64,000 nt of DNA from an archaeon. Its GTDB lineage: Archaea; Nanobdellota; Nanobdellia; Pacearchaeales; DTIR01. The notes beneath the pieces are model-generated. The model searched no databases. It was not told where the DNA came from and saw only the letters and a program-made list of their open reading frames with translations. The DNA is taken from the NCBI GenBank assembly GCA_043808285.1, contig JAZDFA010000012.1:67680-131679 (forward strand), in the 5' to 3' direction. The translations under genes and the position numbers were made by a program. This document shows, one piece after another, positions 1 to 64,000 of the stretch; the first letter of the stretch is position 1; every line of letters begins with the position of its first letter.

Positions 1-207
1 TTTTATCTCTTCAAGCTGCAATTCTTTTTTTTCTTTGCAAGCTTCAAGCAAAACAAGCAATATATCCACTATGATGTCCCTGCTGTCTCCTGGCTGCAAT
101 AGCCCAAGGCTAAGGCATATTTTTTTTACAAGGTCTCTTTTGCCAAGATTGTATGGATTTTCATACCTTCTAAGAGTAATCTCATTTAGGGGGGAATCTT
201 TTACCAT
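1..207 (-). CDS. partial CDS (first 69 codons; continues beyond window start), small helix-rich possible DNA-binding protein
   Basis: ATG at 207 (minus), open to position 1: MVKDSPLNEITLRRYENPYNLGKRDLVKKICLSLGLLQPGDSRDIIVDILLVLLEACKEKKELQLEEIK. Absent from the ORF track because no stop lies in the window. Function is a guess. Confidence 0.4.
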   Translation of the reverse strand, partial: MVKDSPLNEITLRRYENPYNLGKRDLVKKICLSLGLLQPGDSRDIIVDILLVLLEACKEKKELQLEEIK

Positions 208-301
208 TGTTAAAAAAGGGTAATTTGTTTCTTAAATATTTCTCTTTTTGCAAGCAGTTTACCACAGTAATTTTTATAAACGGGGGATGAGGGGGTTAAC
301 A

Positions 302-652
302 ATGGAATTTGTTTCATTGCTATCAACCGGGCAGGGCTCATGGGCACAGGTATCTGGATTGATAAGAGATGGAGAATGGGATAAGATAATCTTAGTGGGA
401 GAGGCATATGCGCAGAAATTTTCATCTGAAAAGGAGATTGAATTTGTTCAAGTAGATTTTAACCAGCCAATAAATTCATTGAAAGATGAGTTGGTATCAA
501 AACTTAAAGAAAAAATAAAAGGCATCGATGTTGCGTTAAGCATTGCATCAGGAACAGGCAAAGAGCATATGGCGCTGATTTCTGCATTGCTTGCAATTCC
601 AGTGGGGGTAAGATTTTTTGTTCTTACAAAAGAAGGGGTAGTGGAATTATGA
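302..652 (+). CDS. hypothetical protein (116 aa)
   Basis: ORF 248..652. Preferred start is MEFVSLL at 302, about 25 nt downstream of TTTTATAAA (275-283). No recognisable motif. Confidence 0.4.
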   Translation: MEFVSLLSTGQGSWAQVSGLIRDGEWDKIILVGEAYAQKFSSEKEIEFVQVDFNQPINSLKDELVSKLKEKIKGIDVALSIASGTGKEHMALISALLAIPVGVRFFVLTKEGVVEL

Positions 653-658
653 TTTTCT

Positions 659-1618
659 TTAATATTCTTTCTTTTTGATTTTTAATTCTTTTTTATCTTT
701 TCCAAGAACAACGACCCTGCTTTCAATTTTCTCATCAAGAACTTTAAGATTGCAAAGTTTTGCTATTTTTTGAGAGAATTCCATTATTTCCTGATGCGAT
801 GGCATTCTTTCATAGGGGAGCCTTTGTCTTGAGAATCCTACAGACATAAATCCTTTTATCTCTACAAAAGAAGGCTTTGATTTTTTTATCATCGCTGCAT
901 AGTTTTCATGCTGAGTCATGTTTAATTCTCTTACAAGATTCATCCTAAAGACAGTTCTTGAATGAATATTGCTTATCTCTTTAAGAGTTTTATTCAGCCT
1001 TTCCCATCCGTCTGCTAAAGAGGAGTTGCATATTTTATTAAAAATCTCCTTGTTTGGAGCGTTCACAGAAACATATAATTGAGTTGGGAGGCTGTCTTCT
1101 TTTTTCATCTCTTTTATTTTTTGAGGAAGCATTCCATTTGTGACGAGAAAACTTGTTTTTTTCATTTTTCTTAACTGTGAGATTAATTCAGAAATAAATG
1201 GATATATTGTAGGCTCTCCTGCTAGGGAGATTGCAAATTGGGTTGGATCTGATGCCTCTGCAAATTTTGCCTTGTTCACTTTTTTGTTTCCATTAAAGCC
1301 GCTTAGCATCTTTCTTTGTTGAGTTATGCATTCATTTATCACTATTTTAGGAGAATCCACCTCTTTTTTTTCAAGTTTTGAACCCAGAGTGTATTCAATA
1401 GCGCGCCAGCAATGAAGGCATTTATTGTGGCACCATGCAACACTGGGAGACATCTGGCAGCATAGATGGGAGCTTATGCCATAAAATTTTTCTTTGTAGC
1501 AGAATCCTTCATTAAGAAGAGATTTTTTTGTCCATCTGCATATTTGCACAGCAGAATTCTTTCCAGCAATTCCATAATGCTGCTTTTTAGCAATTTTTAA
1601 AAATTCAGAAGATATCAT
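659..1618 (-). CDS. taw1: tRNA 4-demethylwyosine synthase (Taw1/TYW1 family radical SAM)
   Basis: 319 aa. N-terminal Cys-rich region plus radical SAM motif CHNKCLHCW. Overall Taw1-like sequence (YGI..H.CCQ, AISLAGEPT). Confidence 0.8.
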   Translation of the reverse strand: MISSEFLKIAKKQHYGIAGKNSAVQICRWTKKSLLNEGFCYKEKFYGISSHLCCQMSPSVAWCHNKCLHCWRAIEYTLGSKLEKKEVDSPKIVINECITQQRKMLSGFNGNKKVNKAKFAEASDPTQFAISLAGEPTIYPFISELISQLRKMKKTSFLVTNGMLPQKIKEMKKEDSLPTQLYVSVNAPNKEIFNKICNSSLADGWERLNKTLKEISNIHSRTVFRMNLVRELNMTQHENYAAMIKKSKPSFVEIKGFMSVGFSRQRLPYERMPSHQEIMEFSQKIAKLCNLKVLDEKIESRVVVLGKDKKELKIKKKEY

Positions 1619-1960
1619 GCTGAATTAAACCACCAAAATATAATTTTAAACTTTTCCTTCTAAGAATCTGAAGAAAAAATATAAAAGAAAGAGATAAAAA
1701 AATAAAAAAAAAACAACAGAATAAGCAAGCTAAGTTAAAGCTTACTTATTTCTTCTTTTTCTTCTTTGCTGCCATCTTGAAAACCTCTTTTAAGATAATT
1801 TTGTTATTATCAAAACTCATTTTATATTTATATACCTTTCTGTTTTTTTTGAAAATTTCTTGATTTTTTTATCAATTGATAATATGATCTCGTCGATAAA
1901 TTTTAATTATTTTTAAATGACAAATGAAAAATTTTATTTTTATAATATTCAGTTACTTTT

Positions 1961-2188
1961 TTATGTCAAGAACACTTGACAAAACCACATACTTTTAGTA
2001 TGTGGTCGTGTGTTCTTGAGCATCCTAACCAAGAAAAACTTGAAGGTTTTTCAGGGTCCCGAAAAGCTTTGCTTTTCGCGAAGTTGCACGCAAACCACAC
2101 CCCCGCAAAAAGCAAAGCTTTTTTGGGCATAAGAAATCTAGTAAGATTTCCTCTGTTTAGGGTGGGTAAAACTCAGCAACTTTTTGAT
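1961..2188 (+). repeat. modular hairpin repeat locus R1 (forward)
   Basis: TTATGTCAAGAACAC..GTGTTCTTGAGCATCCTAAC, then GAAAAAC/GTTTTTC and CGAAAAGC/GCTTTTCG hairpins. Then AAGTTGC-ACGCAAACC..two nested hairpins..GTAAAACTCAGCAACTTTTTGAT. Confidence 0.85.
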
Positions 2189-2219
2189 TTCTTAAGAACA
2201 AAATTATTTTTTTAAAAAG

Positions 2220-2292
2220 TGGACCCGCTGGGATTTGAACCCAGAACCTTCCCGCAGCGAACGGGACGTCGTAGCCATTGGACCACGGGCCC
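2220..2292 (-). tRNA. tRNA-Ala (anticodon CGC)
   Basis: 73-nt cloverleaf drawn by hand: acceptor GGGCCCG/CGGGTCC with the G3:U70 alanine identity pair. Anticodon stem TCCCG/CGGGA, loop TTCGCTG. T arm CTGGG-TTCAAAT-CCCAG. No encoded CCA. Position 37 is U, which is unusual. Confidence 0.8.
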
Positions 2293-2295
2293 TTT

Positions 2296-3798
2296 TTATC
2301 TAGTATTAACCCACCAAATTACCATTATCAAAATTAGCAGAAGAACAAGGAGCCACTTCATAATCTTTGAAATTATCTCGGCTTTATTCTTTGATTTTGT
2401 AAGAACAAGCATTGTGAGGTAGAATACTTTCCCTCCGTCGAATACCCCCGAGAGCGGAAGCATATTCATAAGAGCAACACTTATATTGAGCAGCACTATC
2501 CACCATAAAAGATTGTAGATGAATATCATCAAGGATGGAAAAGCTATTGGGACATAGAATATAGCAGTGTCCCTTATTTTCTTTCCAATTTTTTGAGCAA
2601 AAGATGCTAGCTTACTAGACAAAGTATCTGGATTTTGCAGGAATCCTATTCCTAAGATTGCCTGACTCTTATTCTTTGAGTTTGCTGAAAGTGTTAGCGA
2701 AACTGTTTTTCTTTCATAGTTTTGATTTATTGTCTCTACAGTTATTTCTTCGTACGGCTTGTATTTTGATAATTCCCTGCGCAGGCTCTCAACACTATCT
2801 ATTTTTTGAGAGTTTATTTTGCTTATTGCTCCCGCAATTCCCATCTTGATTGCTGGCGCATCGTCAAATACAATTATTTCTGCCGGAATGCTTTTATTCT
2901 GAGCAGATAATGCTAGTGCAAGCATCAATTCCTTTGGAGAGAGGAATTCCTTGCCATATGCATTTATCTTTGTGAGATTAATATACCGGTTGTTTATTGT
3001 TGCGATAAAATCAGGATTATTTGAGTCTGTATTATTTATGAGATAAATAAATTGGGATGTTGAAAGATTGCTTGTGTTAATCATTCCTATCTGGGTTATA
3101 TCTGTCACGTTCACATTTGTTGTAAGGTATGTATCAAATATCACTCCTGCCGGGAAGAAGAATATTTTTGCGAATGCTATCATTATTATTCCGAATAGCA
3201 AGGTCATTATGACATTCGCAAAGCTTCCTGCAGAAAGAATTACTATCTGAGAAAAATTATTTTTTTTGATAAGCTGCTTTTCATCCGGCTCTACAAATGC
3301 TGCAATAAAAGGCCCCAAGAATCCAAATCCTGTGGACTTAACTTTTACACCGTAGAATTTTGAGAATATCCCATGGGCAAATTCATGGCTTAATGCAATA
3401 ACTCCTATTGCTATAATCCAATATGTGAAGTAAAATGGGGGGAGATAATCTATCTTGAATGCTTGAGTGAAATATGGGAATATGGGCATGATTGGAGGAA
3501 TCTTCATCATCTTGGAAAGCAGGGGTATTTCAATGAGATTTTTTACCATTTCTATAAAAAGCCAAATAGAAGCTATCATGAGGATATACCCGATAGAGAT
3601 TACAAAATAACTTGCAATGTGAAGCAGTTTTTTATGCTGTTTTGCTGATTTGTTTATGAACTCCAGCCCAAATTTCGTGGGGTAGAGGAAGAAAACCTTG
3701 CTTTCTACTTTTAAATTCTTTTTTTTCTTAATAAGAAATACAACAAGAAACAAACAGAATAGTACAAGGAATGCTACATCATAATAGAGAAATTTCAT
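2296..3798 (-). CDS. site-2 protease family (M50) membrane metalloprotease with PDZ-like insert
   Basis: 500 aa, multi-TM. HEFAHG (HExxH) and NMLPLSGVFDGG (NxxPxxxxDG) motifs. Confidence 0.8.
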   Translation of the reverse strand: MKFLYYDVAFLVLFCLFLVVFLIKKKKNLKVESKVFFLYPTKFGLEFINKSAKQHKKLLHIASYFVISIGYILMIASIWLFIEMVKNLIEIPLLSKMMKIPPIMPIFPYFTQAFKIDYLPPFYFTYWIIAIGVIALSHEFAHGIFSKFYGVKVKSTGFGFLGPFIAAFVEPDEKQLIKKNNFSQIVILSAGSFANVIMTLLFGIIMIAFAKIFFFPAGVIFDTYLTTNVNVTDITQIGMINTSNLSTSQFIYLINNTDSNNPDFIATINNRYINLTKINAYGKEFLSPKELMLALALSAQNKSIPAEIIVFDDAPAIKMGIAGAISKINSQKIDSVESLRRELSKYKPYEEITVETINQNYERKTVSLTLSANSKNKSQAILGIGFLQNPDTLSSKLASFAQKIGKKIRDTAIFYVPIAFPSLMIFIYNLLWWIVLLNISVALMNMLPLSGVFDGGKVFYLTMLVLTKSKNKAEIISKIMKWLLVLLLILIMVIWWVNTR

Positions 3799-3822
3799 TT
3801 TTTATCATTAAACTACTTGGGC

Positions 3823-3984
3823 TTACTTCTTTTTCATTGCCCTAAAAGCTCGGCCTTTGCATCTTCTGCATTTAACTTTGCCTTCAAGTATCTTGCGGGG
3901 TTCTATTCTTATCTTAGCATTGCAATCCTTGCATATGAATGCGTTTTTAAATAATCTAGCTTGAGCCGCAGGTATTTTAGCCAT
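3823..3984 (-). CDS. rpl40e: 50S ribosomal protein L40e
   Basis: 53-codon ORF below the track cutoff: MAKIPAAQARLFKNAFICKDCNAKIRIEPRKILEGKVKCRRCKGRAFRAMKKK. Zn-ribbon CxxC..CxxC pattern and basic tail typical of L40e. Sits directly upstream of aIF5A. Confidence 0.7.
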   Translation of the reverse strand: MAKIPAAQARLFKNAFICKDCNAKIRIEPRKILEGKVKCRRCKGRAFRAMKKK

Positions 3985-3986
3985 TT

Positions 3987-4379
3987 TTATCCTAACACCC
4001 TTTTTATTATTTTAGTTCCTTCAATGTCCCAGTATTCCACTTGAGCGCCTTCTTTGGCATTTTCTTTTATCTCTCCTGAAATAATCACATCCATTGTTTC
4101 GTAACTTTCTATGTCCATTATATTTGCAGAGTTTTCAGTTAGAGTAAGTATCTGGCCTCTTTTTTTCTCAACCATTGGAACATCGAGCCTGTCATCTCCA
4201 GGTTTTACTATCATTCTTTTCTTGTCATCAACAATGCCTACTGCTTCCATTCTGCATTTTGAAGCGCCATGTTTTCCAGTCTTGCTTATATCAATATTCC
4301 TTACTACGCAAGGAGCACCATCTACCATTATGAACGTTCCTTCCTTGCATTCATGCGCATTTATTAATTTGAAACCCAT
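3987..4379 (-). CDS. eif5a: translation initiation factor 5A (aIF5A)
   Basis: 130 aa with hypusine-loop motif SKTGKHGASK. Confidence 0.9.
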   Translation of the reverse strand: MGFKLINAHECKEGTFIMVDGAPCVVRNIDISKTGKHGASKCRMEAVGIVDDKKRMIVKPGDDRLDVPMVEKKRGQILTLTENSANIMDIESYETMDVIISGEIKENAKEGAQVEYWDIEGTKIIKRVLG

Positions 4380-4450
4380 ATAAAAAATAAATTAAGAGCG
4401 TTTATAAAAGTTACCATTCATATTTTTTTAAATAAACTCTAAAAATAGGT

Positions 4451-4545
4451 CATAAAGTTGTTGAGTGCTACCTATCGATGTACAACTTCGCGAAAAACAG
4501 AAACTTTTCTCTGGGAGTTTTGAGAACACACGATTTTTATCAATT
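4451..4545 (-). repeat. modular hairpin repeat locus R2 (reverse, degenerate)
   Basis: AAAGTTGTTGAGTGCTA..CAACTTCGCGAAAAAC..CTTTTCTCTGGG..GAGAACACAC. Matches the reverse complement of blocks seen at 50204-50417. Confidence 0.55.
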
Positions 4546-4589
4546 GTTTTTGGCGTAAGATTTTTAAAGCAATCAAAACTTGATGACAA

Positions 4590-5258
4590 ATGATAAAGAA
4601 AAATGATTTTGTAAAGCTTGAATTCATTGGAAAAGTAGTTGAAACTGGAGAAGTATTTGACACAACTAATGAATCTGAAGCAAAGAAAGCAGGCATTTTC
4701 AACGAGAATGAAAAGAGCAAATTTAATCCCTTAAAAATTTGTGTTGGAATGGGAATGCTTGTATCTGGTTTTGACAAGGCATTAGAGGAAAAAGAGCTAA
4801 ACAAGGATTATGAGATAGAATTAAACCCACAAGAAGCATTTGGCAAAAGAGACAGCAAACTTGTAAGGACAATGTCTGTTTCTGCTTTTCGGCAAAGAGG
4901 AATAGACCCTATAACTGGAATGATGCTTTCATTGGATAATTTTTTGGTCAGGATTGCTTCAGTATCCTCTGGAAGAGCAATAGTTGATTTTAATAATCCA
5001 CTGTCTGGAAAACATATATTATACAAATTCAAGATATTAGAGAATATAACCGACATGAGCGAGAAGATATCAATACTCTGCAAGGTATTAGTAGGATTTG
5101 AAGGCAAGATCATAGAAGAGAAAGGCAAATATTCTTTGGAATTTGATTTTAAAATGCCTCCAAAGATAGAAGAAGAGTTAAAGAGAAAGATAAAAGAGAT
5201 ACTGAAGATAGAGATAGAGGTAATAGAAAGCAAGAAAGAAGAGCAAGCTAATAATTAA
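4590..5258 (+). CDS. FKBP-type peptidyl-prolyl cis-trans isomerase (archaeal long type with IF insert)
   Basis: 222 aa. VKLEFIGK..GEVFDTT..GFDKAL..VDFNNPLSGK closely follows the archaeal FKBP17/SlyD-like pattern. Confidence 0.8.
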   Translation: MIKKNDFVKLEFIGKVVETGEVFDTTNESEAKKAGIFNENEKSKFNPLKICVGMGMLVSGFDKALEEKELNKDYEIELNPQEAFGKRDSKLVRTMSVSAFRQRGIDPITGMMLSLDNFLVRIASVSSGRAIVDFNNPLSGKHILYKFKILENITDMSEKISILCKVLVGFEGKIIEEKGKYSLEFDFKMPPKIEEELKRKIKEILKIEIEVIESKKEEQANN

Positions 5259-7552
5259 ACTACCTGACTTTTTGTCTGGGGAAATTTATCATATTTTTTT
5301 TCTATTTCCGCAACAACATCTTTCATTTCTTTTTTAGGCTTTTTTAATTTTGTCAACACTGCAAAAAATATTATCAGGATTGCAAGAACTATCATTGCAA
5401 TGCCAAGCAGCCTTGTATCTTTCTTTTTCTCGCATTTTGCAATGCAGCACCTTTCTCCATTAATCAATATGCTTCCGCCATTGCATATCTGCTCTTTCTT
5501 GCAGACTGTGCCATTGTAATCCTTGCAGGTCTTATTCTGCTGAGAGACTATTGAAGTTGTATTTTTTGTTATTTGAGATTCGTTTTTAGTGAATGTTATA
5601 TTTATTGGCAGTATTGCAGATACTTCATCGTTTGATGCCATGATGAATCCTATGTAATTCCCCTCTTTTTGGGATTTGAAGATTATTGGAACCTGAATTT
5701 GAGAACCTGCATCTATTTCTTTTATTCTCATTGAGGAAAGATTGATGACTGAATTAAGGTCTCTTGAATAAGAAAGAGAAATGTCTTTTAGCACTGTCTG
5801 CCCAGAATTCTTTATTGTTACTGCGACTAGACTGTCCTCTTTTGCAAGAATTGTGAGATTTATTTCACTCTCAACAAATCTAAAATGCTCTTTTGGGACT
5901 TCTATTATTGTTATTGTGCCATTGATTACTTCAGATAATATGAAAACAGGGATAGAATAGCTGCTAGAGATGAATTTAGAAGCAGTTACCTCTAAATAAG
6001 CGGTTATATTCCCGCTTATTGGATTTTTTCCTATTTTTGAAGGAATCTCAAAAATTTCTTTTTTCTCTTCGTTTTGCTTGAGTGAAAATTCTCTTTTTAT
6101 GCCAAAGGGAGAAAAATTAATAGAGAAACTTGAATCTGTTACACCCCTGTTTTTAAAAGTTATAGTGAAATTATTGGCAGTTTTTACTTTTACTGCAGAG
6201 GGTATGATAGAAGAGATAGATTCTATTTTAGCATTTGGGAAGACAAATACTGCAGATTCCAATTCCATGCTGAGATTACCATATATACTCTCTTGCAGCC
6301 ATTTTTCTGCTTTTAGTGCAGCGTTATTCTCTTTTGCTTTCTGCAGCGCAAGAGATGCAAAAAGAGTTGCATCTAAATCTGGAGAGGGTGTTTGGATAAG
6401 AGAATTTTTTGTAAAGTACCCTTGCTGGTGCTGATTATTAAGCAGGAAATCTTTTGTACTAGAGTCTCCAAAGTAGAGTGCAACTGATTTTTCTTTTATT
6501 GTTGCAGCATTTTTCTTTATCCAAGAAATTGCCCCATCATTGTCAAGTTCAAGATTTTCCAATGCAATTGCCGCGTAGATTGTAGAATCAATGTCACATT
6601 CTGATCTGAAATACTTTCCAAAGCACTTTTCATTATTGAGCATTATTGAGAAGTAAGAGCCTCCAGCCTGCATTGGGAACTCTGATATCTTGCCCAAATA
6701 AGTATGAAGTATTTTTGCGTTGTTGGGAGTGCAATTTGCAATTATCTGCACGAAGGAGGGCTTGCTTTTCAAATCAATATTGATTGTATTCTGATTTGCT
6801 GAAATGTTGACAATCTTCTTTTCAGAATTGACATAAATTTCACATTGCCCTTCTGATGGTGAATCAAGCACAACATCCCACAATCCAATCTCAAGATTGT
6901 TTTGCGAATCAATAATCCAAGAAGTACCTACTTCAGCAGAATTCTTTTTTAATGCCCATATTGTTAATGCAGTCTCTTTGATAGTGCAGGGAAGAGAAGA
7001 GGGGGGGGAAGGATTCCAGCAAGAGTTGGAGGAAGATTTTCTTGAATTAATCTCCTGTTTAACTGCATAAGATATTGAAGGAGAGTAAGAAAGCGATAAT
7101 AACACAAGCGATAAGTCTTTTGTTGAAAGAGTGCTTATTTTGGAAGATAATTCTGATTCTATATCTTTGTAGAATGAAGATATAGAGTTTTTTATTTCAA
7201 AAATTTCTTCTTTCTCTGTTCCTTTCAAAACTCCGTCTTCTCTGTATAGGGCATTCTTTATCTTAAAATGATAAGCCCCCACCTTGGATGGCAAGTCAAC
7301 ATAAACCCAGTAGTTTGTTTCTGAAACTTTTAGCATATAGAATGCAAGACCTGCCTCTTTTCCTTCACTATCCATGAAGTATATGTTATTTACTTCTAAT
7401 GGCTTGAAGAATTGCCCAGTTATATTTGCCTGAAATGTCTCTGAAGGAAAATATTCTTTCTTTGACAATGAAATATCTAGGGCAGTAACATTAGGAATAA
7501 GAATAAGCGAGATTATAATGAGGCATATAAATTGCCTGTTTTTAGATTCCAT
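5255..7552 (-). CDS. secreted/anchored surface protein with alpha/alpha-toroid (prenyltransferase/squalene-cyclase-like) repeats, beta-rich region, Cys-rich stalk and C-terminal TM
   Basis: 765 aa. N-terminal signal-like helix. Repeats of the type TALTIWAL, STIYAAIALE, DATLFASLALQ. Cys cluster CKDYNGTVCKKEQICNGG..CCIAKC, then a TM helix and short basic tail. Confidence 0.55.
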   Translation of the reverse strand: MESKNRQFICLIIISLILIPNVTALDISLSKKEYFPSETFQANITGQFFKPLEVNNIYFMDSEGKEAGLAFYMLKVSETNYWVYVDLPSKVGAYHFKIKNALYREDGVLKGTEKEEIFEIKNSISSFYKDIESELSSKISTLSTKDLSLVLLSLSYSPSISYAVKQEINSRKSSSNSCWNPSPPSSLPCTIKETALTIWALKKNSAEVGTSWIIDSQNNLEIGLWDVVLDSPSEGQCEIYVNSEKKIVNISANQNTINIDLKSKPSFVQIIANCTPNNAKILHTYLGKISEFPMQAGGSYFSIMLNNEKCFGKYFRSECDIDSTIYAAIALENLELDNDGAISWIKKNAATIKEKSVALYFGDSSTKDFLLNNQHQQGYFTKNSLIQTPSPDLDATLFASLALQKAKENNAALKAEKWLQESIYGNLSMELESAVFVFPNAKIESISSIIPSAVKVKTANNFTITFKNRGVTDSSFSINFSPFGIKREFSLKQNEEKKEIFEIPSKIGKNPISGNITAYLEVTASKFISSSYSIPVFILSEVINGTITIIEVPKEHFRFVESEINLTILAKEDSLVAVTIKNSGQTVLKDISLSYSRDLNSVINLSSMRIKEIDAGSQIQVPIIFKSQKEGNYIGFIMASNDEVSAILPINITFTKNESQITKNTTSIVSQQNKTCKDYNGTVCKKEQICNGGSILINGERCCIAKCEKKKDTRLLGIAMIVLAILIIFFAVLTKLKKPKKEMKDVVAEIEKKYDKFPQTKSQVV

Positions 7553-7572
7553 TTTTCCCCTCTTTATGATGC

Positions 7573-9510
7573 TTACTGCTGTTTATTGTCACTTATATTC
7601 TTTAGCTTTTGAAGGGTATCTTCAAGTTCCTTGTCTGTCTTTGTTTTCTTAAGAGAAAAGAGTTTGTTTTGAGGAGGCATTGAATTAGATGCTGGGGGTA
7701 TTCTGGCTTGGGGAAATTGTTGTTGAGGAGGCATAAAAGGAGAATTTGGCCTAATTGGACCAACAGGACCCATGCCTCTTATTGGCTGTGAGGAGGGCAT
7801 AAATCTTGGGGGCATTGGCCTAGAAGATAAACCAGAAGGGGGGCCTCCAGATGGGAAAAACCTTGGCTTCTTTTTGAATTTGTCTTTTATTTTATCCCTG
7901 AATAAGAATGCGGCAACTCCCGCAACTATCAGGATTAATATCAGCAGGAATATAATCAATCCCCATTTGCTTTTCTTTAGTGGTGTTCCTGCTCCGCTTG
8001 ATTCACAGCATATATCACCATTAGCGCAATCATAAGAACTTTCTGTCTCTCCTTCAATACAAGAGCTTCTGCAAACCCTGTCATTTTCTTCACAGCTGCT
8101 TATTTGTTCTTGAGGTTTGCAATATCCCATGCAGCAAGTGCCATCCAATGAGGATTTTGTATCTCCCTCGCAAATTTGGTTGAGAGCATAATCGCATATG
8201 AAACCGCCCATTTCATTGCAGCTTCTTACTTCTTCCTGGTATTTTTGATTGCAGCATACATCTAATGAGCCGCAAGTGTATCCATCAATCCTGTTCTCAA
8301 AATCACAATTGTAACTTTTTTCACAATAGTATCCATAATCTTCACATATTAATTCTTCTCTGTCTGGGAGATATGAAGCTTCTTTTGGCCATGTCGAGAA
8401 TAATATGAATGCAGTATCCTTCTTGCTGCCTTGCCAGCTGCCAATATTCTCTCCATTCTTTACCTGTTCTGAAAGAAGCCATGCTTTGGTAGTTTCTTTT
8501 TTGTCAGAAGAATAATCCTGTAGAGCAAGCATTGCAAGAGCAGTGTCATAATATTTGTTGTATGCTGTTGATTCTGCCTGCCAGTATCCTGCCTTTTTTT
8601 GAGATGCTAATAGTGCATTAGCATAATCTTCCTGCCCAGTCAATGCGAACAGGAATGCATTAGGCAGCAGTTTTGCATTATTATCGCTGTAACCAACAAG
8701 ATAAGGCAAGAACACGCTTATGTCATGATTTTTTAGCAATGCGAGTGCAGCCCAAGCAGTTGATTCATAATCACAGTTTCCATCGCGCTTTAAGCAGACA
8801 GAGCTTATCTTCAATTTTACTTCATTGCCAGCTGATTCTCTTTTTGTATCACTTGAAATATATACTGTTGTTGAACCAGGTTTTTGATAGAACAGAGAGG
8901 TCACATAATCTTTGTCACAGCTTACACCAAATTCTTTTCCATAGCATGCACTTGAAACTTTAAGCCAATAATTGCCATAACTGAGGCTTAGGCATGCTCC
9001 TATAGCCTTGTTTAATTTCTTTTTATTATTAAGAGTTACATTATAGCTGTAAGTGTCATAGGATAAAGTGCAGTTTGCAGACTCTTGCGTGTCCATCTGC
9101 ATGTACCAAACAAGGTCAAGAGGGGTTCCATTCTGCATCATAAGCCATTCTTCTGATTGGGATGTATCTACCCCTATTCTTGAAAGAGAAAAAACTGCGA
9201 GTGCAGTATCTTTTGTGCTGCATGAAGAATCCGGCCAGCATTCGCTTGAAGAGCTCTTTTTTGAAGCAAGAGCTTCTCTTGCTTCTGTCGCGAGCCCGTC
9301 ATCATATGCTGTTGCAAGAAGCGAGAATGTCATGTCTTCAACACTTAATGATTTAAATTTGTCCCTTACAGAATTTGAAATCCAGTTATACGCCTGATTT
9401 ACTTTTTCTTTTTGCTCTGTTTCATTTGTTGCCGCGCTTGCAACTGAAGCAAAAATATTGAGAATGAGAAATAGTGTTACACACAAAAATACCAGTTTAA
9501 TATTGCGCAT
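7573..9510 (-). CDS. paralogous toroid-repeat surface protein with Cys-rich stalk, TM helix and Pro-rich cytoplasmic tail
   Basis: ORF 7573..9642, start moved to MRNIKLVFLCVTLFLILNIFASVASA (ATG at 9510) to give a signal peptide and remove overlap with the upstream gene. Motifs DTALAVFSL, STAWAALALL, DTALAMLALQ. About 30 Cys in the stalk. Tail PRFFPSGGPPSG..PPQQQFP. Confidence 0.55.
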   Translation of the reverse strand: MRNIKLVFLCVTLFLILNIFASVASAATNETEQKEKVNQAYNWISNSVRDKFKSLSVEDMTFSLLATAYDDGLATEAREALASKKSSSSECWPDSSCSTKDTALAVFSLSRIGVDTSQSEEWLMMQNGTPLDLVWYMQMDTQESANCTLSYDTYSYNVTLNNKKKLNKAIGACLSLSYGNYWLKVSSACYGKEFGVSCDKDYVTSLFYQKPGSTTVYISSDTKRESAGNEVKLKISSVCLKRDGNCDYESTAWAALALLKNHDISVFLPYLVGYSDNNAKLLPNAFLFALTGQEDYANALLASQKKAGYWQAESTAYNKYYDTALAMLALQDYSSDKKETTKAWLLSEQVKNGENIGSWQGSKKDTAFILFSTWPKEASYLPDREELICEDYGYYCEKSYNCDFENRIDGYTCGSLDVCCNQKYQEEVRSCNEMGGFICDYALNQICEGDTKSSLDGTCCMGYCKPQEQISSCEENDRVCRSSCIEGETESSYDCANGDICCESSGAGTPLKKSKWGLIIFLLILILIVAGVAAFLFRDKIKDKFKKKPRFFPSGGPPSGLSSRPMPPRFMPSSQPIRGMGPVGPIRPNSPFMPPQQQFPQARIPPASNSMPPQNKLFSLKKTKTDKELEDTLQKLKNISDNKQQ

Positions 9511-9547
9511 AAATTCGTATATGCATAGTGCTTTAAATTCCTTTCGT

Positions 9548-10372
9548 TTAAACTCCCCCCTTAATTGAGAAACATTCTTCTTTAAGGCTGCAGCTCCTGC
9601 ATTTATGGGGGTTTTCGTTAATTGGGGGAATTTTACTTTCATTTATCTTTCTTATATTTTCAACTATCTCGACAACAGCGTCTTTGAGGGATTTTGTTAT
9701 ATCAATTTTTAACTGGTTGTCGGAGTATTCAACATAACCATACTCGACAGAAACATTGAATGTTTCTTCGATAAGCAATGCATATGATGCAAGCTGAATT
9801 ATATCAGATTCATAGGGTTGTGATGCATTGCCAGTTTTTATCTCGAATGGGACATATATCTCTCCCTTTTCCTGCTTGATTATTGAAACCCTGTCTATTC
9901 TGCCTGCAAGATTGAGTTTTGCAGATTTTACCCTCATTTCGGTTATATATTTTGGTTGAAGCTTTTCCCACAAATCTTCCTTGAATATCCCTTTTTGGAT
10001 AAGTGCATGAACGGCCATTACTCTTGGCTGAATTTCTCGGTTAAATGAGGATAAGGATTCTTCCCAAAAATTTTGGAGAGTTATCATAAATCTTAATGCC
10101 ATGTCTCCATGAGAGACTACTTTTTTTGTTATCTCGAAGAAAACTTTTTTGTATATCTCTTCTAAATCGGATATTGAAAAATTCTGGGAGAGTGATAATA
10201 TCAACTCTTTTTCTATATTGTTGAAATCGTCAAATATTTCATGCCTCATTTTTCCTCTTACCATCCGGGCATTAATTCTTTCCTTAGAACCCCTCGTTTT
10301 TTTGAGATAGCTCTTTCTTTTGCAATATAGATAATCTGTGATATCTCTTACATTAAGCGCTTGGCTTTCCAT
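9548..10372 (-). CDS. Cas4-like PD-(D/E)XK nuclease with 4Fe-4S Cys cluster (RecB-family exonuclease)
   Basis: 274 aa. N-terminal Cys (YLYCKRK), GRIDRV, EIKTG, QLASYAL, C-terminal CRSCSLKEEC (C-x2-C-x5-C). No cas1/cas2 or array nearby. Confidence 0.7.
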   Translation of the reverse strand: MESQALNVRDITDYLYCKRKSYLKKTRGSKERINARMVRGKMRHEIFDDFNNIEKELILSLSQNFSISDLEEIYKKVFFEITKKVVSHGDMALRFMITLQNFWEESLSSFNREIQPRVMAVHALIQKGIFKEDLWEKLQPKYITEMRVKSAKLNLAGRIDRVSIIKQEKGEIYVPFEIKTGNASQPYESDIIQLASYALLIEETFNVSVEYGYVEYSDNQLKIDITKSLKDAVVEIVENIRKINESKIPPINENPHKCRSCSLKEECFSIKGGV

Positions 10373-11636
10373 TCTTCTTTTTCCCCCTCTGCTGCATTCT
10401 TGATTTTCTTACAGAATAGTTTAGGGGATTTTTTATCATCCTGCATAATCCGTCTGGCTCGCATATAGCTATATCTTTGTATACTGGCTTGTCACAGTTT
10501 GGGGGGAGTATAGGTTTTTGCCTCTTAAACCATATCATCTGGGATTTTACATAGCCCTCTCTTAACTGCTTGTAATTTTTTTTGTTCCATTCATTCACAG
10601 CATTTTCTATCTTGTCATAATCCATTTGTATGCTCTTGAAAAAATTGAGAAGAATAAACAATGCCCTTTTTCTTCCATCCTGTTTTGTCCCCTGAAGTAT
10701 TTTTTGAACACATGGAGGATACATTGAGGGGGATAGATCTTTTATGTTAATCTCTGTTCTAAACTCTTTTCTTACTTCATTTTTTGGCTCTTGCTTTTTA
10801 ATCTCTTTTGCCGCATCTATTGCCTGCATTACCAATTCTTTTGCTTCGTTTTCATCTGGTTGTGGCAGAAAAGACTTTGGAAGCGCTATTTCTGGCTTTG
10901 CCCAACCTGGCTGGAAATTTTTTATTTGATCATTCTTGATTACTATGCTTGCAAGACCTGTTCTTTCATGAAGAGAATAAGGCATTCTAAATAAATGCCT
11001 TGGAGAAACAAGTATCAAATCAGGAGTAAGTTTTTTTACAGCCTCATCATCATAAATCCTTTTCCCCACTAATTCTGAACTGAGGTCTCTTATCCTTTCA
11101 GCAAGCCTCTTTTTTATTATGCTATGGAGATAATCTACAATCTGTCTTGGAAGAGATGGGAAGAGGTTTTTTGTCTGTAGACTTCCAATTTCTGTTGGAA
11201 ATGCTTTCCATGGGACTATTATATGGAAACCTGAGCCGCCCGAGAATTTTATTGCGAAGTTGGTTATACTATGGAATTTGAGAGCTTCTGCGATAAGTTC
11301 TGCTGTTATCTTGCCATATTCTATATATTTAGTATCTATATCAAGAAGAAGGTCCCAGCCAATCCTTAGATTATTGAATTGTTCTTCGCTCATTTCTGTC
11401 TTTATTTGCAGGGGGTCGTGCCATAATTCTTCAGAACAATGAAAGGAGGTTGCACCCCTTTCTGCAAGCGCAGCAACATCAGAATCATATTCAAGTGCAT
11501 CAGGCCTTTTGCCAAAACTCTCCACATATCTTGGGGATATCTCCCTATAGGCAGAGAAAGCAACAAGGGCTTTTTGCACATCTTTTCTTTTGTAATACTT
11601 ACCAGCAAGCTCAATGATCCTTTCTTCCTTAGTCAT
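10353..11636 (-). CDS. priS: DNA primase, PriS catalytic domain fused to PriL-type Fe-S C-terminal domain
   Basis: 427 aa. LLLDIDTKY (DxD), SGGSGFHIIV, RMPYSLHERTG. C-terminal YPPCVQKIL..GRKRALFILLNFF..PPNC..C..C resembles the PriL CTD. Confidence 0.75.
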   Translation of the reverse strand: MTKEERIIELAGKYYKRKDVQKALVAFSAYREISPRYVESFGKRPDALEYDSDVAALAERGATSFHCSEELWHDPLQIKTEMSEEQFNNLRIGWDLLLDIDTKYIEYGKITAELIAEALKFHSITNFAIKFSGGSGFHIIVPWKAFPTEIGSLQTKNLFPSLPRQIVDYLHSIIKKRLAERIRDLSSELVGKRIYDDEAVKKLTPDLILVSPRHLFRMPYSLHERTGLASIVIKNDQIKNFQPGWAKPEIALPKSFLPQPDENEAKELVMQAIDAAKEIKKQEPKNEVRKEFRTEINIKDLSPSMYPPCVQKILQGTKQDGRKRALFILLNFFKSIQMDYDKIENAVNEWNKKNYKQLREGYVKSQMIWFKRQKPILPPNCDKPVYKDIAICEPDGLCRMIKNPLNYSVRKSRMQQRGKKKNGKPSA

Positions 11637-11686
11637 TAGCAGGGTATTAAAGAAGAATTTAAATATTTTTGTTGCCTTGATAATTT

Positions 11687-12238
11687 ATGAATAAGCTGGG
11701 TATTTTTTTTGGAGTCCTTGCACTTTGCTTTGTGGTGCAAATTAGCAGCTGCAGCGGTGGAAATGTCGGATATGTAAACTTGACAATAATGCCTTCTCCC
11801 CCATACATCTCCTCTTTAGAGATTTTGCAGCAGGAAGATTTCAATTACCTTGAATGTGATGCACAAATAATGGGTAATAACCCTTCAGACTATAATACTA
11901 TATACACTTGGAATGCTGGGGGGGTGAAAGTTGGAGAAGGAGAAAGGGTGGAAGTAAGAGACAATTGGAAAGAGATTACATGCAAGGCAGAGGCTTATGA
12001 TTCAAATAATGGCAAGGACATAAAGGAAAAGACAATTATTATAGTAAGGCACTCTATTACTGGAAATGCTGTTAGCAAGGAGGGGGGCGCAAACAACCTG
12101 TTTTTGGGAGCTATTTTGTTTGTTTCAATTGCCCTATTTTTATTCGTGTCAAGAACACTTGGCAAAAATCAAATACTTGAAAACAAAGTTTTTCTCTGTT
12201 TAAAAGATGCGGTTTTTGCAAAATTTCTGACATCATAA
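11687..12238 (+). CDS. small secreted/lipoprotein-like protein with C-terminal TM helix
   Basis: 183 aa. Signal plus Cys (VVQISSCSGG). C-terminal helix LFLGAILFVSIALFLFV. The last ~30 codons and the stop are encoded by repeat R3. Confidence 0.4.
   Translation: MNKLGIFFGVLALCFVVQISSCSGGNVGYVNLTIMPSPPYISSLEILQQEDFNYLECDAQIMGNNPSDYNTIYTWNAGGVKVGEGERVEVRDNWKEITCKAEAYDSNNGKDIKEKTIIIVRHSITGNAVSKEGGANNLFLGAILFVSIALFLFVSRTLGKNQILENKVFLCLKDAVFAKFLTS
12147..12232. repeat. modular hairpin repeat locus R3 (chimeric)
   Basis: Starts TGTCAAGAACAC and ends AAATTTCTGACA (reverse complement of TGTCAGAAATTT). Internal GAAAAC/GTTTTC hairpin and CTCTGTTTAA block. Confidence 0.7.
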
Positions 12239-12304
12239 CAACATTTAAAAATAAGGCAGATTAGCCTTAGTTATTAAAAGGAGTTTAATATAAAATAGAT
12301 AAAA

Positions 12305-13045
12305 ATGCTATTGAAACTTGATCAGCCAAAGCTTTTGAGCGATGCCATAGGCATAATATACCAATTAGTAACAGAAGTGAGGGCAAAGGTAACAAAGAAT
12401 GGATTCAGCATAATAGCAATAGATCCTGCAAATGTTGCACTTGTCACATTCAAGCTGCCTGCGACCGCTTTTTCACAATTCAAGGTAGAAGAAGATGAAG
12501 AACTGGGGCTTAACTTAGAGGATTTAAAGGCAGTACTTGGAAGATGCAATTCAAGCAGCAGTTTGGTATTGGAGACTGCAGACAATACATTAAGAATAGA
12601 TATTCAAGACAAAAACAAGAGAAGTTTTACGCTTGCATTAATAGATATAGATGCAGAAGAAAAACAGGTTCCCCAATTGGAATTTAACAGCAGGGTTGAA
12701 ATAAATTCTTCAATATTAGGAGAAGCAATACAGGATGCTTCAGTAGTTGCTGATGCATGCACATTCATAACAAAAAAGAAAGAAGGGCTTTTCATAGTAG
12801 AGGCAAAAGGAAGCATTAATTCTGCAAGGGCAGAATTTGGCGGAGATGAAGTAAAGATGCAGGTGCAAGATGAAAAATCAAAGTACAGCATTGAATACTT
12901 CCAAAAGTTCATGAAGGGTGCTAAAATTTCTGAAAAGGCTGTATTGAGTTTCTCTACAAATTATCCATGCAGACTGGATTTCAAGAACTCTATAATGGAG
13001 TTGGGATTTATACTTGCTCCAAGAGTAGAGAATGATGATGATTAG
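12305..13045 (+). CDS. pcn: DNA polymerase sliding clamp PCNA
   Basis: 246 aa. Typical archaeal PCNA length and sequence (LLSDAIGIIYQLV..EVRAKV..NGFSIIAIDPANVALV). Confidence 0.9.
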   Translation: MLLKLDQPKLLSDAIGIIYQLVTEVRAKVTKNGFSIIAIDPANVALVTFKLPATAFSQFKVEEDEELGLNLEDLKAVLGRCNSSSSLVLETADNTLRIDIQDKNKRSFTLALIDIDAEEKQVPQLEFNSRVEINSSILGEAIQDASVVADACTFITKKKEGLFIVEAKGSINSARAEFGGDEVKMQVQDEKSKYSIEYFQKFMKGAKISEKAVLSFSTNYPCRLDFKNSIMELGFILAPRVENDDD

Positions 13046-13086
13046 CCTCAAAATATTTAAATATCTTCTATGCTAGTTTTGATTAC

Positions 13087-14367
13087 ATGATAGACATAAA
13101 ACTGATAAGGGAAAATCCAGGAATTGTTAAAGAGAACATAAAGAAAAAGTTCCAGGACAAAAAGATAGAATTAGTGGACAAATTGCTTGAGACAGATGGG
13201 CAATGGCGAAAGCTTAAAGCGCAAGCAGATTCATTAAGGCAGCAGAGGAATTCTGTTTCTGAGGAAATAAACAAGGCAAAAAAGGAAAAGAGGGATGCAA
13301 CAGAACTTCTTGCAAAAGCAAAAGAAATTCCTTCAAAGATTGATGAGATAGAAAAGGAATCAGCAAAGCTTGAAGAAGAGATAAGGAAGATAATGATTCA
13401 AATTCCTAATATTATCTCAAAAGAAACTCCTATCGGAAAGGATGCAACAAATAACCCCGAAATAAAGAAGAAAGGAAAAATTTCCAAGTTTGATTTTGAT
13501 GCAAAAAATCACGTTGAGCTAGCAGAGAAATTGGGGATCGCTGATTTTGAGTCTTCGGCCAGAGTGGCTGGAAATGGATTTTATTATTTAAAGAACGAAC
13601 TTGCATTGCTTAACCAGGCATTGATAAGGTTTGCAATAGACTTCATGATAAAGAAGGGCTATGAATACATTGAAACACCCTTAATGCTTAATGAAAAATC
13701 GATATATGCTTCAATGGACAAGGCAGTTATAGAGAATTCTGTTTATTCTGTCAAGGAAGAAGACCTTAATTTAATAGGAACAGCAGAGCAGTCTTTACTT
13801 GCAATGCATTCCGGGCAATTATTCTTGGAGCAGGAATTGCCAAAGAAATATTTTTCATATTCAATGTGCTTTAGGAGAGAAATTGGCAGCCATGGAATAA
13901 ATGAAAAGGGGTTATGGAGGACTCATCAGTTCAATAAAATTGAGCAATTTATATTCTGCAAGCCTGAAGATTCAGAAAAGTTTTATGATGAACTGCTGAA
14001 AAATTCAGAAGAAATTTTAGATGCATTAGAACTTCCTTACAGGGTATTGGAAATTTGCTCTGGAGATTTAGCTGACTGGAAATACAGAAGCGCTGATTTG
14101 GAAGTTTATCGTCCGACTACAAAAGAATATGGAGAGGTTATGTCATTAAGCAACTGCACTGATTATCAGGCAAGAAAGTTGGATATAAAATGCATTGACG
14201 GCCAAGGCAACAAAAGAGTTGTTCATACACTTAACGATACTGCACTTGCAACATCAAGAATTTTGGTTGCATTGCTTGAAAACAACCAAGAAAAGGATGG
14301 AAGCATAAAGATCCCAACGGCATTGCAGAAGTATACCGGATTTAAGAAAATACTAGTGAAGAATTGA
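13087..14367 (+). CDS. serS: seryl-tRNA synthetase
   Basis: 426 aa. MIDIKLIRENP N-terminal coiled-coil arm, class II motifs (FRRE, TLNDTALATSR). Confidence 0.95.
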   Translation: MIDIKLIRENPGIVKENIKKKFQDKKIELVDKLLETDGQWRKLKAQADSLRQQRNSVSEEINKAKKEKRDATELLAKAKEIPSKIDEIEKESAKLEEEIRKIMIQIPNIISKETPIGKDATNNPEIKKKGKISKFDFDAKNHVELAEKLGIADFESSARVAGNGFYYLKNELALLNQALIRFAIDFMIKKGYEYIETPLMLNEKSIYASMDKAVIENSVYSVKEEDLNLIGTAEQSLLAMHSGQLFLEQELPKKYFSYSMCFRREIGSHGINEKGLWRTHQFNKIEQFIFCKPEDSEKFYDELLKNSEEILDALELPYRVLEICSGDLADWKYRSADLEVYRPTTKEYGEVMSLSNCTDYQARKLDIKCIDGQGNKRVVHTLNDTALATSRILVALLENNQEKDGSIKIPTALQKYTGFKKILVKN

Positions 14368-14397
14368 TTTTCTAGCTAAGATGCTAAACTAATAAAT

Positions 14398-14407
14398 ATT
14401 ATAAATA
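14398..14407 (+). promoter_or_regulatory. TATA box for giant gene 1
   Basis: ATTATAAATA about 25 nt upstream of the GTG at 14427 (leaderless-type spacing). Confidence 0.4.
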
Positions 14408-14426
14408 GGCATTCTTTAAAGATTAT

Positions 14427-17400
14427 GTGAAAAATAGAAACGTAATCAAGATAAAGTTTAAGGAAATTATACTTAAAGAACCAGAAATTTTTAGCGAGAC
14501 AGTTTTTCAGATTGCTACATTAATTATCTCTATTTTTGCATTCTCTTTTTTAGTTGGGTCTATTTCAATTGCGGCGAGCCCAGTGGTTAGTGCACTAGAA
14601 TCTTCTGTATGTTGTGAGAAAACAAAAGACAAGAATCTTTTCTGCCAAAATTCTATTGCTGCAAATTGCGATGATACTTTAGGCCATTCACAGACATTAT
14701 GCTCTTCAACTGACTACTGCAAATTAGGCTGTTGTATAGACACAACAGAAGGAACATGCGGAGAGAACACACCTAAGAAGGTTTGCGATTTAAGGAATGG
14801 AACATGGGATTTAAGCGCAAGCTGCAATATTGCACAATGCCAAAAAGGGTGTTGTATCTCAGGAGATAAGGCATCATTAACTACATTAGTAAGATGCAAG
14901 AAATTGGCAAGCTTTTATGGTTTAGAGACAGACTATAGAAGTGAGATAATTTCTGAGGCTACCTGTGTTAATATTGCACAGGCAGAAGACAAGGGGGCGT
15001 GCTTAATTAATACTGGTTTAGAGACAACATGCAAATTGACAACAAAGGTTCAATGTAATGGTATAACACACAATGCAAGTGCTTTCAATAAGGAATTTTT
15101 ATGCTCTGCGAAGGAATTAGGAACACCTTGCACAAGACAGGCATCCACAGGATGCATTGAAGGAAAGGACGAGGTTTATTGGTTTGATTCCTGCGGGAAT
15201 ACAGAGAATATTTATGATTCTAACAAAGACCGAAGCTGGAATAATGGAAAGATTCTTGAAAAGAGCAAGTCATGTGATTTAATCAAGGGGAATACTAGGA
15301 ATCCTCTTTGCGGAAATTGCAAATATTCTGAAGGTAGCATTTGCGGGAAAGCAAGAACGGGGATTGAGCCAAAGCCAGCTTATGGAGATTATATTTGCAG
15401 AAATGTTGACTGCGAGGATACTTTTAATGGAAATGATTACAAGCACGGAGAATCATGGTGTGTTTATGATGCGACAGTGGGGCAAGGAAAAGATTTAGTG
15501 GGAAGCAGGCATTGGAGACATCTTTGTGTAATGGGTGAAGAACAGGTTGAGCCGTGCGAGGATTATAGACAGTCCATATGCGTTGAAAATAAAGTAAAGA
15601 CAGATGAGGGAGATTTTAATGAGGCAGTATGTAAAATAAATGACTGGCGCTCATGCATTGATTATAATAACAAAGCAAATCCTCAGAGTCTATGCAGCAA
15701 TAACAAGGATTGCTATCCTTTGGCTGCATGGAAAATGAATTTATGTATGCCTCAAGTGCCTTCTGGATTTGAGATGAGAGACAGTGACAGTGCAAGCACG
15801 ATATGCGGCATGGCAACACAACAATGCACTGTTGTTTACACCAAGAAATTAAGTGGGTGGGAGTGCACTTTGAATTGCGAGTGCAAAGAACAATCGTGGG
15901 CAAACCAGATGAATAAATGGTGCACTTCTTTAGGTGATTGCGGTGGCAAATATAATCTTGCAGGGTCATATGAGAAAGGATATCAGATGTCTGGAGGACA
16001 AGCACCAAATGAGGACAGCAGTGGTTCAGATAAGGGTGCTGGCAGCGGCGGAGGAATGATGTCTTACTTACCTATGGCTGGAACTGCACTAGGCGCATAT
16101 ATGATGTTAAAAGGAGGTGCTGTTGTTGCAGCCGGAACTGTATTAGTTGCTGGAACAACAGTTACAAGCGGAGTAGTTGCTGTAACACAGGCAAGTGGGG
16201 TAGTTGTTTCTTTTACTGCGACTGCTGCTTCTCCTGTCACAATTACTGCGAGCGGAGCTGTACAGGGAGGAGTTAGTGCAAGTGGTGCAGTTAGTGCCGG
16301 CGGTGGAGGTGCGACTACTGGAAGCGGAGGTGCAGCTGCAGGAATAACTGGGTGGTTGAACGGCATGACAACAATGGGTCCTTTACTTGCTATAGCTGCA
16401 GTTGCTATAGCTGGATTTTTTATAGGAAAAATGATGGGATTAGATGATACTGCATCAGCAATAGCTGCAGGTGTCGGAGTTGCAACAGCAGTAACTTTGC
16501 AGGTATTGCATCAGATGGGCGTTCAAATGTTTACAAATTTGGCTTTTACAGGGCTATTTATTTGGGGGATGGTTGCAGCAATTATTATGATAATAATTTT
16601 CAAATTTATTTTAGGAGTAGGCAAGACAAAAAAAGAGGTAATCAGTTTCACATGTCTGCCATGGCAGCCGCCATCAGGTGGGGCAAACTGTGAAAAATGC
16701 AATACGCTTCCTATTGGTGGGGATATGAAACAGTGCAGCAAATACAGATGTGAGAGTTTAGGAGCAGCATGTTCATTGTTAAATGAGGGAACTGGAAATG
16801 AGACATGTGCATGGCTGAATAAGGACGATATAAATGCACCTACATTGAAGCCATGGAAAGATGTTCTTACTTCTGGGCATAAATACAGAGATGATGCTTG
16901 TAAGGAAGCAGGATGCTGGACTATATTAAGAGATATTGCAACAGACGGCTGCATTCAGCCATATACCTCGATAGCATTCGGAATTGAGACAAATGAACCC
17001 TCACAATGCAAGATTGATTATGCCTCTAAAGAGAAATTTGATGATATGGAATTTTATTTTGGAGAAAATCTTTATCTTTATAATCACAGCGTGCAGATGA
17101 GCATGCCTGCTCCAGAGCATATATATGAAATAAGCAAAATATTTGCTGAAGAGAATCCTGAAGAGGGAATAGTTCCTGTGCGAAATGGCGGGAACTACAC
17201 ATTATATCTAAGATGCAGGGATGCCAATGGAAATGCAAATGCCAAAGAATTTTCAGTCAGTTTTTGCGTCGACTCTGGCCCCGATTTAAACGCTCCTTTG
17301 ATAATGAGAACGAGCATTGAAAATGGTGCGCCAATAGGATACGGCACAAACTCAGTTCCAATTGATATATCCTTGAACGAGCCATCACAATGCAAATGGA

Positions 17401-18191
17401 GTAATTTAGACCAAGATTATGGGGATATGACTCAGAATTTTACATGCTCTGATTCAATTGAGCAGATGGAAGGAGACATGACTTACAAGTGCTCTGCTAA
17501 TTTGCTCGGAGTAAAGGATGCTACGACAAATATTTTCTATTTCAGATGCAAAGACCAGCCATGGCTTGCGGGAAAGAATGAATCTGGCAGGAATGATAAT
17601 AAGGAAAGTTATATTTTTAAGCTTGAAGGCACTAATCCCTTAAAGATAATTGGCAAGGGTCCTGAAGAGACAATATATTCTGGTGGTGAGAACACAGAAA
17701 TAATTCTTACAGTTGATACCTCTGAGGGTTATTCATATGGGGATTCTGTATGTTATTTTAGCAATACTGGTTATGAGAATATGCTGCAGTTTTTCACAAC
17801 AGGAGAGGCTCATCACGAGCAAACGCTTAATTTACCTTTAGGAGACCACACTTTTTACCTGTCATGCATGGATTTAGCAGGGAATGTTGACAAGACTACT
17901 ATAAGCTTTACTGCTGAGCTTGATAAGACACCCCCAGAAGTAATAAAAGCATATCAAGATGGAGGCATGTTAAAGATAATCACTGATGAGGAGAGTGATT
18001 GCAGATATGGAATAAAAGATTGCAATTTTGATTTTTTCTCTGCAACAGAAATGCCAGTTGCAGATTTAGGAGAGTATAATGCTGAATGGAGAACCGATGC
18101 CACCTATTATATAAAATGCATGGATAAGTTTGGCAACATTCCTTCAAATTCGGAATGCACTATAAAATTAAATGCATATAATGTAGAATAG
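14427..18191 (+). CDS. giant Cys-rich membrane protein, copy 1: N-terminal anchor, Cys-rich ectodomain, Gly/Ala/Val/Thr-rich hydrophobic core, four beta-sandwich-like C-terminal modules
   Basis: 1254 aa, GTG start. TM helix IATLIISIFAFSFLVG. Dozens of Cys (CCEKTKDK.., CQKGCC..). Central region GGMMSYLPMAG..FKFILGVGK. C-terminal modules with recurring EPSQCK..F/YYxxC(K/R)D..GN. Confidence 0.6.
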   Translation: MKNRNVIKIKFKEIILKEPEIFSETVFQIATLIISIFAFSFLVGSISIAASPVVSALESSVCCEKTKDKNLFCQNSIAANCDDTLGHSQTLCSSTDYCKLGCCIDTTEGTCGENTPKKVCDLRNGTWDLSASCNIAQCQKGCCISGDKASLTTLVRCKKLASFYGLETDYRSEIISEATCVNIAQAEDKGACLINTGLETTCKLTTKVQCNGITHNASAFNKEFLCSAKELGTPCTRQASTGCIEGKDEVYWFDSCGNTENIYDSNKDRSWNNGKILEKSKSCDLIKGNTRNPLCGNCKYSEGSICGKARTGIEPKPAYGDYICRNVDCEDTFNGNDYKHGESWCVYDATVGQGKDLVGSRHWRHLCVMGEEQVEPCEDYRQSICVENKVKTDEGDFNEAVCKINDWRSCIDYNNKANPQSLCSNNKDCYPLAAWKMNLCMPQVPSGFEMRDSDSASTICGMATQQCTVVYTKKLSGWECTLNCECKEQSWANQMNKWCTSLGDCGGKYNLAGSYEKGYQMSGGQAPNEDSSGSDKGAGSGGGMMSYLPMAGTALGAYMMLKGGAVVAAGTVLVAGTTVTSGVVAVTQASGVVVSFTATAASPVTITASGAVQGGVSASGAVSAGGGGATTGSGGAAAGITGWLNGMTTMGPLLAIAAVAIAGFFIGKMMGLDDTASAIAAGVGVATAVTLQVLHQMGVQMFTNLAFTGLFIWGMVAAIIMIIIFKFILGVGKTKKEVISFTCLPWQPPSGGANCEKCNTLPIGGDMKQCSKYRCESLGAACSLLNEGTGNETCAWLNKDDINAPTLKPWKDVLTSGHKYRDDACKEAGCWTILRDIATDGCIQPYTSIAFGIETNEPSQCKIDYASKEKFDDMEFYFGENLYLYNHSVQMSMPAPEHIYEISKIFAEENPEEGIVPVRNGGNYTLYLRCRDANGNANAKEFSVSFCVDSGPDLNAPLIMRTSIENGAPIGYGTNSVPIDISLNEPSQCKWSNLDQDYGDMTQNFTCSDSIEQMEGDMTYKCSANLLGVKDATTNIFYFRCKDQPWLAGKNESGRNDNKESYIFKLEGTNPLKIIGKGPEETIYSGGENTEIILTVDTSEGYSYGDSVCYFSNTGYENMLQFFTTGEAHHEQTLNLPLGDHTFYLSCMDLAGNVDKTTISFTAELDKTPPEVIKAYQDGGMLKIITDEESDCRYGIKDCNFDFFSATEMPVADLGEYNAEWRTDATYYIKCMDKFGNIPSNSECTIKLNAYNVE

Positions 18192-18256
18192 TGCATGTAA
18201 CGGCAGTAATTGACGGTTCATTAAGAATTATTTTTTGCAAATTTTTATTCAAAATA

Positions 18257-18265
18257 TTTATAAAT
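18257..18265 (+). promoter_or_regulatory. TATA box
   Basis: TTTATAAAT centred about 26 nt upstream of the ATG at 18287. Confidence 0.45.
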
Positions 18266-18286
18266 ACCTTCTTCTTTAGAAAAGCC

Positions 18287-19036
18287 ATGAGAGGGAACAA
18301 GGGCGGACAGGTTGCTTTATTTGTGATTGTTGCAATCGTATTGGTCGCTTCTATTCTTTTATTTTTTGCACTAAAACCAGAAGTTAACCCATTTGCCCAG
18401 GAACAAGAGCCATCAGCTTATATTGAAAAATGCATGAGGGATTCTGCCTCTAGCGCACTGGATGTATTAAGCTCACAGGGAGGATCATTAAGCCCAACAG
18501 GCTTTGCGTTATATGACAACAACAGGGTTTCTTATTTATGTTACACAAGCGATTATTATTCAAGATGCGTCAATCAAGAGCCAATGCTGAAATATTCTGT
18601 TGAATCTGAAATAACTGATTATATAATACCTAAAGTGCAGCAGTGCATAGCTAATTTAAAACAGCAATATGAAAAAAAGGGATATAAAGTTGAAATTGGC
18701 GTAATGAAGCTTTCAACAACTCTAGCTCCAAAGAAAGTAATTATAGACTTGGACATGCCTTTTACAATAATAAAGGAAGATTCCGAAAGATACGAGAAAT
18801 TCGAGGCAATTGTGCTTCATCCTATATACGACCATATAATGCTGTCTCAAGACATTGTAAATTCAGAAACTTCAGTTGGAGATTTCGATCAGCTCGGTTA
18901 TATGCTTTACCAATCAGAGACAAGCATAGACAAGAAGTCTCAAGGGGAGAACACTATATATATAATAAGAGACAGGAGTTCTGACAAGAGATTCTTGTTT
19001 GCAATAAGAAGCTATATCATGCCACCCGGATTCTAA
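18287..19036 (+). CDS. type IV pilin-like protein (class III signal peptide)
   Basis: ORF 18191..19036, start moved to MRGNKGGQVALFVIVAIVLVASILLFFAL. KGG|Q followed by a hydrophobic helix is a prepilin-peptidase-type signal. Confidence 0.55.
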   Translation: MRGNKGGQVALFVIVAIVLVASILLFFALKPEVNPFAQEQEPSAYIEKCMRDSASSALDVLSSQGGSLSPTGFALYDNNRVSYLCYTSDYYSRCVNQEPMLKYSVESEITDYIIPKVQQCIANLKQQYEKKGYKVEIGVMKLSTTLAPKKVIIDLDMPFTIIKEDSERYEKFEAIVLHPIYDHIMLSQDIVNSETSVGDFDQLGYMLYQSETSIDKKSQGENTIYIIRDRSSDKRFLFAIRSYIMPPGF

Positions 19037-19088
19037 GAGGTTTAAAATAAGTAAAAATGGATGAGCAGAAGGACGAAGGTTAAGTAAA

Positions 19089-22000
19089 ATGAATAACAAA
19101 AAAACGGCAAAAGAAAAGCCAGTATTACAGGCGTTCTTCTTAATGGCTAACATGATTATTTCGATATTTGCATTTTCTTTTTTGATTGCTGCTGTATCAG
19201 TTATATCAACACCTGTTGCTGCTGCAGCTACATCAACTGAATGCTGCGAGAAGGTAAAGGACAAGGATTTATTCTGCCAGAATACATTATCAACAAGCTG
19301 CGATACAAAATTTGCTCATGCTCCAACTTCATGCGACTCAACTTCATTTTGCAGATTAGGGTGCTGTTATGACGGCAAGGAAGGAACTTGCGCTGAAAGC
19401 ACCCCAAGAAAGGTTTGTGATTTAAGGGGTGGGACATGGGATTTGAGCGCAAGCTGCAATATCGCACAATGCCAAAAGGGGTGCTGTGTTCTTGGAGACC
19501 AGGCATCATTGACAACATTAGTAAGATGCAAGAAATTGGCAAGCTTTTATGGTTTAGAGACAGATTACCGGTCTGCTATTGTTTCTGAGCAGGCATGCGT
19601 TGATATTGCACAAGCAGAGGATAAAGGAGCATGCGTTATCACTGCAGGCGGAGTTGAAACAACTTGCAAGCTAACAACAAGAGTAGAATGCAAGAGCATG
19701 ACACACAATGAAACTGCTTTCAATAAAGGATTTTTATGTTCGGCAGAGAAGTTAGGAACACCTTGCACAAGACAGGCATCCACAGGATGCATTGAAGGAA
19801 AGGACGAGGTTTATTGGTTTGATTCCTGCGGGAATACTGAAAATATTTATGATGCTAACAAGGACAGGAGCTGGAACAATGGAAAGATATTAGACAAGGA
19901 AAAGTCATGCGATCCTATACAAGATAATGCAAAGGATGCAAATTGCGGCAATTGCGATTATTATATGGGAAGCATGTGCGGAAAGGCAAGGACAGGAGTT
20001 GAGCCAAGACCTGCTGAGGGGGATTACATTTGCAGGGATTTGAATTGTTATAATACTTACAATGGAAAAGATTACAAGCACGGAGAATCATGGTGTGTTT
20101 TTGATGGTGCTGTAGGATTAGGCAGAGATGCACCAGGCAGCAGGCATTGGAGACATCTTTGTGTGATGGGTGAGGAGAAAGTAGAGCCTTGTGATGATTA
20201 CAGGCAGGGGATTTGTGTTCAGGATAGTGTGGATATAGAAGGTCAGGGCAAATACACAGAGGCAATGTGCAGGGCAAATGGCTGGAAGATGTGCTTTGAT
20301 TATAATTCTAAATCTAATGCAGAAAAACAATGCAATGATAATAATGACTGCATGTGGATGCAAGCATGGAAATTAAAATTATGCGTGCCAAATTTCCCTC
20401 CAGGATTTAATATAAAGGCTGGAGGAGACCTTGCAGGTGGAGCAACTACTTTCTGTAGCATGGGTTCTTCATCATGTTCTGTAGCTTATCAGAAAACTTT
20501 AACGAAAGGTTGGCAGTGTGTTGGCAATTGCGAATGCAAGGAACAAGCATGGGTAAATACTATGGACAAATTGTGCACTTCTATGGGAGATTGTGGTGGA
20601 AAAGCTAATATTGCTGGAGCTTATACTAAAGATGGATATGAAATAAGCGGAACAGAGAATGTTCCAGATAAAAATGTAAGCAACAAAGATGATGGTTTTG
20701 GAGGTTTTGGTGGTTTATTGATGTCTGGGGGGATAGCTATAGGTGCTATTTGGATATTTAATAACATGAAGCTTATAACTACTTCTCAAGCTACTGCATT
20801 AAAAGCAGCTGAAGTTATTGGAGGCAAGACTGCTAGGATGACTAGCCTCAAAGGGGCGGAAGCAGGATATTCCCCAGGTAAGGGATTAACATTAAATCAG
20901 TGGTTGAGTATTAATGCTAAACAGGGAACCGGGTTTGCCAATATAGCTGTAAATGTCGCAGGAGCATATATGGTTTCTATGCTTGTTAATGGATTATTTG
21001 GTTTGAAAGGAGAAGCCGCAAACATGGTAACAATGGCAGGTGTAACTACTTCATTAGCAACTTCAGTTTATGGAAATATGATGGCCTCAAAAGTAGCTGC
21101 AGGAACTGCGCAGCCTTTCTTAGGTCTGGGTGGGGGAGCTTGGTTTGCCCCTCTTATTTGGGCTGCAGTAGTAATGTTAGTAGTAGCTTTAATTATGAAA
21201 ATGATGAAGATAGGTGCGACAAGAACGGAGAAAGTAACATTCACATGTTTGCCATGGCAGCCTCCAGTTGGCGGGGCTGATTGCCAGAAATGCAATAAGG
21301 AACCAATTGGTGGGGAGATGAAGCCATGCACTAAATATAGATGTGATAGTCTTGGGCAGGGTTGTTCATTATTAAATGAAGGTACTGGAAAAGAGACTTG
21401 CACTTGGATTAATAAGGATGACAGCACTGCGCCGGTAATAAAACCATTAAAGTCTGTGCTTACAAAAGACCATTCTTACAAAGAAATTAAGCCTTGCCCG
21501 CCAGGACCTGGTTGCTTCAAGATAGAAAAAGAGGGTTCTAAAGACGGCTGCATAAAATCATTTACCCCATTGCAATTTGGAATAGAAGCTAATGAGCCTG
21601 CACAATGCAAGCTAGACACAAATCACACTGGGAAGTTTGATGACATGCAGTTTTATTTTGGTGATAATCTTTACTTATATAATCATACTATGATGATGAG
21701 CCTGCCTTCACCTGCTTCTATAAATGCGTTAAGCAATGAAACAACAAGCCCCACATTAAAGAATGATGGGAAATATACAATGTATATAAGATGCAGGGAC
21801 GGAAATGGGAATTGGAACTTGGGGGAAATGGCAATGCAGTTCTGCGTTGACCCTGGCCCAGACACGACACCTCCAATGATAATGAGAACAAGCATAGAGA
21901 ACGGAGCACCAATAAGTTACAATGCAAAGAATGTTCCTTTGGATGTTTATCTGAATGAGCCATCAGCGTGCAAATGGAGCAGAACAGATCAGGATTATAA

Positions 22001-22784
22001 CAATATGAATAATACATTTATATGTGCTTCAAGTGTTGAGCAGATAGAAGGAGACATGACTTACAAGTGCAGCACAATATTAAGCAGCGTTAATGATAAG
22101 GTAACAAATACCTTCTATTTCAGATGCAAAGACCAACCATGGCTTGCAGGAGTTAATGAGAGTGACAGGAATATTAACAAAGAGAGTTATGTTTTCAAGC
22201 TTGAAGGCACTATTCCATTGAATATCACTAAGGTAGAACCAAATGGAACAGTTAAAGGAGGAGCAGAGCCAATCTCTGTGAAATTAACTGCAGAGACTGC
22301 AAATGGATATTCAAGCGGGGATGCAAAATGTTCTTTTGCAACAAATGGTTATGATGGGGCGATGGTAGAATTTTTTGATACTGGTAGTTACAAACATGAA
22401 CAGACTCTTGATTTGTATGCTGGAGACTACACTTTCTATGTGATGTGTAGAGATGATGCAGGAAATACTGACCAGAATATGACTAAATTCAAAGTAGAAT
22501 TGGATAAAACACCTCCCATAGCTGTAAGAGCTTATCAGGATGGGGGAATGCTAAAGATAGTAACTGATGAAGATTCAGAATGCAAGTATGGAATAAAGGA
22601 CTGCAACTTTGACTTTTTATCTGCTACAGACATGCCATTTGAAAATTCAACAGAGCATACTGCAGAATGGAGAACAGACATAACTTATTATATCAAGTGC
22701 AAAGACCAATATGGGAATATGCCAGTACCCTCTGCTTGTTCGATACAAGTAGATGCATATGATATACAGACGAATAGTGAGTAA
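19089..22784 (+). CDS. giant Cys-rich membrane protein, copy 2 (paralog of 14427..18191)
   Basis: 1231 aa. Collinear with copy 1 in both ectodomain parts (CCEKVKDKDLFCQN.., FTCLPWQPPVGGADCQKCN.., four C-terminal modules). The central hydrophobic region is unrelated in sequence. Confidence 0.6.
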   Translation: MNNKKTAKEKPVLQAFFLMANMIISIFAFSFLIAAVSVISTPVAAAATSTECCEKVKDKDLFCQNTLSTSCDTKFAHAPTSCDSTSFCRLGCCYDGKEGTCAESTPRKVCDLRGGTWDLSASCNIAQCQKGCCVLGDQASLTTLVRCKKLASFYGLETDYRSAIVSEQACVDIAQAEDKGACVITAGGVETTCKLTTRVECKSMTHNETAFNKGFLCSAEKLGTPCTRQASTGCIEGKDEVYWFDSCGNTENIYDANKDRSWNNGKILDKEKSCDPIQDNAKDANCGNCDYYMGSMCGKARTGVEPRPAEGDYICRDLNCYNTYNGKDYKHGESWCVFDGAVGLGRDAPGSRHWRHLCVMGEEKVEPCDDYRQGICVQDSVDIEGQGKYTEAMCRANGWKMCFDYNSKSNAEKQCNDNNDCMWMQAWKLKLCVPNFPPGFNIKAGGDLAGGATTFCSMGSSSCSVAYQKTLTKGWQCVGNCECKEQAWVNTMDKLCTSMGDCGGKANIAGAYTKDGYEISGTENVPDKNVSNKDDGFGGFGGLLMSGGIAIGAIWIFNNMKLITTSQATALKAAEVIGGKTARMTSLKGAEAGYSPGKGLTLNQWLSINAKQGTGFANIAVNVAGAYMVSMLVNGLFGLKGEAANMVTMAGVTTSLATSVYGNMMASKVAAGTAQPFLGLGGGAWFAPLIWAAVVMLVVALIMKMMKIGATRTEKVTFTCLPWQPPVGGADCQKCNKEPIGGEMKPCTKYRCDSLGQGCSLLNEGTGKETCTWINKDDSTAPVIKPLKSVLTKDHSYKEIKPCPPGPGCFKIEKEGSKDGCIKSFTPLQFGIEANEPAQCKLDTNHTGKFDDMQFYFGDNLYLYNHTMMMSLPSPASINALSNETTSPTLKNDGKYTMYIRCRDGNGNWNLGEMAMQFCVDPGPDTTPPMIMRTSIENGAPISYNAKNVPLDVYLNEPSACKWSRTDQDYNNMNNTFICASSVEQIEGDMTYKCSTILSSVNDKVTNTFYFRCKDQPWLAGVNESDRNINKESYVFKLEGTIPLNITKVEPNGTVKGGAEPISVKLTAETANGYSSGDAKCSFATNGYDGAMVEFFDTGSYKHEQTLDLYAGDYTFYVMCRDDAGNTDQNMTKFKVELDKTPPIAVRAYQDGGMLKIVTDEDSECKYGIKDCNFDFLSATDMPFENSTEHTAEWRTDITYYIKCKDQYGNMPVPSACSIQVDAYDIQTNSE

Positions 22785-22821
22785 GTGAATAAGAGAAAAA
22801 TGATATTATTAATTCCTGTTT

Positions 22822-23442
22822 CTAACGGTGGTCTCTACCATATTCCATTCGCCATGTTGTAAAATCAATTGGTTGGATATTTGTTCCATCTTTGTTCATT
22901 CTAAACCACTTAGCATGACTTAAATCTTTTGTATATACACTTATACCTCTTCCATAATCTATCCTCAGGGTATCTGTAAAAATAGGACCTATTTCAAATT
23001 CAGGAGTATATGTAATTCTTTTAATATCCCTGGCATTTCCATCATTGTCAATTTTTCCTACAAATAATTCAGTTTGTTTATTTTTGCCTTCTCCAACATA
23101 TGCAGTAAAGGCAACATTTTCTTTATAGATATCATCATCAATTCTATTTTCCCAGAGTTGTTTAGCTTCAGATTTTTCGATTAGATTATTTGGATTGTCT
23201 TTTTCTTGAGCATATGTAACTCCAGTCAACCCCATCAAAGATGCACCTAGCATTATTGCAAGAGCTCCTCTCTTCATAGCTTTGAATGGACCGGGCCTTA
23301 TTGTACCTTGTGCCCTATTATTGTCATAAGAATTACTGCAAGGGTAACTTGAGGAGCCTCTTCTTGAAATTTCATTGCCGTATCTTCCAACTTTTATTTT
23401 GGTCGGTTCTCCTTTCAAATTACTCTCAAGATTATTTGCCAT
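22822..23442 (-). CDS. hypothetical membrane-anchored or secreted protein
   Basis: 206 aa. Hydrophobic helix MKRGALAIMLGASLMGLTGVTYA at residues 56-78. The consensus promoter 30 nt upstream of 23442 favours the long form; alternative start at 23277. Confidence 0.4.
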   Translation of the reverse strand: MANNLESNLKGEPTKIKVGRYGNEISRRGSSSYPCSNSYDNNRAQGTIRPGPFKAMKRGALAIMLGASLMGLTGVTYAQEKDNPNNLIEKSEAKQLWENRIDDDIYKENVAFTAYVGEGKNKQTELFVGKIDNDGNARDIKRITYTPEFEIGPIFTDTLRIDYGRGISVYTKDLSHAKWFRMNKDGTNIQPIDFTTWRMEYGRDHR

Positions 23443-23470
23443 TTTTTGTTACTACTATATGGTTACTTAT

Positions 23471-23490
23471 ATTTATAAATCTTTCTATTG
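23471..23490 (-). promoter_or_regulatory. consensus BRE/TATA promoter (AATAGAAAGATTTATAAAT on minus strand)
   Basis: Same 20-mer class also at 44335-44354, 45533-45552 and, on the plus strand, 57226-57245. Confidence 0.5.
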
Positions 23491-23499
23491 AACTTTCGA

Positions 23500-24264
23500 C
23501 TACAGAGAAATCTTCTGATTATCTGATGGGATAAATAGCCCTTCAGGTATCTGTTTTTCAATCTCTTTTGTTTCTTTTTGCATGTAATGCTCACTGATTC
23601 CGATCAGATATATCTGTTTCAATCTTGCTTTTTGAGCTATCAACTTTAATTCCTGGCCATCTATATGCAAGGGGTCTGGTAAGTATCTTCCTAAAACATA
23701 TTGTCCATCCAATATTGAAACATTAGCGTTACCTATAATCTTCATTGATTTTTCATCTATCTTGCTGAAATCTGGCGCATATATCACTTTCTTGTTTTTG
23801 TTCTTTATAATAAATCCTTTTGTTTCAAATCCTTTTGCATGCTCTAGGGGAAAAGGAGTAATGCTTAAATCTGCTATTTTTCGTTCTTCAAAATCTTTTA
23901 AGATGACAAATTCTTCTTTTATCCATGGAAAGAAACGCATAACATACTCATGTGTCTCTTTGCTTAAGTACACTGGTCCTTTATTTGTTTTTTTGCTTAG
24001 ATAAAGGTCTCCTATACCGTCCAGATGGTCAAAATGAGCATGAGTGACAAATGTTGCATCTATTTTACTTATCTTATTAGTTATTATCTGATTTCTAAAA
24101 TCTGGAGAAATATCAAATAGCAAGTTGGTATCTCCTTCTTTAATTATAATTGAAGGTCTAGACCTGAACTTCCCATTTTTTCTATATTCATTACATAGAT
24201 TGCAATCACACAGCCCAACAGGCATTCCATGAGCTTCACCGGTGCCTAGAAATATTATTTCCAT
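23500..24264 (-). CDS. MBL-fold metallo-hydrolase, PqqB/PhnP-like
   Basis: 254 aa. N-terminal LGTGEAHGMPVGLCDCNLCN (CxCxxC as in PqqB/PhnP). THAHFDHLDG (HxHxDH). Confidence 0.7.
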   Translation of the reverse strand: MEIIFLGTGEAHGMPVGLCDCNLCNEYRKNGKFRSRPSIIIKEGDTNLLFDISPDFRNQIITNKISKIDATFVTHAHFDHLDGIGDLYLSKKTNKGPVYLSKETHEYVMRFFPWIKEEFVILKDFEERKIADLSITPFPLEHAKGFETKGFIIKNKNKKVIYAPDFSKIDEKSMKIIGNANVSILDGQYVLGRYLPDPLHIDGQELKLIAQKARLKQIYLIGISEHYMQKETKEIEKQIPEGLFIPSDNQKISL

Positions 24265-24929
24265 TTTGTTATGTTTTTACTTGATTTTATTAGTTCCTTT
24301 ATATCTTTATTAGCAAGAGAGTATATAAATTTCTTGTCTTTTTTGGAGATATTGATTCTTCTGTCGATATCATGAAGATTATGCAGATAAAAACCAAATT
24401 TTTTTAAGAGGTATGCTCTGCCTATCAAAGTTATCATTTTGGTTCTGCTTTCTAGTAACCCCATTCTTTCTTGTCTCTTGTAAGATTTTTCTAGATTATA
24501 CAATTCCGCTTTTATGTAGTCATTCAACTTCATACATTCATTTTTGCAGTCTTCCCCATTCATTATTAAGACATTTTGAGGGTCAATATAGCTATTATAT
24601 TTCCATAGAAGATAGTCTGATTTATTACTCTCATTAATATAAGCAACATCTAACCAAAATGAAACATCTTTTTTTATTTCGCAAGAATCATGAATTATAA
24701 AATTATCTCTTGGGTTATTTAATATTGAGATTAGCTGATTGCCTTCCAGGTCATATACTTCTTTTCTTTCTGTTTTATTCGGGAAATAATCAAGAATGAG
24801 AGTGAATTCTAAATCTGAAAGTCTATCTCGTATTACTGTGTTATTGATTATCTTTGCTTTTGGATAGCATGATTGAAATAATCTAAACACATACCCCTGT
24901 TCTTGATTAAGTCTTTTTGTTTTTTCCAT
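24255..24929 (-). CDS. hypothetical protein (224 aa) in radical SAM operon
   Basis: ORF overlaps upstream radical SAM 3' end by 82 nt and downstream MBL gene by 10 nt. No recognisable motif. Confidence 0.4.
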   Translation of the reverse strand: MEKTKRLNQEQGYVFRLFQSCYPKAKIINNTVIRDRLSDLEFTLILDYFPNKTERKEVYDLEGNQLISILNNPRDNFIIHDSCEIKKDVSFWLDVAYINESNKSDYLLWKYNSYIDPQNVLIMNGEDCKNECMKLNDYIKAELYNLEKSYKRQERMGLLESRTKMITLIGRAYLLKKFGFYLHNLHDIDRRINISKKDKKFIYSLANKDIKELIKSSKNITKWK

Positions 24930-25966
24930 ATCTTCGTCCAGTTTATTTTTGATATATTCCCAATAGGATTCTTTTCATAAGGGCATTTATATATCTCTCC
25001 AAAAATATCTATATAACTGCTGCTAAAACCCGCAGAACAATATTTTTTTATTGTACTCAATTCACCTATTATCACTTTTTTATTGCTTTCTTTTTTTAGT
25101 CTCTTTAGAATAGCTGTTGTCTTGTTAATCTCTGGCAGAATTTTGTAAAGGCCCCTTTTGTAAGGTACTACTAATGAAAATTTAATCATTGAGATATTAT
25201 CCAACTTCTCAAGTTCTTTTAGGATATCACTCAATTCTGCATAATTAGAATTATATTTTGTGACGACCACATTTATTTTAAGAGGGATTAAAAGTTCATC
25301 AAAAAATTTTATGTTGTCTAATATCTCTTTTTTTGAATAGCATATGCCTAATTTTCTAAGAGTACTCTTTTTTAATGAATGAACTGAAAGTTGTATTATC
25401 CTAATATGTTTCTTTATTTTCTTTAATCTGCTTTTTATATCATTATGTCAGAAATGCTTTTGCGAAAACCACATGCTTTAGCATGTGGATGAGCATTTCT
25501 GATCATCCTAAAGTTGCACGCAAACCACACCCTTTAGGGTGTGGTAAAACTCAGCAACTTTTTGATTTAGAAACCCGTTAGTATTTATTTCTATTGAGAT
25601 ATTCTTTTTTGAAGCTAATTCTATGAAATCATCAAATCTAGGATTTAGTAATGGTTCTCCCCCAGTTATGATTATTTCAAGTGTAGAACTTGTTAATTTA
25701 TTTAGAATATTCTTAAAACTTGATAAAGACAAATTTCTAGTTATATTATTATTCCGGTTATAACAAAACACACAGTGAAGATTACATTTGTTTGTTATCT
25801 CTAAGAACACCCTAATGGGTCCATCAGCTTCTTTTCTTTTTCTAAAAGAAACGAAATTTGATTTCAGAAAACTAATTACATCTCTTTCTTTGAATTCTTT
25901 TAAGTCTTCTATCCTAAAGATTTGACCGTTGCGAGAAATTAGAAAGTATATCTCTCTATTGTTCAT
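24848..25966 (-). pseudogene. radical SAM enzyme with twitch/SPASM-like C-terminus, interrupted by a ~123-nt hairpin repeat
   Basis: N-half (ORF 25508..25984): CNLHCVFC, GGEPLL, EINTNGFL. C-half (open from 25447 to 24848): DIKSRLKKIKKHIRIIQLSVHSL..CSAGFSSSYIDIFGEIYKCPY. Both halves share one codon phase. The only three in-frame stops (25510-08, 25480-78, 25450-48) lie inside repeat R4. Likely start is MNNREIY at 25966. Confidence 0.7.
25443..25566 (+). repeat. modular hairpin repeat locus R4, inserted inside radical SAM coding sequence
   Basis: TTATGTCAGAAATGC..ACCACATGC-TTT-AGCATGTGG..GCATTTCTGATCATCCTAA-AGTTGCACGCAAACCACACCC-TTTA-GGGTGTGGTAAAACTCAGCAACTTTTTGAT. Confidence 0.85.
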
Positions 25967-25967
25967 C

Positions 25968-26096
25968 TTAGTCCCATGCATCACTGGAAGGCATCATTAG
26001 ACATCCTTCATCTGTTCTTCTGTGTTTGATGATCTGTTCTAAGAATACTTTCGTATTTTCTTTATCTTGTCTTTTCTGTTGATTTCTTTTTTTCAT
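25968..26096 (-). CDS. unannotated small ORF (42 aa), candidate precursor peptide for the adjacent radical SAM enzyme
   Basis: MKKRNQQKRQDKENTKVFLEQIIKHRRTDEGCLMMPSSDAWD. Stop TAA is one nt before the MNNREIY start of the radical SAM gene. AAAGATTTAAATAAAT promoter-like box about 30 nt upstream. Confidence 0.4.
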   Translation of the reverse strand: MKKRNQQKRQDKENTKVFLEQIIKHRRTDEGCLMMPSSDAWD

Positions 26097-26122
26097 TTTA
26101 TCTGTTATTCTTAAATGGTAAC

Positions 26123-26134
26123 ATTTATTTAAAT
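26123..26134 (-). promoter_or_regulatory. TATA-like box upstream of small ORF / radical SAM operon 1
   Basis: Minus strand reads AAAGATTTAAATAAAT, close to the window consensus AGAAAGATTTATAAATA. Centred about 33 nt from the ATG at 26096. Confidence 0.4.
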
Positions 26135-26140
26135 CTTTCG

Positions 26141-27586
26141 TTAAACTTTCTTAAACAAAATTTCGCCTTTCTTTATAGAAATCTCACTAAGAGGCTGGTC
26201 AAGCTGGCTTATGCTTTCTATCTTGAATCCTAAATCTGAAGCAATTTTCTCACTAGAAGAAGGAATAAAAGGATAGAGAAGAATTGCAATTGCTTTTATG
26301 CTATCAACTAATTCATAAAGAACACATTTGTCTTTTGTCTCCCATACTTTGTTTGATTGCACATACTCATTGCATACGTCGATAAATTCAAATATTAATG
26401 CAAGAGCTTTATCAAGCTCATAACTTTCCATGCATTCAGATATTTCTTTTAATTTAAGCTTGCCAACAAGCTTGTTGTCACATTTTTGGATTCCATATCT
26501 CTCTGCCAAAGCAAAAACTCTTGATACTAAATTTCCAAGCTTGTTTGCAAGCTCGTTATTGTGGCGTTCAATCAATGATGTTTCTGAAAAATCCCCGTCC
26601 TGCCCAAAAGGTGTTTCTCTGAATAAGAAGTATCTCAGAGTATCTACACAATATCTGTTAGAAATATTTAATGGGTCTACTACATTGCCTTTGCTTTTGC
26701 TCATTTTTTCACCATTCACAGTCCACCATCCATGCGCAAAAATTGTTTTGGGCAATTCAACATTTGCAGAAAGCAACATTGCAGGCCATATAACTGCGTG
26801 AAAGAATAGGATATCTTTTCCTATGAGATGGGTATCTGCTGGCCAAAATTTGTTAAAATTTTCTCCAGATGGCCAATCTACTCCAGAAAGATAGTTAGTA
26901 AGAGCGTCTGGCCAGACCCATAGTACAAAATTAGGGTCTATTGGGAATTCTACTCCCCACTTAAATTTGCTTCTTGTAAAACTTACATCTTTTAATCCTT
27001 CTCTAACCCTGTTAATCATTTCATTCCTTTTGGATTCTGGAAGAATAAATCTTGGATTTTTCTTATACACCTCTAATAACTTATCTTGATAATTGCTTAG
27101 CTTAAAGAAATAAGCCTCCTCTTCTATCTCTTTGACTTCTCTTAAACAACTTGGACATTTTCCTTCTGATAGATCTTTTTCAGTCCAGTAAGTTTCACAA
27201 GGGACACAGTAAAGACCATTATACTTTCCCTTGTAAATGTCTCCTTTTACAAGAATCTTATTTATTATTTCTTTTACATTTCTTTCATGTTTCTTATCTG
27301 TTGTCCTTATAAAACCAGAGAATCTAATGTTTAATTTATCCCATGCATTCTTAAAATCTTCTACAAGAATATCAACGTACTCTTTAGGGTCTTTATTTGC
27401 ATTTTTTGCAGCTTCTTCTAGCTTTTGCCCATGTTCATCTGTTCCTGTAAGGAAGAATACCTCTTTACCTAATAATATATTCCATCTAGCAAGGATATCT
27501 GCAGCTATTGTTGTATATGCAGTACCTAAATGTGGTTTTGCAGTGGGGTAATAAATTGGTGTTGTTATGTAAAATTTGTTTTCCAT
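26141..27586 (-). CDS. metG: methionyl-tRNA synthetase (core enzyme)
   Basis: 481 aa. HLGTAYT (HIGH-type), Zn knuckle CVPCE..CPSC, KMSKSKGN. Confidence 0.95.
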   Translation of the reverse strand: MENKFYITTPIYYPTAKPHLGTAYTTIAADILARWNILLGKEVFFLTGTDEHGQKLEEAAKNANKDPKEYVDILVEDFKNAWDKLNIRFSGFIRTTDKKHERNVKEIINKILVKGDIYKGKYNGLYCVPCETYWTEKDLSEGKCPSCLREVKEIEEEAYFFKLSNYQDKLLEVYKKNPRFILPESKRNEMINRVREGLKDVSFTRSKFKWGVEFPIDPNFVLWVWPDALTNYLSGVDWPSGENFNKFWPADTHLIGKDILFFHAVIWPAMLLSANVELPKTIFAHGWWTVNGEKMSKSKGNVVDPLNISNRYCVDTLRYFLFRETPFGQDGDFSETSLIERHNNELANKLGNLVSRVFALAERYGIQKCDNKLVGKLKLKEISECMESYELDKALALIFEFIDVCNEYVQSNKVWETKDKCVLYELVDSIKAIAILLYPFIPSSSEKIASDLGFKIESISQLDQPLSEISIKKGEILFKKV

Positions 27587-27656
27587 TAATTTAGGTCTAT
27601 CCTCTTCCTTTTATTTCTTTCTAAACCATTTTTGCAAACCCTTACATTTGCATTTT

Positions 27657-28164
27657 TTATGTCAAGAACACTTGACAAAAACCACATACCATACTTTAGT
27701 ATGCGGTAGCGTGTTCCTGAGCACAAGAAAATCTTGTTTGATTTTCTTATGCCGGAAATTCCTAAGGAAGAATTTCCTTGCATCCTAACAGGGGGAATCT
27801 TTTGATGTCAGAAATGTGGTTCAAACCGCACCCCGCAAAAAGCTTTGCTTTTCGGGGCATAGAAAACCGCTAGAGGTTTTCTCTGCTTTAGGGTGCATTT
27901 CTGATCATCCTAACCTCGAAAACCTTTTGGTTTTCGGGGCCCTGAAAATCCAGTAGGATTTTCTTGGAATTCCAAGCAAACCGCACCTCCGCGAAAACAT
28001 CTTGTTTTCGGGGCATAGGAAATTAGTAAATTTCCTCTGTTTAAGGTGCGGTAAAACTCAAGGAATTTTTTGATTCCCAATGTCCCGAAAAGCTAAGCTT
28101 TTCGCGAAGTTGCACGCAAACTTCCACCTTTTAAGGTGGAAGTAACACACAGCAACTTTTTGAT
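27657..28164 (+). repeat. modular hairpin repeat locus R5, largest composite array (508 nt)
   Basis: At least four full modules plus eight simple GAAAANC/GNTTTTC hairpins. Ends with CAGCAACTTTTTGAT. Track ORFs here (27576..27788, 27586..27783) are translations of the repeat. Confidence 0.9.
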
Positions 28165-28185
28165 CTTTTTGTTGTCACCATAAAG

Positions 28186-28195
28186 TTTATAAAAA
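28186..28195 (+). promoter_or_regulatory. TATA box for small ORF / radical SAM operon 2
   Basis: TTTATAAAAA centred 25 nt upstream of the ATG at 28215 (leaderless spacing). Confidence 0.45.
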
Positions 28196-28214
28196 ATGAT
28201 TCATAATCAAAACT

Positions 28215-28328
28215 ATGGAATCCAAAAAAGCAGATAATAAAAATGTCTTATCTGTAGCTAAGAAGGCATTATCTGAAAAAGATGTTTTAATGTCTTATTC
28301 AGAGGCATATGGCGGAGAAAGCTCATAA
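28215..28328 (+). CDS. unannotated small ORF (37 aa), candidate precursor peptide
   Basis: MESKKADNKNVLSVAKKALSEKDVLMSYSEAYGGESS. Ends 19 nt before the ATG at 28348, which is preceded by GGGG. Below the track cutoff. Confidence 0.4.
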   Translation: MESKKADNKNVLSVAKKALSEKDVLMSYSEAYGGESS

Positions 28329-28347
28329 TTTTAAGATAGGGGTTATT

Positions 28348-29448
28348 ATGAACTTAACCGCAGTAGTAGAAGTTACTGAAAATTGTAATCTTGAATGTAC
28401 ATTTTGCCTTAGAAATTCATTTAAGAGCGAGATAATGACCCTCAAAACCCTTGAAAAGATAATTTCTCATGTCCTTAATTTCAGCACAGATAGAGTAGAT
28501 TTTATATGGCATGGAGGAGAGCCTCTAATTGCTGGAATTGATTTTTTTAAGAGAGTAAAAGAACTGCAGAATAAATATAACAAAAATAACTTGAAGATTG
28601 TCAATAATGTTCAAACAAATGCAATTCTTTTGAATGAGGATTTTATCAAATTTTTTGAGAAAGAGGGATTTATTATAGGAACGAGCATACAAGGAACAAA
28701 AAGAATACACGATTCTTCAAGAGTGGATAATTTAGGGAATCCAACTTTTGAGAGAGTAATAAAGAATATATCAAAATTGAAGAAGAAACCCTCTGCAATA
28801 ATTGTTCTGACCAAACAGATATTAGGCAAGGAAAAACCAATCTACAAAGAGATGAAAAAATATACTTCAGGATTCAGAATTTCAGAGTACTTCCCAAAAA
28901 ATAAACTAGATCTCACATCTAAGGATACTAAATTAATGCCTACACCTAGAGAATATGCGAAATCCATGATGAGGTTTTATAACTTATGGAAAAAAGATAA
29001 AAATCCTATTGAGATAAGGCCAATTACAGAGTTTATCCGAGGGATGATAAAGGGTCAATGTGGAGGATGCCTCTACTCTCAGAAAGCATGTAATTTTTCA
29101 GTAATAGGTGTGGATCATAAAGGAGATTTCTATACTTGTATGAGGAGTTTTGGGAATAAGAGATATTTCTTTGGGAATGTATCAGACAGACCCTTAAGCA
29201 AACGAACAAAAATATCAAAAAATAATATGTCTGAAAGATTATACCCTCTAAAAAACAAAGAATGCAAAGATTGCAGATTTTGGAATCAGTGCAATGGCGG
29301 ATGCCCCCAAGAATCTTTATCGCTATATGGAGATATAATTCATAAGGCATTTTATTGTAATGGAAGAAAAATACTTTTTGAAGAGATAGAAAAAGATTTA
29401 GGAGGAAAAGATGGAATTTCTAGAATACTGCAAACGCAAAAATCCTGA
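28348..29448 (+). CDS. radical SAM/SPASM-domain enzyme (anaerobic sulfatase maturase-like family)
   Basis: ORF 28309..29448; start preferred at MNLTAVVEV (28348). CNLECTFC; GGEPL; SPASM Cys pattern CGGCLYSQKAC..DFYTC..CKDCRFWNQCNGGCPQE..YC. Confidence 0.8.
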   Translation: MNLTAVVEVTENCNLECTFCLRNSFKSEIMTLKTLEKIISHVLNFSTDRVDFIWHGGEPLIAGIDFFKRVKELQNKYNKNNLKIVNNVQTNAILLNEDFIKFFEKEGFIIGTSIQGTKRIHDSSRVDNLGNPTFERVIKNISKLKKKPSAIIVLTKQILGKEKPIYKEMKKYTSGFRISEYFPKNKLDLTSKDTKLMPTPREYAKSMMRFYNLWKKDKNPIEIRPITEFIRGMIKGQCGGCLYSQKACNFSVIGVDHKGDFYTCMRSFGNKRYFFGNVSDRPLSKRTKISKNNMSERLYPLKNKECKDCRFWNQCNGGCPQESLSLYGDIIHKAFYCNGRKILFEEIEKDLGGKDGISRILQTQKS

Positions 29449-30232
29449 GATGTTAGTAAAAACAGAACAGAGCGAAACTTTTGTTTTTGAAGAGAATAAT
29501 AAAAAGATTATTTGCAAAAGATTCCAGCATCCAAAAAGCAGACAAAAAGAAGAAATGGCTCAGAGATATCTCATGGAAAAAAATATTATTATGGTTCCAA
29601 GACTAACATTTTCTGGAGAGGATTTTCTTGAAATGGAATTTATAGAGAAATTGAGAGAACCTTCCAATGAAGAAATAATAAGAAATATCAGCAATTTATA
29701 CAAAGAGACATTGGATAACCCTCCAACCAGACTGTTTCAGACAGTAGATTTAAGCAAGGAAAAAATATTCCATAGATTGTCCTATCTTGTTGAGGAATTT
29801 GACAAATCAAAAGTTAATGAGGAAGGCATTTTAATGGAATCTGAAGTATTTGTTAAAAAGAAGTATGATGCCTCTCCTCATATATGTTTAGTGCATGGAG
29901 ATCTAAAATCAATTCATTGCATTCCATCAGAAAAAGGTCTATTTTTTGTGGATTTTGGATTAACTGGGATTGCAAGTCCTTGGTACGACCTTGCTTTCCT
30001 TTACCTTGAAAAGAAAGATAAAACGGGATTACTGGAAGATTTGGCTAAAAATGCATATGGTTATTTATCCGAAAAATTAAAAGTGAACGAAGAAGAATCT
30101 CTAGAATATCTAAAGTCTGGAGTATTTTATAGGTGTTTGTACAATCTTGGTTTTGCATTAAGGCACAGACCAATAAAAATAATAGAACGAACCAAAAAAG
30201 AATTAAAGGAGATATTACAGACAAATATATGA
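29411..30232 (+). CDS. protein-kinase-fold phosphotransferase (Bud32/RIO/APH-like)
   Basis: 273 aa. ICKRF (catalytic Lys context), LVHGDLKSIH, VDFGLTG. Overlaps the radical SAM gene by 38 nt. Confidence 0.6.
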   Translation: MEFLEYCKRKNPEMLVKTEQSETFVFEENNKKIICKRFQHPKSRQKEEMAQRYLMEKNIIMVPRLTFSGEDFLEMEFIEKLREPSNEEIIRNISNLYKETLDNPPTRLFQTVDLSKEKIFHRLSYLVEEFDKSKVNEEGILMESEVFVKKKYDASPHICLVHGDLKSIHCIPSEKGLFFVDFGLTGIASPWYDLAFLYLEKKDKTGLLEDLAKNAYGYLSEKLKVNEEESLEYLKSGVFYRCLYNLGFALRHRPIKIIERTKKELKEILQTNI

Positions 30233-30798
30233 GACTCTATCTAATAAGACATGCAGAAAGAGGGCATGGGGAAGAACAAGATACTCTTACTTCTGAGGGA
30301 ATGGAACAATCAAAAAAATTGGCAGAGTATCTTAAGAAAATAAATGTAGATAAGATAATTTGTGCTGATACAAATAGGGCTAGAAAAACAGCAGAACCTT
30401 TTCTGCTGTTTAATCTTAAGAATATAACTATAGAATACACAAAAGAAGCTAATGAGCAGGACATTGGAGACCTGCATGGAAAGACTGGACAAGAATGGAG
30501 AGATGCTGTTAGTAATTCCGGATTAAAAAAAGAGGAATTTACCCCCCCGAATGGAGAAAGTGCGATTGATGCATATAACCGGGCAGTATTATTTGTAGAT
30601 AGATTGAAGAAAGAGGGAGCAAAGAATATTTTGGTTTTTTCTCATTCAGGGTTTATATCTAATGTTGCATCAATTTTATTGGGCAAAATAAGGCAAGAGA
30701 GCACCAATTATAAATCTGATTTTTGCGCATTAACCTACTTTGAATTATCAAATGATTTTAAGGTTAAGGATTATAAAATTAATGAGAAAATAATTTAA
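30229..30798 (+). CDS. histidine phosphatase family protein (PGAM/SixA-like)
   Basis: ORF 30133..30798, start moved to MRLYLIRHAERGHG (ATG 30229 overlaps the kinase stop as ATGA). RHAE, TNRARKTAEP, VFSHSGFI. Confidence 0.75.
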   Translation: MRLYLIRHAERGHGEEQDTLTSEGMEQSKKLAEYLKKINVDKIICADTNRARKTAEPFLLFNLKNITIEYTKEANEQDIGDLHGKTGQEWRDAVSNSGLKKEEFTPPNGESAIDAYNRAVLFVDRLKKEGAKNILVFSHSGFISNVASILLGKIRQESTNYKSDFCALTYFELSNDFKVKDYKINEKII

Positions 30799-30801
30799 AC
30801 T

Positions 30802-32127
30802 TTAAGGAGTCAGTCTATCCCTATCTCTTGGGAAAAGGCAAGCCTCTCTTATGTTATCAAGCTCGAGTAAAGCCATGGTGAATCTTTCAAGCCCGATTGA
30901 CCATCCGGAGTGGATGGGAGCACCGTATCTAAAAGAATCAACATAAGACTTGAAATTATCTGGGTTAAGGCCTTTCATCTTTAGCTGCTCTATTAATAAT
31001 TCTGGAAGATGCACTCGCTGACCACCAGAAGAAATTTCTATTCCCCCATAAAGCGCATCAAACCCTTTCGATATCATTTCATCTTCATCAAGAGTCTTTG
31101 GCATTATGTAGAAAGGCTTTACTTTTCTTGACCAATCATGAACTAATAAAACAGTATTTGGGAATAGCTCGCAAAGTTTTCTTTCTCCTTCAGGAGAGAT
31201 ATCATCATCAATTTCAACTCCATTTTTCTTTAGCAAATCAACCGTTTCCTGGAAAGTAAGATATTTTTCAGCAGGCACTTCAACTTCAACTTTTAATAAT
31301 TCCAGTTCTTTCTTGCAATTCTCTTTAACTTTTTTTACCATATGCTGGACAACACTAGTGATATACTTCATAACGCCAAATTCATCTTCAAAGGCAACTT
31401 CAATATCCATCTGTCTTGATTCATTTAGATGCCTTATTGTATTATGTTTTTCAGCTCTCCAAACAGGAGTAATGCAGAATACTTTCTCAAAAGAACATGC
31501 AGCCATCTGCTTGTATAATTGAGGTGACTGAGCAAGATAAGCATTTTTTTCAAAATATTTTACTGGAAATAATTCTGTTCCGCCTTCAGAAGCACTTGAG
31601 ATTATTGAAGGGGGTTGAATCTGCATAAATCCATTTGATTTAAAAAATTCCTGGAAAGAATATGATATTTCAGATTGAATCTTGAATATTGCTTGAGTCC
31701 TTGCACTGTGAAAGTCCACTGCACGATTATCCAGTCTCTTAGGCAATTCTGTCTTGGAATAATCAGTAACATCAATAGGAAGCATTAATTCAGACTTTCC
31801 AATAATCTTTATGCTGTCTGGAAGTATCTCTCTCCCACCAGGAGCTTGCTTGCTTTCTTTTACTTTTCCTACTACCTCAACTGAGGATTCATGCGGAATT
31901 TTTGAGAATAAATCAAATACTTCTGGGGGTGTTTCACTCTTAACACCAGTTACTTGTATTACTCCTGAAATATCCCTTAATACCATAAATTTTACTTTGC
32001 TTAGGTCTCTTATTTCTTTTACCCATCCTTTTAGGACTATTTCTTTGCCAAAATCTGCAGGGGTAATGTCTTTTATGAGCACTCTTTTAGCTTCTTTGTC
32101 AACCATAATTTTTACACTAGATAGCAA
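30802..32127 (-). CDS. aspS: aspartyl-tRNA synthetase (archaeal type)
   Basis: 441 aa. OB-fold N-domain (KFMVLRDISGVIQV). Class II motifs FRAE-like WRAEKHNT, GGIEISSGGQR, GWSIGLERF. Alternative start at M8. Confidence 0.9.
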   Translation of the reverse strand: MLSSVKIMVDKEAKRVLIKDITPADFGKEIVLKGWVKEIRDLSKVKFMVLRDISGVIQVTGVKSETPPEVFDLFSKIPHESSVEVVGKVKESKQAPGGREILPDSIKIIGKSELMLPIDVTDYSKTELPKRLDNRAVDFHSARTQAIFKIQSEISYSFQEFFKSNGFMQIQPPSIISSASEGGTELFPVKYFEKNAYLAQSPQLYKQMAACSFEKVFCITPVWRAEKHNTIRHLNESRQMDIEVAFEDEFGVMKYITSVVQHMVKKVKENCKKELELLKVEVEVPAEKYLTFQETVDLLKKNGVEIDDDISPEGERKLCELFPNTVLLVHDWSRKVKPFYIMPKTLDEDEMISKGFDALYGGIEISSGGQRVHLPELLIEQLKMKGLNPDNFKSYVDSFRYGAPIHSGWSIGLERFTMALLELDNIREACLFPRDRDRLTP

Positions 32128-32182
32128 TATATAAATCTTGTCTATTCATAAATTATTTAAACATCTTTTAGTTTAGCAATGC

Positions 32183-32722
32183 ATGAAAAGAGGGTTTTTA
32201 TCTTTAAAAAAGGCTGAAACAATGGGTATGCCTTTCCAGATGATTTTTTCATTGTTCTTAATTGCAGTATTCTTTGTTGTTGCTTTCTTTTCAATAATGA
32301 ACTTCCTGAGCGTGCAGAATTGCGCCCAAGTGGGATTGTTTCAAAGAGAATTACAGGAAAAGATAGATTCAATATGGAACGCCCAGTCAGCAGAAAATGT
32401 ATTCGAGGGAAAACTTCCAGGCTCAGTTGAATATGTATGCTTTCTAAATTTCACAAGACCCAAAACATTAACAGGATTGGATAGTGAAGGAAGGGATATT
32501 GCAAACAAGGTATATAATGATTTAAGCGTCTTTTACAAGTTTAAGAAGGCGAATCTTTTCCTATATCCTACAAAGGGTGCTTGCGATATGTCTTACAAGC
32601 TTCTTAAGCACATCGATGCAAGCAGTACTTCAAATCCTTATTGCATAAAGAATACCGGAAAGATAAGCATAAGCTTATACAAGGGATTTGATGATGTTTA
32701 TGTAAAAGTAAGGCAGCAGTAA
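32183..32722 (+). CDS. type IV pilin-like protein (class III signal peptide)
   Basis: MKRGFLSLKKA|ETMGMPFQMIFSLFLIAVFFVVAFF. Basic residues, Ala, then a hydrophobic helix. Confidence 0.5.
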   Translation: MKRGFLSLKKAETMGMPFQMIFSLFLIAVFFVVAFFSIMNFLSVQNCAQVGLFQRELQEKIDSIWNAQSAENVFEGKLPGSVEYVCFLNFTRPKTLTGLDSEGRDIANKVYNDLSVFYKFKKANLFLYPTKGACDMSYKLLKHIDASSTSNPYCIKNTGKISISLYKGFDDVYVKVRQQ

Positions 32723-32728
32723 AATCAT

Positions 32729-32868
32729 AAAAACCTCTGTTTTACTGGGGGTTTTCACGAAAAGCAAAGCTTTTCGAGTCCCCGAAAAACAAGAAGGTTT
32801 TTCTTGGTTAGGATGCAAGGAAATTCGAAAGAATTTCCGGCACAGAAAATCCTAGAGGATTTTCTTGT
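32729..32868 (-). repeat. modular hairpin repeat locus R6 (reverse, lacks the TGTCA terminal block)
   Basis: CGAAAAGC/GCTTTTCG, GAAAAAC/GTTTTTC, GGTTAGGATGC (reverse complement of GCATCCTAACC), GGAAATTC/GAATTTCC, AGAAAATCC/GGATTTTCT. Confidence 0.8.
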
Positions 32869-32885
32869 GATTCAAAATTAAAAAA

Positions 32886-33884
32886 ATGAACTTCAAAAAA
32901 AAAGATTTAAAATTTATGGACATTGGAAGAAAGAAAGCACAAATGCAGTTTAATTGGATTTTTTCTATTGTAGTGGGGGCAGTTATAATCTTTCTTGCAT
33001 TATTTTTTGCAAGTCGTTCTATTAACATGCAGCAATACAAGTATGATTCAGAGATAGCTGAAAAACTTTCAGTGCTGCTTGATCCTTTGGAGAGTGGCAT
33101 GGGGAGTGCATCAATTGATGTGATAAAAATGCCTGCAGACACAAGAATAAGCATGAAATGCAAATATGAGGGAATAGGCAGGCAGGAGCTAAGAATTGCC
33201 ACAAAGAATAGTGTTGGAAGTGAGTGGCAGGAATTTGGGGCTATACAGAGCATATACAACAAGTATGTATTTTCAAGAGACTTGGAAGAAGGCAAAGAGC
33301 TTTACATCTTTTCAAAGCAGTTTAAGATGCCATTTGATGTTGCAAATTTGATATACCTAACGGCAGGAAATTATTGTTTCATTTCTCCTCCAGACAGCCT
33401 CTCTTATGAGCTAAAGGACTTGAACGCAACCAATATGAAGGTTACTAATAGGAAGCAGGATTGCAAGAAGGGGAGCATAAGTGTGTGCTTCAATAACCCT
33501 TCATGCGATGTAGTTGTTAATGGATTATGCTATGGATACGGCTGCAATAGTCTATATGATTACGGGTATGTGCAGCAGGGAAATGAAAAGTCTTATTTCT
33601 TGGGAGATGCATTGCTTTATGGTGCGATATTTTCAAAGCCAGATTTTTACAATTGCACTGTGAAGAGGCTATTGAACCGGATAAGCATGCTTTCGAAGCT
33701 TTATGCAGAGAAGACAAAGCTTTTAGATTCAAGAGGGTGTATGACTGGAGAACTCTCAAAAAAACTGATAGATTTAAGCTATGAGGCATCAGGCTTGATA
33801 GCATTATCAAATATAATGCCGTTAAATGATAAATCAATTGAGGTGGAATATGAGAATGAGGCACTTATATGCAGGGCGTGGTAA
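32886..33884 (+). CDS. type IV pilin-like protein (class III signal peptide), 332 aa
   Basis: GRKKA|QMQFNWIFSIVVGAVIIFLALFFA. Confidence 0.5.
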   Translation: MNFKKKDLKFMDIGRKKAQMQFNWIFSIVVGAVIIFLALFFASRSINMQQYKYDSEIAEKLSVLLDPLESGMGSASIDVIKMPADTRISMKCKYEGIGRQELRIATKNSVGSEWQEFGAIQSIYNKYVFSRDLEEGKELYIFSKQFKMPFDVANLIYLTAGNYCFISPPDSLSYELKDLNATNMKVTNRKQDCKKGSISVCFNNPSCDVVVNGLCYGYGCNSLYDYGYVQQGNEKSYFLGDALLYGAIFSKPDFYNCTVKRLLNRISMLSKLYAEKTKLLDSRGCMTGELSKKLIDLSYEASGLIALSNIMPLNDKSIEVEYENEALICRAW

Positions 33885-34338
33885 GGCCCAATTAAAGATA
33901 CAGGAAACAGCTTTTATGCTGCTAGGTCTAGCAATGCTTTTTGCATTAATACTGATAATCTATGCAAATATGCAGGTTAAGCAATTATATTCTGAAAAGA
34001 ATCAACTGAAGGCAGAGAGAGCGATTAATTTGCTGGGCAAACTAGCGGCAATGCCTGAGCTGTCTTGTATAATCGGGAATTGCATAGATATGGATAAGGC
34101 ATTAGCAATCAGGAATGTTTCAGGCTATGAGAATCTTTGGAAGGGGTTAAGTTCAATAAAGATAGTTACAATATACCCCAACCAGTCAAGCATTACAATA
34201 TATGACAAAGGAAAGAAAGACATAACATATTCATCTTACGTCCCATTATGCAGGACTGCATACAAAGACGGATATGTATGGCAGGACTGTGATGTTGCAA
34301 AGCTGTTAGTTTCAGTTGAAGAGGTGAAACCAAAATGA
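33850..34338 (+). CDS. type IV pilin-like protein (class III signal peptide)
   Basis: ORF 33826..34338, start moved to MRMRHLYAGRGKA|QLKIQETAFMLLGLAMLFALILII. GAGGTGG lies 4 nt upstream of the ATG at 33850. Confidence 0.5.
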   Translation: MRMRHLYAGRGKAQLKIQETAFMLLGLAMLFALILIIYANMQVKQLYSEKNQLKAERAINLLGKLAAMPELSCIIGNCIDMDKALAIRNVSGYENLWKGLSSIKIVTIYPNQSSITIYDKGKKDITYSSYVPLCRTAYKDGYVWQDCDVAKLLVSVEEVKPK

Positions 34339-34856
34339 AAATGACGAGAAAAGCCCAGGAAGAGATATTGGGGTTTGTACTTATAATCTTAGTAGTAGGA
34401 ATAATCTCATTGGTTTTCTTAGGGTTAGCACTTCAAAAACCCCCCAAAACAAACCAGGACAAGCAGGTTGAAAATTTAGTTAATTCAATGCTTGCTTATA
34501 CAACTAATTGTGCATTGTATGTGCCGCAGTATGAAACAGTCTCGGATTTGATAAAGAGCTGTTATGCAAAGGACTATTGCAGTGATGGCAGAGATACATG
34601 CACAGAGTTAAAGAGCGTAATGGCCAGCATGATACAGACTTCAATAGGCAGCTTGACTGTTGACAGGCCTGTAAAGTCTTATGAGTTTAATATAAGCTAT
34701 TCAGAAAAACAGAGTGGCGGGATGACTTCAAGAAAACCAGACGCTTCAATACTATATTTAAGGAATGGAGTATCTAGCGGGACAAGCATAGGCTCTCAGC
34801 AGTTTTTGCCATTAGATGAAGGAAATATAGCAATCAGCCTAAAGCTTTGGTATTAG
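34335..34856 (+). CDS. type IV pilin-like protein (class III signal peptide)
   Basis: MKMTRKA|QEEILGFVLIILVVGIISLVFLGLAL. ATGA overlap with the upstream gene. Confidence 0.5.
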   Translation: MKMTRKAQEEILGFVLIILVVGIISLVFLGLALQKPPKTNQDKQVENLVNSMLAYTTNCALYVPQYETVSDLIKSCYAKDYCSDGRDTCTELKSVMASMIQTSIGSLTVDRPVKSYEFNISYSEKQSGGMTSRKPDASILYLRNGVSSGTSIGSQQFLPLDEGNIAISLKLWY

Positions 34857-35228
34857 CTATTGAAGGTGGAGAGTAAGCTGGATTTTATCAAGATTTATTA
34901 TTGGTTTGAGCTTTTGTTTTTTTCCTTTTAATTCTGGAACAAGCCTTACAAGACCAAAATTTCTTAAAAGTTCAACATCTTTTCTTACTGACTTAAAGTC
35001 TCTACCCAGCATTTTTGCAAGAGAATAAATAGAACTGGGGTTATTGTTTTTCAGAGTAAATAGCATTCTTGCCTTTTCATTGCTAAGAAGTTGCCTTAGA
35101 GCCATTATATCTGTGAAGTCCAAGCCAGCATAGCTTTTCCCATCTGCCTTAAACCTTCTAAACAATGCACTAAATGCTCCATGCTTCAATCTTATATCTA
35201 TGAAACCAATTCTTTCTTTTTCTACCAT
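34857..35228 (-). CDS. winged-helix DNA-binding protein (ArsR/MarR-like)
   Basis: 123 aa. SIYSLAKMLGRDFKSVRKDVELLRNFGLVRL is a typical HTH-wing segment. Confidence 0.5.
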   Translation of the reverse strand: MVEKERIGFIDIRLKHGAFSALFRRFKADGKSYAGLDFTDIMALRQLLSNEKARMLFTLKNNNPSSIYSLAKMLGRDFKSVRKDVELLRNFGLVRLVPELKGKKQKLKPIINLDKIQLTLHLQ

Positions 35229-35243
35229 GTTTTTATCAAAAAA

Positions 35244-35259
35244 ACAACATTCATGTTGT
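35244..35259. promoter_or_regulatory. perfect 16-bp palindrome, candidate operator
   Basis: ACAACATTCATGTTGT, 16 nt upstream of the wHTH gene start codon (35228). Confidence 0.3.
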
Positions 35260-35278
35260 AGTAACTATAGTTTTTTTA

Positions 35279-35324
35279 GGATCCTAAAGTTGCCGTTTGT
35301 ATTATGTCACTCAGCAACTTTATT
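35279..35324 (+). repeat. modular hairpin repeat locus R7 (single short module)
   Basis: GGATCCTAAAGTTGC-CGTTTGTATTATGTCACT-CAGCAACTTTATTAT. Confidence 0.6.
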
Positions 35325-35638
35325 ATCGTCGCTATATTTTCATATTACCTAAAACAAATAGTATATTTAAACATTATTGTTTTAAGATATATGTTTGTGT
35401 TTACCGTATATTAGGAAGAATAACAGGGGTTTTTCTTACCCTATATCTAGCTTAAAACAAAAGCTTTTTAAAGCGCCAGAAACTATAGGAAATGTGCTTA
35501 AGGTATTACTTAGGCATACACTGGCCAGAAAACGGTGTTCTTAAAATAGGGACTACAGCGATAACCATCTTGGTTGATAGGGTAACTTCCCTATTGTTGC
35601 TCTAAAAACTAAGACAAAGCCAAAATACAACTAATGAA

Positions 35639-35645
35639 AGGAGGT
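35639..35645 (+). promoter_or_regulatory. Shine-Dalgarno-like site for S-layer gene
   Basis: AGGAGGT ending 14 nt before the ATG at 35660. Confidence 0.5.
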
Positions 35646-35659
35646 TAGTGAAATAATAA

Positions 35660-38314
35660 ATGAAATTTAACTTTAAAAAGGTAGCGTCAGTATTAGCCAG
35701 CGCAGCAATGCTTGGTTCCACAATCGGAATGGCAGCTGCAGCTTCTATGTACCCAGACCCTTTCATAAAGGGAGGTGTTGCCAATGTAGCAATAGTTGTA
35801 GGCGCAAGCGCCGCAACAATTGATAACATAGCAGCAGTTGATGTTGGTGCAAATTTGCAGGCAGAGCTTGCAAAACAAACTGCAACAACTAGTTCAATCG
35901 GTGCAACAGGAGTTGGCGGTGATTCTGTCAACCTTGCTTCTACAAGCCAAAGGCTTTTCTACGGTAGCGCAATGAATGTTGCAAGAACTGGTATTTCTAA
36001 ATCAGAAATGCCTACTCTTTTAGCAGACGGCACTATAGTAGATGATGCAGGAACAGAATACAGCTTCACGCAAACCATAACACCAGGAAACAACACTGTG
36101 GCTTACTCCACAAGCGGAGGCGACTTGGAAGACCCAGCACTTCTAGTGCAGGTCGGAACAGTAGCAGATGCTTACTTGTATCAATTGGATCTTTCTTTCA
36201 ACAAGAATATCAATATATCAAGCTCTGACGTACAGGGCAACAATATAAAGATACTTGGAAAGGACTTTACAATTGGCTCTGGCTCAAACTCTGGAACACC
36301 TGTATTGTACTTGTATGGTGCAGGAACAGAGAAGACAGTCAGTGAAGGCGAGACAGCAAACCTCGAAGTAGGTGGAAAGACCTATGCATTAGAGGTTAAG
36401 AGCGTCGAGCAAACAGGAGGAGTGAATTACGTGTCTGTATCAGTAGATGGTGGTAGTATAAGAAGAATTACCGAAGGTAGCTCTTCAAAAGTTGGCGACA
36501 TAGAGATATATGCCAAGTCGATACATTACCTAGCAAAAGAGGCTCAAACTTCTTATGCAGATTTAAACATTGGTAGTACCAAGATTAAATTCGCGCAAGG
36601 TACAACTGTAAAGTCTGGAACAGATGAAACATCTATCCAAGGCACTAAGGCATACTTAACGTCAACAGGTGCTAACGGCTTATCCAAGTTATCTATAAAG
36701 GTAGCTATGGCAAAGTCCGCATCAGACCATCTTGGTATCGGAACTACGTTTGAAGACCCAATTTTCGGAGGACTTCAAGTGAAATTTGCAGATGTCGCTC
36801 CAGCATTGGATTCCGACATGAGAGATTCTGTAGTTATCAACACTGATAACAACAGAAATGCAAAGACAACTTTTACACCTTACTTGGGATCAAGCGAGGG
36901 AGCAAAGACTGTCTATTTTGGTTACGACCAAGACACTTCTGAAAGCACAATTACCACAAGACTCGCAGATTCTTCCAACAAAACCCTCAATGTACTTGAA
37001 GGTGCACTTGTTGGCGATGCTGAGTATATGGTTGTTAACGCAGGAGACTACGGTAGGATATTGAAAGTAACTGAACTACCAACAGGAGATTTAGAAACAA
37101 CTTCTAAGATCCAGTTGGAAGATGCTCTTACAGGAAAGACCCTCTTTGATGGAGGCGGATTGACTGTAGGAACAGATGGTAATGCCAGCACAAACATTGA
37201 TGGCAACACCTATTACTTCAGCGTCGTAAATAGTACGACATCTTACTTGAAGATCACCTGGGGTACGAATGCAGCTGAAGGAGTCGCTGGTACTCAAACA
37301 ACTTTATTCCCGAGAATAAAGTTGGCTAAAGGAGGATGGTTAGCATTCTTGAAACCTACAACTATTACCTACGGATTAACCTACTCTCTGCCAGGTCTAG
37401 AAACCTTAGCAGATTACGAGGCAGGTTTAACAATATCCGCTCAGACAGGTGCAGTTAGTAACGAATCAGGAAGCAAGAAATACGGAAATGTCAATTACTC
37501 AATTATATCAGGAGCAACAAATAACTTGACTGGTATAATTGGAGGAATAGACGTTAACGGAAATGATGCCCAAACTCTTATAGCAGGAACAGACTGTATC
37601 TTCAACTCTACTTCAGCAAATGGAGCAGCAGTTCTCTTCTTAGAAGAGAAGAAGATAACAGAAACCAACAATGCAAATAACGGCGACGCAATCTGTGTCA
37701 ACTTAGACGTGAGCGGAAGCACAACACCTGTAGAGGTGAGCGTTTCCACACCTGTAATGACAGGTACAAACTCCGCCTTGCAATCTCTTACAACTGACTC
37801 AAATGTCAGAGAGGCGGTTACAAGATACGGTACTTTCGTCGAATATGACTCAACAGATAACGATGCGATTACTATCAAATACCCAGATGAGCAGATGTAT
37901 GCAGACATACTCGTGACTCAGACAGGTGTAGAAGTAGCCGCTGGAGGATCGGGAGGAAGCGTAGCTTCACTTGGTTCTATTGCTGTTATGGATTCCGAAA
38001 TTGCTACTGTCAGTTCTAAGAACTTGATAGTACTTGGAGGAAGTTGTATAAACACAGTTGCTGCTAAAATGCTAGGAAGTGATTCAGCCATTTGTGGTGC
38101 AGACTTTACAACCGCGGCAGGCATTAGCTCAGGCCAATTCCTTATCAAGGTATTGGACTCCCCTTACACAACGGGTAAGGTAGCTATGTTAGTCGCAGGT
38201 TATGAAGGAGCAGACACAAGAAAAGCTGCAACTTACTTAGTAAGCATGAAGCCATCAACTATAGTTGGTACCGACCTTAAGAAGCAAACAGCAACCTACG
38301 AAGACGTAGTGTAA
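35660..38314 (+). CDS. S-layer protein
   Basis: 884 aa. Signal peptide, then YPDPFIKGGVANVAIVVGASAATIDNIAAVDV. C-terminal NLIVLGGSCINTVAAKML..VAMLVAGYEGADTRKAATYL. Both ends match the archaeal S-layer domain pattern. Thr/Ser/Gly-rich, visibly higher GC than neighbours. Confidence 0.8.
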   Translation: MKFNFKKVASVLASAAMLGSTIGMAAAASMYPDPFIKGGVANVAIVVGASAATIDNIAAVDVGANLQAELAKQTATTSSIGATGVGGDSVNLASTSQRLFYGSAMNVARTGISKSEMPTLLADGTIVDDAGTEYSFTQTITPGNNTVAYSTSGGDLEDPALLVQVGTVADAYLYQLDLSFNKNINISSSDVQGNNIKILGKDFTIGSGSNSGTPVLYLYGAGTEKTVSEGETANLEVGGKTYALEVKSVEQTGGVNYVSVSVDGGSIRRITEGSSSKVGDIEIYAKSIHYLAKEAQTSYADLNIGSTKIKFAQGTTVKSGTDETSIQGTKAYLTSTGANGLSKLSIKVAMAKSASDHLGIGTTFEDPIFGGLQVKFADVAPALDSDMRDSVVINTDNNRNAKTTFTPYLGSSEGAKTVYFGYDQDTSESTITTRLADSSNKTLNVLEGALVGDAEYMVVNAGDYGRILKVTELPTGDLETTSKIQLEDALTGKTLFDGGGLTVGTDGNASTNIDGNTYYFSVVNSTTSYLKITWGTNAAEGVAGTQTTLFPRIKLAKGGWLAFLKPTTITYGLTYSLPGLETLADYEAGLTISAQTGAVSNESGSKKYGNVNYSIISGATNNLTGIIGGIDVNGNDAQTLIAGTDCIFNSTSANGAAVLFLEEKKITETNNANNGDAICVNLDVSGSTTPVEVSVSTPVMTGTNSALQSLTTDSNVREAVTRYGTFVEYDSTDNDAITIKYPDEQMYADILVTQTGVEVAAGGSGGSVASLGSIAVMDSEIATVSSKNLIVLGGSCINTVAAKMLGSDSAICGADFTTAAGISSGQFLIKVLDSPYTTGKVAMLVAGYEGADTRKAATYLVSMKPSTIVGTDLKKQTATYEDVV

Positions 38315-38320
38315 AGCTAG

Positions 38321-38356
38321 TTTTGTTTTGTTTTTTTCTTTTTTTCTTTTTTTTTA
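38321..38356 (+). terminator. oligo-T terminator region after S-layer gene
   Basis: TTTTGTTTTGTTTTTTTCTTTTTTTCTTTTTTTTT immediately after the stop. Archaeal termination typically uses T runs. Confidence 0.55.
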
Positions 38357-38373
38357 ATTGACTGCTGATAGGC

Positions 38374-38524
38374 ATCAAAAAATTCCTGGAGGTTTGCTTG
38401 GAATTTTAGGATGCTCAAGAACACAACCACACACTAAACAGAGAAAATCCTAACTGGATTTTCAATGTCCTAAAAATCAAGAGATTTTTTCGACTGTGTG
38501 GTTTTTGTCAAGTGTTCTTGACAT
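38374..38524 (-). repeat. modular hairpin repeat locus R8 (reverse)
   Basis: Reverse complement reads ATGTCAAGAACAC-TTGACAAAAACCACACAG-[two hairpins separated by CAT]-CTGTTTAGTGTGTGG-TTGTGTTCTTGAGCATCCTAA-AATTCCAAGCAAACC..AGGAATTTTTTGAT. Confidence 0.85.
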
Positions 38525-38544
38525 GCAAAACATTTTTTGGTAAC

Positions 38545-38553
38545 TTTTATAAA
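38545..38553 (+). promoter_or_regulatory. TATA box
   Basis: TTTTATAAA centred 26 nt upstream of the ATG at 38575. Confidence 0.45.
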
Positions 38554-38574
38554 CGGTTTTTTCTTAGTCTGGAA

Positions 38575-39174
38575 ATGAAATTAAGGAAGATAATAACTGC
38601 AGAAGAGAAGGCAAAGAGCGAGAAGAGCAGGAACATAGCTATAGGTCTAGTTCTTGTTGCATTAATGGTGGCAAGCACATGGGGTTATGCAATAAACAGG
38701 GAGGATCAGACAACAACTATGAAATATAATGGATTTATTTTCACTAACACAGAAAATGGGTGGGAGCTTAAGAGCCCCTCGCTTTTGACAAGATTTAATC
38801 CTAAAGAGGTAGAGCCAATAGCATCCAATATAAGGCTTAGAAGTAATGATTTCGCAGGAACGGATATGTATCTTGATGCATACAACATGGATGAGAAGGC
38901 TGCAGCATACGAAATCGCAAGAAACCTTGCACCATTAAGGATACAATCAGTATGCCTTGAAGGAAATGAGAACAAGACTGGATGCGAGGAGCTTCCAATA
39001 AAAAATTGTTATGATCATAAAGTTTTGGTAGTAAGAGAGATAAAGAGCGAGGAAAATATTACAATCGCTCCAAGGGTTTATCAGCAGGCAAACTGTCTTA
39101 TAGTCGAATCTTCTATTGAAAACCTAACAATGGTCGCAGATAGGGCAGTATTTGCACTACAAGGAATAATGTAA
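38575..39174 (+). CDS. hypothetical N-terminally anchored extracellular protein
   Basis: ORF 38512..39174, start moved to MKLRKIITAEEK.. because upstream codons are repeat R8. TM helix IAIGLVLVALMVAST. Confidence 0.45.
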   Translation: MKLRKIITAEEKAKSEKSRNIAIGLVLVALMVASTWGYAINREDQTTTMKYNGFIFTNTENGWELKSPSLLTRFNPKEVEPIASNIRLRSNDFAGTDMYLDAYNMDEKAAAYEIARNLAPLRIQSVCLEGNENKTGCEELPIKNCYDHKVLVVREIKSEENITIAPRVYQQANCLIVESSIENLTMVADRAVFALQGIM

Positions 39175-39175
39175 A

Positions 39176-39886
39176 ATGCCAAGAAAAAAGAAAAGCATAA
39201 AAGATGAGCAAACTCTTAAAGAAGAGATAGAGATAGGATCAAGTGAAGAGATAAAAAAGCAGCAGGAGAGACAAGCGAGGTTCATAGTAATATTTTTGAT
39301 ATTTCTTTTCCTTTCTACAATCTCTTTTATTTACTTTTACAAGAGCACTTCAAAGTTTACTTACCAGGGATTGAAGTTTCAGAAAATAAAGAGCGATTCA
39401 GGAATGTATTTTTATAATACTACATTGAAATTTAGCAGATCTGATGGGCAGGTAGAGTTTGTAATGTATTTTAGGAATAATCCAAAACAACTTGAGAACA
39501 TTCCAATCAACGCAACAATTATGTTTAGAAGAACTGCTTTCGTATCCTTTGAGCCAAAGATAAGCGGATGCTATGGGAGCAACATCCCAGCGGTGCAATT
39601 GGGCCAGTATCTTGGGGCATTAGGAATAAAGACAAAGGGCGCAACTACAGATGAGAATCTTTCAAAGGAGAAGGAGGTTGATTGGAAGAATTGCGATAAT
39701 ACTGCCAACTCAACAGTTATTGTTTTAAGGCAGGCAAATGAAACATCAATAGTGCAGCAGGGAGACTGCTACATACTTAATATAGCTGATTGTGAAGTAA
39801 TCCCCGTAACAGAAAAATTCCTTCTTGAAACAACAATCCAGATGATAAAAAGAACAATGCAGAGGAATATCAATGTCTCAAAATGA
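39176..39886 (+). CDS. hypothetical N-terminally anchored extracellular protein
   Basis: 236 aa. Charged N-terminus, TM helix FIVIFLIFLFLSTISFIYFY. Tightly coupled to the flanking genes. Confidence 0.45.
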   Translation: MPRKKKSIKDEQTLKEEIEIGSSEEIKKQQERQARFIVIFLIFLFLSTISFIYFYKSTSKFTYQGLKFQKIKSDSGMYFYNTTLKFSRSDGQVEFVMYFRNNPKQLENIPINATIMFRRTAFVSFEPKISGCYGSNIPAVQLGQYLGALGIKTKGATTDENLSKEKEVDWKNCDNTANSTVIVLRQANETSIVQQGDCYILNIADCEVIPVTEKFLLETTIQMIKRTMQRNINVSK

Positions 39887-40365
39887 GCAATAATCTCTTA
39901 ATCGCTGCGATTATTAGCATGCTGCCCATAGCAGAGGTAAGGGGGGGGATACCTTATGCCCTTTCAACAATAAACTTAACCATCACAAATATAATTCTTG
40001 TCTATTCTTTATGCGTTTTAGCAAATGCATTAGTGGCTATACCCATATGGATATTCATGGATTTATTTCATTCTAAACTTTGCAAGATAAAGATATACAA
40101 TAATCTATCAAAAAAGGTTATAGATAAGATAAGGATAAAAAGCCATAAATTAGAGCCTCAAATAAACAGATATGGATATATAGCATTAGCAGTATTTGTA
40201 GGAATCCCTCTTCCCATGACTGGAGCATGGACTGGCAGCATAGCGGCTTGGATTCTAGACTTAAATAGAAAGAAGAGTTTTATGGCGATATTCTTAGGAG
40301 TAGCAGCTGCAGGAATAATCATGACGCTATCTTTTCTTGGTCTTCTTAGACTTTTTAGATTTTAA
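39883..40365 (+). CDS. small multidrug-export-like membrane protein (COG2426/PF06695-like)
   Basis: 160 aa. LPIAEVRGGIPYAL and GIPLPMTGAWTGS motifs. Confidence 0.55.
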   Translation: MSNNLLIAAIISMLPIAEVRGGIPYALSTINLTITNIILVYSLCVLANALVAIPIWIFMDLFHSKLCKIKIYNNLSKKVIDKIRIKSHKLEPQINRYGYIALAVFVGIPLPMTGAWTGSIAAWILDLNRKKSFMAIFLGVAAAGIIMTLSFLGLLRLFRF

Positions 40366-40926
40366 CTTTTCTGGCTTATTTTTTGAAAGCCCCCAGATAT
40401 ACATAAAGTCAGAATAAAATGGAATTGATTTTATATTGAAAACTTTAACAGCAGCAATCCAGACGATAAAGACATATGCCACACTAACAAAATACCAAAA
40501 TATTACATGGAGGGTGTCAAAGAAAAGGAAGTTATTTACTTTCAGAACTGAAAGGAGGATTATTCTAGCAATATTAAGCAGGAGAAACAAAGAAGATGTG
40601 AATACAAATATTCCAATCCTCTTTCTTAATCTTATACCAGAAGTTATAAAGTTAAGGAGAAGGAGCAGATAGTATGCAGAGCCTCCAACGCATGCCTTTG
40701 AAATCTCAATAACTACTGCTTTTAGGAATATAAAATTTTGCATTATTTGAATATCATAAAAAATAGAGAGAAAGAATGCTGAAGGATAGAGTGTAAGCGG
40801 GGTGAATACCTGATAGAATATTGCAAGATTGCTTATTGAAGCAATAAAAATAATAAGATACCTTAGGGGGATATCATATGGCTTTTGTTTCTCTTTTTTT
40901 TCCTTCTCAACCATGCATTTACTCAT
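40327..40926 (-). CDS. small archaeosortase/exosortase-family protein
   Basis: 199 aa, about 6 TM. Candidate catalytic triad contexts KACVGGS (Cys), LLNIARIIL (Arg), DTLHVIFWY (His), in the order expected for exosortase/archaeosortase. Confidence 0.55.
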   Translation of the reverse strand: MSKCMVEKEKKEKQKPYDIPLRYLIIFIASISNLAIFYQVFTPLTLYPSAFFLSIFYDIQIMQNFIFLKAVVIEISKACVGGSAYYLLLLLNFITSGIRLRKRIGIFVFTSSLFLLLNIARIILLSVLKVNNFLFFDTLHVIFWYFVSVAYVFIVWIAAVKVFNIKSIPFYSDFMYIWGLSKNKPEKLKSKKSKKTKKR

Positions 40927-40957
40927 GAAAATGTATTTAAATATGTTTTTTGTTTTG

Positions 40958-41093
40958 TGTCAAGAACATTTGATTAAACTCGTGTGTTCTTGATCATCCT
41001 AACGGAGAGAATCTTTTGATTCTCAATGTCCCGAAAAGCAGTTGCTTTTCGCGAAGTTGCCGTTTGGCAATAGCACTAGAGCAACTTTTTGAT
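40958..41093 (+). repeat. modular hairpin repeat locus R9 (forward)
   Basis: TGTCAAGAACA..GTGTGTTCTTGATCATCCTAAC-GGAGAGAATC/GATTCTCAATG-TCCCGAAAAGC/GCTTTTCGCG-AAGTTGC..GAGCAACTTTTTGAT. Confidence 0.85.
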
Positions 41094-41108
41094 CTAAAAA
41101 GAGAAAAA

Positions 41109-41732
41109 ATGAACATAAAGAAAAATCTGGGAAAGAAAATCCTTGTTTTTTTATTTTTCGCTCTAGTTATTGTTGTTGCATTTAAATTAGACTGGCAGGG
41201 AGTTATGCTAGCTTCGGTTTTAAGATTCCCATACCTTGATTCTTTCATGATGTGGATAACATTTGCAGGCTCCACCGTGTTTATACTATTCTTCCTTACA
41301 TCATTGTTCTTGTGGCACGAAAGGAAAAGAAAGTGGATTATCCCCCTGTGGGGCAGTCTTTTGCTATCTTTCATTGCTGTTTCATTGCTTAAATTTTTTA
41401 TACCCAGAGAAAGGCCATATGAACTGGGGGTAGATACAATGGATTTCTTGAAGATTTCAAATCCATTTAATTCTTCTTTTCCCTCATTGCATGCAGCTTC
41501 AGCTTTTTCTGCATTGCCAGTTCTTGACAAAGAGTTTAGATATTTCAAATTTGTATGGATATTTTTTGCAGTTTTGGTTGCAATATCCAGAGTTTATTTT
41601 GCATTGCATTATCCTAGCGACGTAATAATTGGCGCTTTGATAGGGTATTCCTCCGGGAATCTCTCTATCAGGCTAACCGAAAAAAATAAAAAACTGCTTT
41701 TCTTTGCTAACAAATGGTTAAAAAGAAGATAA
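41109..41732 (+). CDS. PAP2-family phosphatase (polyprenyl-diphosphate/phosphatidic acid phosphatase type)
   Basis: ORF 41016..41732, start moved to MNIKKNLGKK (upstream codons are repeat R9). PRERPYE, SFPSLHA, SRVYFALHYPSDV. Confidence 0.75.
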   Translation: MNIKKNLGKKILVFLFFALVIVVAFKLDWQGVMLASVLRFPYLDSFMMWITFAGSTVFILFFLTSLFLWHERKRKWIIPLWGSLLLSFIAVSLLKFFIPRERPYELGVDTMDFLKISNPFNSSFPSLHAASAFSALPVLDKEFRYFKFVWIFFAVLVAISRVYFALHYPSDVIIGALIGYSSGNLSIRLTEKNKKLLFFANKWLKRR

Positions 41733-42352
41733 TAAAGAAGGCAATAAGCCCATTAAAATTTAGAAGAACAATATTCCATATAATCTTTGGTTCAGTAATC
41801 CTTTATTTGGCAGTAAAGAATTATTATACTGGGGTAAGATGGATGCTCTTCTCGTTATTATGCTTTGGCATGCTGCTATCTCTGACATCATTGCGTTTTA
41901 AGATACCTTTTATACATTTTATGCTGAAGAAATTTGAAAAGCCCAAATACCTAAAGAAATTCCCAGGAAAAGGGGCATTATTTTTTGTTGCAGGATGCTT
42001 GTTAGTACTAAGAATATTCCCAAAATCAATGGCATTTGCAGCAATAGCAATACTTACATTTGCAGACCCCCTTGCAAGCCTTTCAGGAATAGTATTTGGT
42101 AAGAGAAGCCATAGAAAACCATTCAATACGCTAAAGAAAATAGAAGGCACTATTGTGGGTATCATCACTGGATTTTTTGTAGCATCATTTTTTATACCTT
42201 ACAGCGAGGCAATAGTTGCATCAGTTGTATCTATGTTTGCAGAGGCATTAACATTAAAATTGGGTGGAGATGAAGTTGACGATAATATCATTGTTCCGGT
42301 ATCTGCAGCAACAGCAATATACCTCAAAGTGTTGCTATTTCCAGCTTTCTAG
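41714..42352 (+). CDS. CTP-dependent polyprenol (dolichol) kinase / CdsA-family membrane protein
   Basis: 212 aa multi-TM. LKKIEGTIVG and DDNIIVP motifs resemble the cytidylyltransferase family 1 / dolichol kinase signature. Confidence 0.5.
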   Translation: MVKKKIIKKAISPLKFRRTIFHIIFGSVILYLAVKNYYTGVRWMLFSLLCFGMLLSLTSLRFKIPFIHFMLKKFEKPKYLKKFPGKGALFFVAGCLLVLRIFPKSMAFAAIAILTFADPLASLSGIVFGKRSHRKPFNTLKKIEGTIVGIITGFFVASFFIPYSEAIVASVVSMFAEALTLKLGGDEVDDNIIVPVSAATAIYLKVLLFPAF

Positions 42353-42390
42353 AAATTAACTACCAAGAAAAAATAGTGGGGAACGAAAAA

Positions 42391-44289
42391 TTAGTATGTT
42401 CTTCTTACTCTCATTATCCACATCAGGACAAGTATTATCGCAACCACTAAGATTATGTTTACTGTTATTAGGTCAAATCCTGTCAAGTTGCTTAACTTTG
42501 CTACAAATCCTTGGTAGGCTTTTGGAGCAGATGCCTTTTCTTTTAGCTCAAGATTAACATCTTTTTCAACTTTCTTGTCTGCATATCTTGCCTGAACCTT
42601 AAAACTTTTGCTTCCAGCAAGAGCAAGTGCTGTCATGTAAACATAAGCTGATGCCTGTTGTGAAGGCTCTATTGTCAATACTATTGGGTCGATCTTATCT
42701 AGTCTAGCCCATCCTTCATAACCTGAAACAGTTATTGTGTATGTTGCTGCTTTGCTTCCAGTATTAAATAGGTTCATCTTCATTGTTAAGGGTTCATTTA
42801 TGTATGCATCGTTCACAAGCTCGGTTGTCATTACAAGATTAGGCTCTTCTTTGATGCAATTGCCTTCTACATTTATCTGGTCTGTTCTTGTTACTGAATC
42901 CTGATAAACATCATTAGACAATCTGTAGAATGCCTGTATCTTCAATGTGTGATTTCCCTCAGAGGCAGTCTTTGGAACTTTAAGTGTTATTGGAACTTTC
43001 TTTGTGTCTTCTTTGTCTATGCTTAATGTTTGTTCTTCTTTGATTCCAAGTTCAGTATTTGAGATAACTACTCTTACATCCTCATCATTCTTTCCAATAT
43101 TTGCAAGAGATAAATCCGCACTAAAGCTGTCATCACATTGGACTGCTTCTGGGAGTGATACTCTAGATATTGCAATTGCATGAGTGTCTTTCTTTATATC
43201 TATAGACATATAATCTTCATTACATTGTGTTTCTTCTTCCCCATCTTCGTATGCTTTTGCGTATAATCTGAATGTGTGGGTTTTTATGTCTACTGGCACT
43301 TTTAAATCAACAGAGAAATATTCACTTCTATCACTGTCTACTGTGCCGTCAGTTTCAACTTCTTGATCGAGGAATTCATTATCTGTGACATCAAAAAGAT
43401 TTGCAGTAACTATCACATCTCTTGAATCCTCATTGTTATTTCTTACTTTTACTTCTAGAGTTATTATATCATTTGGATAGAAGTCATCTCCAGAATCTGG
43501 GTTTGTTATATCCACTTCAAAGTATGATCCTTTTCTTCCCTGATCACATAAAGATTGAGTTATTGTGATTGTGTATGGGACAGTTATTGATGCTCCCTCT
43601 AGTGAAGTAACAATTATGTTTGTGTTATATGCTTTAAAATCCTCATTTGAAGGAACAGTGGCTGCAACTGTTATTGTTGCTGTTTGTCCTGGCTGAAGGA
43701 GACTTAATGAAGCAGAAGAGCTTAAAGACAGAGTTATTACATTATTGTTGCTGTCATTCATTACAGACTGCTGTACAAATGCTATATTTGTAAGGTTCTT
43801 ATTGCCTGTGTTTTGTATAACAAAGGTATTTGATGGTGTTGCCCCCTGTACTGCTGAGATGCTTATCCCCCCGCTAATTTGTGTTAATGCCTTTGTTTCA
43901 TTCACTATAATATTAATAGTCTTTGCGACAGAAACACTTGCTCCGGATTCATTTCCAGATACAGTGATTGTAACTGGGTAAGTGCCTGCTGCAAGGTACT
44001 GGGTTATTTGATAAGGGTCTATAGTATAAGTATTTGTAGCTGAAGCGTTTATAGATTGTTTTGAAACAGCAGGTATTGTGACAGATATTATCTGGGTTCC
44101 AGTAATTGAGGTTATATTTATAGCCAAGTTTGATACCAAACCGCCAGTATTATCCAGTTGGAATGGGATTGTTATTAAAGAATTATGACTTGCAGTTATG
44201 TCTTGAGCAGTTACTTGCAAAGCTGCAAGAGCTGCAGGCATTAAACTTACCAAGAATAATGCCAAAACAAACATCAAATTTTTTTTCAT
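42391..44289 (-). CDS. surface protein with repeated CARDB-like beta-sandwich domains and C-terminal TM plus basic tail
   Basis: 632 aa. Signal peptide MKKNLMFVLALFLVSLMPAALA. Repeated V.N.G motifs (LDNTGG, IQNTGNKN, LANIGKND, LFNTGSKA). C-terminus LITVNIILVVAIILVLMWIMRVRRTY. Confidence 0.6.
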   Translation of the reverse strand: MKKNLMFVLALFLVSLMPAALAALQVTAQDITASHNSLITIPFQLDNTGGLVSNLAINITSITGTQIISVTIPAVSKQSINASATNTYTIDPYQITQYLAAGTYPVTITVSGNESGASVSVAKTINIIVNETKALTQISGGISISAVQGATPSNTFVIQNTGNKNLTNIAFVQQSVMNDSNNNVITLSLSSSASLSLLQPGQTATITVAATVPSNEDFKAYNTNIIVTSLEGASITVPYTITITQSLCDQGRKGSYFEVDITNPDSGDDFYPNDIITLEVKVRNNNEDSRDVIVTANLFDVTDNEFLDQEVETDGTVDSDRSEYFSVDLKVPVDIKTHTFRLYAKAYEDGEEETQCNEDYMSIDIKKDTHAIAISRVSLPEAVQCDDSFSADLSLANIGKNDEDVRVVISNTELGIKEEQTLSIDKEDTKKVPITLKVPKTASEGNHTLKIQAFYRLSNDVYQDSVTRTDQINVEGNCIKEEPNLVMTTELVNDAYINEPLTMKMNLFNTGSKAATYTITVSGYEGWARLDKIDPIVLTIEPSQQASAYVYMTALALAGSKSFKVQARYADKKVEKDVNLELKEKASAPKAYQGFVAKLSNLTGFDLITVNIILVVAIILVLMWIMRVRRTY

Positions 44290-44332
44290 TTTATTTATTT
44301 GTCTATTTTTTGTTACTATTCAATAATTACTA

Positions 44333-45046
44333 CTATTTATAAATCTTTCTATTTTTGGGAGATTCTGGGGCAAGAAGCTCAAGTGCATCATTATAGTATA
44401 GTATGCTGCTAGAATCAATGGATATGCCTTCACAGGCAGTATTAACCCAAGCAGAGGGGCGGAAGTTCTCCAGTTCTGCTATATTAATAGTATTGCTTAG
44501 GAATATAAATGCTTTCTTGCCCTTGCTTTCTATTTGCTTCTTTAATTGCAATGCATTGGCAAGATGCTGCTGGCCTGGTTTAGAGGAGACGATTATGCCT
44601 ATAACTTCACTTTGGAGGAATTTTATAGAAGCAGTTTTTATCTTTTTTCTTACTGATTGGATTTGTTCTTCTTCTATTCTCCTTATTCCTTCATTGCTAA
44701 GAACAAATACTGGCTTTTCTGTTTTAACTGCAAGCTGCAATGAATGGAATATTCCATCAGTTATTATTATAAAAGCATCAACATTTTTATTTTCAGAGAG
44801 CGATTTCCCATCACATCCAATTATTTGACCAAGGTAATATGCTTTCTTTCCCCTTAATTTTTGGACTTTTACCCCTTTTTTTTGAAATATCCTTGTTATT
44901 TCTCTAATTTCTTGCAAATACTGGATAGAAGCAGCAATACCTACAGACTTGGGATTTAGAGAAGAAACTAATTTATCTATGCTACTCTCTATATTCTTAG
45001 CAGAAATCCTTTCTTTTACCCTAGCTTCAACAAATATGACTTTCAT
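44333..45046 (-). CDS. dph2: Dph2-like diphthamide synthesis radical SAM enzyme, short form lacking domain 1
   Basis: 237 aa. GQIIGCDG, ITDGIFHSLQLAV, GIIVSSKPGQQ, WVNTACEGISID align to Dph2 domains 2-3. Confidence 0.55.
   Translation of the reverse strand: MKVIFVEARVKERISAKNIESSIDKLVSSLNPKSVGIAASIQYLQEIREITRIFQKKGVKVQKLRGKKAYYLGQIIGCDGKSLSENKNVDAFIIITDGIFHSLQLAVKTEKPVFVLSNEGIRRIEEEQIQSVRKKIKTASIKFLQSEVIGIIVSSKPGQQHLANALQLKKQIESKGKKAFIFLSNTINIAELENFRPSAWVNTACEGISIDSSSILYYNDALELLAPESPKNRKIYK
44335..44354 (-). promoter_or_regulatory. consensus BRE/TATA promoter
   Basis: Minus strand AATAGAAAGATTTATAAATA, about 50 nt upstream of the ATG at 44289. Leader shares TTTTTGTTACTA.. with the 23442 gene leader. 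Confidence 0.45.
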
Positions 45047-45113
45047 TAATAGGGGAAAAGATAAGCATTTTTAATACTATCTGTCTCTATTTAAAGTCTG
45101 CAGTGAAGAATCC

Positions 45114-45509
45114 TCAATACTCTTTGAATTTCGGGATTTTTTCGACAACTTTTTCCACCCTGTAGATCTCTGCAAAGCTTGGCGTTGCTATTATTATATT
45201 GTCTCCAAAGCCTGCAATTCCGCCTTCAAGAGCTTCGCATGTCTTCTTTATCTTTGCAATTGCTCTCTTTAGCTCTACGATATCCTTGCTTTTTAGGTGT
45301 TTTATGTCTATCACTGCTATAGTGTATCCCTCTCTCAAAGAGTTTAGAATAGGATTTATATCCTCAAAGACTTTAAGGACGAAAGGCCTGATTATTATCT
45401 TCGATCTCTTTGGAGAAACCCCCAAATCTATTTCGATATAATCTGCCTTGGGTTCTTGTACCCTTGATAAGATTCTTGCAAAACCCTCTTTTATTCTTTT
45501 TACTACCAT
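45114..45509 (-). CDS. sepF: cell division protein SepF (archaeal)
   Basis: 131 aa. IIRPFVLKVFEDINPILNSLREGYTIAVIDIKHL..ALEGGIAGFGDNIIIATP matches the SepF/DUF552 pattern. Confidence 0.65.
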   Translation of the reverse strand: MVVKRIKEGFARILSRVQEPKADYIEIDLGVSPKRSKIIIRPFVLKVFEDINPILNSLREGYTIAVIDIKHLKSKDIVELKRAIAKIKKTCEALEGGIAGFGDNIIIATPSFAEIYRVEKVVEKIPKFKEY

Positions 45510-45532
45510 GTTATTTTTATAACCTCGGACTT

Positions 45533-45552
45533 ATTTATAAATTTTTCTATTT
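45533..45552 (-). promoter_or_regulatory. consensus BRE/TATA promoter for sepF
   Basis: Minus strand AATAGAAAAATTTATAAATA, centred 28 nt upstream of the ATG at 45509. Confidence 0.5.
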
Positions 45553-45592
45553 TATTTTTTGGTCTCTTTGATAAAAAATTATTAGTTTATCT

Positions 45593-45934
45593 ACTATCTT
45601 AGCTTCTTTATAACTTCATCCCTCTTTTTTGAAAGTTGCTCTTTTATAATTTCTTCCTGCTTTTCTATTGATTTTACCCTTAAATTAAGGATATCTTTCT
45701 TGCTTTTAAGCTCAAGGAGGACATCTGCTTTTTTTGATTTTATCATTACCTGCCCGGCAATTTTGTAAACATCGTCGGTGCTTTTCTCCAGTTCTTTAAG
45801 AGCATTTCTGTTTCATTTGATTCCAGAAGAAAAGCCTGTTTTTGCATCATCAGATTTTGTATTCCCTGTTCGGCGAGCTGAAGCTCTTGAATCTGCTTTG
45901 CAGTTTCCTTGTCTATCGATTTTTCATTAACCAT
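45593..45934 (-). pseudogene. pfdB: prefoldin beta subunit, frame broken by two compensating 1-nt indels
   Basis: Frame A: MVNEKSIDKETAKQIQELQLAEQGIQNLMMQKQAFLLESNETE. Shifted frame: NALKELEKSTDDVYKIAGQVMIKSKKADV. Frame A again: LLELKSKKDILNLRVKSIEKQEEIIKEQLSKKRDEVIKKLR. Shifts lie near 45805 (A run) and 45721 (TT/CC). Confidence 0.75.
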
Positions 45935-45944
45935 TTTTTGTATC

Positions 45945-46082
45945 TTACACGGCTTTTATCTTAGCTATTTCTTTTCTAGGCTTGAAGAAAATCTTGCTGC
46001 CACAGTGTGGGCATACAAATCTTTTTTCAAGACTTTTATGGGAAATCTGCTTGCCGCAAAAAAAACATTTATACATCGCCAT
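45945..46082 (-). CDS. rpoP: DNA-directed RNA polymerase subunit P (Rpo12)
   Basis: 45-codon ORF below the track cutoff: MAMYKCFFCGKQISHKSLEKRFVCPHCGSKIFFKPRKEIAKIKAV. Zn ribbon CxxC..CxxC. Conserved position between rpl37ae and pfdB. Confidence 0.75.
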   Translation of the reverse strand: MAMYKCFFCGKQISHKSLEKRFVCPHCGSKIFFKPRKEIAKIKAV

Positions 46083-46083
46083 T

Positions 46084-46302
46084 TTATTTTTCTCCTACAG
46101 TATACATATTTGAAGTAAATTTTTTATCACAATAATTGCATTTCCATATCCCTTTTGAGAGCCTTTCTATTTTTTTCTTTTTGCAGTAAGGGCATACCTG
46201 CCTTTGTCTTTGGGATTTTTCGACTTCTGACACTTTCCCCCTTACCTTATTTCCATAATTAGCGCGAAATCTTCCAGCTGATCCAACTTTTTTTGTTCCC
46301 AT
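46084..46302 (-). CDS. rpl37ae: 50S ribosomal protein L37Ae (eL43)
   Basis: 72 aa. GTKKVGSAGRFRANYG..CPYCKKKKIERLSKGIWKCNYC. Confidence 0.9.
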   Translation of the reverse strand: MGTKKVGSAGRFRANYGNKVRGKVSEVEKSQRQRQVCPYCKKKKIERLSKGIWKCNYCDKKFTSNMYTVGEK

Positions 46303-46337
46303 TTTGTTTGATTTTTATTTTTTTTGAATATCGAAAG

Positions 46338-46411
46338 TGGGGCTGCCCAGATTTGAACTGGGGTCGCAAGGTCCCAAACCTCGAAGGCTAACCAGACTAC
46401 CCCACAGCCCC
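46338..46411 (-). tRNA. tRNA-Pro (anticodon UGG)
   Basis: 74-nt cloverleaf: acceptor GGGGCTG/CAGCCCC. Anticodon stem CGAGG/CCTTG, loop TTTGGGA (G37). T arm CCCAG-TTCAAAT-CTGGG. No encoded CCA. Confidence 0.85.
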
Positions 46412-46454
46412 TTGACACTAAAACAGCCCGGGACGTTTATAAATTTTTGTTTAC

Positions 46455-47162
46455 TTATTTTTCTTTTGCTTTTTCAGGAGCTTTCTTTGCTTCAGGAGCA
46501 GCAGCAGTTTTGGAAGCAGCTTCTGTGCCAGCAGCAGGTAAAGTAGTCGCAGCAACAGCAGCTTTTTCAGCTTCTTTTGCAGCTTCTTCCTCAGCTTTCT
46601 TCTTGAGGAATTCGTCCTGTTTAGTTTTAATCTTCGCGAAGTAATCATTAATGCTTCTTTTTTTCTCTTCAGATAATTCTGTTTTTTGCTTTGATACAAT
46701 TTCTTTATAATCTGGATTTGTTTCAATCTCCTGAATAATGTCTCTGGGGTCTTTGTTCTCAACAAGTATTCCAAGACTTACGCAAGTTCCAAGAATTGAA
46801 TTTACTGCGCTTTGAAAATTATTGACTAGCATGCCGCTTTGCTTTACTTGTGCAATTGACACTATTTGTTCAATAGCGAGATTTCCTATCTTTATTTCTT
46901 TTGCTGAACCAGAACCAGCTTCCACACCCAACTCTTTTTTTAAGAGTTCTGATGAGGGGGGCGTTTGAACTTCTACCTTGAACTCTTTTGTTTTAGTGTC
47001 TATATCAAGAATAATCGGGACTTTTACTCCCTTAAATGAGGCAGTCGCTTTGTTTACTTCCTGCATTATTTTGCCTAGGTTGATTCCTAAAGGACCAAGC
47101 TTTTGGCTTATCGTCGGATTAGGCTTCATTTCCCCACCATCTACTATTAATTTCACTATCAT
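46455..47162 (-). CDS. rpl11: 50S ribosomal protein L11 (uL11) with ~75-aa Lys/Glu/Ala-rich C-terminal extension
   Basis: 235 aa. GGEMKPNPTISQKLGPLGINLGKIMQEVN..VQTPPSSELLKKE, typical uL11 core of about 160 aa followed by a low-complexity tail. Confidence 0.85.
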   Translation of the reverse strand: MIVKLIVDGGEMKPNPTISQKLGPLGINLGKIMQEVNKATASFKGVKVPIILDIDTKTKEFKVEVQTPPSSELLKKELGVEAGSGSAKEIKIGNLAIEQIVSIAQVKQSGMLVNNFQSAVNSILGTCVSLGILVENKDPRDIIQEIETNPDYKEIVSKQKTELSEEKKRSINDYFAKIKTKQDEFLKKKAEEEAAKEAEKAAVAATTLPAAGTEAASKTAAAPEAKKAPEKAKEK

Positions 47163-47221
47163 GTTAGCTTATATCATCAAAAGTGCTTTTAAAAAGTTTA
47201 CTCTTTTTTTAAAAAGACCAT

Positions 47222-48811
47222 TTAAACCTGATTTTTGCTCATTTTTTCTGCAACCAGCGTTAGTGCAAATATGACTGCAAAGTAGCTGAATAGCAGAAGG
47301 AGATATTTTTCTTGCAGGCTTATACCTATGTTTAGCATTATATTCTCTTTTATAAGAGTTGTTGCAATGGTGAATGGATTGTACATTGCAACCTCTTTGA
47401 GATATGCTATAGCTTCTATTGGGAGTATCATATTAGAAAAGAAAAGCAGCAATGAAACCAATGCGATGGATATGAGCATAGCCATTTCTGTAGTCTTTGA
47501 AGAATATCCTATCATCAGCCCTATAAAAGTGAATACGGTCGCGATAAGCAGTATGAGCAAGAACAGTGAGGGGCTTAGCGGCATCTTTGTGAAAAGATAG
47601 GAGATTCCAAGCACAATGGACACCTCTATTAGCAGTATTGTCATTGTTGTAATATATGATGCAAGCACAAATGTAACTCTCTGAACTGGAATTGTGAGGT
47701 TTCGAAAATATGCCCTGGATGTTTTTTCAGATATAACAAGGCTTGCTCCAAGAAATATTCCTCCAAACATTAATAATAGCACTATAAGCAGCGGGAAAAT
47801 AATGCCCGTGTGCTTGCTGTCTGTAGTTACTGCTTTTATGTTTGTGTTGATTGGCTTTACAATTGTTGCAGAGTTTATGCTTATTGCAAGTTGCTCTTTT
47901 ATTCTTTTGATGCTCTCCTGCAATGATGCAATTTTTGCCAGGCTTTGAGACAATTCAAGAGATGATGCTTCAAAATCAGAACTGGCGGAGTTTTTTACCC
48001 TGGCAACATTGTCCAGCTTGGAGGTTATTTCGTTTACAGAGTCAGAAAGATTTTCTACCTCTGAATCCAATGAAGACAGATTTGTTTGTATGCTATCATA
48101 AGCAGATTGTATATTTGCTTTAGAAATGGGGTCTGTTACATTGTTATTTGCATCATTTATACTCTCTATTTCAAATTTTATACCCTCTATTTTTTCATTT
48201 ATGCTTTGAATATTGAGATTGCTTGAATTGAAAGTAACATCTAAAGAGGAGAACTCTGAAGAAATTTTTGAGATACTGATTTTTGCTTTGCTTAGGCTGT
48301 TTTTGATATCATTTATTATTGGCTCTTCTTTATCCACCTCAATCTTTATCACATTTATTCTTTGCAATATTGTATCTACAAGCATAGTGCTTATTTCATC
48401 AGACTCTTTCGAGACTTTTGAGGAAATCATATTTGTAACTATGTAAACGAGATTTAGGTGTATTGGATTTACATAGAACTCTATTGTATTGTTCCCGGTT
48501 ATTTTGAATTCTGGAGGGAATACCAAGCAAACATGCCATTCATTAAGCTTAACCCCGTCTATGCATCGCTCTGCACTTGGAGATTTTGTTATTGTGAATT
48601 GCTCCGAGAGTTTAGCAAGCAAATCCTCGCTGAGATTATTGTAGCTTTGGGAATATGTGCCTATCTTTAATCCATATAAATCTGCCGTGTTAAAAGCCAT
48701 GCCTAAAAGCAGCACTATTGCCATGGGTCCAAGTATGAATATTACTGTTGAGGTCTTGTTTCTAAACAACAATATAAAATTCTTTTTTATCAGTTCTATA
48801 AGATTTTTCAT
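47222..48811 (-). CDS. ABC-2 type transporter permease with long extracellular coiled-coil insert (YhgE/Pip-like architecture)
   Basis: 529 aa. One N-terminal TM, about 220 aa of Ser/Asn/Glu-rich helical insert, five C-terminal TM helices. Confidence 0.65.
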   Translation of the reverse strand: MKNLIELIKKNFILLFRNKTSTVIFILGPMAIVLLLGMAFNTADLYGLKIGTYSQSYNNLSEDLLAKLSEQFTITKSPSAERCIDGVKLNEWHVCLVFPPEFKITGNNTIEFYVNPIHLNLVYIVTNMISSKVSKESDEISTMLVDTILQRINVIKIEVDKEEPIINDIKNSLSKAKISISKISSEFSSLDVTFNSSNLNIQSINEKIEGIKFEIESINDANNNVTDPISKANIQSAYDSIQTNLSSLDSEVENLSDSVNEITSKLDNVARVKNSASSDFEASSLELSQSLAKIASLQESIKRIKEQLAISINSATIVKPINTNIKAVTTDSKHTGIIFPLLIVLLLMFGGIFLGASLVISEKTSRAYFRNLTIPVQRVTFVLASYITTMTILLIEVSIVLGISYLFTKMPLSPSLFLLILLIATVFTFIGLMIGYSSKTTEMAMLISIALVSLLLFFSNMILPIEAIAYLKEVAMYNPFTIATTLIKENIMLNIGISLQEKYLLLLFSYFAVIFALTLVAEKMSKNQV

Positions 48812-48824
48812 TTACATCTCTTTT

Positions 48825-49799
48825 TTATTTTCCTATTGTTTTTCTTTTTTTTGCAACTACTGAAGTGAATATTTCTGTAAGGCTTGGCCTGCTGATTCGT
48901 AACTCAATTACTTTTTCATTTAGACTTTTGAGAAGCGGCATTAAGTACCTCATTATTTTTGTGGTATCGTTTGTGTAAAGAGTAAAACATTGATGGCCAT
49001 GGTCTACTATTCTTGTTACCCCCATTCTTTCTTTGTATCTGGACAGGTCGCTAAGCAGCTTTTTATCGTCTGCAGCAAGTTTTAGGAAAAGCTCTCCATT
49101 GTTTCCATATTCTTCTCTTAACTTTTTAAGCGAGCCAGATTCAAGCAGCTCTCCTCTATGCAATATTGCTATATTATGGCATAAGCTTTCGATGCCACCA
49201 AGAAGGTGAGATGCTATTATTATTGTAATGCCCTCTTCTTGGTTTATTCTTTCTATTAATTTCATTACCCCATGCCTTAGTATGGGGTCCAATTCAACTG
49301 TTGGTTCATCAAGGAGAAGAAGTTTTGGGTGGTGTATCATAGCGCATGCAATATCCAGCCTTTTTTGCATTCCTCCGGAAAGCGTGGAAGATATAACATT
49401 TTCGGCTTCTTCTAATTCAAGCAACTTGAGAAGTTCTTTTATCCTTTCATTAAGAATCTTTTTTTCAATTCCATATAACCTGCCATAGTGGGTAAGATTT
49501 TCTTTTGTTGTCAATTCAGGATAAAAACAACTTTCTTGCGTCGAGAATCCAAAAAATTTCTTGAATGAGAGATGATTGTGGTTTATATCTTTGTAGGTTA
49601 TCTTTCCAGAATTGGGCTTGTAGAAATTGGCAATTGTCTTGAGGAAAACGCTTTTGCCACTACCAGACATGCCTATTACACCAAATATCTCTCCTTTTTT
49701 TATTTGGAGATTTATAGAGTTGAGAGCAAGTTTCTTGCCAAAGTTCTTATTTAATTTTTCAATTGTTAAGAGAACATCCGCACTACTCTTCTCAGCCAT
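48825..49799 (-). CDS. ABC transporter ATP-binding protein
   Basis: 324 aa. Walker A GMSGSGKS, signature LSGGMQKRL, Walker B LLLLDEP. Confidence 0.9.
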   Translation of the reverse strand: MAEKSSADVLLTIEKLNKNFGKKLALNSINLQIKKGEIFGVIGMSGSGKSVFLKTIANFYKPNSGKITYKDINHNHLSFKKFFGFSTQESCFYPELTTKENLTHYGRLYGIEKKILNERIKELLKLLELEEAENVISSTLSGGMQKRLDIACAMIHHPKLLLLDEPTVELDPILRHGVMKLIERINQEEGITIIIASHLLGGIESLCHNIAILHRGELLESGSLKKLREEYGNNGELFLKLAADDKKLLSDLSRYKERMGVTRIVDHGHQCFTLYTNDTTKIMRYLMPLLKSLNEKVIELRISRPSLTEIFTSVVAKKRKTIGK

Positions 49800-49916
49800 T
49801 ATTTTTTTTAGGCTATTATCTTTATAAAACTTATCAAGTTTTTATTCAGGGTATTAAACATACTAGTTGCCTATTGGGGGTAAAACCTTTATAATCTTAA
49901 TTCCCTCTTTAATTCA

Positions 49917-50201
49917 ATGGAATCACAAAAAGGCATTGCAAAAAAGAAGATAAAACCTAGCGAGAGAGAGAAAAAGAGGTATATAGTATTTAGTGGTAAT
50001 TTTAGAGAAGTCGTTGATGTATTATCCATTTTGGGAAGAGATTTTAAGATTATTGCATCAAGGGAAAAAAGAACAATGGCAAGGGTATTTCTTAAAGACT
50101 TAACCAGGGCAAGAGTTTTAGCAGACTCCAAAGGAGTGGGAGTGGTAGGATTAAGCGGAACAATAAAGCGGGCAAAACAGAAGTTTTTTAACAAATTATA
50201 A
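49917..50201 (+). CDS. RNase P protein component 2 (Pop5/Rnp2-like), short
   Basis: 94 aa. REKKRYIVF and SGTIKRAK motifs. Conserved position upstream of psmA in the archaeal exosome superoperon. Confidence 0.5.
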   Translation: MESQKGIAKKKIKPSEREKKRYIVFSGNFREVVDVLSILGRDFKIIASREKRTMARVFLKDLTRARVLADSKGVGVVGLSGTIKRAKQKFFNKL

Positions 50202-50203
50202 GT

Positions 50204-50417
50204 TATCAAAAAGTTGCTGAGTGCTAAACAAATTGCAACTTCGCGAAAAGCAAATGCTTTTCGGGACATTGAGAATCTTTAAGATTCTCTCTGTTAGGAT
50301 GCAAGGAAATTCTGCTTTGAGAATTTCCTGCACAGAAAATCCAGTAAGATTTTCTTGTGCTCAAGAACACGCAATTACACACTTAAGTGTGTATTTTTGT
50401 AAAGTGTTCTTGACATA
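50204..50417 (-). repeat. modular hairpin repeat locus R10 (reverse, near-complete composite)
   Basis: ATCAAAAAGTTGCTGAG..GCAACTT-CGCGAAAAGC/GCTTTTCGGGA-..GAGAATC/GATTCTC..GTTAGGATG-CAAGGAAATTC/GAATTTCCTG-CACAGAAAATC/GATTTTCTTGTG-CTCAAGAACAC..GTGTTCTTGACATAA. Confidence 0.9.
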
Positions 50418-50492
50418 AGGAAAGGTTTAAAAATGACTCCAAATTAATTAGATTAGCAAAATAAGAGTGGAGATTATTTTTTCTCTAAACAA

Positions 50493-51224
50493 ATGGAAAC
50501 ACCAATGGAAGTACAGCATCAAGTAATGGGATATGACAGAGCTGCAACTATGTTCTCCCCAGATGGGCATTTATTGCAGGTAGAATATGCTGAAAAGACA
50601 GTGAGATTGGGTTCTGCAAGCATAGGAATAGTTTGTTCTGATGGCGTTGTAGTAGTTGCTGATAAAAGATTAAGAGATGAATTAATGGATCAAGAGTCTG
50701 CAAGCAAGATATATGAGATAGACAGCCATATAATCGGAAGCGCAGCAGGAATATTATCTGATGCAAGAGTTGTTATTGAAAAAGCACAGCTTCTTGCACA
50801 ACAGCACAGGGTTACTTATGAGTCTCCAATAGATGTTGAATCGGTAATAAAGGAAATAGCTGATTTAAAGCAGGCATACACTCAATATGGCGGAGCAAGG
50901 CCTTTTGGGATATCTGCAATGGTTGCTGGAATAAACCTCAATAATGGCCCAAAACTTTTTGTAAGCGATGTTACTGGCAATTATTTTGGATATAAAGCTA
51001 CTGCAATAGGAGAAAATGATGAGAAGATAAAAGAGATTTTGAGGGTAGATTACAAGGAGAGCATAACAATAGAGCAAGGCATGAAATTGGCTTTCGATAT
51101 ATTTAAAAAGGTACTTGGCAAAAATTTTAATGCAACCAGGTTTGATGTTGGCTATGTAAGCATAAAAGAAAAAAATGTAGTTAAGATCTCTGGAGAAGAG
51201 CTTAAAAAATACGCAAAAAATTAA
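50493..51224 (+). CDS. psmA: proteasome subunit alpha
   Basis: 243 aa. YDRAATMFSPDGHLLQVEYA. Confidence 0.95.
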   Translation: METPMEVQHQVMGYDRAATMFSPDGHLLQVEYAEKTVRLGSASIGIVCSDGVVVVADKRLRDELMDQESASKIYEIDSHIIGSAAGILSDARVVIEKAQLLAQQHRVTYESPIDVESVIKEIADLKQAYTQYGGARPFGISAMVAGINLNNGPKLFVSDVTGNYFGYKATAIGENDEKIKEILRVDYKESITIEQGMKLAFDIFKKVLGKNFNATRFDVGYVSIKEKNVVKISGEELKKYAKN

Positions 51225-51267
51225 CATTAAAAATTTAAAAGCGTTTAACTAAGGATTACACATTAAT

Positions 51268-51942
51268 ATGGGAAATATAGAAGCGAAGATTAGAATTAAA
51301 GGAAAACAATTTGAAATTCTAGTAGATTTAGATTCTGCTGTAAAGTTAAAGAAAACAGGACAGGGCTCTGCTCTTAACATATTGGCAGTAAATACTGTGT
51401 TTATAGATATAAAGAAAGGAATGCATGCAGGAGCAGAGGACCTAAAGGCAGCTTTTGGAACAGATGATTTAGAGACAGTAGTCGCACATATAATAAAAAA
51501 CGGAGAATTGCATCTTCCATTAGAATACCGAAGAGAAGAAACAGAGGCGAAGAGGAAACAGGTTGTAGATTTTTTGGCTAGGAACTGCATTGATCCAAGA
51601 ACTGGAACTCCGCATACTCCAACAAGGATAGAAACTGCATTGCATGAATCTCATATAAATTTAGATAACAGACCAATACAAGAGCAAATACCATTGGTAA
51701 TAAAGGAATTGCAAAAAATTCTTCCTCTAAGAATAGAAACAAAAAAATTAAGAATAAGAATTTCAGCAAACTACATAGGCAGTGCATATTCAATGATAAA
51801 AGAATTTAAAGAAAAAGAGGAATGGCTCGACGATGGAAGCCTGATGTGCGTGATAAATTTGCCAGCAGGAATGCAGTTAGAGTTCTATGATAAACTTAAT
51901 AAAGCCACACATGGTTCTGTTTTAACAGAGGAAGTAAAATAG
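51268..51942 (+). CDS. SBDS-family ribosome maturation protein (Sdo1)
   Basis: 224 aa. N-terminal FYSH-like IRIKGKQFEILVD. Superoperon position. Confidence 0.8.
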   Translation: MGNIEAKIRIKGKQFEILVDLDSAVKLKKTGQGSALNILAVNTVFIDIKKGMHAGAEDLKAAFGTDDLETVVAHIIKNGELHLPLEYRREETEAKRKQVVDFLARNCIDPRTGTPHTPTRIETALHESHINLDNRPIQEQIPLVIKELQKILPLRIETKKLRIRISANYIGSAYSMIKEFKEKEEWLDDGSLMCVINLPAGMQLEFYDKLNKATHGSVLTEEVK

Positions 51943-51945
51943 AAG

Positions 51946-52659
51946 ATGGAAAATCAAGTAGAATCAGAAAAGAATGACAAGAAGAGAGAGATAGTAATAC
52001 CTGGAGAAGCAATAGTAAAGGGATTAGAATATTTACCTGGAGACAATACATTAAGAAGTGGAGAAGCAATAATTGCCAGCAGATACGGCTTAGCAGATAT
52101 CTCAGACAGGCTTGTTAAGGTAATACCTCTGGCAGGAGTTTATATGCCAAGAAAAGGCAATATAGTAATCGGAAAGATAACAGATATAACTTTTAATGGA
52201 TGGATAATAGACATAAACGCACCTTATCAAGCATTCCTTTCAGCAATGGATGCTGGAAGATATGTCAACAAGAATGACTTAAGAGAATATTTAGATTTCG
52301 GCGACATAGTTATAGGAGAAGTATTTTCTGTCAAGCATAAGAGTGTTGACTTAACATTAAGAGGGAATGGACTTGAAAAACTTGAAGGCGGCATGATAAT
52401 AAAAATAAATTCAAATAAAGTGCCAAGAATTATAGGAAGAGAAGGAAGCATGATAAACATGATAAAGAAAGAAACTGGATGCGATATAATCGTAGGACAA
52501 AACGGGTTAGTATGGATAAACGGGGCAACTGTAGAGTCAGAGCTCTTTGCAAGAGACACAATAATGTTTATTGTTGAAAGGTCTTTTTTAGATGGATTAA
52601 CCGATAATGTTAAAGAATTTTTGGATAAGAGAAACAAAAATAAAGGAGATAAAAAATGA
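51946..52659 (+). CDS. rrp4: exosome complex RNA-binding protein Rrp4 (S1 + KH)
   Basis: 237 aa. VIPGE.., S1 segment GNIVIGKITDI..W.IDI, KH segment RIIGREGSMINMIKKETGCDIIVGQNG. Confidence 0.9.
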   Translation: MENQVESEKNDKKREIVIPGEAIVKGLEYLPGDNTLRSGEAIIASRYGLADISDRLVKVIPLAGVYMPRKGNIVIGKITDITFNGWIIDINAPYQAFLSAMDAGRYVNKNDLREYLDFGDIVIGEVFSVKHKSVDLTLRGNGLEKLEGGMIIKINSNKVPRIIGREGSMINMIKKETGCDIIVGQNGLVWINGATVESELFARDTIMFIVERSFLDGLTDNVKEFLDKRNKNKGDKK

Positions 52660-53363
52660 GCTATACAAAGAGAGCAGATGGAAGAGAATTTAATGAATCA
52701 AGAAAAATAACTGTAAAAGTAGGGGTGATTCCTAGAGCAGATGGTTCTGCAATGTTTTCTTTTGGAGATAGCATAGCTATTGCCGCAGTATACGGGCCAA
52801 AGCCATTGCATCCGCAGCATATGCAAGACCCAGAAAGAGGAGTATTAAGAGTTCATTATGATATGCAAAGTTTTTCTGTAACTGAGAGAAAGAAACCTGG
52901 ACCGAACAGAAGAAGCAGTGAGATCTCAAAAGTAATGGAGTGGTCTTTAAGACCCTTGTTACAGCTAGATTCATTTCCAAATACTGTAGTAGACTTATAC
53001 GTTACTATTGTGCAAGCAAATGCATCAACAAGATGCGCTGCAATAAACGCAGCCTCAGTAGCATTGGCTGCAGCAGGGATACCTATGACTGATTTAGTTA
53101 CTGCTGTTTCAGTAGGCAAGATAGACAAAACACTTGTTGTTGATGTGATAAAAGAAGAGGAAGATTATGGGGAGGGAGAAGGAGCTACTGATATACCTTT
53201 GGCTTTCTTTTCAAATTCTGATAAGATCTCATTATTGCAGTTAGATGGAACAATAACTATTGAGGAAATGAAGAAGGCAATAGAGCTAGGAAAAGAAGCA
53301 TGCAAAAGCATTTATGCTGCGCAAAAGGATGCATTAAAGGCATTAAAAGAGGGGGAAAATTAA
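52656..53363 (+). CDS. rrp41: exosome complex exonuclease Rrp41 (RNase PH domain)
   Basis: 235 aa. RADGREFNESR..ADGSAMFSFGDS..AAVYGP. Confidence 0.9.
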   Translation: MSYTKRADGREFNESRKITVKVGVIPRADGSAMFSFGDSIAIAAVYGPKPLHPQHMQDPERGVLRVHYDMQSFSVTERKKPGPNRRSSEISKVMEWSLRPLLQLDSFPNTVVDLYVTIVQANASTRCAAINAASVALAAAGIPMTDLVTAVSVGKIDKTLVVDVIKEEEDYGEGEGATDIPLAFFSNSDKISLLQLDGTITIEEMKKAIELGKEACKSIYAAQKDALKALKEGEN

Positions 53364-53364
53364 A

Positions 53365-54198
53365 ATGGAAATAAGCAATATAACAAGAAGAAGAATTAAT
53401 GAATATTTATCTCAAGGAAAAAGGTTTGATGGCAGAAATTTGCTGGAATACAGACCGATATCAATAGATTTAGGCATATCAAAGAATGCAGATGGTTCTG
53501 CAAGAGTAAGGATAGGCAAGACAGAAGTTTTTGTAGGAGTAAAAATGAGTGTTGCAGCGCCTTATCCAGATTCAGCCGAGGCAGGAGTATTTATGGTAAC
53601 AACTGAATTAAGCCCATTGGCTTCAGAAAGATACGAGTTAGGACCTCCAGGAATAGAATCTATTGAGATGGCAAGACTTGTTGACAGAGGATTAAGAGAA
53701 TCAGGATTCATAGAATTTGAAAAATTATGCATAAAGAAAGGAGAAAAGGTATGGTGCGTATTTTTGGATATTTATCCAATGAATGATGATGGCAATGTTT
53801 TAGATGCCGCATGCATAGCTTCAATAGCTGCATTACAGGATACGAGAATACCAGAATATGACCAAGAGAATGACAAGGTAAATTTTGGGCATTGGACAGA
53901 CAAGAGACTTCCATTGACAGAGCATATGCCATTAACAATGACATTTCATAAAATAGGCAAGACAATAATATTAGACCCTTCAACTGAAGAGGGAGAAGCA
54001 AGCGAAGCAAGACTTACAATAGCAATCTCCCCAAGGGATAAGAAACCATACATAAATGCAATGCAGAAAGGAAATGAAAAGGAATTAACACAACAAGAAA
54101 CTTTTGACACACTTGACACTGCAGGAAAAGTCTGGCAGAAACTTTACCCAGAAATATTGGAGAAAATAGACGGCGCAAGAAAAAAGAGAGGAAAATAA
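53365..54198 (+). CDS. rrp42: exosome complex component Rrp42
   Basis: 277 aa. RFDGRNLLEYRPISIDLG..ADGSARVRIGKTEV. Confidence 0.9.
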   Translation: MEISNITRRRINEYLSQGKRFDGRNLLEYRPISIDLGISKNADGSARVRIGKTEVFVGVKMSVAAPYPDSAEAGVFMVTTELSPLASERYELGPPGIESIEMARLVDRGLRESGFIEFEKLCIKKGEKVWCVFLDIYPMNDDGNVLDAACIASIAALQDTRIPEYDQENDKVNFGHWTDKRLPLTEHMPLTMTFHKIGKTIILDPSTEEGEASEARLTIAISPRDKKPYINAMQKGNEKELTQQETFDTLDTAGKVWQKLYPEILEKIDGARKKRGK

Positions 54199-54214
54199 GT
54201 TTATAAACTGATTT

Positions 54215-54670
54215 TTGATAAGTTCTAAAATGATAGATTTGAATAAAAAACAACAGATAGAAAACAAGTTTACAAAATATGAGATAGCAAGAATTCTTGG
54301 AGCAAGGGCATTGCAAATATCAATGAATGCACCTGTTTTGATAAAGATGGATAAGAAAGAATTAGAGGCAGTTAGTTATGATCCTTTAAAGATAGCAGAA
54401 ATTGAGCTATATGCCGGAGTTCTTCCAATAACTGTAAAGAGGCCGTTTCCTCAAAGGTCTGTTGAAAAGATAAACAAGTTAAAAGAGGCAGCAAAGGAAA
54501 AGCCAGAAATAAAGGAAGTAAAGCAGGAAAAAAAGCCAGAAGTAAAAGAAGTAAAGGAAGTAAAGGAAGAAGAGATTATCAAGGAAGTAGAAGGAACAGA
54601 AGTAATGGAATTAGCAACGCCAGAAGATGAAATCGAGGAAGAATCTGGCGGAGATGAAGAAGTAGAGTAA
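54215..54670 (+). CDS. rpoK: DNA-directed RNA polymerase subunit K (Rpo6) with ~70-aa Lys/Glu-rich C-terminal extension
   Basis: 151 aa. [45 protein letters not shown] is the Rpo6 core. Tail carries KEVK-type tandem repeats. Confidence 0.8.
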
Positions 54671-54680
54671 ACATTTCTCA

Positions 54681-54846
54681 ATGTCAGAAATGTTGTTCAA
54701 ACCGCGCCATTTAGTGTGCATTTCTGATCACTTGGAAATCTTATGATTTCCTGTGCAGGAAATTTTTTTGAAGAATTTCCTTGCATCCAGAAAACCTACG
54801 CAAACATCCCAACTTTAATGTGCGATAGACATAAGGTTTTCTTGAT
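54681..54846 (+). repeat. modular hairpin repeat locus R11 (forward)
   Basis: ATGTCAGAAATG-TTGTTCAAACCGCGCC..GTGTGCATTTCTGATCA-CTTGGAAATC/GATTTCCTGTG-CAGGAAATT/GAATTTCCTTGCATCC-AGAAAACC..GGTTTTCT. Confidence 0.85.
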
Positions 54847-54884
54847 TGGAAATATTTTTAACTAAAGAATTCTCTTTGTTTATT

Positions 54885-56129
54885 ATGTTAGTAAGAGATA
54901 TTGATGCAAGAATAATAAAAGATTCCAGAAAAGAGGACACAATTGAAGTAGAGGTGATAACTAAAGATGGAAGATTTACTGCGTCTGCACCTTCTGGAAA
55001 GAGCAAGGGAATTCATGAGGCAGAGGCTTTTTCTTCAAGAGGAAATGACTTTTCAATTGCATTTGCAAAAGCAATGGGTAAAAAATTAGGCGAAAAAGAA
55101 CTTTTAGTATTTGATGATTTGAAGATACTGGAGGATTATGCAAGGAAGCTTGACAACAGCGACAACTGGAGCATAATCGGGGCAAATACTCTTTACGCAT
55201 TGGAGGCTGCATTGCTCAAAGCTATTGCAGCTTCACAAGGGCAGGAGCTTTGGAGATTCTTGTGCAACAAGCCGGGAATATTGCCTTTGCCTTTAGGAAA
55301 TTGCATTGGCGGGGGGAAGCATGTAAAACAGGATACTAAGACAGACATCCAGGAATTTTTGATTTTGCCAAAGACCAAATCATTTTATGATGCATATTTC
55401 ATAAATCTTCAAGCTTACAAGATTGCAAAACAAATTCTAGTTGAAAGAGACAAGAGATATGAGGGAATTTTAACAGACGAGAAAGCATTTGCATCAACAC
55501 TAGAGAATGAGGAGGTTCTTCAATTGCTTAGCGAGGTTAGAGAAGTTATAAAAAACAAATTCGGGATAACCCTGCAATTAGGGGTGGATGTTGCCTCTTC
55601 AAGTTTTTTCGTAAATAAATATTATTATTACAATAATCCTGCGAAGAAACTAAAAAAAGAAGACCAGATAGCGCATATGATTAACTTAATAGAGAAATAT
55701 AATTTATCATATATTGAAGATCCACTAAATGAAGAAGATTTTGAAGGATTCAAAAAACTCAAAGAGCATATTGACAGCAGCAATATAAAATGCATGGTCT
55801 GCGCAGATGATTTGACCGCTACTCAATTTGACAGAGTTGAGCGGGCAGTGAATGAAAATTGCATGCATGCAATGATTATCAAGCCAAATCAAAATGGCTC
55901 GATACTCCAAACAAAGAGAATAGTTGATTTTGCAAAATCAAGAGGAATAAACTGCGTCATGTCTCATCGTTCTGGAGAGACATTAGACAACACGATAGCA
56001 CATTTAGCAACTGGTTGGCAGATTCCAATAATAAAAACTGGAATATTGGGCAAGGAGAGATTTGCAAAACTTCATGAATTATTAAGGATAGAAAGAGAAA
56101 TAAGCAAAAAACAAATTTCAAAATCATAA
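54885..56129 (+). CDS. eno: enolase (divergent)
   Basis: ORF 54846..56129, start moved to MLVRDIDARIIKDSRKEDTIEVEV. SAPSGKSKGIHEA and SHRSGETLDNTIAHLA match enolase signatures with substitutions. Confidence 0.75.
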   Translation: MLVRDIDARIIKDSRKEDTIEVEVITKDGRFTASAPSGKSKGIHEAEAFSSRGNDFSIAFAKAMGKKLGEKELLVFDDLKILEDYARKLDNSDNWSIIGANTLYALEAALLKAIAASQGQELWRFLCNKPGILPLPLGNCIGGGKHVKQDTKTDIQEFLILPKTKSFYDAYFINLQAYKIAKQILVERDKRYEGILTDEKAFASTLENEEVLQLLSEVREVIKNKFGITLQLGVDVASSSFFVNKYYYYNNPAKKLKKEDQIAHMINLIEKYNLSYIEDPLNEEDFEGFKKLKEHIDSSNIKCMVCADDLTATQFDRVERAVNENCMHAMIIKPNQNGSILQTKRIVDFAKSRGINCVMSHRSGETLDNTIAHLATGWQIPIIKTGILGKERFAKLHELLRIEREISKKQISKS

Positions 56130-56305
56130 CATTGAGAATCACAAGATTCTCTCTGTTACAGAGGAAACATCTCTGTTTCTTATGCATAGAAAAACGAAGT
56201 TTTTCTCTGGGATGCAAGGAAATTCAAAAGAATTTCAGGCACAGAAAATCCAAATGATTTTCTTGTGCTCAAGAACACACGAATTTGGTCAAGTGTTCTT
56301 GACAC
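56130..56305 (-). repeat. modular hairpin repeat locus R12 (reverse)
   Basis: GAGAATC/GATTCTC, ..AGAAAAAC/GTTTTTCT.., GGGATGCAAGGAAATTC/GAATTTCAGG, CACAGAAAATC/GATTTTCTTGTG, CTCAAGAACAC..GTGTTCTTGACAC. Confidence 0.85.
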
Positions 56306-56376
56306 AGAAGTAATTATTTTTTCTACTTCATCGATAAAAGGTAAGATTTAAAAACGTTCTAATTTTAAGGATAAAC

Positions 56377-57198
56377 ATGCCAAGAAAGAAAAAGACAGAA
56401 GAATCAGGGGAAGTATTGGAAGAAACAACTGAAGTTTTAGAAGAAACAGAGAAAGCACCTCCTGAAACAGAGAAAGCGCCAGAAGAAATGAGCGAGGGAA
56501 AGAAAAGATTACTTCAAAGAGCAAAGCAATTAGAAGGAAAGATAGAGGAGAAAGTCAAGGCAGAAGAAGTAAAAATAGAAGATCCAAAGCCTGAGCAAAA
56601 AGAAGGAACTTTAGTATATCCTCTTGAAGATTATGTCAGGGCGGGGATACATCTTGGTACGAGAGTAATCTCTGGAGATATGAGGAGTTATGTTTATAGA
56701 AGAAGGGCAGATGGATTAGCGATACTAAATACTAATTTAATAGATAAAAATCTTCATGAAGCTGCAGAGTACATCTCAAAATTCAAGGCAGCTGATGTAA
56801 TACTTGCATGCAAGAGAGAAGCCGGATGGATTGCAGGAAAGAAATTCGGGGAAGTTACTGGAATAAAAGTATTCACAAAGAAATATCCTGTAGGATTAAT
56901 AACAAACCCAACACTTGCTGATTTCTTTGAGCCGGCATTGGTAATAATTTGCGACCCATGGCTAGACAAGAACTTGCTAAATGATGCACAGAACATAAGA
57001 ATACCAGTGGTAGGATTATGCGATACAAATAATGTTACAAAAGGAATAAACTACATAATCGCGTGCAATAACAAGAGCAATAAGTCAATAGGAATTGTTC
57101 TCTACCTTATTGCCAAGGAATATTGCAGCAAGAATTCATTGCCTTTCGATGCAGAGATAAAAGATTTTGCCGGTGAAGAATTAGAAGACAACAAGTAA
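56377..57198 (+). CDS. rps2: 30S ribosomal protein S2 (uS2) with ~75-aa Glu/Lys-rich N-terminal extension
   Basis: 273 aa. Core YVRAGIHLGTRVISGDMRSYVYRRRADGLAILN. Extension has tandem EVLEET and ETEKAP duplications. Confidence 0.85.
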   Translation: MPRKKKTEESGEVLEETTEVLEETEKAPPETEKAPEEMSEGKKRLLQRAKQLEGKIEEKVKAEEVKIEDPKPEQKEGTLVYPLEDYVRAGIHLGTRVISGDMRSYVYRRRADGLAILNTNLIDKNLHEAAEYISKFKAADVILACKREAGWIAGKKFGEVTGIKVFTKKYPVGLITNPTLADFFEPALVIICDPWLDKNLLNDAQNIRIPVVGLCDTNNVTKGINYIIACNNKSNKSIGIVLYLIAKEYCSKNSLPFDAEIKDFAGEELEDNK

Positions 57199-57225
57199 AT
57201 TTTTTCTTTTAAGTTTTAGAAATAA

Positions 57226-57245
57226 AATAGAAATATTTATAAATA
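57226..57245 (+). promoter_or_regulatory. consensus BRE/TATA promoter on plus strand
   Basis: AATAGAAATATTTATAAATA. No convincing ORF starts within 30 nt. The next features are repeat R13 and the gene at 57427. Confidence 0.4.
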
Positions 57246-57288
57246 CAGTGTATATACCATGTGTATACATAAAGTATACATTAAAAAT

Positions 57289-57379
57289 CCTAAAAATCAG
57301 ATGATTTTTAGTCTGCTCGGAAACAGAGGAAATCTTAATTGATTTCCTATGCCCCGAAAAGCAGAAGCTTTTCGCGGTG
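57289..57379 (-). repeat. modular hairpin repeat locus R13 (isolated inner two-hairpin unit, reverse)
   Basis: Reverse complement reads CCGCGAAAAGC/GCTTTTCGGGG-CAT-AGGAAATC/GATTTCCT-CTGTTT, identical in layout to the interior of full modules. Confidence 0.75.
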
Positions 57380-57426
57380 GAACCGAGATAAAAAATAGAA
57401 AACAAAATAAATAAACCATTTCCGAC

Positions 57427-57777
57427 ATGACAGATTTATTCGAAAATACAGTATTATGCAAGGATTGCAACGTAAAAATGAGCAATGTGCTAGTTCATAA
57501 AAATGGATTTAACCTTAGAGCATTGCAATGCCCAAAATGCTCAAACAGGATATATCACCCAGAGGATGTTGAGGAGTACAAGAAATTTGCAGAAATAAAA
57601 AATAAGGTTTTTAAAGTTAAACTTCGAATAGTTGGCAATAGCTATGCTGTTAGCATTCCAAAAGAGATTGTTGATTTCATACATGACCAGGAAAATTTGA
57701 TGGACAACATGGTCAGATTATGCTTTGAGGAAGCAGGAAAGCTTTCTCTTTCATTCGATAACGAGGAGAGAAGATAA
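57427..57777 (+). CDS. Zn-ribbon plus AbrB/SpoVT-like DNA-binding domain protein
   Basis: 116 aa. CKDC..CPKC, then LRIVGNSYAVSIPKEIVDFI (swapped-hairpin AbrB/MazE-like). Confidence 0.5.
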   Translation: MTDLFENTVLCKDCNVKMSNVLVHKNGFNLRALQCPKCSNRIYHPEDVEEYKKFAEIKNKVFKVKLRIVGNSYAVSIPKEIVDFIHDQENLMDNMVRLCFEEAGKLSLSFDNEERR

Positions 57778-57780
57778 AAA

Positions 57781-60336
57781 ATGGCTGAAGTAAAATTAAA
57801 AGTTGTTGAAGCATTACCTGATGATGCATACAAGGGAATCGCAAGAATAGATTCTGAAACAATGAAAGTATTGGGAGTAAGCAGGGGAGATGTGGTAACC
57901 ATTAAAGGAAAAAGGGAAACTGTTGTAATAGTTGACAGAGCATATCCTGCAGATGTTGGCGAGGGGGTTATAAGAGTTGACGGGATAATAAGAAGGAATG
58001 CAAAAACAAGCATTGGAGAAACAGTTGCATTGAACAAAACAGATGTAAAGGATGCAAAAAAAATTGTTATAGCTCCAGCACAACAGGGAATACAAATTCA
58101 GGGAAATCCAGAAACATTCAAGAGAGGATTGCTTGGGAGAGCCGTAGTAAAGGGAGATATAATTGTTTTGGGAGGAGTAGAAAAAAGAAGGGAGATAATG
58201 TCGGAGATGGATTTGTTTAGCAATATTTTTTCTGAAGCATTTGGACCAGAAATGTTCTCATCATTTAATCAGTCAGCATTAAGACTCATAATCGCATCAG
58301 TTCAGCCATCCACACCATGTGTAATTGCAGAGCACACAGAGATAATAATAAGCCAAAAGGCTATAGATGTCAGTGAAGAGAAGGTTCCAGAGGTTACATA
58401 TGAAGATATTGGAGGATTGGAAGAAGAAATAAAGAAAATAAGGGAGATGGTAGAACTGCCTCTTAAACACCCTGAAATATTTACTGCACTTGGAATTGAC
58501 CCTCCAAAAGGAGTTTTGCTTTTTGGTCCGCCGGGAACTGGAAAGACATTATTGGCAAAAGCAGTTGCAAATGAGAGCGAGGCAAATTTTATCCTGATAA
58601 ACGGTCCTGAAATAATGAGCAAGTTTTATGGAGAGTCAGAAAAGAAAATAAGAGATATATTTGAGGAGGCAGAAAAATCAGCCCCCGCAATAATTTTTAT
58701 TGATGAGATAGATGCAATTGCTTCAAAAAGAGAAGAAAGTTATGGAGAGGTTGAGAGGAGAGTTGTTTCTCAGATTCTTACTATGATGGATGGCTTGAAG
58801 TCAAGAGGCAAGGTTGTTGTTATCGGGGCGACTAACATGCCAAATTCTTTGGACCCAGCATTAAGAAGACCGGGAAGATTTGACCGGGAAATAGAGATTA
58901 GTGTCCCAGACAAAAAAGGAAGATTGTCAATATTAAAGATTCACACAAGAAACATGCCCTTGAAAGATGTTAATCTTGAAGAATTGGCTGCTGTAACTCA
59001 TGGATTTGTGGGAGCAGATTTATCTGCACTAACAAAGGAAGCTGCAATGAATGTTTTAAGAAAGGTTCTTCCTAGCTTGAACCTAAAAGAAGACCAAGAG
59101 GTACCCAGAGAGGTATTAATCAAATTGAAAGTTTTTGACAATGATTTTAGGGAAGCATTAAGGGTTGTAAGGCCTTCTGCAATGAGAGAGGTATTGGTTG
59201 AAAAACCAAATGTAAAATGGGAAGATATTGGTGGGCTAGATAGCATAAAGCAGGAATTAAGAGAGGCAGTTGAATGGCCGCTAAAACATCCAGAATCTTT
59301 CAAGAGAATGGGAATAAGGCCCCCAAGAGGGATATTAGTTTATGGTCCGCCGGGAACTGGAAAGACATTATTGGCAAAAGCAGTTGCAAATGAGAGCGAG
59401 GCAAACTTCATACAGGTAAAAGGGCCCTCATTGCTTAGCATGTGGGTTGGGAAATCTGAAGAAGGAGTAAGAAAAATATTTGAGAGGGCAAGGCAAGTTT
59501 CTCCATGTGTTATATTTTTCGACGAGATAGACTCATTGGCTTCAAGAAGAGGATATGATAATGGCTCAAAAGTTACAGAAAGGGTACTCAACCAGATGCT
59601 TGCAGAGATGGATGGAATTGAAGAATTGCAAGGTGTTATCGTCATAGGAGCAACTAACAGGCCAGACATGCTTGACCCCGCCCTGTTAAGACCTGGAAGA
59701 TTTGATAGAATAATCTCTACATCTGTGCCAGACAAAAAAGGAAGATTGGCGGTATTGAATATACACACTAAGAATATACCTATTATGGATGAAAAGTTAT
59801 CTAAAGAGCTAAAACAAATTCTTGAGGGTTTATCTGAAAAATCATTTGAAAAGTATCTTTCTAACTTATCTACTGATGCTAAGAAAAATGAGGAAGAAAT
59901 TTATTTATTAACTAACTATAAATCCATAATCTATTCTAGAATTGGAGAGGGTTCGAAGGTTGATGAGGAAGAAGAGAAAAAAGAAGAAAAAGATAAGAAG
60001 GAAAAGAGAGATTATGATTTCAAAAAATTAATTCATCTTCTAAATAGAATAGAGATAGAAAAACAGAAGATTCTTGGAGAGATATCAGAGAAGACAGAAG
60101 GATATGTCGGAGCAGATTTAGAGGGCCTGGCAAGAGAAGCGGCAATGATTGCATTAAGAGAAGATATGACCTGCAAGGAAGTTAAGAAAAAGCATTTTGA
60201 TGAAGTGCTTAAAAAGTTATATCCTTCAGTAACTCCAGAGGATATCAAGAGATACAAGTCGATAGAAAGCAATTATCTCCGCTCAGCACGTGCAGCTTTG
60301 GATGCGCCTAAGGGCAAAGCAGAGTATCTTGGTTAA
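57781..60336 (+). CDS. cdc48: CDC48/VCP-type AAA+ ATPase (N domain, D1, D2) with ~100-aa insertion in D2
   Basis: 851 aa. N-domain [18 protein letters not shown]. Two [22 protein letters not shown] Walker A segments, two DEID Walker B. Confidence 0.9.
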
Positions 60337-60338
60337 TC

Positions 60339-61235
60339 CTATCTTGTTAAAACTCTTATTTTGTCCTTTGTCACCATTATTGTGTGTTCTGACTGGGAAA
60401 CTATCCCCCCTGATTGCTCAATCAATTGGGGGAAGTGATGAACTATTCCCTCTCTTTCAAGAATAGAGAGAGAGAATAATGCTCTTGTGCCGAATTTTTT
60501 AGTGAGCCAGCGAGCAGAAAAGGGGAGAGTTTTGTATTCTGCTTCTATATGCGAAAGCATTTGACGGGCAGAAGCATCTCTTACCTGCTTTTTATTTTGG
60601 ATAACAAAAATCTCGCTAGGCTTGCCATTGATAACCAGCCCAACCCCATTCGTTGCGAAGGGTTCTACTGCAAAAACTCCCTCAGTTATCAAAGCAGCGC
60701 TTTTGTCATCATAACTTGGAACTCTTAATCCTGCATGCAAGTCATATCTTTTTAGTTCATGCCCGTAAAGATTTTTGATAGGATTGAAGCCGAATGATTT
60801 TATTTTCTTTTCAACCTCGATGCCAATATCTTTTGTTTTGATTCCTATTTTAATGGTATTTATAGCTTCGTCTAAAGCAAGTTTAGAGGCATTTATTATT
60901 TCTTTATGACGCTGGTCTGGAGTTAAGTCGACACTGCAAGCCATATCCACCAAGAACCCATCAATTGAAACTCCCAAATCTATTTTTACCAAACCGTGGG
61001 CAGTTAATTTGTCGTTATGCAATGGAGAATAATGGGCTGCTATTTGGTCTATTGACAAATCCACAGGGAATGCTGGTTTTCCCCCTAATTGGGTTATCCT
61101 CTCTTCTGCCTTTTCCACAACTTCAATTAATAATGCACCTTCTTTTAATAGCCCCTTTGTGTATTGCATTACAGAATAAGCGATTTTTCCTGCCTTGGAG
61201 TACTTGCTTAGTGTTTCTGTGTCCATGTTATTCAA
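60339..61235 (-). CDS. map: methionine aminopeptidase, type 2 (archaeal)
   Basis: 298 aa. AFPVDLSIDQIAAHYSP, DLGVSIDGFLVDMA, HELKRY, FAVEPFAT. Confidence 0.9.
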   Translation of the reverse strand: MNNMDTETLSKYSKAGKIAYSVMQYTKGLLKEGALLIEVVEKAEERITQLGGKPAFPVDLSIDQIAAHYSPLHNDKLTAHGLVKIDLGVSIDGFLVDMACSVDLTPDQRHKEIINASKLALDEAINTIKIGIKTKDIGIEVEKKIKSFGFNPIKNLYGHELKRYDLHAGLRVPSYDDKSAALITEGVFAVEPFATNGVGLVINGKPSEIFVIQNKKQVRDASARQMLSHIEAEYKTLPFSARWLTKKFGTRALFSLSILEREGIVHHFPQLIEQSGGIVSQSEHTIMVTKDKIRVLTR

Positions 61236-61558
61236 TATCTGAATTTTCTTTCATAATTCTTGTGGTCAAACCATTCTATTATTACAGATATTATCTCTAT
61301 TTTATTAGGAGTAGTTATAGAATACAGGAGCCGCCAGCCATCAGGTAAATCATATTTCCAGAGATTATTTATGCCATATTTTCTTACGTATTCTTTAGGT
61401 ATAATCCGTTTTGGGATTTGCACACCACAAAAAGCATTTTCTTGAATGTCTTTTACAGCCCGCACTATAAACTTTTTTATTTCATCATTATTACTTAATT
61501 TATCAAATTCCTTTTCAAGTTTGCTATTCGCAAATACGACTGCTGATTTTTTTATCAT
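61232..61558 (-). CDS. RelE/ParE-superfamily toxin-like protein
   Basis: 108 aa. LWKYDLPDGWRLLYSI..IEIISVIIEWFDHKNYERKF resembles the RelE-type core. ATGA overlaps on both sides. Confidence 0.5.
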   Translation of the reverse strand: MIKKSAVVFANSKLEKEFDKLSNNDEIKKFIVRAVKDIQENAFCGVQIPKRIIPKEYVRKYGINNLWKYDLPDGWRLLYSITTPNKIEIISVIIEWFDHKNYERKFRY

Positions 61559-61830
61559 AGCTTAATCCTTTTCATATGGGCAAATCTTTTTGCAGCTCTT
61601 GGCGACCAGATATACCCTATTTTGCCCCTTGAATCAATCGCAATCTTATTTATGCTTTGCAAGTAATCTAAAATAACAAGGTATGTCTGCCACATTACCT
61701 TTCTTTGAAGTTTCTTCCATAATTCTGTTCTGTTAAGCTCCCCGGAGTATCGTTCTATAGCTTCTTCTACCATAATGACTGTATCTAAAGTAGGAGACCT
61801 TACAAAACTTTTTTTAAATTCTAGTTCCAT
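61555..61830 (-). CDS. small winged-helix protein, candidate antitoxin
   Basis: 91 aa. 4-nt overlap with the downstream toxin-like gene. Confidence 0.4.
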   Translation of the reverse strand: MELEFKKSFVRSPTLDTVIMVEEAIERYSGELNRTELWKKLQRKVMWQTYLVILDYLQSINKIAIDSRGKIGYIWSPRAAKRFAHMKRIKL

Positions 61831-61868
61831 ATTCTTTAATATATCAATTGATATATAAACCCTTTGGT

Positions 61869-62348
61869 TTAATTCTTTATTCTTCTCTCTTTTGGCATGA
61901 AATTTGCTATACCTCTAACGTTTTTCTTGCCAACTCCGATTATATCTTCATTATTCTTAAGAATGATATATTTTCCGCTAAACTCATTTATCTCTTTTTT
62001 TTGAGTGTCATTTAATTCTAGGTCCTTGCCATGGAACCATTGCATTGATTGCTCCTCACCAAGAGAGAGAGTTCCATTTTTTAGCTGATTGGCAAATAAT
62101 TGGGCTGAATCAATGCTAAGCCTTAAGTCATCTTCAAATGAAGCAAAATACAACCCGATAGAATCAATGTTAATATCTCTCAACAATACCCTTAGGCTAT
62201 CATTGTCTATGCTGCCTGAAAAAATCCTGTATCTCTTTCCCCATTTTAATATAAGATGGGGGATGTTTTCCATTCCATATATTTCCAGCTCTTTGACTAT
62301 CTTCTTCTTTTTCTCTTTATCCAGTATTTCAACAGGCAGATTAACCAT
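61869..62348 (-). CDS. Nip7/PUA-like RNA-binding protein
   Basis: 159 aa. C-terminal KYIILKNNEDIIGVGK PUA-like segment. 8-nt overlap with the upstream NSUN methyltransferase gene. Confidence 0.45.
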   Translation of the reverse strand: MVNLPVEILDKEKKKKIVKELEIYGMENIPHLILKWGKRYRIFSGSIDNDSLRVLLRDINIDSIGLYFASFEDDLRLSIDSAQLFANQLKNGTLSLGEEQSMQWFHGKDLELNDTQKKEINEFSGKYIILKNNEDIIGVGKKNVRGIANFMPKERRIKN

Positions 62349-63297
62349 TTTTCTTTAATTTTGCAATAAAAAATCCTTCAGAGTTATTATCCTGGGGATA
62401 AATCCTATGGCATTTTTTTATTTCCTCCCTTAAATTTTGAGATTGCCACTGCGTTATTCCTGGTCTGCTTTTAATGGGCAGGCTTAATTCTTGGACAGAG
62501 GCGTTGAAATTTTCAAGCAGGAACTCTATTACTTCTTCATTTTCTTCTGGAGCAAGTGTGCAGGTGGAATATATCATTTCCCCCCCTTCTTTTAGTATAG
62601 AGAATGCACAAGCGGCAAGCCTCTTTTGCTGTCTTGCAAAATTCTTAATCATCTTGAAATTCCACATCTTCAACATTGAAGGGCTTTGCATTATTGTGCC
62701 TTCTCCAGAACAGGATGTATCGATAAGTATCTTGTCAAATTTTATGCCTAGCTTGTGGAGTTTTTCAGCGAGCCTTCCGCCATCTTCCCTAGTGACTATG
62801 CAGTTTGTCACACCAGATTTCTCAAGATTGGCATTAAGAACTATTACTCTTCCCAAATCGCTGTCATTTGCCATCAGCAGGCCTTGATTTTGCATTTGGG
62901 CAGCAATTTGAGTTGTTTTGCTTCCAGGACTAGCGCATAAATCCAGCACAGAAATATTTCCTAAAGGATTCAATGCAATAACTGGCATCATGCTGCTTAG
63001 CTCCTGCACGTAAAAATATCCAAGAAGGTGCTCTCTTGCCTTGCCAAGTTCTCCTGGCTTGAGGGGGCTGCCATCAACCTTACTTTCAACTTTTATTATT
63101 TGAGGATAATCTGGGTATGGCTGAATAACTTTCCATGCTGAAGAAAGTTTTTTTATAAGAACCTGTGGGGTTACTTTAAGAGTATTGCATCTTATGTAAT
63201 CTCCCAGAGGCATCTGGCAGCATTTGAAGAACCTTTTGCTTTCATCTCCAAGTAATTTTTGCATTCTTTCTGCGAAGAATGGTTTTGGGCTTATCAT
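62341..63297 (-). CDS. NOL1/NOP2/Sun-family RNA cytosine-C5 methyltransferase
   Basis: 318 aa. LDLCASPGSKTTQIA, DTSCSGEGTI, YSTCTLAPEENE. Confidence 0.85.
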   Translation of the reverse strand: MISPKPFFAERMQKLLGDESKRFFKCCQMPLGDYIRCNTLKVTPQVLIKKLSSAWKVIQPYPDYPQIIKVESKVDGSPLKPGELGKAREHLLGYFYVQELSSMMPVIALNPLGNISVLDLCASPGSKTTQIAAQMQNQGLLMANDSDLGRVIVLNANLEKSGVTNCIVTREDGGRLAEKLHKLGIKFDKILIDTSCSGEGTIMQSPSMLKMWNFKMIKNFARQQKRLAACAFSILKEGGEMIYSTCTLAPEENEEVIEFLLENFNASVQELSLPIKSRPGITQWQSQNLREEIKKCHRIYPQDNNSEGFFIAKLKKNG

Positions 63298-63371
63298 AAT
63301 TATAAATCGAAACTCCTCTTTTTAAAATATGGTGTTCTTCACATCAGAGGATTATGACTACGACTGCTTTG

Positions 63372-63485
63372 TTATGTCAGAAATGTGGTTCAAACCGCAC
63401 CCCGCAAAAAACTTTGTTTTTTGGGGCATAGGAAATCAAAGATTTCCTCTGTTTAGTGTGTGGTAAAACTCAGCAACTTTTTGAT
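63372..63485 (+). repeat. modular hairpin repeat locus R14 (chimeric module)
   Basis: TTATGTCAGAAATG-TGGTTCAAACCGCACC-[CCGCAAAAAAC/GTTTTTTGGGG]-CAT-[AGGAAATC/GATTTCCT]-CTGTTTAGTGTGTGGTAAAACTCAGCAACTTTTTGAT. Confidence 0.85.
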
Positions 63486-63813
63486 TAATGAATGTGATAT
63501 TTAGCAGTTAGGAGTAGGGTGACGCAGAGTATTTTTCTTGGATTTGCAGAATAAAATTTTCAGATGCAAAAATAGGAAAACTTGATATAACTGCTTGGAG
63601 ACCGCTAAATTAACAATTATTTAACATTAGGGGTTAGGTGTAGGAATACGAAATAACAGCTTTTTCAGACACCCTCGGCAGTTATTGTTTTGTTCTACAA
63701 AACAAACAGATTAGGTTAGGATAATCCTAAAATTACAGTAACATATTTAAAGTAGAACAACAAATTTAAACTTAAGTTTTTATTCGGACAAAGGGGTTTG
63801 AACGTTTCAAAAG

Positions 63814-64000
63814 ATGGTAGATTATCATTATGTAAAAAGAGGTGGCAAGCTATATGGGCCATACTACTACAAGAGTTATAGAGTGGGCAACAAGGTAAAA
63901 AAGCAATACCTTGGAAAGGTTCCTCCAAAAGGTTTTGGAGAGATGCCTGTTGAGCAATCTTTAGCAAGCATTTCTAAAAAATCAAGTAGGGAATTGGGGA
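63814..64000 (+). CDS. partial CDS (N-terminal 62 codons), unknown; GPYYY..R.G.KV..YLG N-terminal motif
   Basis: MVDYHYVKRGGKLYGPYYYKSYRVGNKVKKQYLGKVPPKGFGEMPVEQSLASISKKSSRELG, open to the window end. From memory only, the motif resembles N-termini of some mobile-element-associated proteins. Confidence 0.35.
   Translation, partial: MVDYHYVKRGGKLYGPYYYKSYRVGNKVKKQYLGKVPPKGFGEMPVEQSLASISKKSSRELG

Follow-up and report, generated by a model that had tools for sequence, protein, structure and literature searches.

The question raised by the segment at 2081-2188 is whether its paired stems are kept for the sake of a structure, as RNA or as DNA, or are what is left of a repeat that moves. A sequence-only reading of this DNA had proposed that 2081-2188 and three further copies share one four-stem layout, that compensatory base changes preserve the pairing in all of them, and that the structure is maintained rather than being a mobile element in decay. 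The window, i.e. the whole 64,000-nt stretch analysed here, is archaeal chromosomal DNA with a G+C content of ~36%. It carries genes for a CDC48-type ATPase, a PACE-CTERM S-layer protein, MetRS, SerRS, a class II tRNA synthetase of the Asp/Lys/Asn type, PCNA, a fused primase, proteasome alpha, RpoK, enolase, ribosomal proteins S2 and L11, aIF5A and SepF, as well as two tRNAs, which are the only Rfam matches at gathering thresholds in the whole window; no transposase gene is encoded in the 64 kb. Thirteen repeat arrays occupy roughly 2.3 kb of the window. A repeat that makes up ~3-4% of a streamlined DPANN genome is notable.

Comparison of all 13 window arrays with about 90 related loci (L numbers below) showed that the arrays are built from two kinds of module, S (ATGT...AGCATCC) and T (...CAAAC-hairpin-GGTAAAACTCA...TTTTTGAT). 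Both fold as long imperfect hairpins in which the outer stem is variable and the internal loop conserved, and the apex is formed by an inner hairpin whose loop is TTTA(G/A). An S module consists of ATGT, the outer 5′ arm, a 5′ linker of the type T(T/G)G..AAAAC, the inner hairpin with a TTTA or TTCA loop, 0-4 nt of an almost absent 3′ linker, the outer 3′ arm and AGCATCC, the tail having the form (A/T)CATCCTAA. A T module consists of an AAA-rich outer 5′ arm, (A/C)A(A/C)CAAAC, the inner hairpin with a TTTA(A/G) loop, GGTAAAACTCA, the outer 3′ arm and TTTTGAT. The two have the same polarity and are thus direct structural repeats that each fold on themselves, not mutual inverted copies. The minimal element, which is also the commonest form in other genomes, is an S abutting a T (about 115-125 nt), and it would begin and end at the feet of two hairpins that abut. 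When RNAalifold was run on an unfitted alignment, the outer stem of S grew to include ATGT/A(G)CAT, where L127 shows a compensatory change, and by inspection the T outer stem can be extended to ATC.../...GAT. The 3′ motif GTAAAACTCA-N5-6-TTTTTGAT occurs four times in the window against 0 expected.

The single layout claimed for the four copies is therefore two: 2081-2188 and 27968-28074 are T modules, while 27805-27914 and 38407-38526 (minus strand) are S modules, and the stems AAGTTGC/GCAACTT and CAAGAACAC/GTGTTCTTG, which had been treated as variants of one stem, belong to different module kinds. The copies have a four-stem form because a twin-hairpin cassette (hairpin 1, GGGGCAT, hairpin 2, CTCTG) is nested immediately 5′ of TTTAG in the apical loop of T, in the first two, or of S, in the last two. 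Hairpins 1 and 2 had been described as parts of the module; they are present, but they form a separate cassette together with CTCTG and are lacking in short forms. Likewise, several of the linkers described as unpaired and most conserved are indeed nearly invariant, including CAAAC, which lay outside every search pattern, but ATGT is in fact paired with A(G)CAT in S.

In the focal long T module (2081-2188, plus strand), which is supported by sequence, by RNA and DNA folds and by a T covariance model match of 43.9 bits in which the insert is placed in the loop, the outer stem lies at 2081-2087/2176-2182, followed inwards by the 5′ linker ACGCAAA, the inner stem (2095-2102/2160-2166) and the 3′ linker TAAAACTCA, and the module closes with the tail TTTTTGAT. 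Its cassette (2104-2155, plus strand) consists of hairpin 1 at 2107-2113/2117-2123, the linker GGGCAT, hairpin 2 at 2133-2139/2144-2150 and then CTCTG. Alignment and pair counts support this cassette, and the short paralogue at 25511-25566 lacks it although its outer and inner stems are those of 2081-2188. The array is opened by an S module (1963-2029, plus strand; 73.9 bits with the S covariance model) with outer stem CAAGAACAC/GTGTTCTTG, inner hairpin CCACATAC-TTTTA-GTATGTGG and tail AGCATCCTAAC, and between S and T lies another twin-hairpin cassette (2030-2080, plus strand), found as an inverted-repeat pair and by alignment to be inverted relative to the nested one.

Nesting recurs in the related loci. 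Cassettes of unrelated sequence occupy the same position in L142, L144/L153, L116 and L149, the nested cassette is inverted in L158, and placement in the apical loop just 5′ of TTTAG was seen in 5 of the 6 lineages examined; other cassette sites are between S and T and after GCA motifs. The simple cassettes are of the types CGAAAAGC, GGAAAT(C/T), AGAAAATCC and GAGAATC and are joined by fixed junctions between S and T, so that a full array runs S, cassette C, GTGC(A/C), cassette B, TTGCATCC(TAAC), cassette D, AATGTCC, cassette A, CG, T. This full order is found in 50203-50418 (minus strand; S model and sequence), where the junction between B and D is CATCCTAAC and the closing T is a variant one, and six other arrays show part of it; L003, L125, L149 and others have equivalent junctions (GAGCAC...TGTGCA...TGCATCC). 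Hairpins are followed by (N)GCA motifs such as GAGCA, GTGCA, TTGCA and GGGCA.

The remaining window arrays range from minimal to elaborate and from intact to degenerate. The minimal S+T at 25445-25566 (plus strand, 122 nt; S 62.8 bits, T 82.3 bits) lies inside a minus-strand radical SAM/SPASM gene. The largest array (27659-28164, plus strand; sequence, folds and S/T models), with about 11 hairpins, lies between the divergent metG and radical SAM genes and contains an S (27659-27726), two simple hairpins, the long S (27805-27914), a twin cassette, the long T (27968-28074), one hairpin and a short T (28098-28164). Downstream of the S-layer gene, 38372-38526 (minus strand; folds, models and sequence) comprises the long S (38407-38526) and then a T (38372-38410) minus its inner hairpin. 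Array 40955-41093 (plus strand; S model and sequence) comprises an S without inner hairpin, two cassettes and a variant T. Four hairpin cassettes round the CATCCTAAC junction stand without S and T ends at 32740-32876 (minus strand), identified as an inverted-repeat pair and a repeat family. Between rpoK and the enolase gene lies an S with two cassettes and a degenerate T (54681-54846, plus strand; synteny comparison with L143); a further array (56130-56310, minus strand; repeat search and sequence) separates the enolase gene from that of ribosomal protein S2, and downstream of the latter is a free-standing twin cassette with one hairpin (57290-57385, minus strand; repeat search, alignment and sequence). 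A fifth long copy, 63374-63485 (plus strand; repeat family), is a chimera of the 5′ half of S, a twin cassette and the 3′ half of T; its T score is low (31 bits) and its outer arms, CAGAAATG and GCAACTT, are non-complementary. Several arrays are degenerate, among them 4447-4552 (minus strand; weak T model match and sequence), between the divergent aIF5A and FKBP genes, whose syntenic site in L149 also holds a degenerate T remnant, and 12140-12215 (plus strand; repeat families and sequence), a long-S remnant over the 3′ end of the ORF at 11687-12238.

Folding recovered the predicted structures. On either strand, whether as RNA or DNA, the segment 2081-2188 folds into nested outer and inner stems topped by two apical hairpins, with z-scores of -3.0 to -3.7 overall and -3.0 to -3.5 as DNA, and 0 of 200 shuffles folded as well; the RNA values of the four copies span -3.3 to -6.3. 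The same four stems were obtained by single-strand folding of 27968-28074, 27806-27907 and 38414-38524 (minus strand), with z-scores of -4.4 to -6.3; the minimal S+T at 25445-25566 reached -7.6 as single-stranded DNA, and the strongest value among the elements was -7.7. Each stem named in the sequence-only reading exists where it had been placed, in copies that fold far better than shuffles.

The pairing is kept by compensatory change. In T (76 distinct copies), 91.5% of the cells are paired and 14 of 17 pairs have changed on both sides (225 cells), with a covariation score of 0.50 compared to at most 0.11 when the partners are slid and 0 of 500 shuffles as high; in S (62 distinct copies), 97.1% are paired and 16 of 17 pairs have changed on both sides, with a score of 0.60 compared to at most 0.10, these S and T alignments having been fitted to covariance models, which favors pairing. 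Unfitted MAFFT alignments analysed with RNAalifold gave both S stems (11 compensated pairs) and the T inner stem (7). For the twin cassette (12 distinct copies from the window, L158 and L166), 95.3% of the cells are paired and 7 of 16 pairs have changed on both sides. One-sided changes are few in S and T, and there are none among the 192 twin-cassette cells. Since there are at least 10 variants of the outer stem and at least 15 of the inner stem, the covariation cannot be explained by a few subfamilies copied as units, which had been named as a finding that would overturn the proposal. Taken together, these results show that Watson-Crick pairing is kept through many independent double changes; the evidence for compensatory stem change became overwhelming once relatives from other genomes were included.

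The S+T combination was found at 19 loci from 9 Woesearchaeota/Nanoarchaeota MAGs and on 70 metagenome contigs. These relatives are Woesearchaeota/'Nanoarchaeota' MAGs and contigs from groundwater or sediment metagenomes, and their syntenic genes share ~68-71% nucleotide identity with the window, all of them belonging to genomes other than its own. Among 91 bacterial loci only two marginal model matches were obtained (27.8 and 27.7 bits), compared to 35-93 bits for the listed archaeal matches and 50-93 bits for canonical full modules; the viral contigs searched gave no S or T match.

The copies are dispersed, and one of them has landed in a coding gene. The halves of the radical SAM gene that flank 25445-25566 are in the same frame, and conceptual removal of the element yields one continuous Radical_SAM match (residues 56-196; 82.8 vs 64.3 bits) together with a sub-threshold SPASM match (19.2 bits, cut-off 21.5); the homologue in L179 is uninterrupted. 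Array 50203-50418 is missing at the syntenic site of L143, the tRNA-Ala gene and the 1963-2188 segment are missing from the relatives L143/L149, and one L149 array is missing from the window. Copies also recombine or delete between hairpins. Strain alleles whose 200-nt flanks are 100% identical differ in array length by 54-110 nt, namely 197 vs 87 nt (L011/L177 vs L111) and 118 vs 64 nt (L175 vs L073), and the short L073 allele is a deletion between two inner-hairpin loops that leaves an S/T chimera like that at 63374-63485. Because arrays differ between strains with identical flanks, they could serve as strain markers. Distant window arrays share sub-array segments of 40-67 nt at 91-95% identity, which points to recent copying or conversion of array parts and not of whole arrays. 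When the flanks of 59 elements were searched for in all loci, only array-length alleles were recovered and no empty site; gene conversion or recombination seems a better description of the allele differences than clean transposition. The claim that structure is maintained in something other than a mobile element thus holds for the pairing, but not for the rest: the repeat is dispersed and unstable, has entered a gene, and differs in synteny and between alleles. Intron-like behavior was also considered. Long open frames on both sides were found for only 3 distinct elements (four rows, L130 and L178 being identical in sequence), of which the window case alone was checked as a split gene, and splicing is therefore no general property.

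We looked for a mobilising enzyme by local tblastn with IS200-type query sequences. Y1_Tnp genes adjoin elements in L165 and L116 and were confirmed at 87 and 93 bits. Homologues of IS200-type TnpA that are 75-99% identical were found over more than 120 cluster representatives, from sources named Nanoarchaeota or Pacearchaeota. In the TnpA contexts L181-L192 the gene is part of a conventional IS that has end hairpins of its own on the left and right, with GCTTGC loops, the left end being CCACAGC-TTG-CTGTGGGG and the right end CCCCATAGC-TTG-CTATGGGG followed by TTCAC, and the S/T modules on these contigs sit elsewhere, with none flanking the TnpA gene. Since TnpA adjoins elements at two loci only, has different ends of its own and is otherwise unflanked by S and T, its link to the S/T family is unsupported, and no S...ORF...T arrangement was present in 0.51 Mb of related DNA. 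A vague likeness between the TnpA left-end hairpin with TAAAGC and the T inner hairpin with TAAAAC is at most a tentative lead. As for the ends of the element itself, no matching direct repeat was found at the flanks, and a terminal inverted repeat was rejected: the element begins with ATGTCAAGAA... and ends with ...CTTTTTGAT, and ATGTCAAGAA matches ATCAAAAAG at 7 of 8 positions only when a 2-nt gap is allowed (ATCAAGAA/ATCAAAAA).

What, then, reads the pairing? Variable stems around conserved unpaired bases, strong covariation and fold z-scores as low as -7.7 form the classic pattern of a functional RNA, and S+T could accordingly be a multicopy structured ncRNA gene or a cis-regulatory RNA with a protein bound at the internal loops. 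The mismatches speak otherwise. Among ~950 paired cells in each module, S has 15 G.T, 12 A.C and 16 other mismatches, and T has 18, 21 and 14, respectively, so wobble is tolerated no better than other mismatches on either strand and no RNA strand is indicated. The comparison of G:U with C:A that had been suggested for finding the functional strand thus identified none, the mismatch classes being about equally rare in S and in T; this pattern argues against selection on one RNA strand and would fit pairing at the DNA level or a strand-symmetric constraint. A further count against an RNA is that no Rfam family matched 27600-28200 even at E up to 5 (best 16-24 bits vs gathering scores of 45-195), that upstream of S no TATA box recurs at a constant distance, that the orientation relative to neighboring genes is unbiased (22 vs 17), and that a repeat with ~1 copy per 5 kb, with truncations, chimeras and a disrupted gene, makes an odd ncRNA gene; we regard an RNA as very improbable. 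By eye, hammerhead (CUGAUGA), C/D box and K-turn motifs lack the required helices or G.A pairs, and a small ORF starting at the conserved ATG of S was rejected because 1-nt linker indels break its frame. The near absence of one-sided intermediates and the even spread of mismatch classes suit another explanation, in which the pairing is kept by mechanism and not by selection, through intrastrand template switching or mismatch correction in extruded hairpins that copies one arm from its partner, so that any palindromic repeat would drift and yet remain perfectly complementary; frequent recombination between hairpins points the same way. Such a process would leave unexplained why conservation is highest in the unpaired loops and linkers when the genes of the genomes compared are only ~68% identical, and why the module order is fixed. 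In addition, decaying copies with broken stems exist (4447-4552, 12140-12215 and 54790-54846), so homogenisation is not automatic, and we consider it quite improbable that mechanism by itself keeps the stems.

The arrays might instead be primarily host cis-elements, i.e. bidirectional terminators, insulators or protectors of mRNA 3′ ends in a compact genome, with dispersal being secondary. The T outer stem has A4-6 on one side and T5-7 on the other, so that T5-7 follows the stem on one strand and T4-6 on the opposite one, and on both strands the 5′ arm of every hairpin is rich in A and the 3′ arm rich in T, which makes a terminator role plausible for many copies. In related loci, elements are present in 14% of the spacers between co-directional genes, 20% of those between convergent genes and 4% of those between divergent genes. 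Of the gene pairs in the metagenomic set, 22 are co-directional with the element antisense, 17 are co-directional with it in sense, and the others are convergent (13) or divergent (4); most metagenomic copies adjoin the 3′ end of a gene. About 33 of the 88 T ends fall between -59 and +60 nt from a stop codon of a gene that reads into them, and T ends often abut or overlap such codons, the TGA in CCTTGAG being the stop of about a dozen genes. The rpoK|eno spacer is filled in both the window and L143, where it holds T+S in opposite orientation and different composition, and the spacer downstream of S2 is likewise filled in both. On the other side, archaeal termination needs a T tract only, and a terminator has no need of the invariant CAAAC, GGTAAAACTCA and AGCATCC, which are conserved across genera, and G:U is tolerated no more than A:C. 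The arrays split the conserved rpoK-eno-rpS2 cluster. A manual map of the window placed 6 arrays antisense to co-directional genes or inside a gene, 2 in sense and 4 divergent, with 4 of the 13 in the promoter regions of divergent genes, one within a gene and none between convergent genes. Given this context a terminator role cannot account for everything, and it is unlikely to be the primary one. An orientation bias was rejected, because the 6 antisense vs 2 sense arrays of the window become 22 vs 17 in the wider set. The arrays mislead gene callers, several ORF starts and stops of the window falling within them, and they supply stop codons to neighboring genes. The left flank of S reads TTnnTT in about 80-90% of copies and may be part of the element, and the right flank is varied, with T at 50-66% at positions +1 to +3; no fixed tetra- or pentanucleotide target emerged from the flanks. 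TTTA follows 9 of 88 T ends compared to a background of 1.3%, a weak preference that could simply reflect abutting TAA stop codons.

We therefore favor, with a probability of roughly 55%, the reading that the module is one form of a non-autonomous mosaic hairpin repeat, specific to Woesearchaeota-type archaea, whose pairing is kept at the DNA level, with possible side effects on termination. The pairing would be read as DNA, in a single-stranded or extruded hairpin, as the lack of G.T tolerance indirectly suggests. A structure-specific activity acting in trans, which copies or recombines the element, would recognise both the stems and the conserved unpaired bases. Its preferred docking sites may be the TTTA(G) loops, and the elements would nest for that reason. 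With their A-rich 5′ and T-rich 3′ arms on either strand, the arrays are probably also bidirectional terminators or 3′-end protectors, as a by-product and not as the reason for conservation. More speculatively, and with considerable doubt on our part, the family could be the archaeal counterpart of a long-lived, structure-selected replicator of the REPIN/RAYT type that nests in itself via the TTTA(G) loops, is served by a dedicated single-stranded DNA enzyme (the highly conserved stand-alone IS200-type TnpA being one candidate) and has possibly been co-opted as a bidirectional terminator or insulator in ultra-compact DPANN genomes.

Several known systems share features with this hairpin repeat. 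Integron attC sites conserve their fold and a few unpaired bases but not the stem sequence, and they are recombined as single-stranded hairpins; S/T arrays differ from them in being without an integrase, cassette genes or an adjoining attI/intI platform. The BOX elements of Streptococcus pneumoniae (boxA-boxB(n)-boxC) have distinct terminal modules, a variable internal number, an intergenic location and extensive secondary structure. The S/T family similarly combines fixed terminal modules and conserved junctions with variable internal modules, but it nests in apical loops and its stems co-vary strongly across genera; the BOX sequence is not known to resemble S/T. TIR-type MITEs (Correia, ERIC and cMITEs) are also short, non-autonomous, intergenic and of high density, and a census counted 105 cMITEs per Mb in one Woesearchaea genome (PMC11602168), but the S/T family has no clear TIR and showed no TSD. 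With IS200/IS605 ends and PATEs it shares subterminal hairpins of the same polarity, the absence of TSD and TIR, and occurrence in archaea (PMC3119063), and the same genomes encode a trans-acting Y1 transposase. Unlike in PATEs, the co-resident IS ends are unrelated to S/T, and no full-length IS bounded by S and T was found.

The closest relatives in kind appear to be the bacterial REP, BIME and BOX repeats, and a family of this sort seems not yet to have been described for this archaeal group: no description of S/T was found in the literature searched, where structural repeats like REP, BIME and REPIN are treated as bacterial. Like REP, BIME and REPIN, the S/T elements are high-copy extragenic palindromes that form mosaics with conserved junction motifs and keep their hairpin by compensatory change, and neither they nor REP/REPIN show a TSD or a clear TIR. 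The REP and BIME elements compared are those of enterobacteria and pseudomonads, with REPINs mobilised by RAYT (TnpA-REP). Compensatory changes have been reported in the mobile REPIN hairpins, so that the two properties coexist (PMC3116915); REP/REPIN elements are thought to act as single-stranded DNA hairpins (PMC3116915, PMC2817692), and secondary roles of REP elements in termination and mRNA stability have been proposed (PMC2817692, PMC3733652). The S/T family differs in lacking the GTAG or CGTC tag of REP and in that no RAYT-like gene flanked by its repeats was found on the contigs searched. A REPIN is made of two inverted REPs in one hairpin, whereas S and T are self-folding direct repeats, and the S/T host is archaeal (DPANN), with larger two-tier hairpins and nested cassettes. 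By uniting two-tier hairpins, conserved unpaired cores and recursive nesting, the S/T family offers a clean system for asking how the pairing of a DNA hairpin is maintained and which enzyme reads it.

Among the related loci, arrays set between the same flanks differ from one contig to another. As compared over 200-nt flanks that are 100% identical, the array measures 197 nt in L011/L177 versus 87 nt in L111, and 118 nt in L175 versus 64 nt in L073, and in both comparisons its composition differs as well. These differences are strain-level polymorphism, which could be of use as a marker. In L149, a relative with genes syntenic to the window, both tRNA-Ala(CGC) (window 2219-2292) and its adjoining array are missing from the corresponding spacer (984-1017), where the flanking genes are separated by only 33 nt. 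Within the window, a 122-nt S+T element, the abutting pair of hairpin modules (25445-25566), splits in frame a radical SAM/SPASM gene on the minus strand (24930-25984); since both halves of the gene are otherwise open, this suggests a recent insertion.

A solo hairpin, CTCCAGC-TTTTA-AGCTGGAG, lies downstream of the rpS10 gene in the related locus L165 (approximately 840-870, minus-strand reading) and has exactly the sequence of the inner hairpin in the S module located about 550-600 nt away; inner hairpins thus also exist as free units. In about a dozen genes of the related loci, the T end supplies the stop codon (TGA in CCTTGAG). Mechanical ORFs of the window have their start or end within repeat arrays, or run through them, at 41016 (TTG), 54846 (TTG), 38512 (GTG), 49889-50269, 4472-4804 and 11687-12238, and the real gene boundaries probably differ from them where they meet these arrays. 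A 40-nt pyrimidine tract, TTGTTTTGTTTTTTTCTTTTTTTCTTTTTTTT (window 38323-38362), lies between the stop of the S-layer gene and an array.

Among the other genes of the window, a 427-aa ORF on the minus strand (10353-11636) combines the domains of the small and large primase subunits and thus has the look of a PriS-PriL fusion. This ORF overlaps with a gene for a Cas4/PD-(D/E)XK nuclease (9548-10372, minus strand). On the plus strand, two paralogues, each encoding about 1250 aa (14427-18191 and 19089-22784), have blocks in common that are 66-82% identical in nucleotides (the window's repeat families D1, D2, D9-D11 and D13), and their products are probably surface proteins.

A stand-alone IS200-type TnpA family (L116, 427-876; L165, 203-694; and L181-L192) has over 120 cluster representatives, which come from DPANN-type metagenomes and are 75-99% identical; it is found mostly on very short contigs. 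This family has its own end hairpins, CCACAGC-TTG-CTGTGGGG and CCCCATAGC-TTG-CTATGGGG, the latter followed by TTCAC.

What the first reader, a model, noticed from the sequence alone, without database searches (positions are those of the whole stretch)
14427..22784. Tandem pair of giant Cys-rich membrane proteins bracketing a pilin-like gene
Two collinear paralogs of 1254 and 1231 aa are separated only by a gene with a class III (prepilin-type) signal peptide (18287-19036). Each giant protein has four parts. The first is an N-terminal anchor helix. The second is a roughly 500-aa ectodomain packed with Cys (CC, CxC and CxxC spacings). The third is a roughly 200-aa Gly/Ala/Val/Thr-rich strongly hydrophobic core with several potential membrane spans. 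The fourth starts after the conserved FTCLPWQPP.GGA.C.KCN and comprises four beta-sandwich-like modules. I recognise no family. The size, disulfide-type Cys density, membrane-embedded core and pilin linkage suggest a surface apparatus. In a DPANN-type episymbiont this could be a host-attachment, pilus-tip or membrane-interaction machine. That function is hypothesis only.
Basis: partly seen in the sequence, partly recalled or inferred. Interest (0 to 1): 0.75.

Follow-up and report, generated by a model that had tools for sequence, protein, structure and literature searches.

The report
Conserved DPANN giant surface-protein and pilin-like module
Two giant cysteine-rich membrane proteins and a small pilin-like partner form a gene module found in nearly every related locus examined from the tiny Pacearchaeota/Woesearchaeota archaea; its main domain matches no known structure, so it is probably an undescribed cell-surface apparatus whose function is still unknown.

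Summary
A (14427-18191, 1254 aa) and B (19089-22784, 1231 aa) are 53% identical and carry 68 Cys each. M (18287-19036) has a type-IV-pilin-type N-terminus.

The unit is not "two giants bracketing a pilin". It is a two-gene module, small protein S followed by giant G, usually present twice. It sits between PCNA and a cluster of four pilin-like genes plus the S-layer gene. S was found in 83 of 84 loci. At least 598 hits in species-representative genomes and 1,463 clusters at 50% identity were found; every named relative is Pacearchaeota, Woesearchaeota or Nanoarchaeota.

The 455-aa Cys-rich head is modelled confidently (pLDDT 88.6) but matches nothing in PDB, BFVD, Pfam or NCBIfam. The C-terminal half is a 7-Cys knot plus four Ig-like sandwiches. 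Only about 90 aa of the "hydrophobic core" is conserved (a helical hairpin plus one strong transmembrane helix); the rest is variable linker.

Many genomes split G into a secreted head and an anchored C-half with its own signal peptide. The ectodomains evolve almost as slowly as PCNA and primase, which argues against a strain-specific or rapidly evolving host-specific adhesin.

Best reading: a conserved envelope spike or pillar complex. Function and C-domain topology remain unproven.

The parts
14427..18191 (+). Giant A (G1-type ortholog), 1254 aa, GTG start. Signal/anchor about residues 25-57, Cys-rich head about 58-510, variable G/A/V/T linker plus membrane helices 511-735, Cys knot plus four Ig-like modules 736-1254. 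It has no S gene of its own upstream.
14394..14409 (+). TATA-like element (AATATTATAAATAGG) about 25 nt upstream of A's GTG. The same AATATTTATAAAT motif precedes M here and S1 and S2 in L001. This is an inferred promoter in an AT-rich genome, so the evidence is weak.
18287..19036 (+). Small partner S (here called M), 249 aa. Class-III (type-IV-pilin-like) N-terminus MRGNKGGQVALFVIVAIVLVAS, four invariant Cys, C-terminal PPGF. It is the partner of the downstream giant B.
19089..22784 (+). Giant B (G2-type ortholog), 1231 aa.
19128..19229 (+). B residues 14-47: K-rich N-terminus followed by a conserved hydrophobic signal or anchor (family motif I..LI.S.FAFS...VSA).
19230..20603 (+). B residues 48-505: Cys-rich head. 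It has 45 Cys, starts with three or four beta-hairpin-plus-helix CC modules, and carries the motifs DSCGN.ENIY, GESWC and GDCGG. The AF2 model has pLDDT 88.6 and no structural match.
20604..20936 (+). B residues 506-616: variable, poorly predicted linker that cannot be aligned across the family.
20937..21095 (+). B residues 617-669: conserved helical hairpin TMa-turn-TMb (family motif GLQWAA.AY..G..LG.LFGL, acidic turn, ALS..LA.G.F). Its hydrophobicity is marginal.
21147..21203 (+). B residues 687-705: TMc, the one robustly predicted transmembrane helix. It is followed by K/R-rich residues.
21225..21563 (+). B residues 713-825: conserved V.F.C.PWQAP.GG.DCEKCN...PCSEYRC.SLGQ.C...E.C knot with 7 invariant Cys.
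21564..22766 (+). B residues 826-1226: four Ig-like beta-sandwich modules. Each has one invariant Cys on an early strand and one on a late strand (motif C.D..GN). Big_13 is matched at threshold.
32183..34856 (+). Four genes (179, 332, 170 and 173 aa) with [KR][GA]Q plus a hydrophobic N-terminus. In most relatives they lie directly downstream of the S-G modules; here they are displaced by about 9.4 kb.
34857..35228 (-). HVO_A0114-type HTH protein, part of the same conserved super-locus.
35660..38314 (+). S-layer-like protein, 884 aa (PF05124, E = 6.7e-9), at the end of the conserved super-locus.

Best explanation
A and B are two copies of G, the large subunit of a lineage-specific archaeal cell-surface complex. 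M is its small subunit S.

Shown:
- G starts with a K-rich, conserved hydrophobic signal.
- It carries a roughly 455-aa domain with about 10% Cys and no match in PDB or BFVD.
- It has one strong internal transmembrane helix preceded by a conserved helical hairpin.
- It ends in a 7-Cys knot plus four Ig-like sandwiches.
- S has a canonical K[RK]GQ-hydrophobic class-III signal and sits immediately 5' of G.
- The modules lie next to four further pilin-like genes and the S-layer gene.

Inferred:
- G is exported by Sec, so its head is outside the cell and stiffened by disulfides.
- It is held in the membrane by the central helices.
- The C-terminal Ig array is probably also outside (about 65% likely). 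G would then be a centrally anchored protein with two ectodomains.
- After prepilin-peptidase processing, the hydrophobic helix of S stays in the membrane and docks on G's conserved membrane helices.
- Two diverged G paralogs work together as a hetero-oligomer.
- The assembly is a fixed spike or pillar of the envelope. It organises or crosses the S-layer and makes conserved contacts with the cell's own envelope or with a conserved ligand on a partner cell. It is not a variable adhesin.
For: - Paralogy and Cys pattern.
- Module layout: S-G, S-G-S-G or G-S-G in 83 of 84 loci, with S-G gaps of 5 nt or less (or overlap) in 5 of 9 called pairs.
- Super-locus: primase(-), PCNA, S G S G, four pilin-like genes, HTH(-), S-layer.
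- S N-terminal consensus K-[RK]-G-Q-[VI]-T-[IL]-F-I-I; 102 of 118 fit the FlaFind pattern.
- Confident AF2 models, with no match for the head in PDB or BFVD and only Ig/FnIII arrays for the whole protein.
- Natural fission into a secreted head and a C-half with its own signal peptide.
- G1 and G2 clades are retained across genomes.
- Ectodomain identity is 35-49%, against PCNA 51-55%, primase 43-50%, S-layer 30-38% and pilin-like proteins 28-38%.
- The family is large: at least 598 genomic hits and 1,463 clusters at 50% identity.
- It is absent from IMG/VR and PHROGs.
- For an external C-domain: Big_13, DUF4625 and Y_Y_Y-type similarity; one early-strand and one late-strand invariant Cys in each of the four sandwiches; Cys counts that are odd in both the head and the C-domain in most members.
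Against: - No experimental or annotation evidence of function exists anywhere; every homolog is called hypothetical.
- Topology is unresolved. Only TMc is robustly hydrophobic, and TMa and TMb are marginal. The C-terminal flank of TMc carries more K+R than the N-terminal flank, 2.8 against 0.75. One or three spans would put the C-domain in the cytoplasm.
- Sequon statistics do not discriminate.
- No pilus ATPase, platform or prepilin peptidase gene was seen among the window proteins scanned; not every window ORF was scanned.
- S has no Pfam pilin hit.
- A has no S partner of its own in this genome.
- S-G binding, G1-G2 pairing and disulfide formation are inferences.
Confidence: 0.5

Rival explanations
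1. G is a type-I receptor-like protein. The head is outside, one (or three) membrane spans follow, and the Cys knot plus Ig array sit in the cytoplasm with Cys/His ligands binding zinc. In this reading G couples an external binding event to an internal partner.
For: Only TMc is a robust transmembrane helix, and 1 or 3 spans give a cytoplasmic C-terminus. K+R are enriched after TMc, as in a stop-transfer anchor. The knot contains CxxC and Cx4C spacings, and the invariant H866 (B numbering) and nearly invariant His residues lie near Cys in the sandwiches. Sequons are depleted in the head and linker but neutral in the C-domain.
Against: The third sandwich has only two invariant Cys, on opposed strands, which cannot form a metal site. 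The same early-strand/late-strand pair recurs in all four modules, as for Ig-type disulfides. The weak homology is to extracytoplasmic Ig families. In split forms the head has no anchor and needs an external partner. Cys at 4.5% is far above the cytoplasmic proteins here that are not Fe-S enzymes.
Confidence: 0.22
2. G is the tip adhesin, or host-attachment protein, of a type-IV-pilus-like filament built from S and the four neighbouring pilin-like proteins. It would be functionally analogous to PilY1/PilC with minor pilins.
For: S has a class-III signal. Four pilin-like genes of GspH-K-like sizes (179, 332, 170 and 173 aa) are conserved next to the modules. The organism is an episymbiont-type DPANN archaeon: the primase is a fused PriS/PriL and the closest relatives are Pacearchaeota.
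Against: G has a strong internal transmembrane helix, which would hold it in the cell's own membrane. No assembly ATPase or platform gene was found among the proteins scanned in the window or in the gene tables of L001-L004. G lacks vWA or beta-propeller domains. The ectodomains evolve as slowly as replication proteins, unlike typical host-range adhesins.
Confidence: 0.13
3. G is a two-part, Env-like spike. The head would be the receptor-binding subunit and the C-half the anchored subunit. The conserved hydrophobic hairpin would insert into a partner cell's membrane to fuse membranes or open a channel for lipid or nucleotide acquisition.
For: G splits naturally at the head/C-half boundary. Cys counts are odd in both halves, which fits one inter-subunit disulfide. 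The conserved Gly/Ala-rich helical hairpin has marginal hydrophobicity, resembling a fusion loop more than an anchor. The module is universal in lineages that must obtain lipids and nucleotides from hosts (Castelle 2021, PMC8204110).
Against: There is no structural similarity to any fusogen or pore former in PDB or BFVD. No heptad-repeat or coiled-coil region was predicted. The parity evidence is equally explained by G-G dimer disulfides. This reading is entirely inferential.
Confidence: 0.08
4. The genes are cargo of a virus or mobile element, for example a viral glycoprotein.
For: The proteins are large, Cys-rich and membrane-anchored. A ParE/MazE pair sits between the two modules in L001.
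Against: Chromosomal synteny next to PCNA and primase is conserved across dozens of genomes. No relatives were found in IMG/VR. No PHROG hits were found. GC content is close to that of the flanks.
Confidence: 0.02

Closest known systems
Archaeal class-III-signal (type-IV-pilin-like) surface proteins, including non-filament users such as the Sulfolobus bindosome sugar-binding proteins (from my own knowledge of the literature)
   Same: S has a short basic N-terminus, a K[RK]GQ cleavage-type motif and a hydrophobic helix of about 20 residues. Like bindosome proteins, it carries a sizeable globular domain and is encoded with a membrane partner.
   Different: The S globular domain (about 210 aa, four invariant Cys, C-terminal PPGF) matches no Pfam, NCBIfam or PDB family. 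No ABC transporter or assembly ATPase is linked to the module. Processing by a prepilin peptidase is untested.
PilY1/PilC plus minor-pilin tip complexes of bacterial type IV pili, and the GspH-I-J-K set of type II secretion
   Same: A protein of more than 1000 aa is encoded with a set of small pilin-like proteins, including one larger protein of about 330 aa.
   Different: G has an internal membrane anchor, no vWA or beta-propeller domain, and an unrelated Cys-rich head. No homology was detected.
Two-component archaeal S-layers with a membrane-anchored stalk (SlaA/SlaB of Sulfolobales)
   Same: G is a Sec-exported protein rich in beta-sandwiches, anchored in the membrane and encoded near the S-layer gene.
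   Different: G is anchored centrally rather than C-terminally. It has a 455-aa disulfide-type head, a pilin-like partner and two paralogs. It shows no sequence or fold similarity to S-layer families PF05123 or PF05124.
Bacterial Ig-like domain arrays (Pfam Big_13, DUF4625, Y_Y_Y) and eukaryotic Ig/FnIII ectodomains
   Same: The four C-terminal modules are beta-sandwiches. Foldseek E-values reach 6e-14 against PTP-delta, titin and GhpA arrays. B reaches the Big_13 cut-off, 27.5 against 27.0 bits.
   Different: This is generic fold similarity only, at 8-12% identity. Each module here carries an invariant Cys pair. These families say nothing about function.
Module 98 of Castelle et al. 2021 (PMC8204110): 51 protein families specific to Pacearchaeota and Woesearchaeota
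   Same: It has the same taxonomic restriction and the same description: unknown function, many families membrane-bound or extracellular.
   Different: These are anonymous catalogue entries. I could not retrieve the table to confirm that G or S is listed. The paper singles out a different giant family, fam00969, with a lytic transglycosylase domain.

Membership tests
Archaeal type IV pilin-like / class III signal peptide proteins (for S/M) | A basic N-terminus, a [KRDE][GA][ALIFQMVED][ILMVTAS]x3 motif (the FlaFind pattern), and then a hydrophobic helix | tested here: met
   102 of 118 S orthologs fit the pattern; the consensus is K-[RK]-G-Q-[VI]-T-[IL]-F-I-I. The window's M has the variant KGGQVAL, with G instead of K/R at position -2, so it fits only loosely.
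Archaeal type IV pilin-like / class III signal peptide proteins (for S/M) | A match to a curated pilin model (Pfam Pilin_N PF07790 or a Class_IIIsignal model) | tested here: not met
   One of 17 members hit Pilin_N at E = 0.13; no member reached a curated cut-off. NCBIfam gave nothing.
Archaeal type IV pilin-like / class III signal peptide proteins (for S/M) | Cleavage by a PibD/FlaK/EppA prepilin peptidase, and assembly by a PilB/FlaI-type ATPase with a PilC/FlaJ platform | not testable with these tools
   No such genes were found among the window proteins scanned. The rest of the genome is not available.
Bacterial Ig-like domain Big_13 (for the G C-terminal modules) | Pfam gathering score of 27.0 bits | tested here: inconclusive
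   B scores 27.5 bits (E = 4.6e-6), just above the cut-off. A scores 17.4 bits, below it. Some homologs carry precomputed PF19077 hits. The fold-level Ig/FnIII similarity is clear.
PilY1/PilC-type pilus tip adhesins | An N-terminal vWA-like domain and a C-terminal beta-propeller, with no membrane span | tested here: not met
   No such domains were found by Pfam or Foldseek. A strong internal transmembrane helix is present.
Class II fusogens / fusexins (HAP2, Fsx1) and other viral fusion glycoproteins | The three-domain beta-rich fusogen fold, detectable by structure comparison | tested here: not met
   Foldseek of the head gave a best E of 1.1 against PDB (TM below 0.15) and 0.068 against BFVD. 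The whole model hit only Ig arrays. The knot region was not searched on its own.
Archaeal S-layer proteins (PF05123/PF05124) | A match to the S-layer N-terminal or outer-domain models | tested here: not met
   A and B gave no hit. The neighbouring 884-aa protein does match PF05124, at E = 6.7e-9.
Putative secretion system associated with arCOG01314 (Makarova et al. 2015, PMC5898192) | DUF4350 anchor protein, MoxR ATPase, vWA proteins, and DUF1616 (PF07760) membrane Ig proteins in one neighbourhood | tested here: not met
   None of these families was hit by G, S or the neighbours scanned. Not every window ORF was scanned.

The most novel reading that the evidence does not exclude
The S-G module is a machine specific to, and near-universal in, Pacearchaeota and Woesearchaeota, and it mediates their dependence on other cells. 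In this reading it is a two-part spike. The head would be disulfide-linked to an anchored C-half, and the conserved Gly/Ala-rich helical hairpin would engage a partner membrane, opening contact sites or channels for lipid or nucleotide acquisition. It would be built on a protein fold with no known relative.
Probability: 0.1. Interest if true: 0.9.

Novelty: categorically new. Interest (0 to 1): 0.7.

Why it matters
Pacearchaeota and Woesearchaeota are among the most abundant uncultured archaea in groundwater and sediments. They lack lipid and nucleotide synthesis, and nobody knows how they attach to or feed from other cells. This module is one of very few large, slowly evolving, lineage-wide surface components in these genomes, and it is physically linked to their pilin-like and S-layer genes. 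That makes it a concrete and testable candidate for the core of their envelope or contact apparatus. It could be targeted by cryo-ET, by antibodies used to find hosts, and by metaproteomics. The head is also a confidently modelled 455-aa domain with about 10% Cys and no match in the PDB or BFVD, so it may be a new fold. The recurrent fission into head and anchor genes is a natural experiment on how the parts assemble.

Tried and rejected
- Pfam, NCBIfam and PHROGs scans of A, M and B gave only weak Ig-like hits. PDB sequence and profile searches were empty.
- Foldseek of the whole B model was swamped by generic Ig arrays, so the head was modelled and searched alone. That search found nothing in PDB or BFVD.
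- The IMG/VR scan found no relatives.
- The Cys-rich neighbour p689 was tested as a possible relative of the head and rejected (hhalign probability 4.7%).
- Sequons were tried as a topology marker. The head and linker are depleted and the C-domain is neutral. Conserved sequons looked promising but occur at the chance rate among conserved Asn columns, so I dropped the argument.
- Cys content as a marker of cell compartment gave only a modest contrast, 1.7% against 1.2%.
- Charge and hydrophobicity analyses of topology conflict with the domain-type arguments. I left this unresolved rather than forcing a call.
- The literature search found no description of the family. The Makarova arCOG01314 "secretion system" is a different gene set.
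- A first MAFFT run for the tree timed out and was redone with hmmalign.
- A 102-sequence alignment was too large for structure prediction.


Full report
**Observation.** The region holds three co-directional genes. A is at 14427-18191 (1254 aa, GTG start), M at 18287-19036 (249 aa) and B at 19089-22784 (1231 aa). A and B align over their full length at 53% identity. Each has 68 Cys at matching positions. Cys makes up 9.9% of the N-terminal domain, 0% of the centre and 4.5% of the C-terminal half, against 1.2-1.7% pooled for the other proteins of the window. A's GTG start is confirmed because it aligns with the ATG of its ortholog in a close relative. The window is from a DPANN archaeon. Its neighbours are PCNA, seryl-tRNA synthetase and a fused PriS/PriL primase, and the closest genomic relative is a Candidatus Pacearchaeota MAG (69% identity).

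**Anatomy.** AlphaFold2 with a 57-sequence alignment gives a confident model of B residues 32-1231 (mean pLDDT 79.4).
- The parts in order are: an N-terminal hydrophobic signal, a Cys-rich domain (pLDDT about 85), a poorly predicted stretch, three helices (B 617-637, 642-669 and 687-705), then a beta-strand carrying the invariant V.F.C.PWQ.P motif, a knot with 7 invariant Cys, and four beta-sandwich modules.
- Modelled alone, the head (B 45-525) reaches pLDDT 88.6. It starts with three or four repeated beta-hairpin-plus-helix units built on GCC...C...C motifs.
- Family alignments show 41 conserved Cys in the head and 21 in the C-terminal half. Invariant non-Cys motifs include DSCGN.ENIY, GESWC and GDCGG.
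- Only about 90 residues of the centre are conserved. These are a helix-turn-helix (GLQWAA.AY..G..LG.LFGL, an acidic turn, ALS..LA.G.F) and a final helix followed by YK.E or GKTK.
- The G/A/V/T-rich run that makes A's centre look like a 200-aa membrane core is lineage-specific linker. With a Hessa-type scale, only the last helix is robustly membrane-spanning and the hairpin is marginal.

**No known family.** Pfam gives only weak Ig-like hits (Big_13, Y_Y_Y, DUF4625); B just reaches the Big_13 cut-off. NCBIfam and PHROGs give nothing. PDB sequence searches give nothing. Foldseek of the whole model finds only generic Ig/FnIII arrays such as PTP-delta, titin and GhpA. Foldseek of the head alone finds nothing, with best E = 1.1 and TM below 0.15 in PDB and best E = 0.068 in BFVD. 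AlphaFold DB could not be searched.

**The real unit is an S-then-G module.**
- In four long contigs from related archaea, a protein of about 250 aa homologous to M lies immediately upstream of each giant. The pair occurs twice, just downstream of PCNA.
- I mapped HMMs of both families onto 83 fetched loci plus the window. S is present in 83 of 84 loci, always directly 5' of a G on the same strand. The layouts seen are S-G-S-G (commonest), G-S-G (as in the window), a single S-G, or three S-G pairs.
- S-G gaps are 5 nt or less, or overlapping, in five of nine called pairs.
- In the window, the S gene that precedes A's ortholog in the close relative L001 is missing, together with a tRNA-synthetase gene. 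A TATA-like AATATTATAAAT element now sits about 25 nt upstream of A. The same element precedes M here and S1 and S2 in L001.

**S is pilin-like by its signal.** Across 133 S ORFs the N-terminal consensus is K-[RK]-G-Q-[VI]-T-[IL]-F-I-I. The commonest forms are KRGQ (48) and KKGQ (24), and 102 of 118 fit the FlaFind class-III pattern. M has the rare KGGQ form. The globular part has four invariant Cys and a C-terminal PPGF, and it matches no family.

**A larger conserved surface locus.** The usual order is: p689(-), primase(-), PCNA(+), S G S G, four small proteins with [KR][GA]Q-hydrophobic N-termini, an HVO_A0114-type HTH(-), and an S-layer-like gene. In the window the last three elements are at 32183-34856, 34857-35228 and 35660-38314. 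About 9.4 kb of housekeeping genes separates them from B.

**Distribution.** The 79 loci kept (the best 80 matches) are all named Pacearchaeota, Woesearchaeota, Nanoarchaeota, Nanoarchaeia or simply "archaeon". An exhaustive phmmer of the head against 1.84 billion representatives found 1,463 clusters at E of 1e-3 or better and 773 at 1e-30 or better. Lengths fall in two groups, about 500-800 aa and about 1100-1500 aa. No relatives are in IMG/VR. Every source name is "hypothetical protein". Castelle et al. 2021 describe a set of 51 unknown families specific to these two lineages, many of them membrane-bound or extracellular. G and S probably belong to that set, but I could not retrieve the table.

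**Gene fission.** In many genomes one giant, usually the second, is split. The N-half ends 13-60 aa after GDCGG and has no C-terminal anchor. The C-half begins with its own K-rich signal carrying the same I..L..S.FAF...VS[AG][DE] motif as the giant's N-terminus. It continues with a variable linker, the hairpin, the last helix and the knot plus Ig array. This shows that the linker is exported, and that head and C-half can work as separate polypeptides, so they probably bind each other.

**Evolution.** A rough NJ tree separates G1 and G2 clades in S-G-S-G genomes, which indicates an old duplication with positional orthology. A and B group with the G1 and G2 of L001 respectively, and those two pairs are sisters. 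Between the window and six distant genomes, PCNA is 51-55% identical and primase 43-50%. By comparison, the G head is 35-44%, knot plus first sandwich 39-49%, S 35-38%, the pilin-like proteins 28-38% and the S-layer protein 30-38%. The centre does not align. The ectodomains are therefore under constraint close to that of the replication proteins, which argues against a fast-evolving, host-specific adhesin.

**Topology is unresolved.**
- For a cytoplasmic C-domain: only one robust helix, or three if the hairpin inserts, and more K+R after the last helix than before it, 2.8 against 0.75.
- For an external C-domain: similarity to extracytoplasmic Ig families; one invariant Cys on an early strand and one on a late strand in each of the four sandwiches, including a module with only those two Cys; 4.5% Cys; and the need to retain the anchorless head in split forms.
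- Cys counts are odd in the C-domain in 57 of 61 fused and 21 of 21 split proteins. They are odd in the head in 45 of 61 fused and 38 of 45 split proteins. This fits one head-to-C-domain disulfide, but it fits G-G dimer disulfides equally well.
- Sequon analyses proved uninformative.
- I put about 65% on an external C-domain.

**Interpretation.** The best-supported reading is a conserved, lineage-specific envelope complex. G would be a Sec-exported spike or pillar, anchored centrally in the membrane and stiffened by disulfides. S would be its pilin-like partner, and the complex would be linked genomically and probably physically to the pilin-like set and the S-layer. Which ligand it contacts and what it does are not shown. 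The rivals are a receptor with a cytoplasmic Ig/zinc domain, a pilus-tip adhesin, an Env-like fusion or channel spike, and mobile-element cargo. They are ranked in the Rival explanations section with the evidence for and against each.

**Novelty.** The building blocks of the C-terminal half and the S signal are familiar. The head fold, the S globular domain, the central-anchor architecture and the S-G module have no described counterpart that I could find. I rate it categorically new, with two caveats: AlphaFold DB was not searched, and function is unknown.

Noticed in passing
window 32183-38314: A conserved cluster of four small proteins (179, 332, 170 and 173 aa) with [KR][GA]Q plus a hydrophobic N-terminus, then a divergent HVO_A0114-type HTH gene and an 884-aa S-layer-like gene (PF05124). 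In most relatives it follows the giants directly. The four small proteins and the S-layer protein have no NCBIfam match (the HTH gene was not scanned there), and the four small proteins have no Pfam match either.
   Followed up: partly
window 22822-32127: About 9.4 kb of unrelated genes (a 206-aa protein, a metallo-beta-lactamase-fold protein, MetRS, a radical SAM protein, an APH-like kinase, a histidine phosphatase and a 441-aa protein that I did not scan) lies between giant B and the pilin-like cluster. These two are adjacent in L002, L003, L006-L008 and others, so this looks like an insertion or rearrangement in this lineage.
   Followed up: partly
window 14367-14427, compared with L001 2588-4601: The close relative L001 has a tRNA-synt_1b gene and an S gene between SerRS and the first giant. 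The window has only 59 bp there, with the S-type TATA-like element now directly upstream of A. This is an apparent deletion that leaves A without its own small partner.
   Followed up: partly
window 5255-9642 (- strand): Two large proteins with N-terminal hydrophobic signals lie upstream of the primase: 689 aa with 28 Cys and no family, and 765 aa with a CARDB hit and an excess of N-x-S/T sequons (16 against 9 expected). The 689-aa protein is conserved at this position in 19 loci and is unrelated to the giant head (hhalign probability 4.7%).
   Followed up: partly
window 9548-11636 (- strand): A single 427-aa primase carries both PriS and PriL domains. It overlaps by about 20 nt a Cas4/PD-(D/E)XK-type nuclease gene. 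The primase-PCNA divergent pair is syntenic with the S-G modules in about 28 loci.
   Followed up: partly
L001 8467-8978: A ParE-like toxin and MazE-like antitoxin pair is inserted on the opposite strand between the two S-G modules of the close relative. It is absent from the window.
   Followed up: no
L011, L030, L041, L042, L008, L013, L014, L078, L050, L053 (coordinates): The giant is repeatedly split into a head gene and a C-half gene, with stop and start codons a few nt apart. The C-half has its own signal peptide resembling the giant's N-terminus. Fused proteins keep a weakly hydrophobic segment at the equivalent place (for example B 539-557), possibly a relic of that second signal.
   Followed up: partly
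window 14427-22784 and family alignments A1/A2: N-x-S/T sequons are strongly depleted in the Cys-rich head (0.39 times the shuffle expectation) and in the central region (0.23 times), but not in the C-terminal half (1.11 times). No explanation was established.
   Followed up: partly
window 50493-56129: A run of co-directional genes whose first product begins with a proteasome-alpha-like sequence (YDRAATMFSPDGHLLQVEYA). It looks like the archaeal proteasome/exosome superoperon. I judged this from the sequence and my own knowledge and did not run it against Pfam.
   Followed up: no

Follow-up and report, generated by a model that had tools for sequence, protein, structure and literature searches.

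The window analysed here, a 64-kb stretch of archaeal DNA, carries on its minus strand a radical SAM gene that is interrupted by a structured repeat. Translation of positions 24848-25966 (minus strand) gives 373 codons in a single frame with exactly three internal stops, TAG at 25510-25508, TAA at 25480-25478 and TGA at 25450-25448, and all three fall within the repeat; this agrees with the original prediction, which had placed both halves of the gene in the same phase and every stop inside the repeat. The 5′ part of the gene (25568..25966, minus strand) opens with ATG at 25966 and contains the CNLHCVFC cluster motif, GGEP and NTNG, while the 3′ part (24848..25444, minus strand) continues in the unchanged frame and carries a twitch/SPASM-like C-terminus. 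Outside the repeat, the gene is free of frameshifts and stops. The N-terminal ORF, as interrupted, spans 25984/25966..25508. Abutting the radical SAM start is a 42-residue ORF (25968..26096, minus strand) that matched nothing in a family search; from the gene arrangement, it is possibly a candidate precursor peptide of a RiPP-like cluster.

The repeat within the gene is a full-length minimal copy of 122 nt (ATG...GAT) at 25445..25566, with its canonical strand on the plus strand and hence antisense to the radical SAM gene. A copy of 124 nt at 25443-25566 had been proposed; the repeat is indeed present, and its family-defined limits leave two T's of that span to the flank or target. It consists of two modules. 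Module b (25445..25506, plus strand) has the outer stem ATGTCAGAAATGCT / AGCATTTCTGA(T)CAT, the internal loop TTTGCGAAAA and the inner hairpin CCACATGC-TTTA-GCATGTGG; module a (25509..25566, plus strand) has the outer stem (T)AAAGTTGC / GCAACTTT, the internal loops ACGCAAA and TAAAACTCA, the inner hairpin CCACACCC-TTTA-GGGTGTGG, and ends in the 3′ terminus TTTTTGAT. The three in-frame stops (25448..25510, minus strand) map onto this structure, with the TAG in the linker CCTA, the TAA in the loop of module b, and the TGA formed by the 5′ terminus TCA of the element. Every stem in this copy is perfect. Folded in silico, the sense RNA of 25430-25580 forms a pair of compound hairpins at -55 kcal/mol, compared with -30 +/- 3.5 for shuffled sequences (z = -7.25), and the opposite strand folds with z = -6.9.

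Removing 120 or 123 nt in silico, corresponding respectively to the 118-nt core 25447-25564 plus one AT and to a slightly longer net insertion, restores a 331/332-residue protein with a single Radical_SAM match. The 123-nt excision, in any phase of the 3-nt repeat AAT/ATT, yields a 331-residue ORF reading ..INTNGFL|NDIKSRL.. across the junction, and the 120-nt excision keeps the frame to give ..NTNGFLNNDIKS..; the joined DNA reads ..TATATCATTAT|TTAGAAACC.. under the 120-nt model and ..ATCATT|TAGAAACC.. under the 123-nt model. Residues 56-196 of the restored protein match positions 2-152 of the 166-position Pfam Radical_SAM profile (PF04055) in one stretch (E 4e-23), and the protein aligns gap-free to its homologues across the junction (alignment A1), bearing out the earlier claim of a contiguous protein. 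In that alignment, C61, C65 and C68 of the CX3CX2C motif (CNLHCVFC) and the GGEP motif are invariant, so that the catalytic motifs are all intact. The cluster motif and the partial TIM-barrel domain, contiguous after excision, identify the gene on sequence grounds as a member of the radical SAM superfamily. Its best homologue is 30% identical and resides on a contig that has neither synteny nor the element.

Downstream of the last stop (25448), the first in-frame ATG, GTG or TTG is a GTG at 25270, leaving 59 codons without a start, and all three sense frames of the in-gene copy hold stops; translation would thus end at 25510-25508. These observations bear on whether the two halves could work as a split radical SAM enzyme made of two separately translated polypeptides. 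The N-terminal ORF does keep the CX3CX2C cluster and the GGE motif, but the missing start between 25448 and 25270 would cost 59 barrel codons and the homologues are all single chains, making a split enzyme scarcely credible. It is likewise very unlikely that the interruption is an assembly or binning artefact, with a repeat misplaced into the gene or a minority allele taken as consensus. Multi-copy repeats are classic points of mis-assembly, yet the two flanks share gene, strand and frame and join into a contiguous domain, and no copy in the window is identical to the in-gene copy, which was hence not simply copied in from elsewhere.

About 12 family sites lie within the 64-kb window, roughly one structured repeat every 5 kb, mostly with extra nested hairpins and with termini in common; the in-gene copy is the best full-length member among them. 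The 3′ terminus recurs at 2176-2188, 28152-28164, 41081-41093, 63473-63485 and, on the minus strand, 50205-50217. On the plus strand, a composite copy at 1963..2188 comprises module b, two free hairpins and then module a with two loop-nested hairpins; three abutting copies at 27659..28164 (27659-27806, 27805-28074 and ~28076-28164) fill the divergent intergenic region between MetRS and rSAM-SPASM genes; another composite copy occupies 40957..41093; and the copy at 63374..63485 shares with the in-gene copy the 5′ end ATGTCAGAAATG and the 3′ 35 nt, the latter at 97% identity. The minus strand carries a copy whose module b has two hairpins nested in it (38374..38524), a composite copy (50205..50416), a copy without the canonical 3′ end (56129..56305), a partial copy with hairpins and a module-a-like 3′ end, TTTTTATGAT (32727..32874), and a degenerate copy at approximately 4462..4560. 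Two inverted 5′ termini, GTGTCAAGAAC... and ...TTTCTGACAT, form a composite at 12146..12233 that has no assigned strand, and two small accessory-type hairpins stand alone at 57321..57376 (minus strand). Automatic annotation is affected by the family, which breaks up ORFs, gives rise to spurious small ones and extends gene ends (P0121-P0124, P0178-P0182).

The family, a non-coding repeat of Woesearchaeota-type DPANN archaea, extends beyond this genome to at least two MAGs and many metagenome contigs. Its 21-nt 5′ terminus was found at 12 loci in the Woesearchaeota MAG CAYMCA01, at 4 in the Nanoarchaeia genome DATDUA01 and in 32 metagenome stretches, and a covariance model run on 311 kb of related loci returned 40 matches at E<=1e-10; the viral contigs searched held no copy. 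The in-gene copy belongs to this family, matching the family profile over its full length (nhmmer E 1.7e-21) and the covariance model R1 over positions 1-122 with 105 bits on the plus strand (E 5e-20), as against 30 bits on the minus strand; an alignment that includes it (A2) has 54 invariant columns. Two tandem compound hairpins make up the common architecture, each built of an outer stem and an inner hairpin of consensus CCRCA..TTTA..TGYGG, joined by a conserved, asymmetric internal loop that ends in CAAA; the ends of the whole, ATGTCA...TTTTTGAT, are conserved. Minimal copies of 115-127 nt share the b+a architecture of the in-gene copy. Across the family alignment, 98.2% of cells are paired and 19 of the 30 pairs show compensatory changes, a level reached by none of 500 shuffles and compared with at most 50% in slid controls; helices 1 and 2, at 99.6% and 97.7% pairing, show compensatory changes, and helix 3 has a compensatory change in eight of its nine pairs. 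In Rfam, only two tRNAs of the window reach gathering score, and a permissive search with the elements matched no family, with nothing better than E 0.6 and 24 bits. A literature search for hairpin, palindromic or MITE elements in Woesearchaeota and DPANN archaea returned no account of the family, which seems to be previously undescribed.

A second, independent insertion lies inside a gene of another Woesearchaeote (locus L037, 7332..8084), where the element contributes exactly 40 in-frame codons without stops to a class I methyltransferase. With the insert, the match to Pfam Methyltransf_25 is split, residues 44-89 covering profile positions 1-46; once the insert is removed, the match is continuous over positions 1-97 of 97. 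All eight aligned homologues lack the 40 residues, and among ~50 other homologues nearly all are shorter, at 155-240 residues, the full-length ones mostly 204-219. The missing residues in the homologues support an insertion into the methyltransferase gene. Peptide searches with that subfamily revealed the methyltransferase as the one internal insertion among 1.84 billion representative proteins. Adaptation of the family to translation, as in Rickettsia palindromic elements (RPEs), was considered and rejected, given this single internal peptide case and a sense frame that is open in only 2 of 16 minimal copies, most having stops in every frame.

Whether the element might be bypassed by the ribosome, or removed from the mRNA by bulge-helix-bulge (BHB) splicing or other processing with ligation, to yield a full-length enzyme, depends on the junctions. 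The insertion keeps the frame, AAU codons stand at both junctions 123 nt apart like a take-off and landing pair, the insert is made up entirely of two stable hairpins with their bases at the junctions, and the gene bears no other lesion. Frame retention, however, has a prior of 1 in 3, and the AAT repeat is present at the junctions because the insertion is AT-flanked. The best BHB motif over all junction phases scored 9/12, with shuffles scoring 8-12 and most often 10; the minimum-energy fold leaves both flanks unpaired; and no intron or ribozyme family matched at E<=10. The element resembles BHB introns such as that of cbf5 in that a structured insert lies in frame within a protein gene of an archaeon, but lacks the bulge-helix-bulge (two 3-nt bulges, 4-bp helix) at its junctions and belongs to a mostly intergenic repeat family. 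Similarly, it recalls the bypass elements of T4 gene 60 and the Magnusiomyces mitochondrial byps as a hairpin insert in coding sequence between matching codons (AAU...AAU). Known translational bypasses cover at most ~50 nt and require that a stop immediately follow the take-off codon; the 120-123 nt of this insert are far above such gaps, and the codon after the putative take-off is CAA. Nor is there a sign that genes generally tolerate the family, most copies being intergenic and the methyltransferase copy simply translated. RNA-level removal, which the original prediction had kept as a lesser alternative, thus finds no support, and we regard either route to a full-length enzyme as extremely unlikely.

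Taken together, these data favour a DNA-level insertion of a family repeat that inactivated an accessory radical SAM/SPASM-like gene and left a young pseudogene, a reading that we consider probable. Among the observations underlying it, in line with the original proposal of a mobile repeat, are i) the dispersal of the family in several genomes, ii) the continuity of the gene after excision of the element, and iii) the independent insertion into the methyltransferase gene. The copy would have entered the radical SAM coding sequence just after the NTNG strand, adding either 120 nt, that is, the 118-nt core and a second AT beside a T[T/A]AT site, or 123 nt. Judged from its reading frame, the gene is probably dead. 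Knock-out of a gene by repeat insertion is in itself ordinary.

The age of the event can be bounded. With ~30% GC over 331 codons, 5.7% of possible substitutions would create a stop, and the probability of finding no new stop falls to 0.06 at a neutral divergence of 5% and to 0.003 at 10%; the insertion therefore appears recent, at less than ~5% neutral divergence. The insertion and disruption proposed at the outset hold up, while "very recent" is narrowed to this bound. An old interruption, in which the halves are decaying or the ORFs persist by chance, draws on two points: no close orthologue exists that would indicate continued use of the gene in the lineage, and the window and locus L034 each have a family copy upstream of TYW1, which suggests that some insertions are ancient. 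Set against this are the 331 codons free of further stops and frameshifts, the intact catalytic motifs and the perfect stems of the in-gene copy, unlike those of decayed copies such as that in L047, and we hold an old interruption to be improbable.

Turning to the target, a 5′ flank logo of 74 copies reads T(56) T/A(42/16) A(57) T(72) before GTCA, with a random right flank. In nearly all copies the core has AT on either side, and both in-gene insertions, at 120 nt, fit the core plus a second AT beside T[T/A]AT, as they would a 2-bp AT duplication; the AT is also paired in the module-b stem. The boundary analysis suggested with the original prediction resolves to a net 120 or 123 nt with no unambiguous target-site duplication, and the flanks of ~40 copies revealed none beyond AT. 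Terminal inverted repeats were not found either: the 5′ end ATGTCAAGAACAC and the reverse-complemented 3′ end ATCAAAAAAACAA match at ~8/13 positions, and each element end pairs inside its own module. Hairpin ends without terminal inverted repeats, together with the T[T/A]AT 5′ flank, point to a mobilising enzyme acting in trans, which could be a single-strand transposase that recognises hairpins, of the IS200/IS605 or RAYT type, or else a site-specific recombinase whose core is a 2-nt AT. Among 20 window proteins and the ORFs beside orphan ends, with ~0.4 Mb examined, neither a transposase nor an autonomous partner was detected; the same ~0.4 Mb contained no TnpA(Y1)/TnpB partner sharing the element ends, the window proteins scanned included no RAYT gene, and no b...a module pairs kilobases apart were found. 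The empty-site pattern ACTAACGGGTTTCTA-N{0,30}-GATATAAAAAGCAG had 0 matches in metagenome contigs, the loci returned not including the window's genome, and an exact look-up of the neighbouring MetRS gave no record. Among related loci, one accessory-hairpin difference of ~100 nt was seen in intergenic sequence too diverged for exact boundaries. The indels between L043 and L047 (350 nt) and between L033 and L060 (446 nt) were rejected as presence/absence pairs, being small ORFs instead.

The same features would also suit a previously unknown hairpin-guided DPANN mobile system, with the two-module fold as its working part and with seamless insertion and excision, under which the radical SAM gene would be reversibly off rather than dead. 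Such a system would be strand-specific, dispense with terminal inverted repeats and use the 2-nt AT core beside T[T/A]AT, and its internal loops would read the element's own ends, comparable to IS200/IS605 guide hairpins and IS110 bridge RNAs. One observation is consistent with it: the joined ends TTTTG/(G)TCAA are complementary to TTGACAAAA, the loop of module b in the common subfamily. This reading is weakened because the loop of the in-gene copy, given above, fails to show that complementarity, and we rate it very improbable.

A rival to insertion by a mobile repeat is that the family is mainly a host-functional structured element that spreads by recombination, the in-gene copy being accidental and ectopic; it might, for example, insulate against or terminate antisense transcription, affect RNA stability or serve as a site for protein binding. 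Besides the strong structural covariation, the near-invariant 5′ terminus is ~95% identical between genomes although flanking housekeeping proteins are only 53-78% identical, a conservation that could reflect a cellular function rather than a purely selfish one. The canonical strand shows a hairpin followed by a T5-T8 run, copies are biased in orientation relative to co-directional genes (16 antisense and 5 sense, p=0.027), and G.U-type mismatches outnumber A.C on that strand (19 vs 8, p=0.05, in an alignment biased towards the model). The antisense bias may stem from selection against the canonical-strand T5-T8 run, an archaeal terminator signal, in mRNAs. On the other side, copy number, composition and position differ freely among related genomes, copies are nested and in tandem, the extra hairpins nested in loops of otherwise identical copies indicating repeated insertion, and two copies lie inside genes. 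We consider a mainly host-functional family unlikely; function and mobility are compatible, and REP/BIME elements show both.

DPANN genomes are small and streamlined, yet the one studied here is repeat-laden, in parallel with the palindromic elements of reduced Rickettsia genomes. The radical SAM and methyltransferase insertions offer sequence-level evidence that the family moves, and suggest that it can destroy and remodel genes in uncultured archaea. Family copies may serve as markers for strain-resolved metagenomics, and an enzyme that moves hairpin-ended archaeal elements without inverted repeats would be of interest to transposon biology.

Among known systems, the repeat is like MITEs, the miniature transposable elements with inverted repeats, in being small (122 nt, below ~500 bp), non-coding and multi-copy. 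Prokaryotic MITEs, including the archaeal ones of Sulfolobus and Halobacterium and the PATEs of Haloquadratum, cause gene inactivation and in-frame fusions and occur as nested copies; section 3.1 of the review lists no DPANN MITE (PMC10969869). The DPANN repeat differs from them in having neither terminal inverted repeats nor a clear target-site duplication. PATEs derived from IS200/IS605 have hairpin ends without terminal inverted repeats, make no target duplication and insert beside a short conserved motif. The present family has hairpins at both ends and T-[T/A]-A-T 5′ of GTCA, data that equally fit a 2-nt duplication.

REP/BIME elements are moved in trans by RAYT, an HUH enzyme that recognises hairpins. 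As in those elements, hairpin units of the archaeal family assemble into variable intergenic mosaics (1963-2188, 27659-28164 and 50205-50416), with an orientation bias, compensatory stem changes and possible terminator or stabiliser roles. The archaeal units are larger, however, being compound hairpins of ~55-60 nt that contain internal loops, and are joined in a fixed b+a pair whose termini are defined; the host is archaeal, and the radical SAM copy is intragenic.

Rickettsia palindromic elements lie inside protein-coding genes with the frame kept, with 44 insertions in R. conorii (PMC10969869). The archaeal family differs in host, archaeal rather than alphaproteobacterial, and most of its copies have stops in every frame; its in-gene copies are rare, one being translated, in the methyltransferase, and one disruptive, in the radical SAM gene, where it truncates the protein. 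The likeness is drawn at the level of architecture and location: both are non-coding palindromic repeats of ~100-150 bp in a small, reduced genome, found between and inside genes, and the methyltransferase copy, with its 40 extra residues and no stops, behaves exactly like an RPE.

Translation of the minus-strand radical SAM/SPASM-like gene (25966..24848) yields 373 codons in one frame; the only three in-frame stops (25510-08, 25480-78 and 25450-48) all lie within a stretch of ~120 nt, and the ORF list carries the two halves as separate minus-strand entries (25508..25984 and 24848..25270). In silico deletion of 123 nt, in any phase of the AAT/ATT repeat, furnishes a 331-aa protein reading ...SIEINTNGFL|NDIKSRLKK..., with a single unbroken Pfam Radical_SAM match (residues 56-196, E 4e-23) and weak matches to Fer4_12 and SPASM. 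Alignment with nine homologues places the junction directly behind N130, an invariant residue of the TNG strand, and demonstrates that all invariant residues, including C61, C65, C68 and GGEP, are kept in the restored protein. The original prediction of a hairpin repeat inserted in frame within an otherwise intact gene is thus borne out: one frame, stops confined to the insert, and a contiguous Radical_SAM domain upon excision. The preserved frame is by itself no evidence, its prior being one in three.

The three sense frames of the element copy in the gene contain 1, 2 and 3 stops, so the protein would be truncated whatever the phase of insertion. Downstream of the last stop, the ORF list offers no in-frame ATG, GTG or TTG before 25270, which rules out separate production of the 3′ part. 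Alternatively, mRNA-level rescue or ribosomal bypass could restore the product; the original prediction had entertained removal at the RNA level as its less likely reading. A scan for bulge-helix-bulge motifs in all junction phases reached at most 9 of 12 pairs, which shuffled sequence usually exceeds, and the gene flanks of the element stay unpaired in the minimum-energy fold. On these two grounds RNA-level removal is unsupported, and we regard rescue or bypass as very improbable. The insertion is real and well defined: a dispersed, structured repeat entered an accessory gene, an ordinary event that most likely left a young knock-out.

How young was gauged from the 993 coding nt outside the element, where 5.7% of possible substitutions create a stop; ignoring indels, the probability of no new stop is 0.57, 0.32, 0.06 and 0.003 at 1%, 2%, 5% and 10% neutral divergence, respectively. 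All four stems of the gene copy are perfect. The absence of new stops and the perfect stems support a young insertion, though not necessarily the ‘very recent’ one originally proposed to have killed the gene. No uninterrupted allele of the locus was found among homologues and metagenome contigs, in sets without the window’s own genome. In the surrounding minus-strand region (23500-26096), a 42-aa ORF (25968..26096) directly adjoins the start of the radical SAM gene, and downstream come a 224-aa protein that matches no family and an MBL-fold hydrolase of PqqB/GPMC-like type. This gene order is reminiscent of a peptide-modification (RiPP-like) cluster, and such a cluster would be dispensable.

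Both the sense RNA of the element region (-55 kcal/mol, z = -7.25) and the plus strand (z = -6.9) fold into two compound hairpins. The gene copy (25445-25566, canonical strand plus) is a minimal form comprising module b (ATGTCAGAAATGCT - loop TTTGCGAAAA - CCACATGC TTTA GCATGTGG - ATG - AGCATTTCTGATCAT), a CC linker, and module a (TAAAGTTGC - ACGCAAA - CCACACCC TTTA GGGTGTGG - TAAAACTCA - GCAACTTTTTGAT). On the canonical strand, window copies begin with (T)TATGTCA(A)GAA and end with ...TTTTTGAT, a variable set of hairpins lying between; bigger copies carry extra small hairpins nested in loops or in the linker. Among 39 distinct copies, in an alignment that favours the structure by having been fitted to the covariance model, 98.2% of pair cells hold standard pairs and 19 of 30 pairs show compensatory changes (matched by 0 of 500 shuffles), while sliding the partners reduced pairing to 29-50%. 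Run independently on a MAFFT alignment, RNAalifold returned 11 compensated pairs. The sequence of the module-a outer stem differs between subfamilies (AAGTTGC/GCAACTT, ACAAGTGCC/GGCACATTGT, ACAAGGGGC/GCCCCATTGT, AAAAACC/GGTTTTT and AAATTCC/GGAATTT). Non-Watson-Crick stem cells on the canonical strand of the family alignment are G.U-type in 19 and A.C-type in 8 cases (p=0.05), hinting, within an alignment biased towards the model, that this is the folding strand.

About a dozen related sites lie in the window; the gene copy is the best and sole full-length match to a profile built from 16 minimal copies (E 1.7e-21), with covariance model scores of 105 bits (plus) and 30 bits (minus). Scanning one genome per prokaryotic species, the 21-nt 5′ terminus was located at 12 loci in the Woesearchaeota MAG CAYMCA01 and 4 in the Nanoarchaeia MAG DATDUA01, other matches being scattered and chance-like; JGI metagenome contigs contributed 32 further stretches, and the viral contigs searched held no copy. 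Many of the MAG and metagenome copies have the b+a layout (115-127 nt). Genes in the window include those for a fused PriS-PriL primase (427 aa, 10353-11636, minus strand, both small and large subunit domains matched), PCNA, aIF5A, Cdc48-like ATPase repeats, several aminoacyl-tRNA synthetases, enolase and TYW1, as well as two tandem paralogues of ~1250 aa each (14427-18191 and 19089-22784, plus strand), whose nucleotide sequences agree at 66-82% over long blocks. The window’s proteins share 53-78% identity and local synteny with contigs bearing the same repeat family, identifying the host as a Woesearchaeota-like DPANN archaeon.

The 5′ terminus is near-invariant among genomes whose flanking housekeeping proteins share only 53-78% identity. 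Upstream of TYW1, a copy occurs in the same relative orientation in the window (1963-2188) and in the related contig L034 (6673-6769), module b being ~95% identical in nucleotides against 53-78% for flanking proteins; this could reflect retention of an ancient copy, a hot spot for insertion, or concerted evolution. The near-invariant terminus and shared TYW1 site leave room for a host function or a conserved cognate enzyme. The element at 12146-12233 is a composite having two 5′ termini in inverted orientation (GTGTCAAGAAC... and ...TTTCTGACAT); it overlaps ORF 11687..12238 at that ORF’s 3′ end and lies just upstream of PCNA. Three abutting copies, forming an array of 500 nt, separate MetRS from a second radical SAM/SPASM gene (28309-29448, plus strand), whose best NCBIfam matches, DynA and anaerobic sulfatase maturases, all fall below cut-off. 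Small accessory hairpins (CCnGAAAAGC-loop-GCTTTTCnGG) also stand alone, e.g. at 57321-57376; beside a tRNA gene they are present in contig L033 (~4540-4640) and absent at syntenic L060 (~11600-11700). An internal segment of that tRNA gene (L033 ~4440-4550, L060 ~11600-11700) differs in length and may be an intron of variable size. Two presence/absence differences between syntenic contigs involve small ORFs unrelated to the hairpin repeat: ~350 nt (L043 1502-1850 vs L047 515-517) and ~446 nt (L033 5827-6284 vs L060 10466-10477).

Evidence that the family inserts comes from a second in-gene copy, which resides, in the same orientation and free of stops, in a 250-aa class I SAM methyltransferase (L037 7332-8084, minus strand; JGI Ga0209541_10021321, 99.8% identical to DATDUA010000025.1; the same as P0125 and L028). 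With the insert, Pfam Methyltransf_25 covers residues 44-89 only (profile 1-46) and Methyltransf_11 residues 133-185 only; with 40 residues removed, both match end to end. Among 53 homologues (E<=1e-10), the 250-aa length recurs only in an identical ENA protein; nearly all others fall below that length (155-240 aa, with 204-219 for most full-length ones), and aligned homologues lack exactly these 40 residues (ISRK|IIKDSG vs ISRK-[40 aa]-IIKDSG). The DNA reads AGGAAA-AT-[CATAAAAAC...GTTCTTGAC]-AT-TATTAAAGAT, a 118-nt core plus the second AT, 120 nt in all. Read likewise, the radical SAM site is CATT-AT-[GTCAG...TTTTTG]-AT-TTAGAAACC, 120 nt, giving ..NGFLNNDIKS..; a 123-nt reading also keeps the frame. 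In a set of 74 non-redundant copies, the tetranucleotide preceding GTCA has T at its first position in 56, T/A at the second (42/16), A at the third (57) and T at the fourth (72), with T-richness fading further upstream and random flank after GAT. This pattern is compatible with two readings: duplication of a 2-bp AT at a T[T/A]AT site, or, as in IS200/IS605-type elements, insertion 3′ of the motif without duplication. The flanking AT is also a component of the module-b stem, where ATG pairs with CAT, which makes the two indistinguishable here. No transposase turned up in the sequence examined.

Where the neighbouring genes are co-directional, the canonical strand runs antisense to them in 16 copies and sense in 5 (p=0.027), a count that rests on crude gene calls and takes in both in-gene copies. 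At its end the canonical strand has a hairpin and then a T5-T8 run; since oligo-T is an archaeal terminator signal, this end resembles a termination signal. The bias could be explained simply by selection against having the canonical strand in mRNAs; alternatively, it may be tied to replication direction, as in single-strand transposons. At L041, L052, L057 and L043, genes run a few codons into the element or borrow its stop codon, and public protein sets contain short spurious proteins made from it. The longest ORF of an HD-domain protein (L022 2534-3331, plus strand) overlaps a diverged repeat copy with its first ~45 codons, and the N-terminal extension of a pilin-like protein (P0178) is encoded by the repeat; both are probably mis-called starts, though coding sequence may have incorporated the repeat. 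A search of element-encoded peptide against 1.84 billion representative proteins returned the methyltransferase as the only internal translated case. Such insertions are very rare, and an open sense frame exists in only 2 of 16 minimal copies, which argues that the family is not translation-adapted.

No Rfam family matches the element, and literature searches found no description of it. The family is a new addition to the small hairpin repeats (REP/BIME, RPE, hairpin-ended MITE/PATE), none of which seems to have been described in this phylum before. It differs from the Rickettsia palindromic elements in being without the translation adaptation described for them (PMC10969869).
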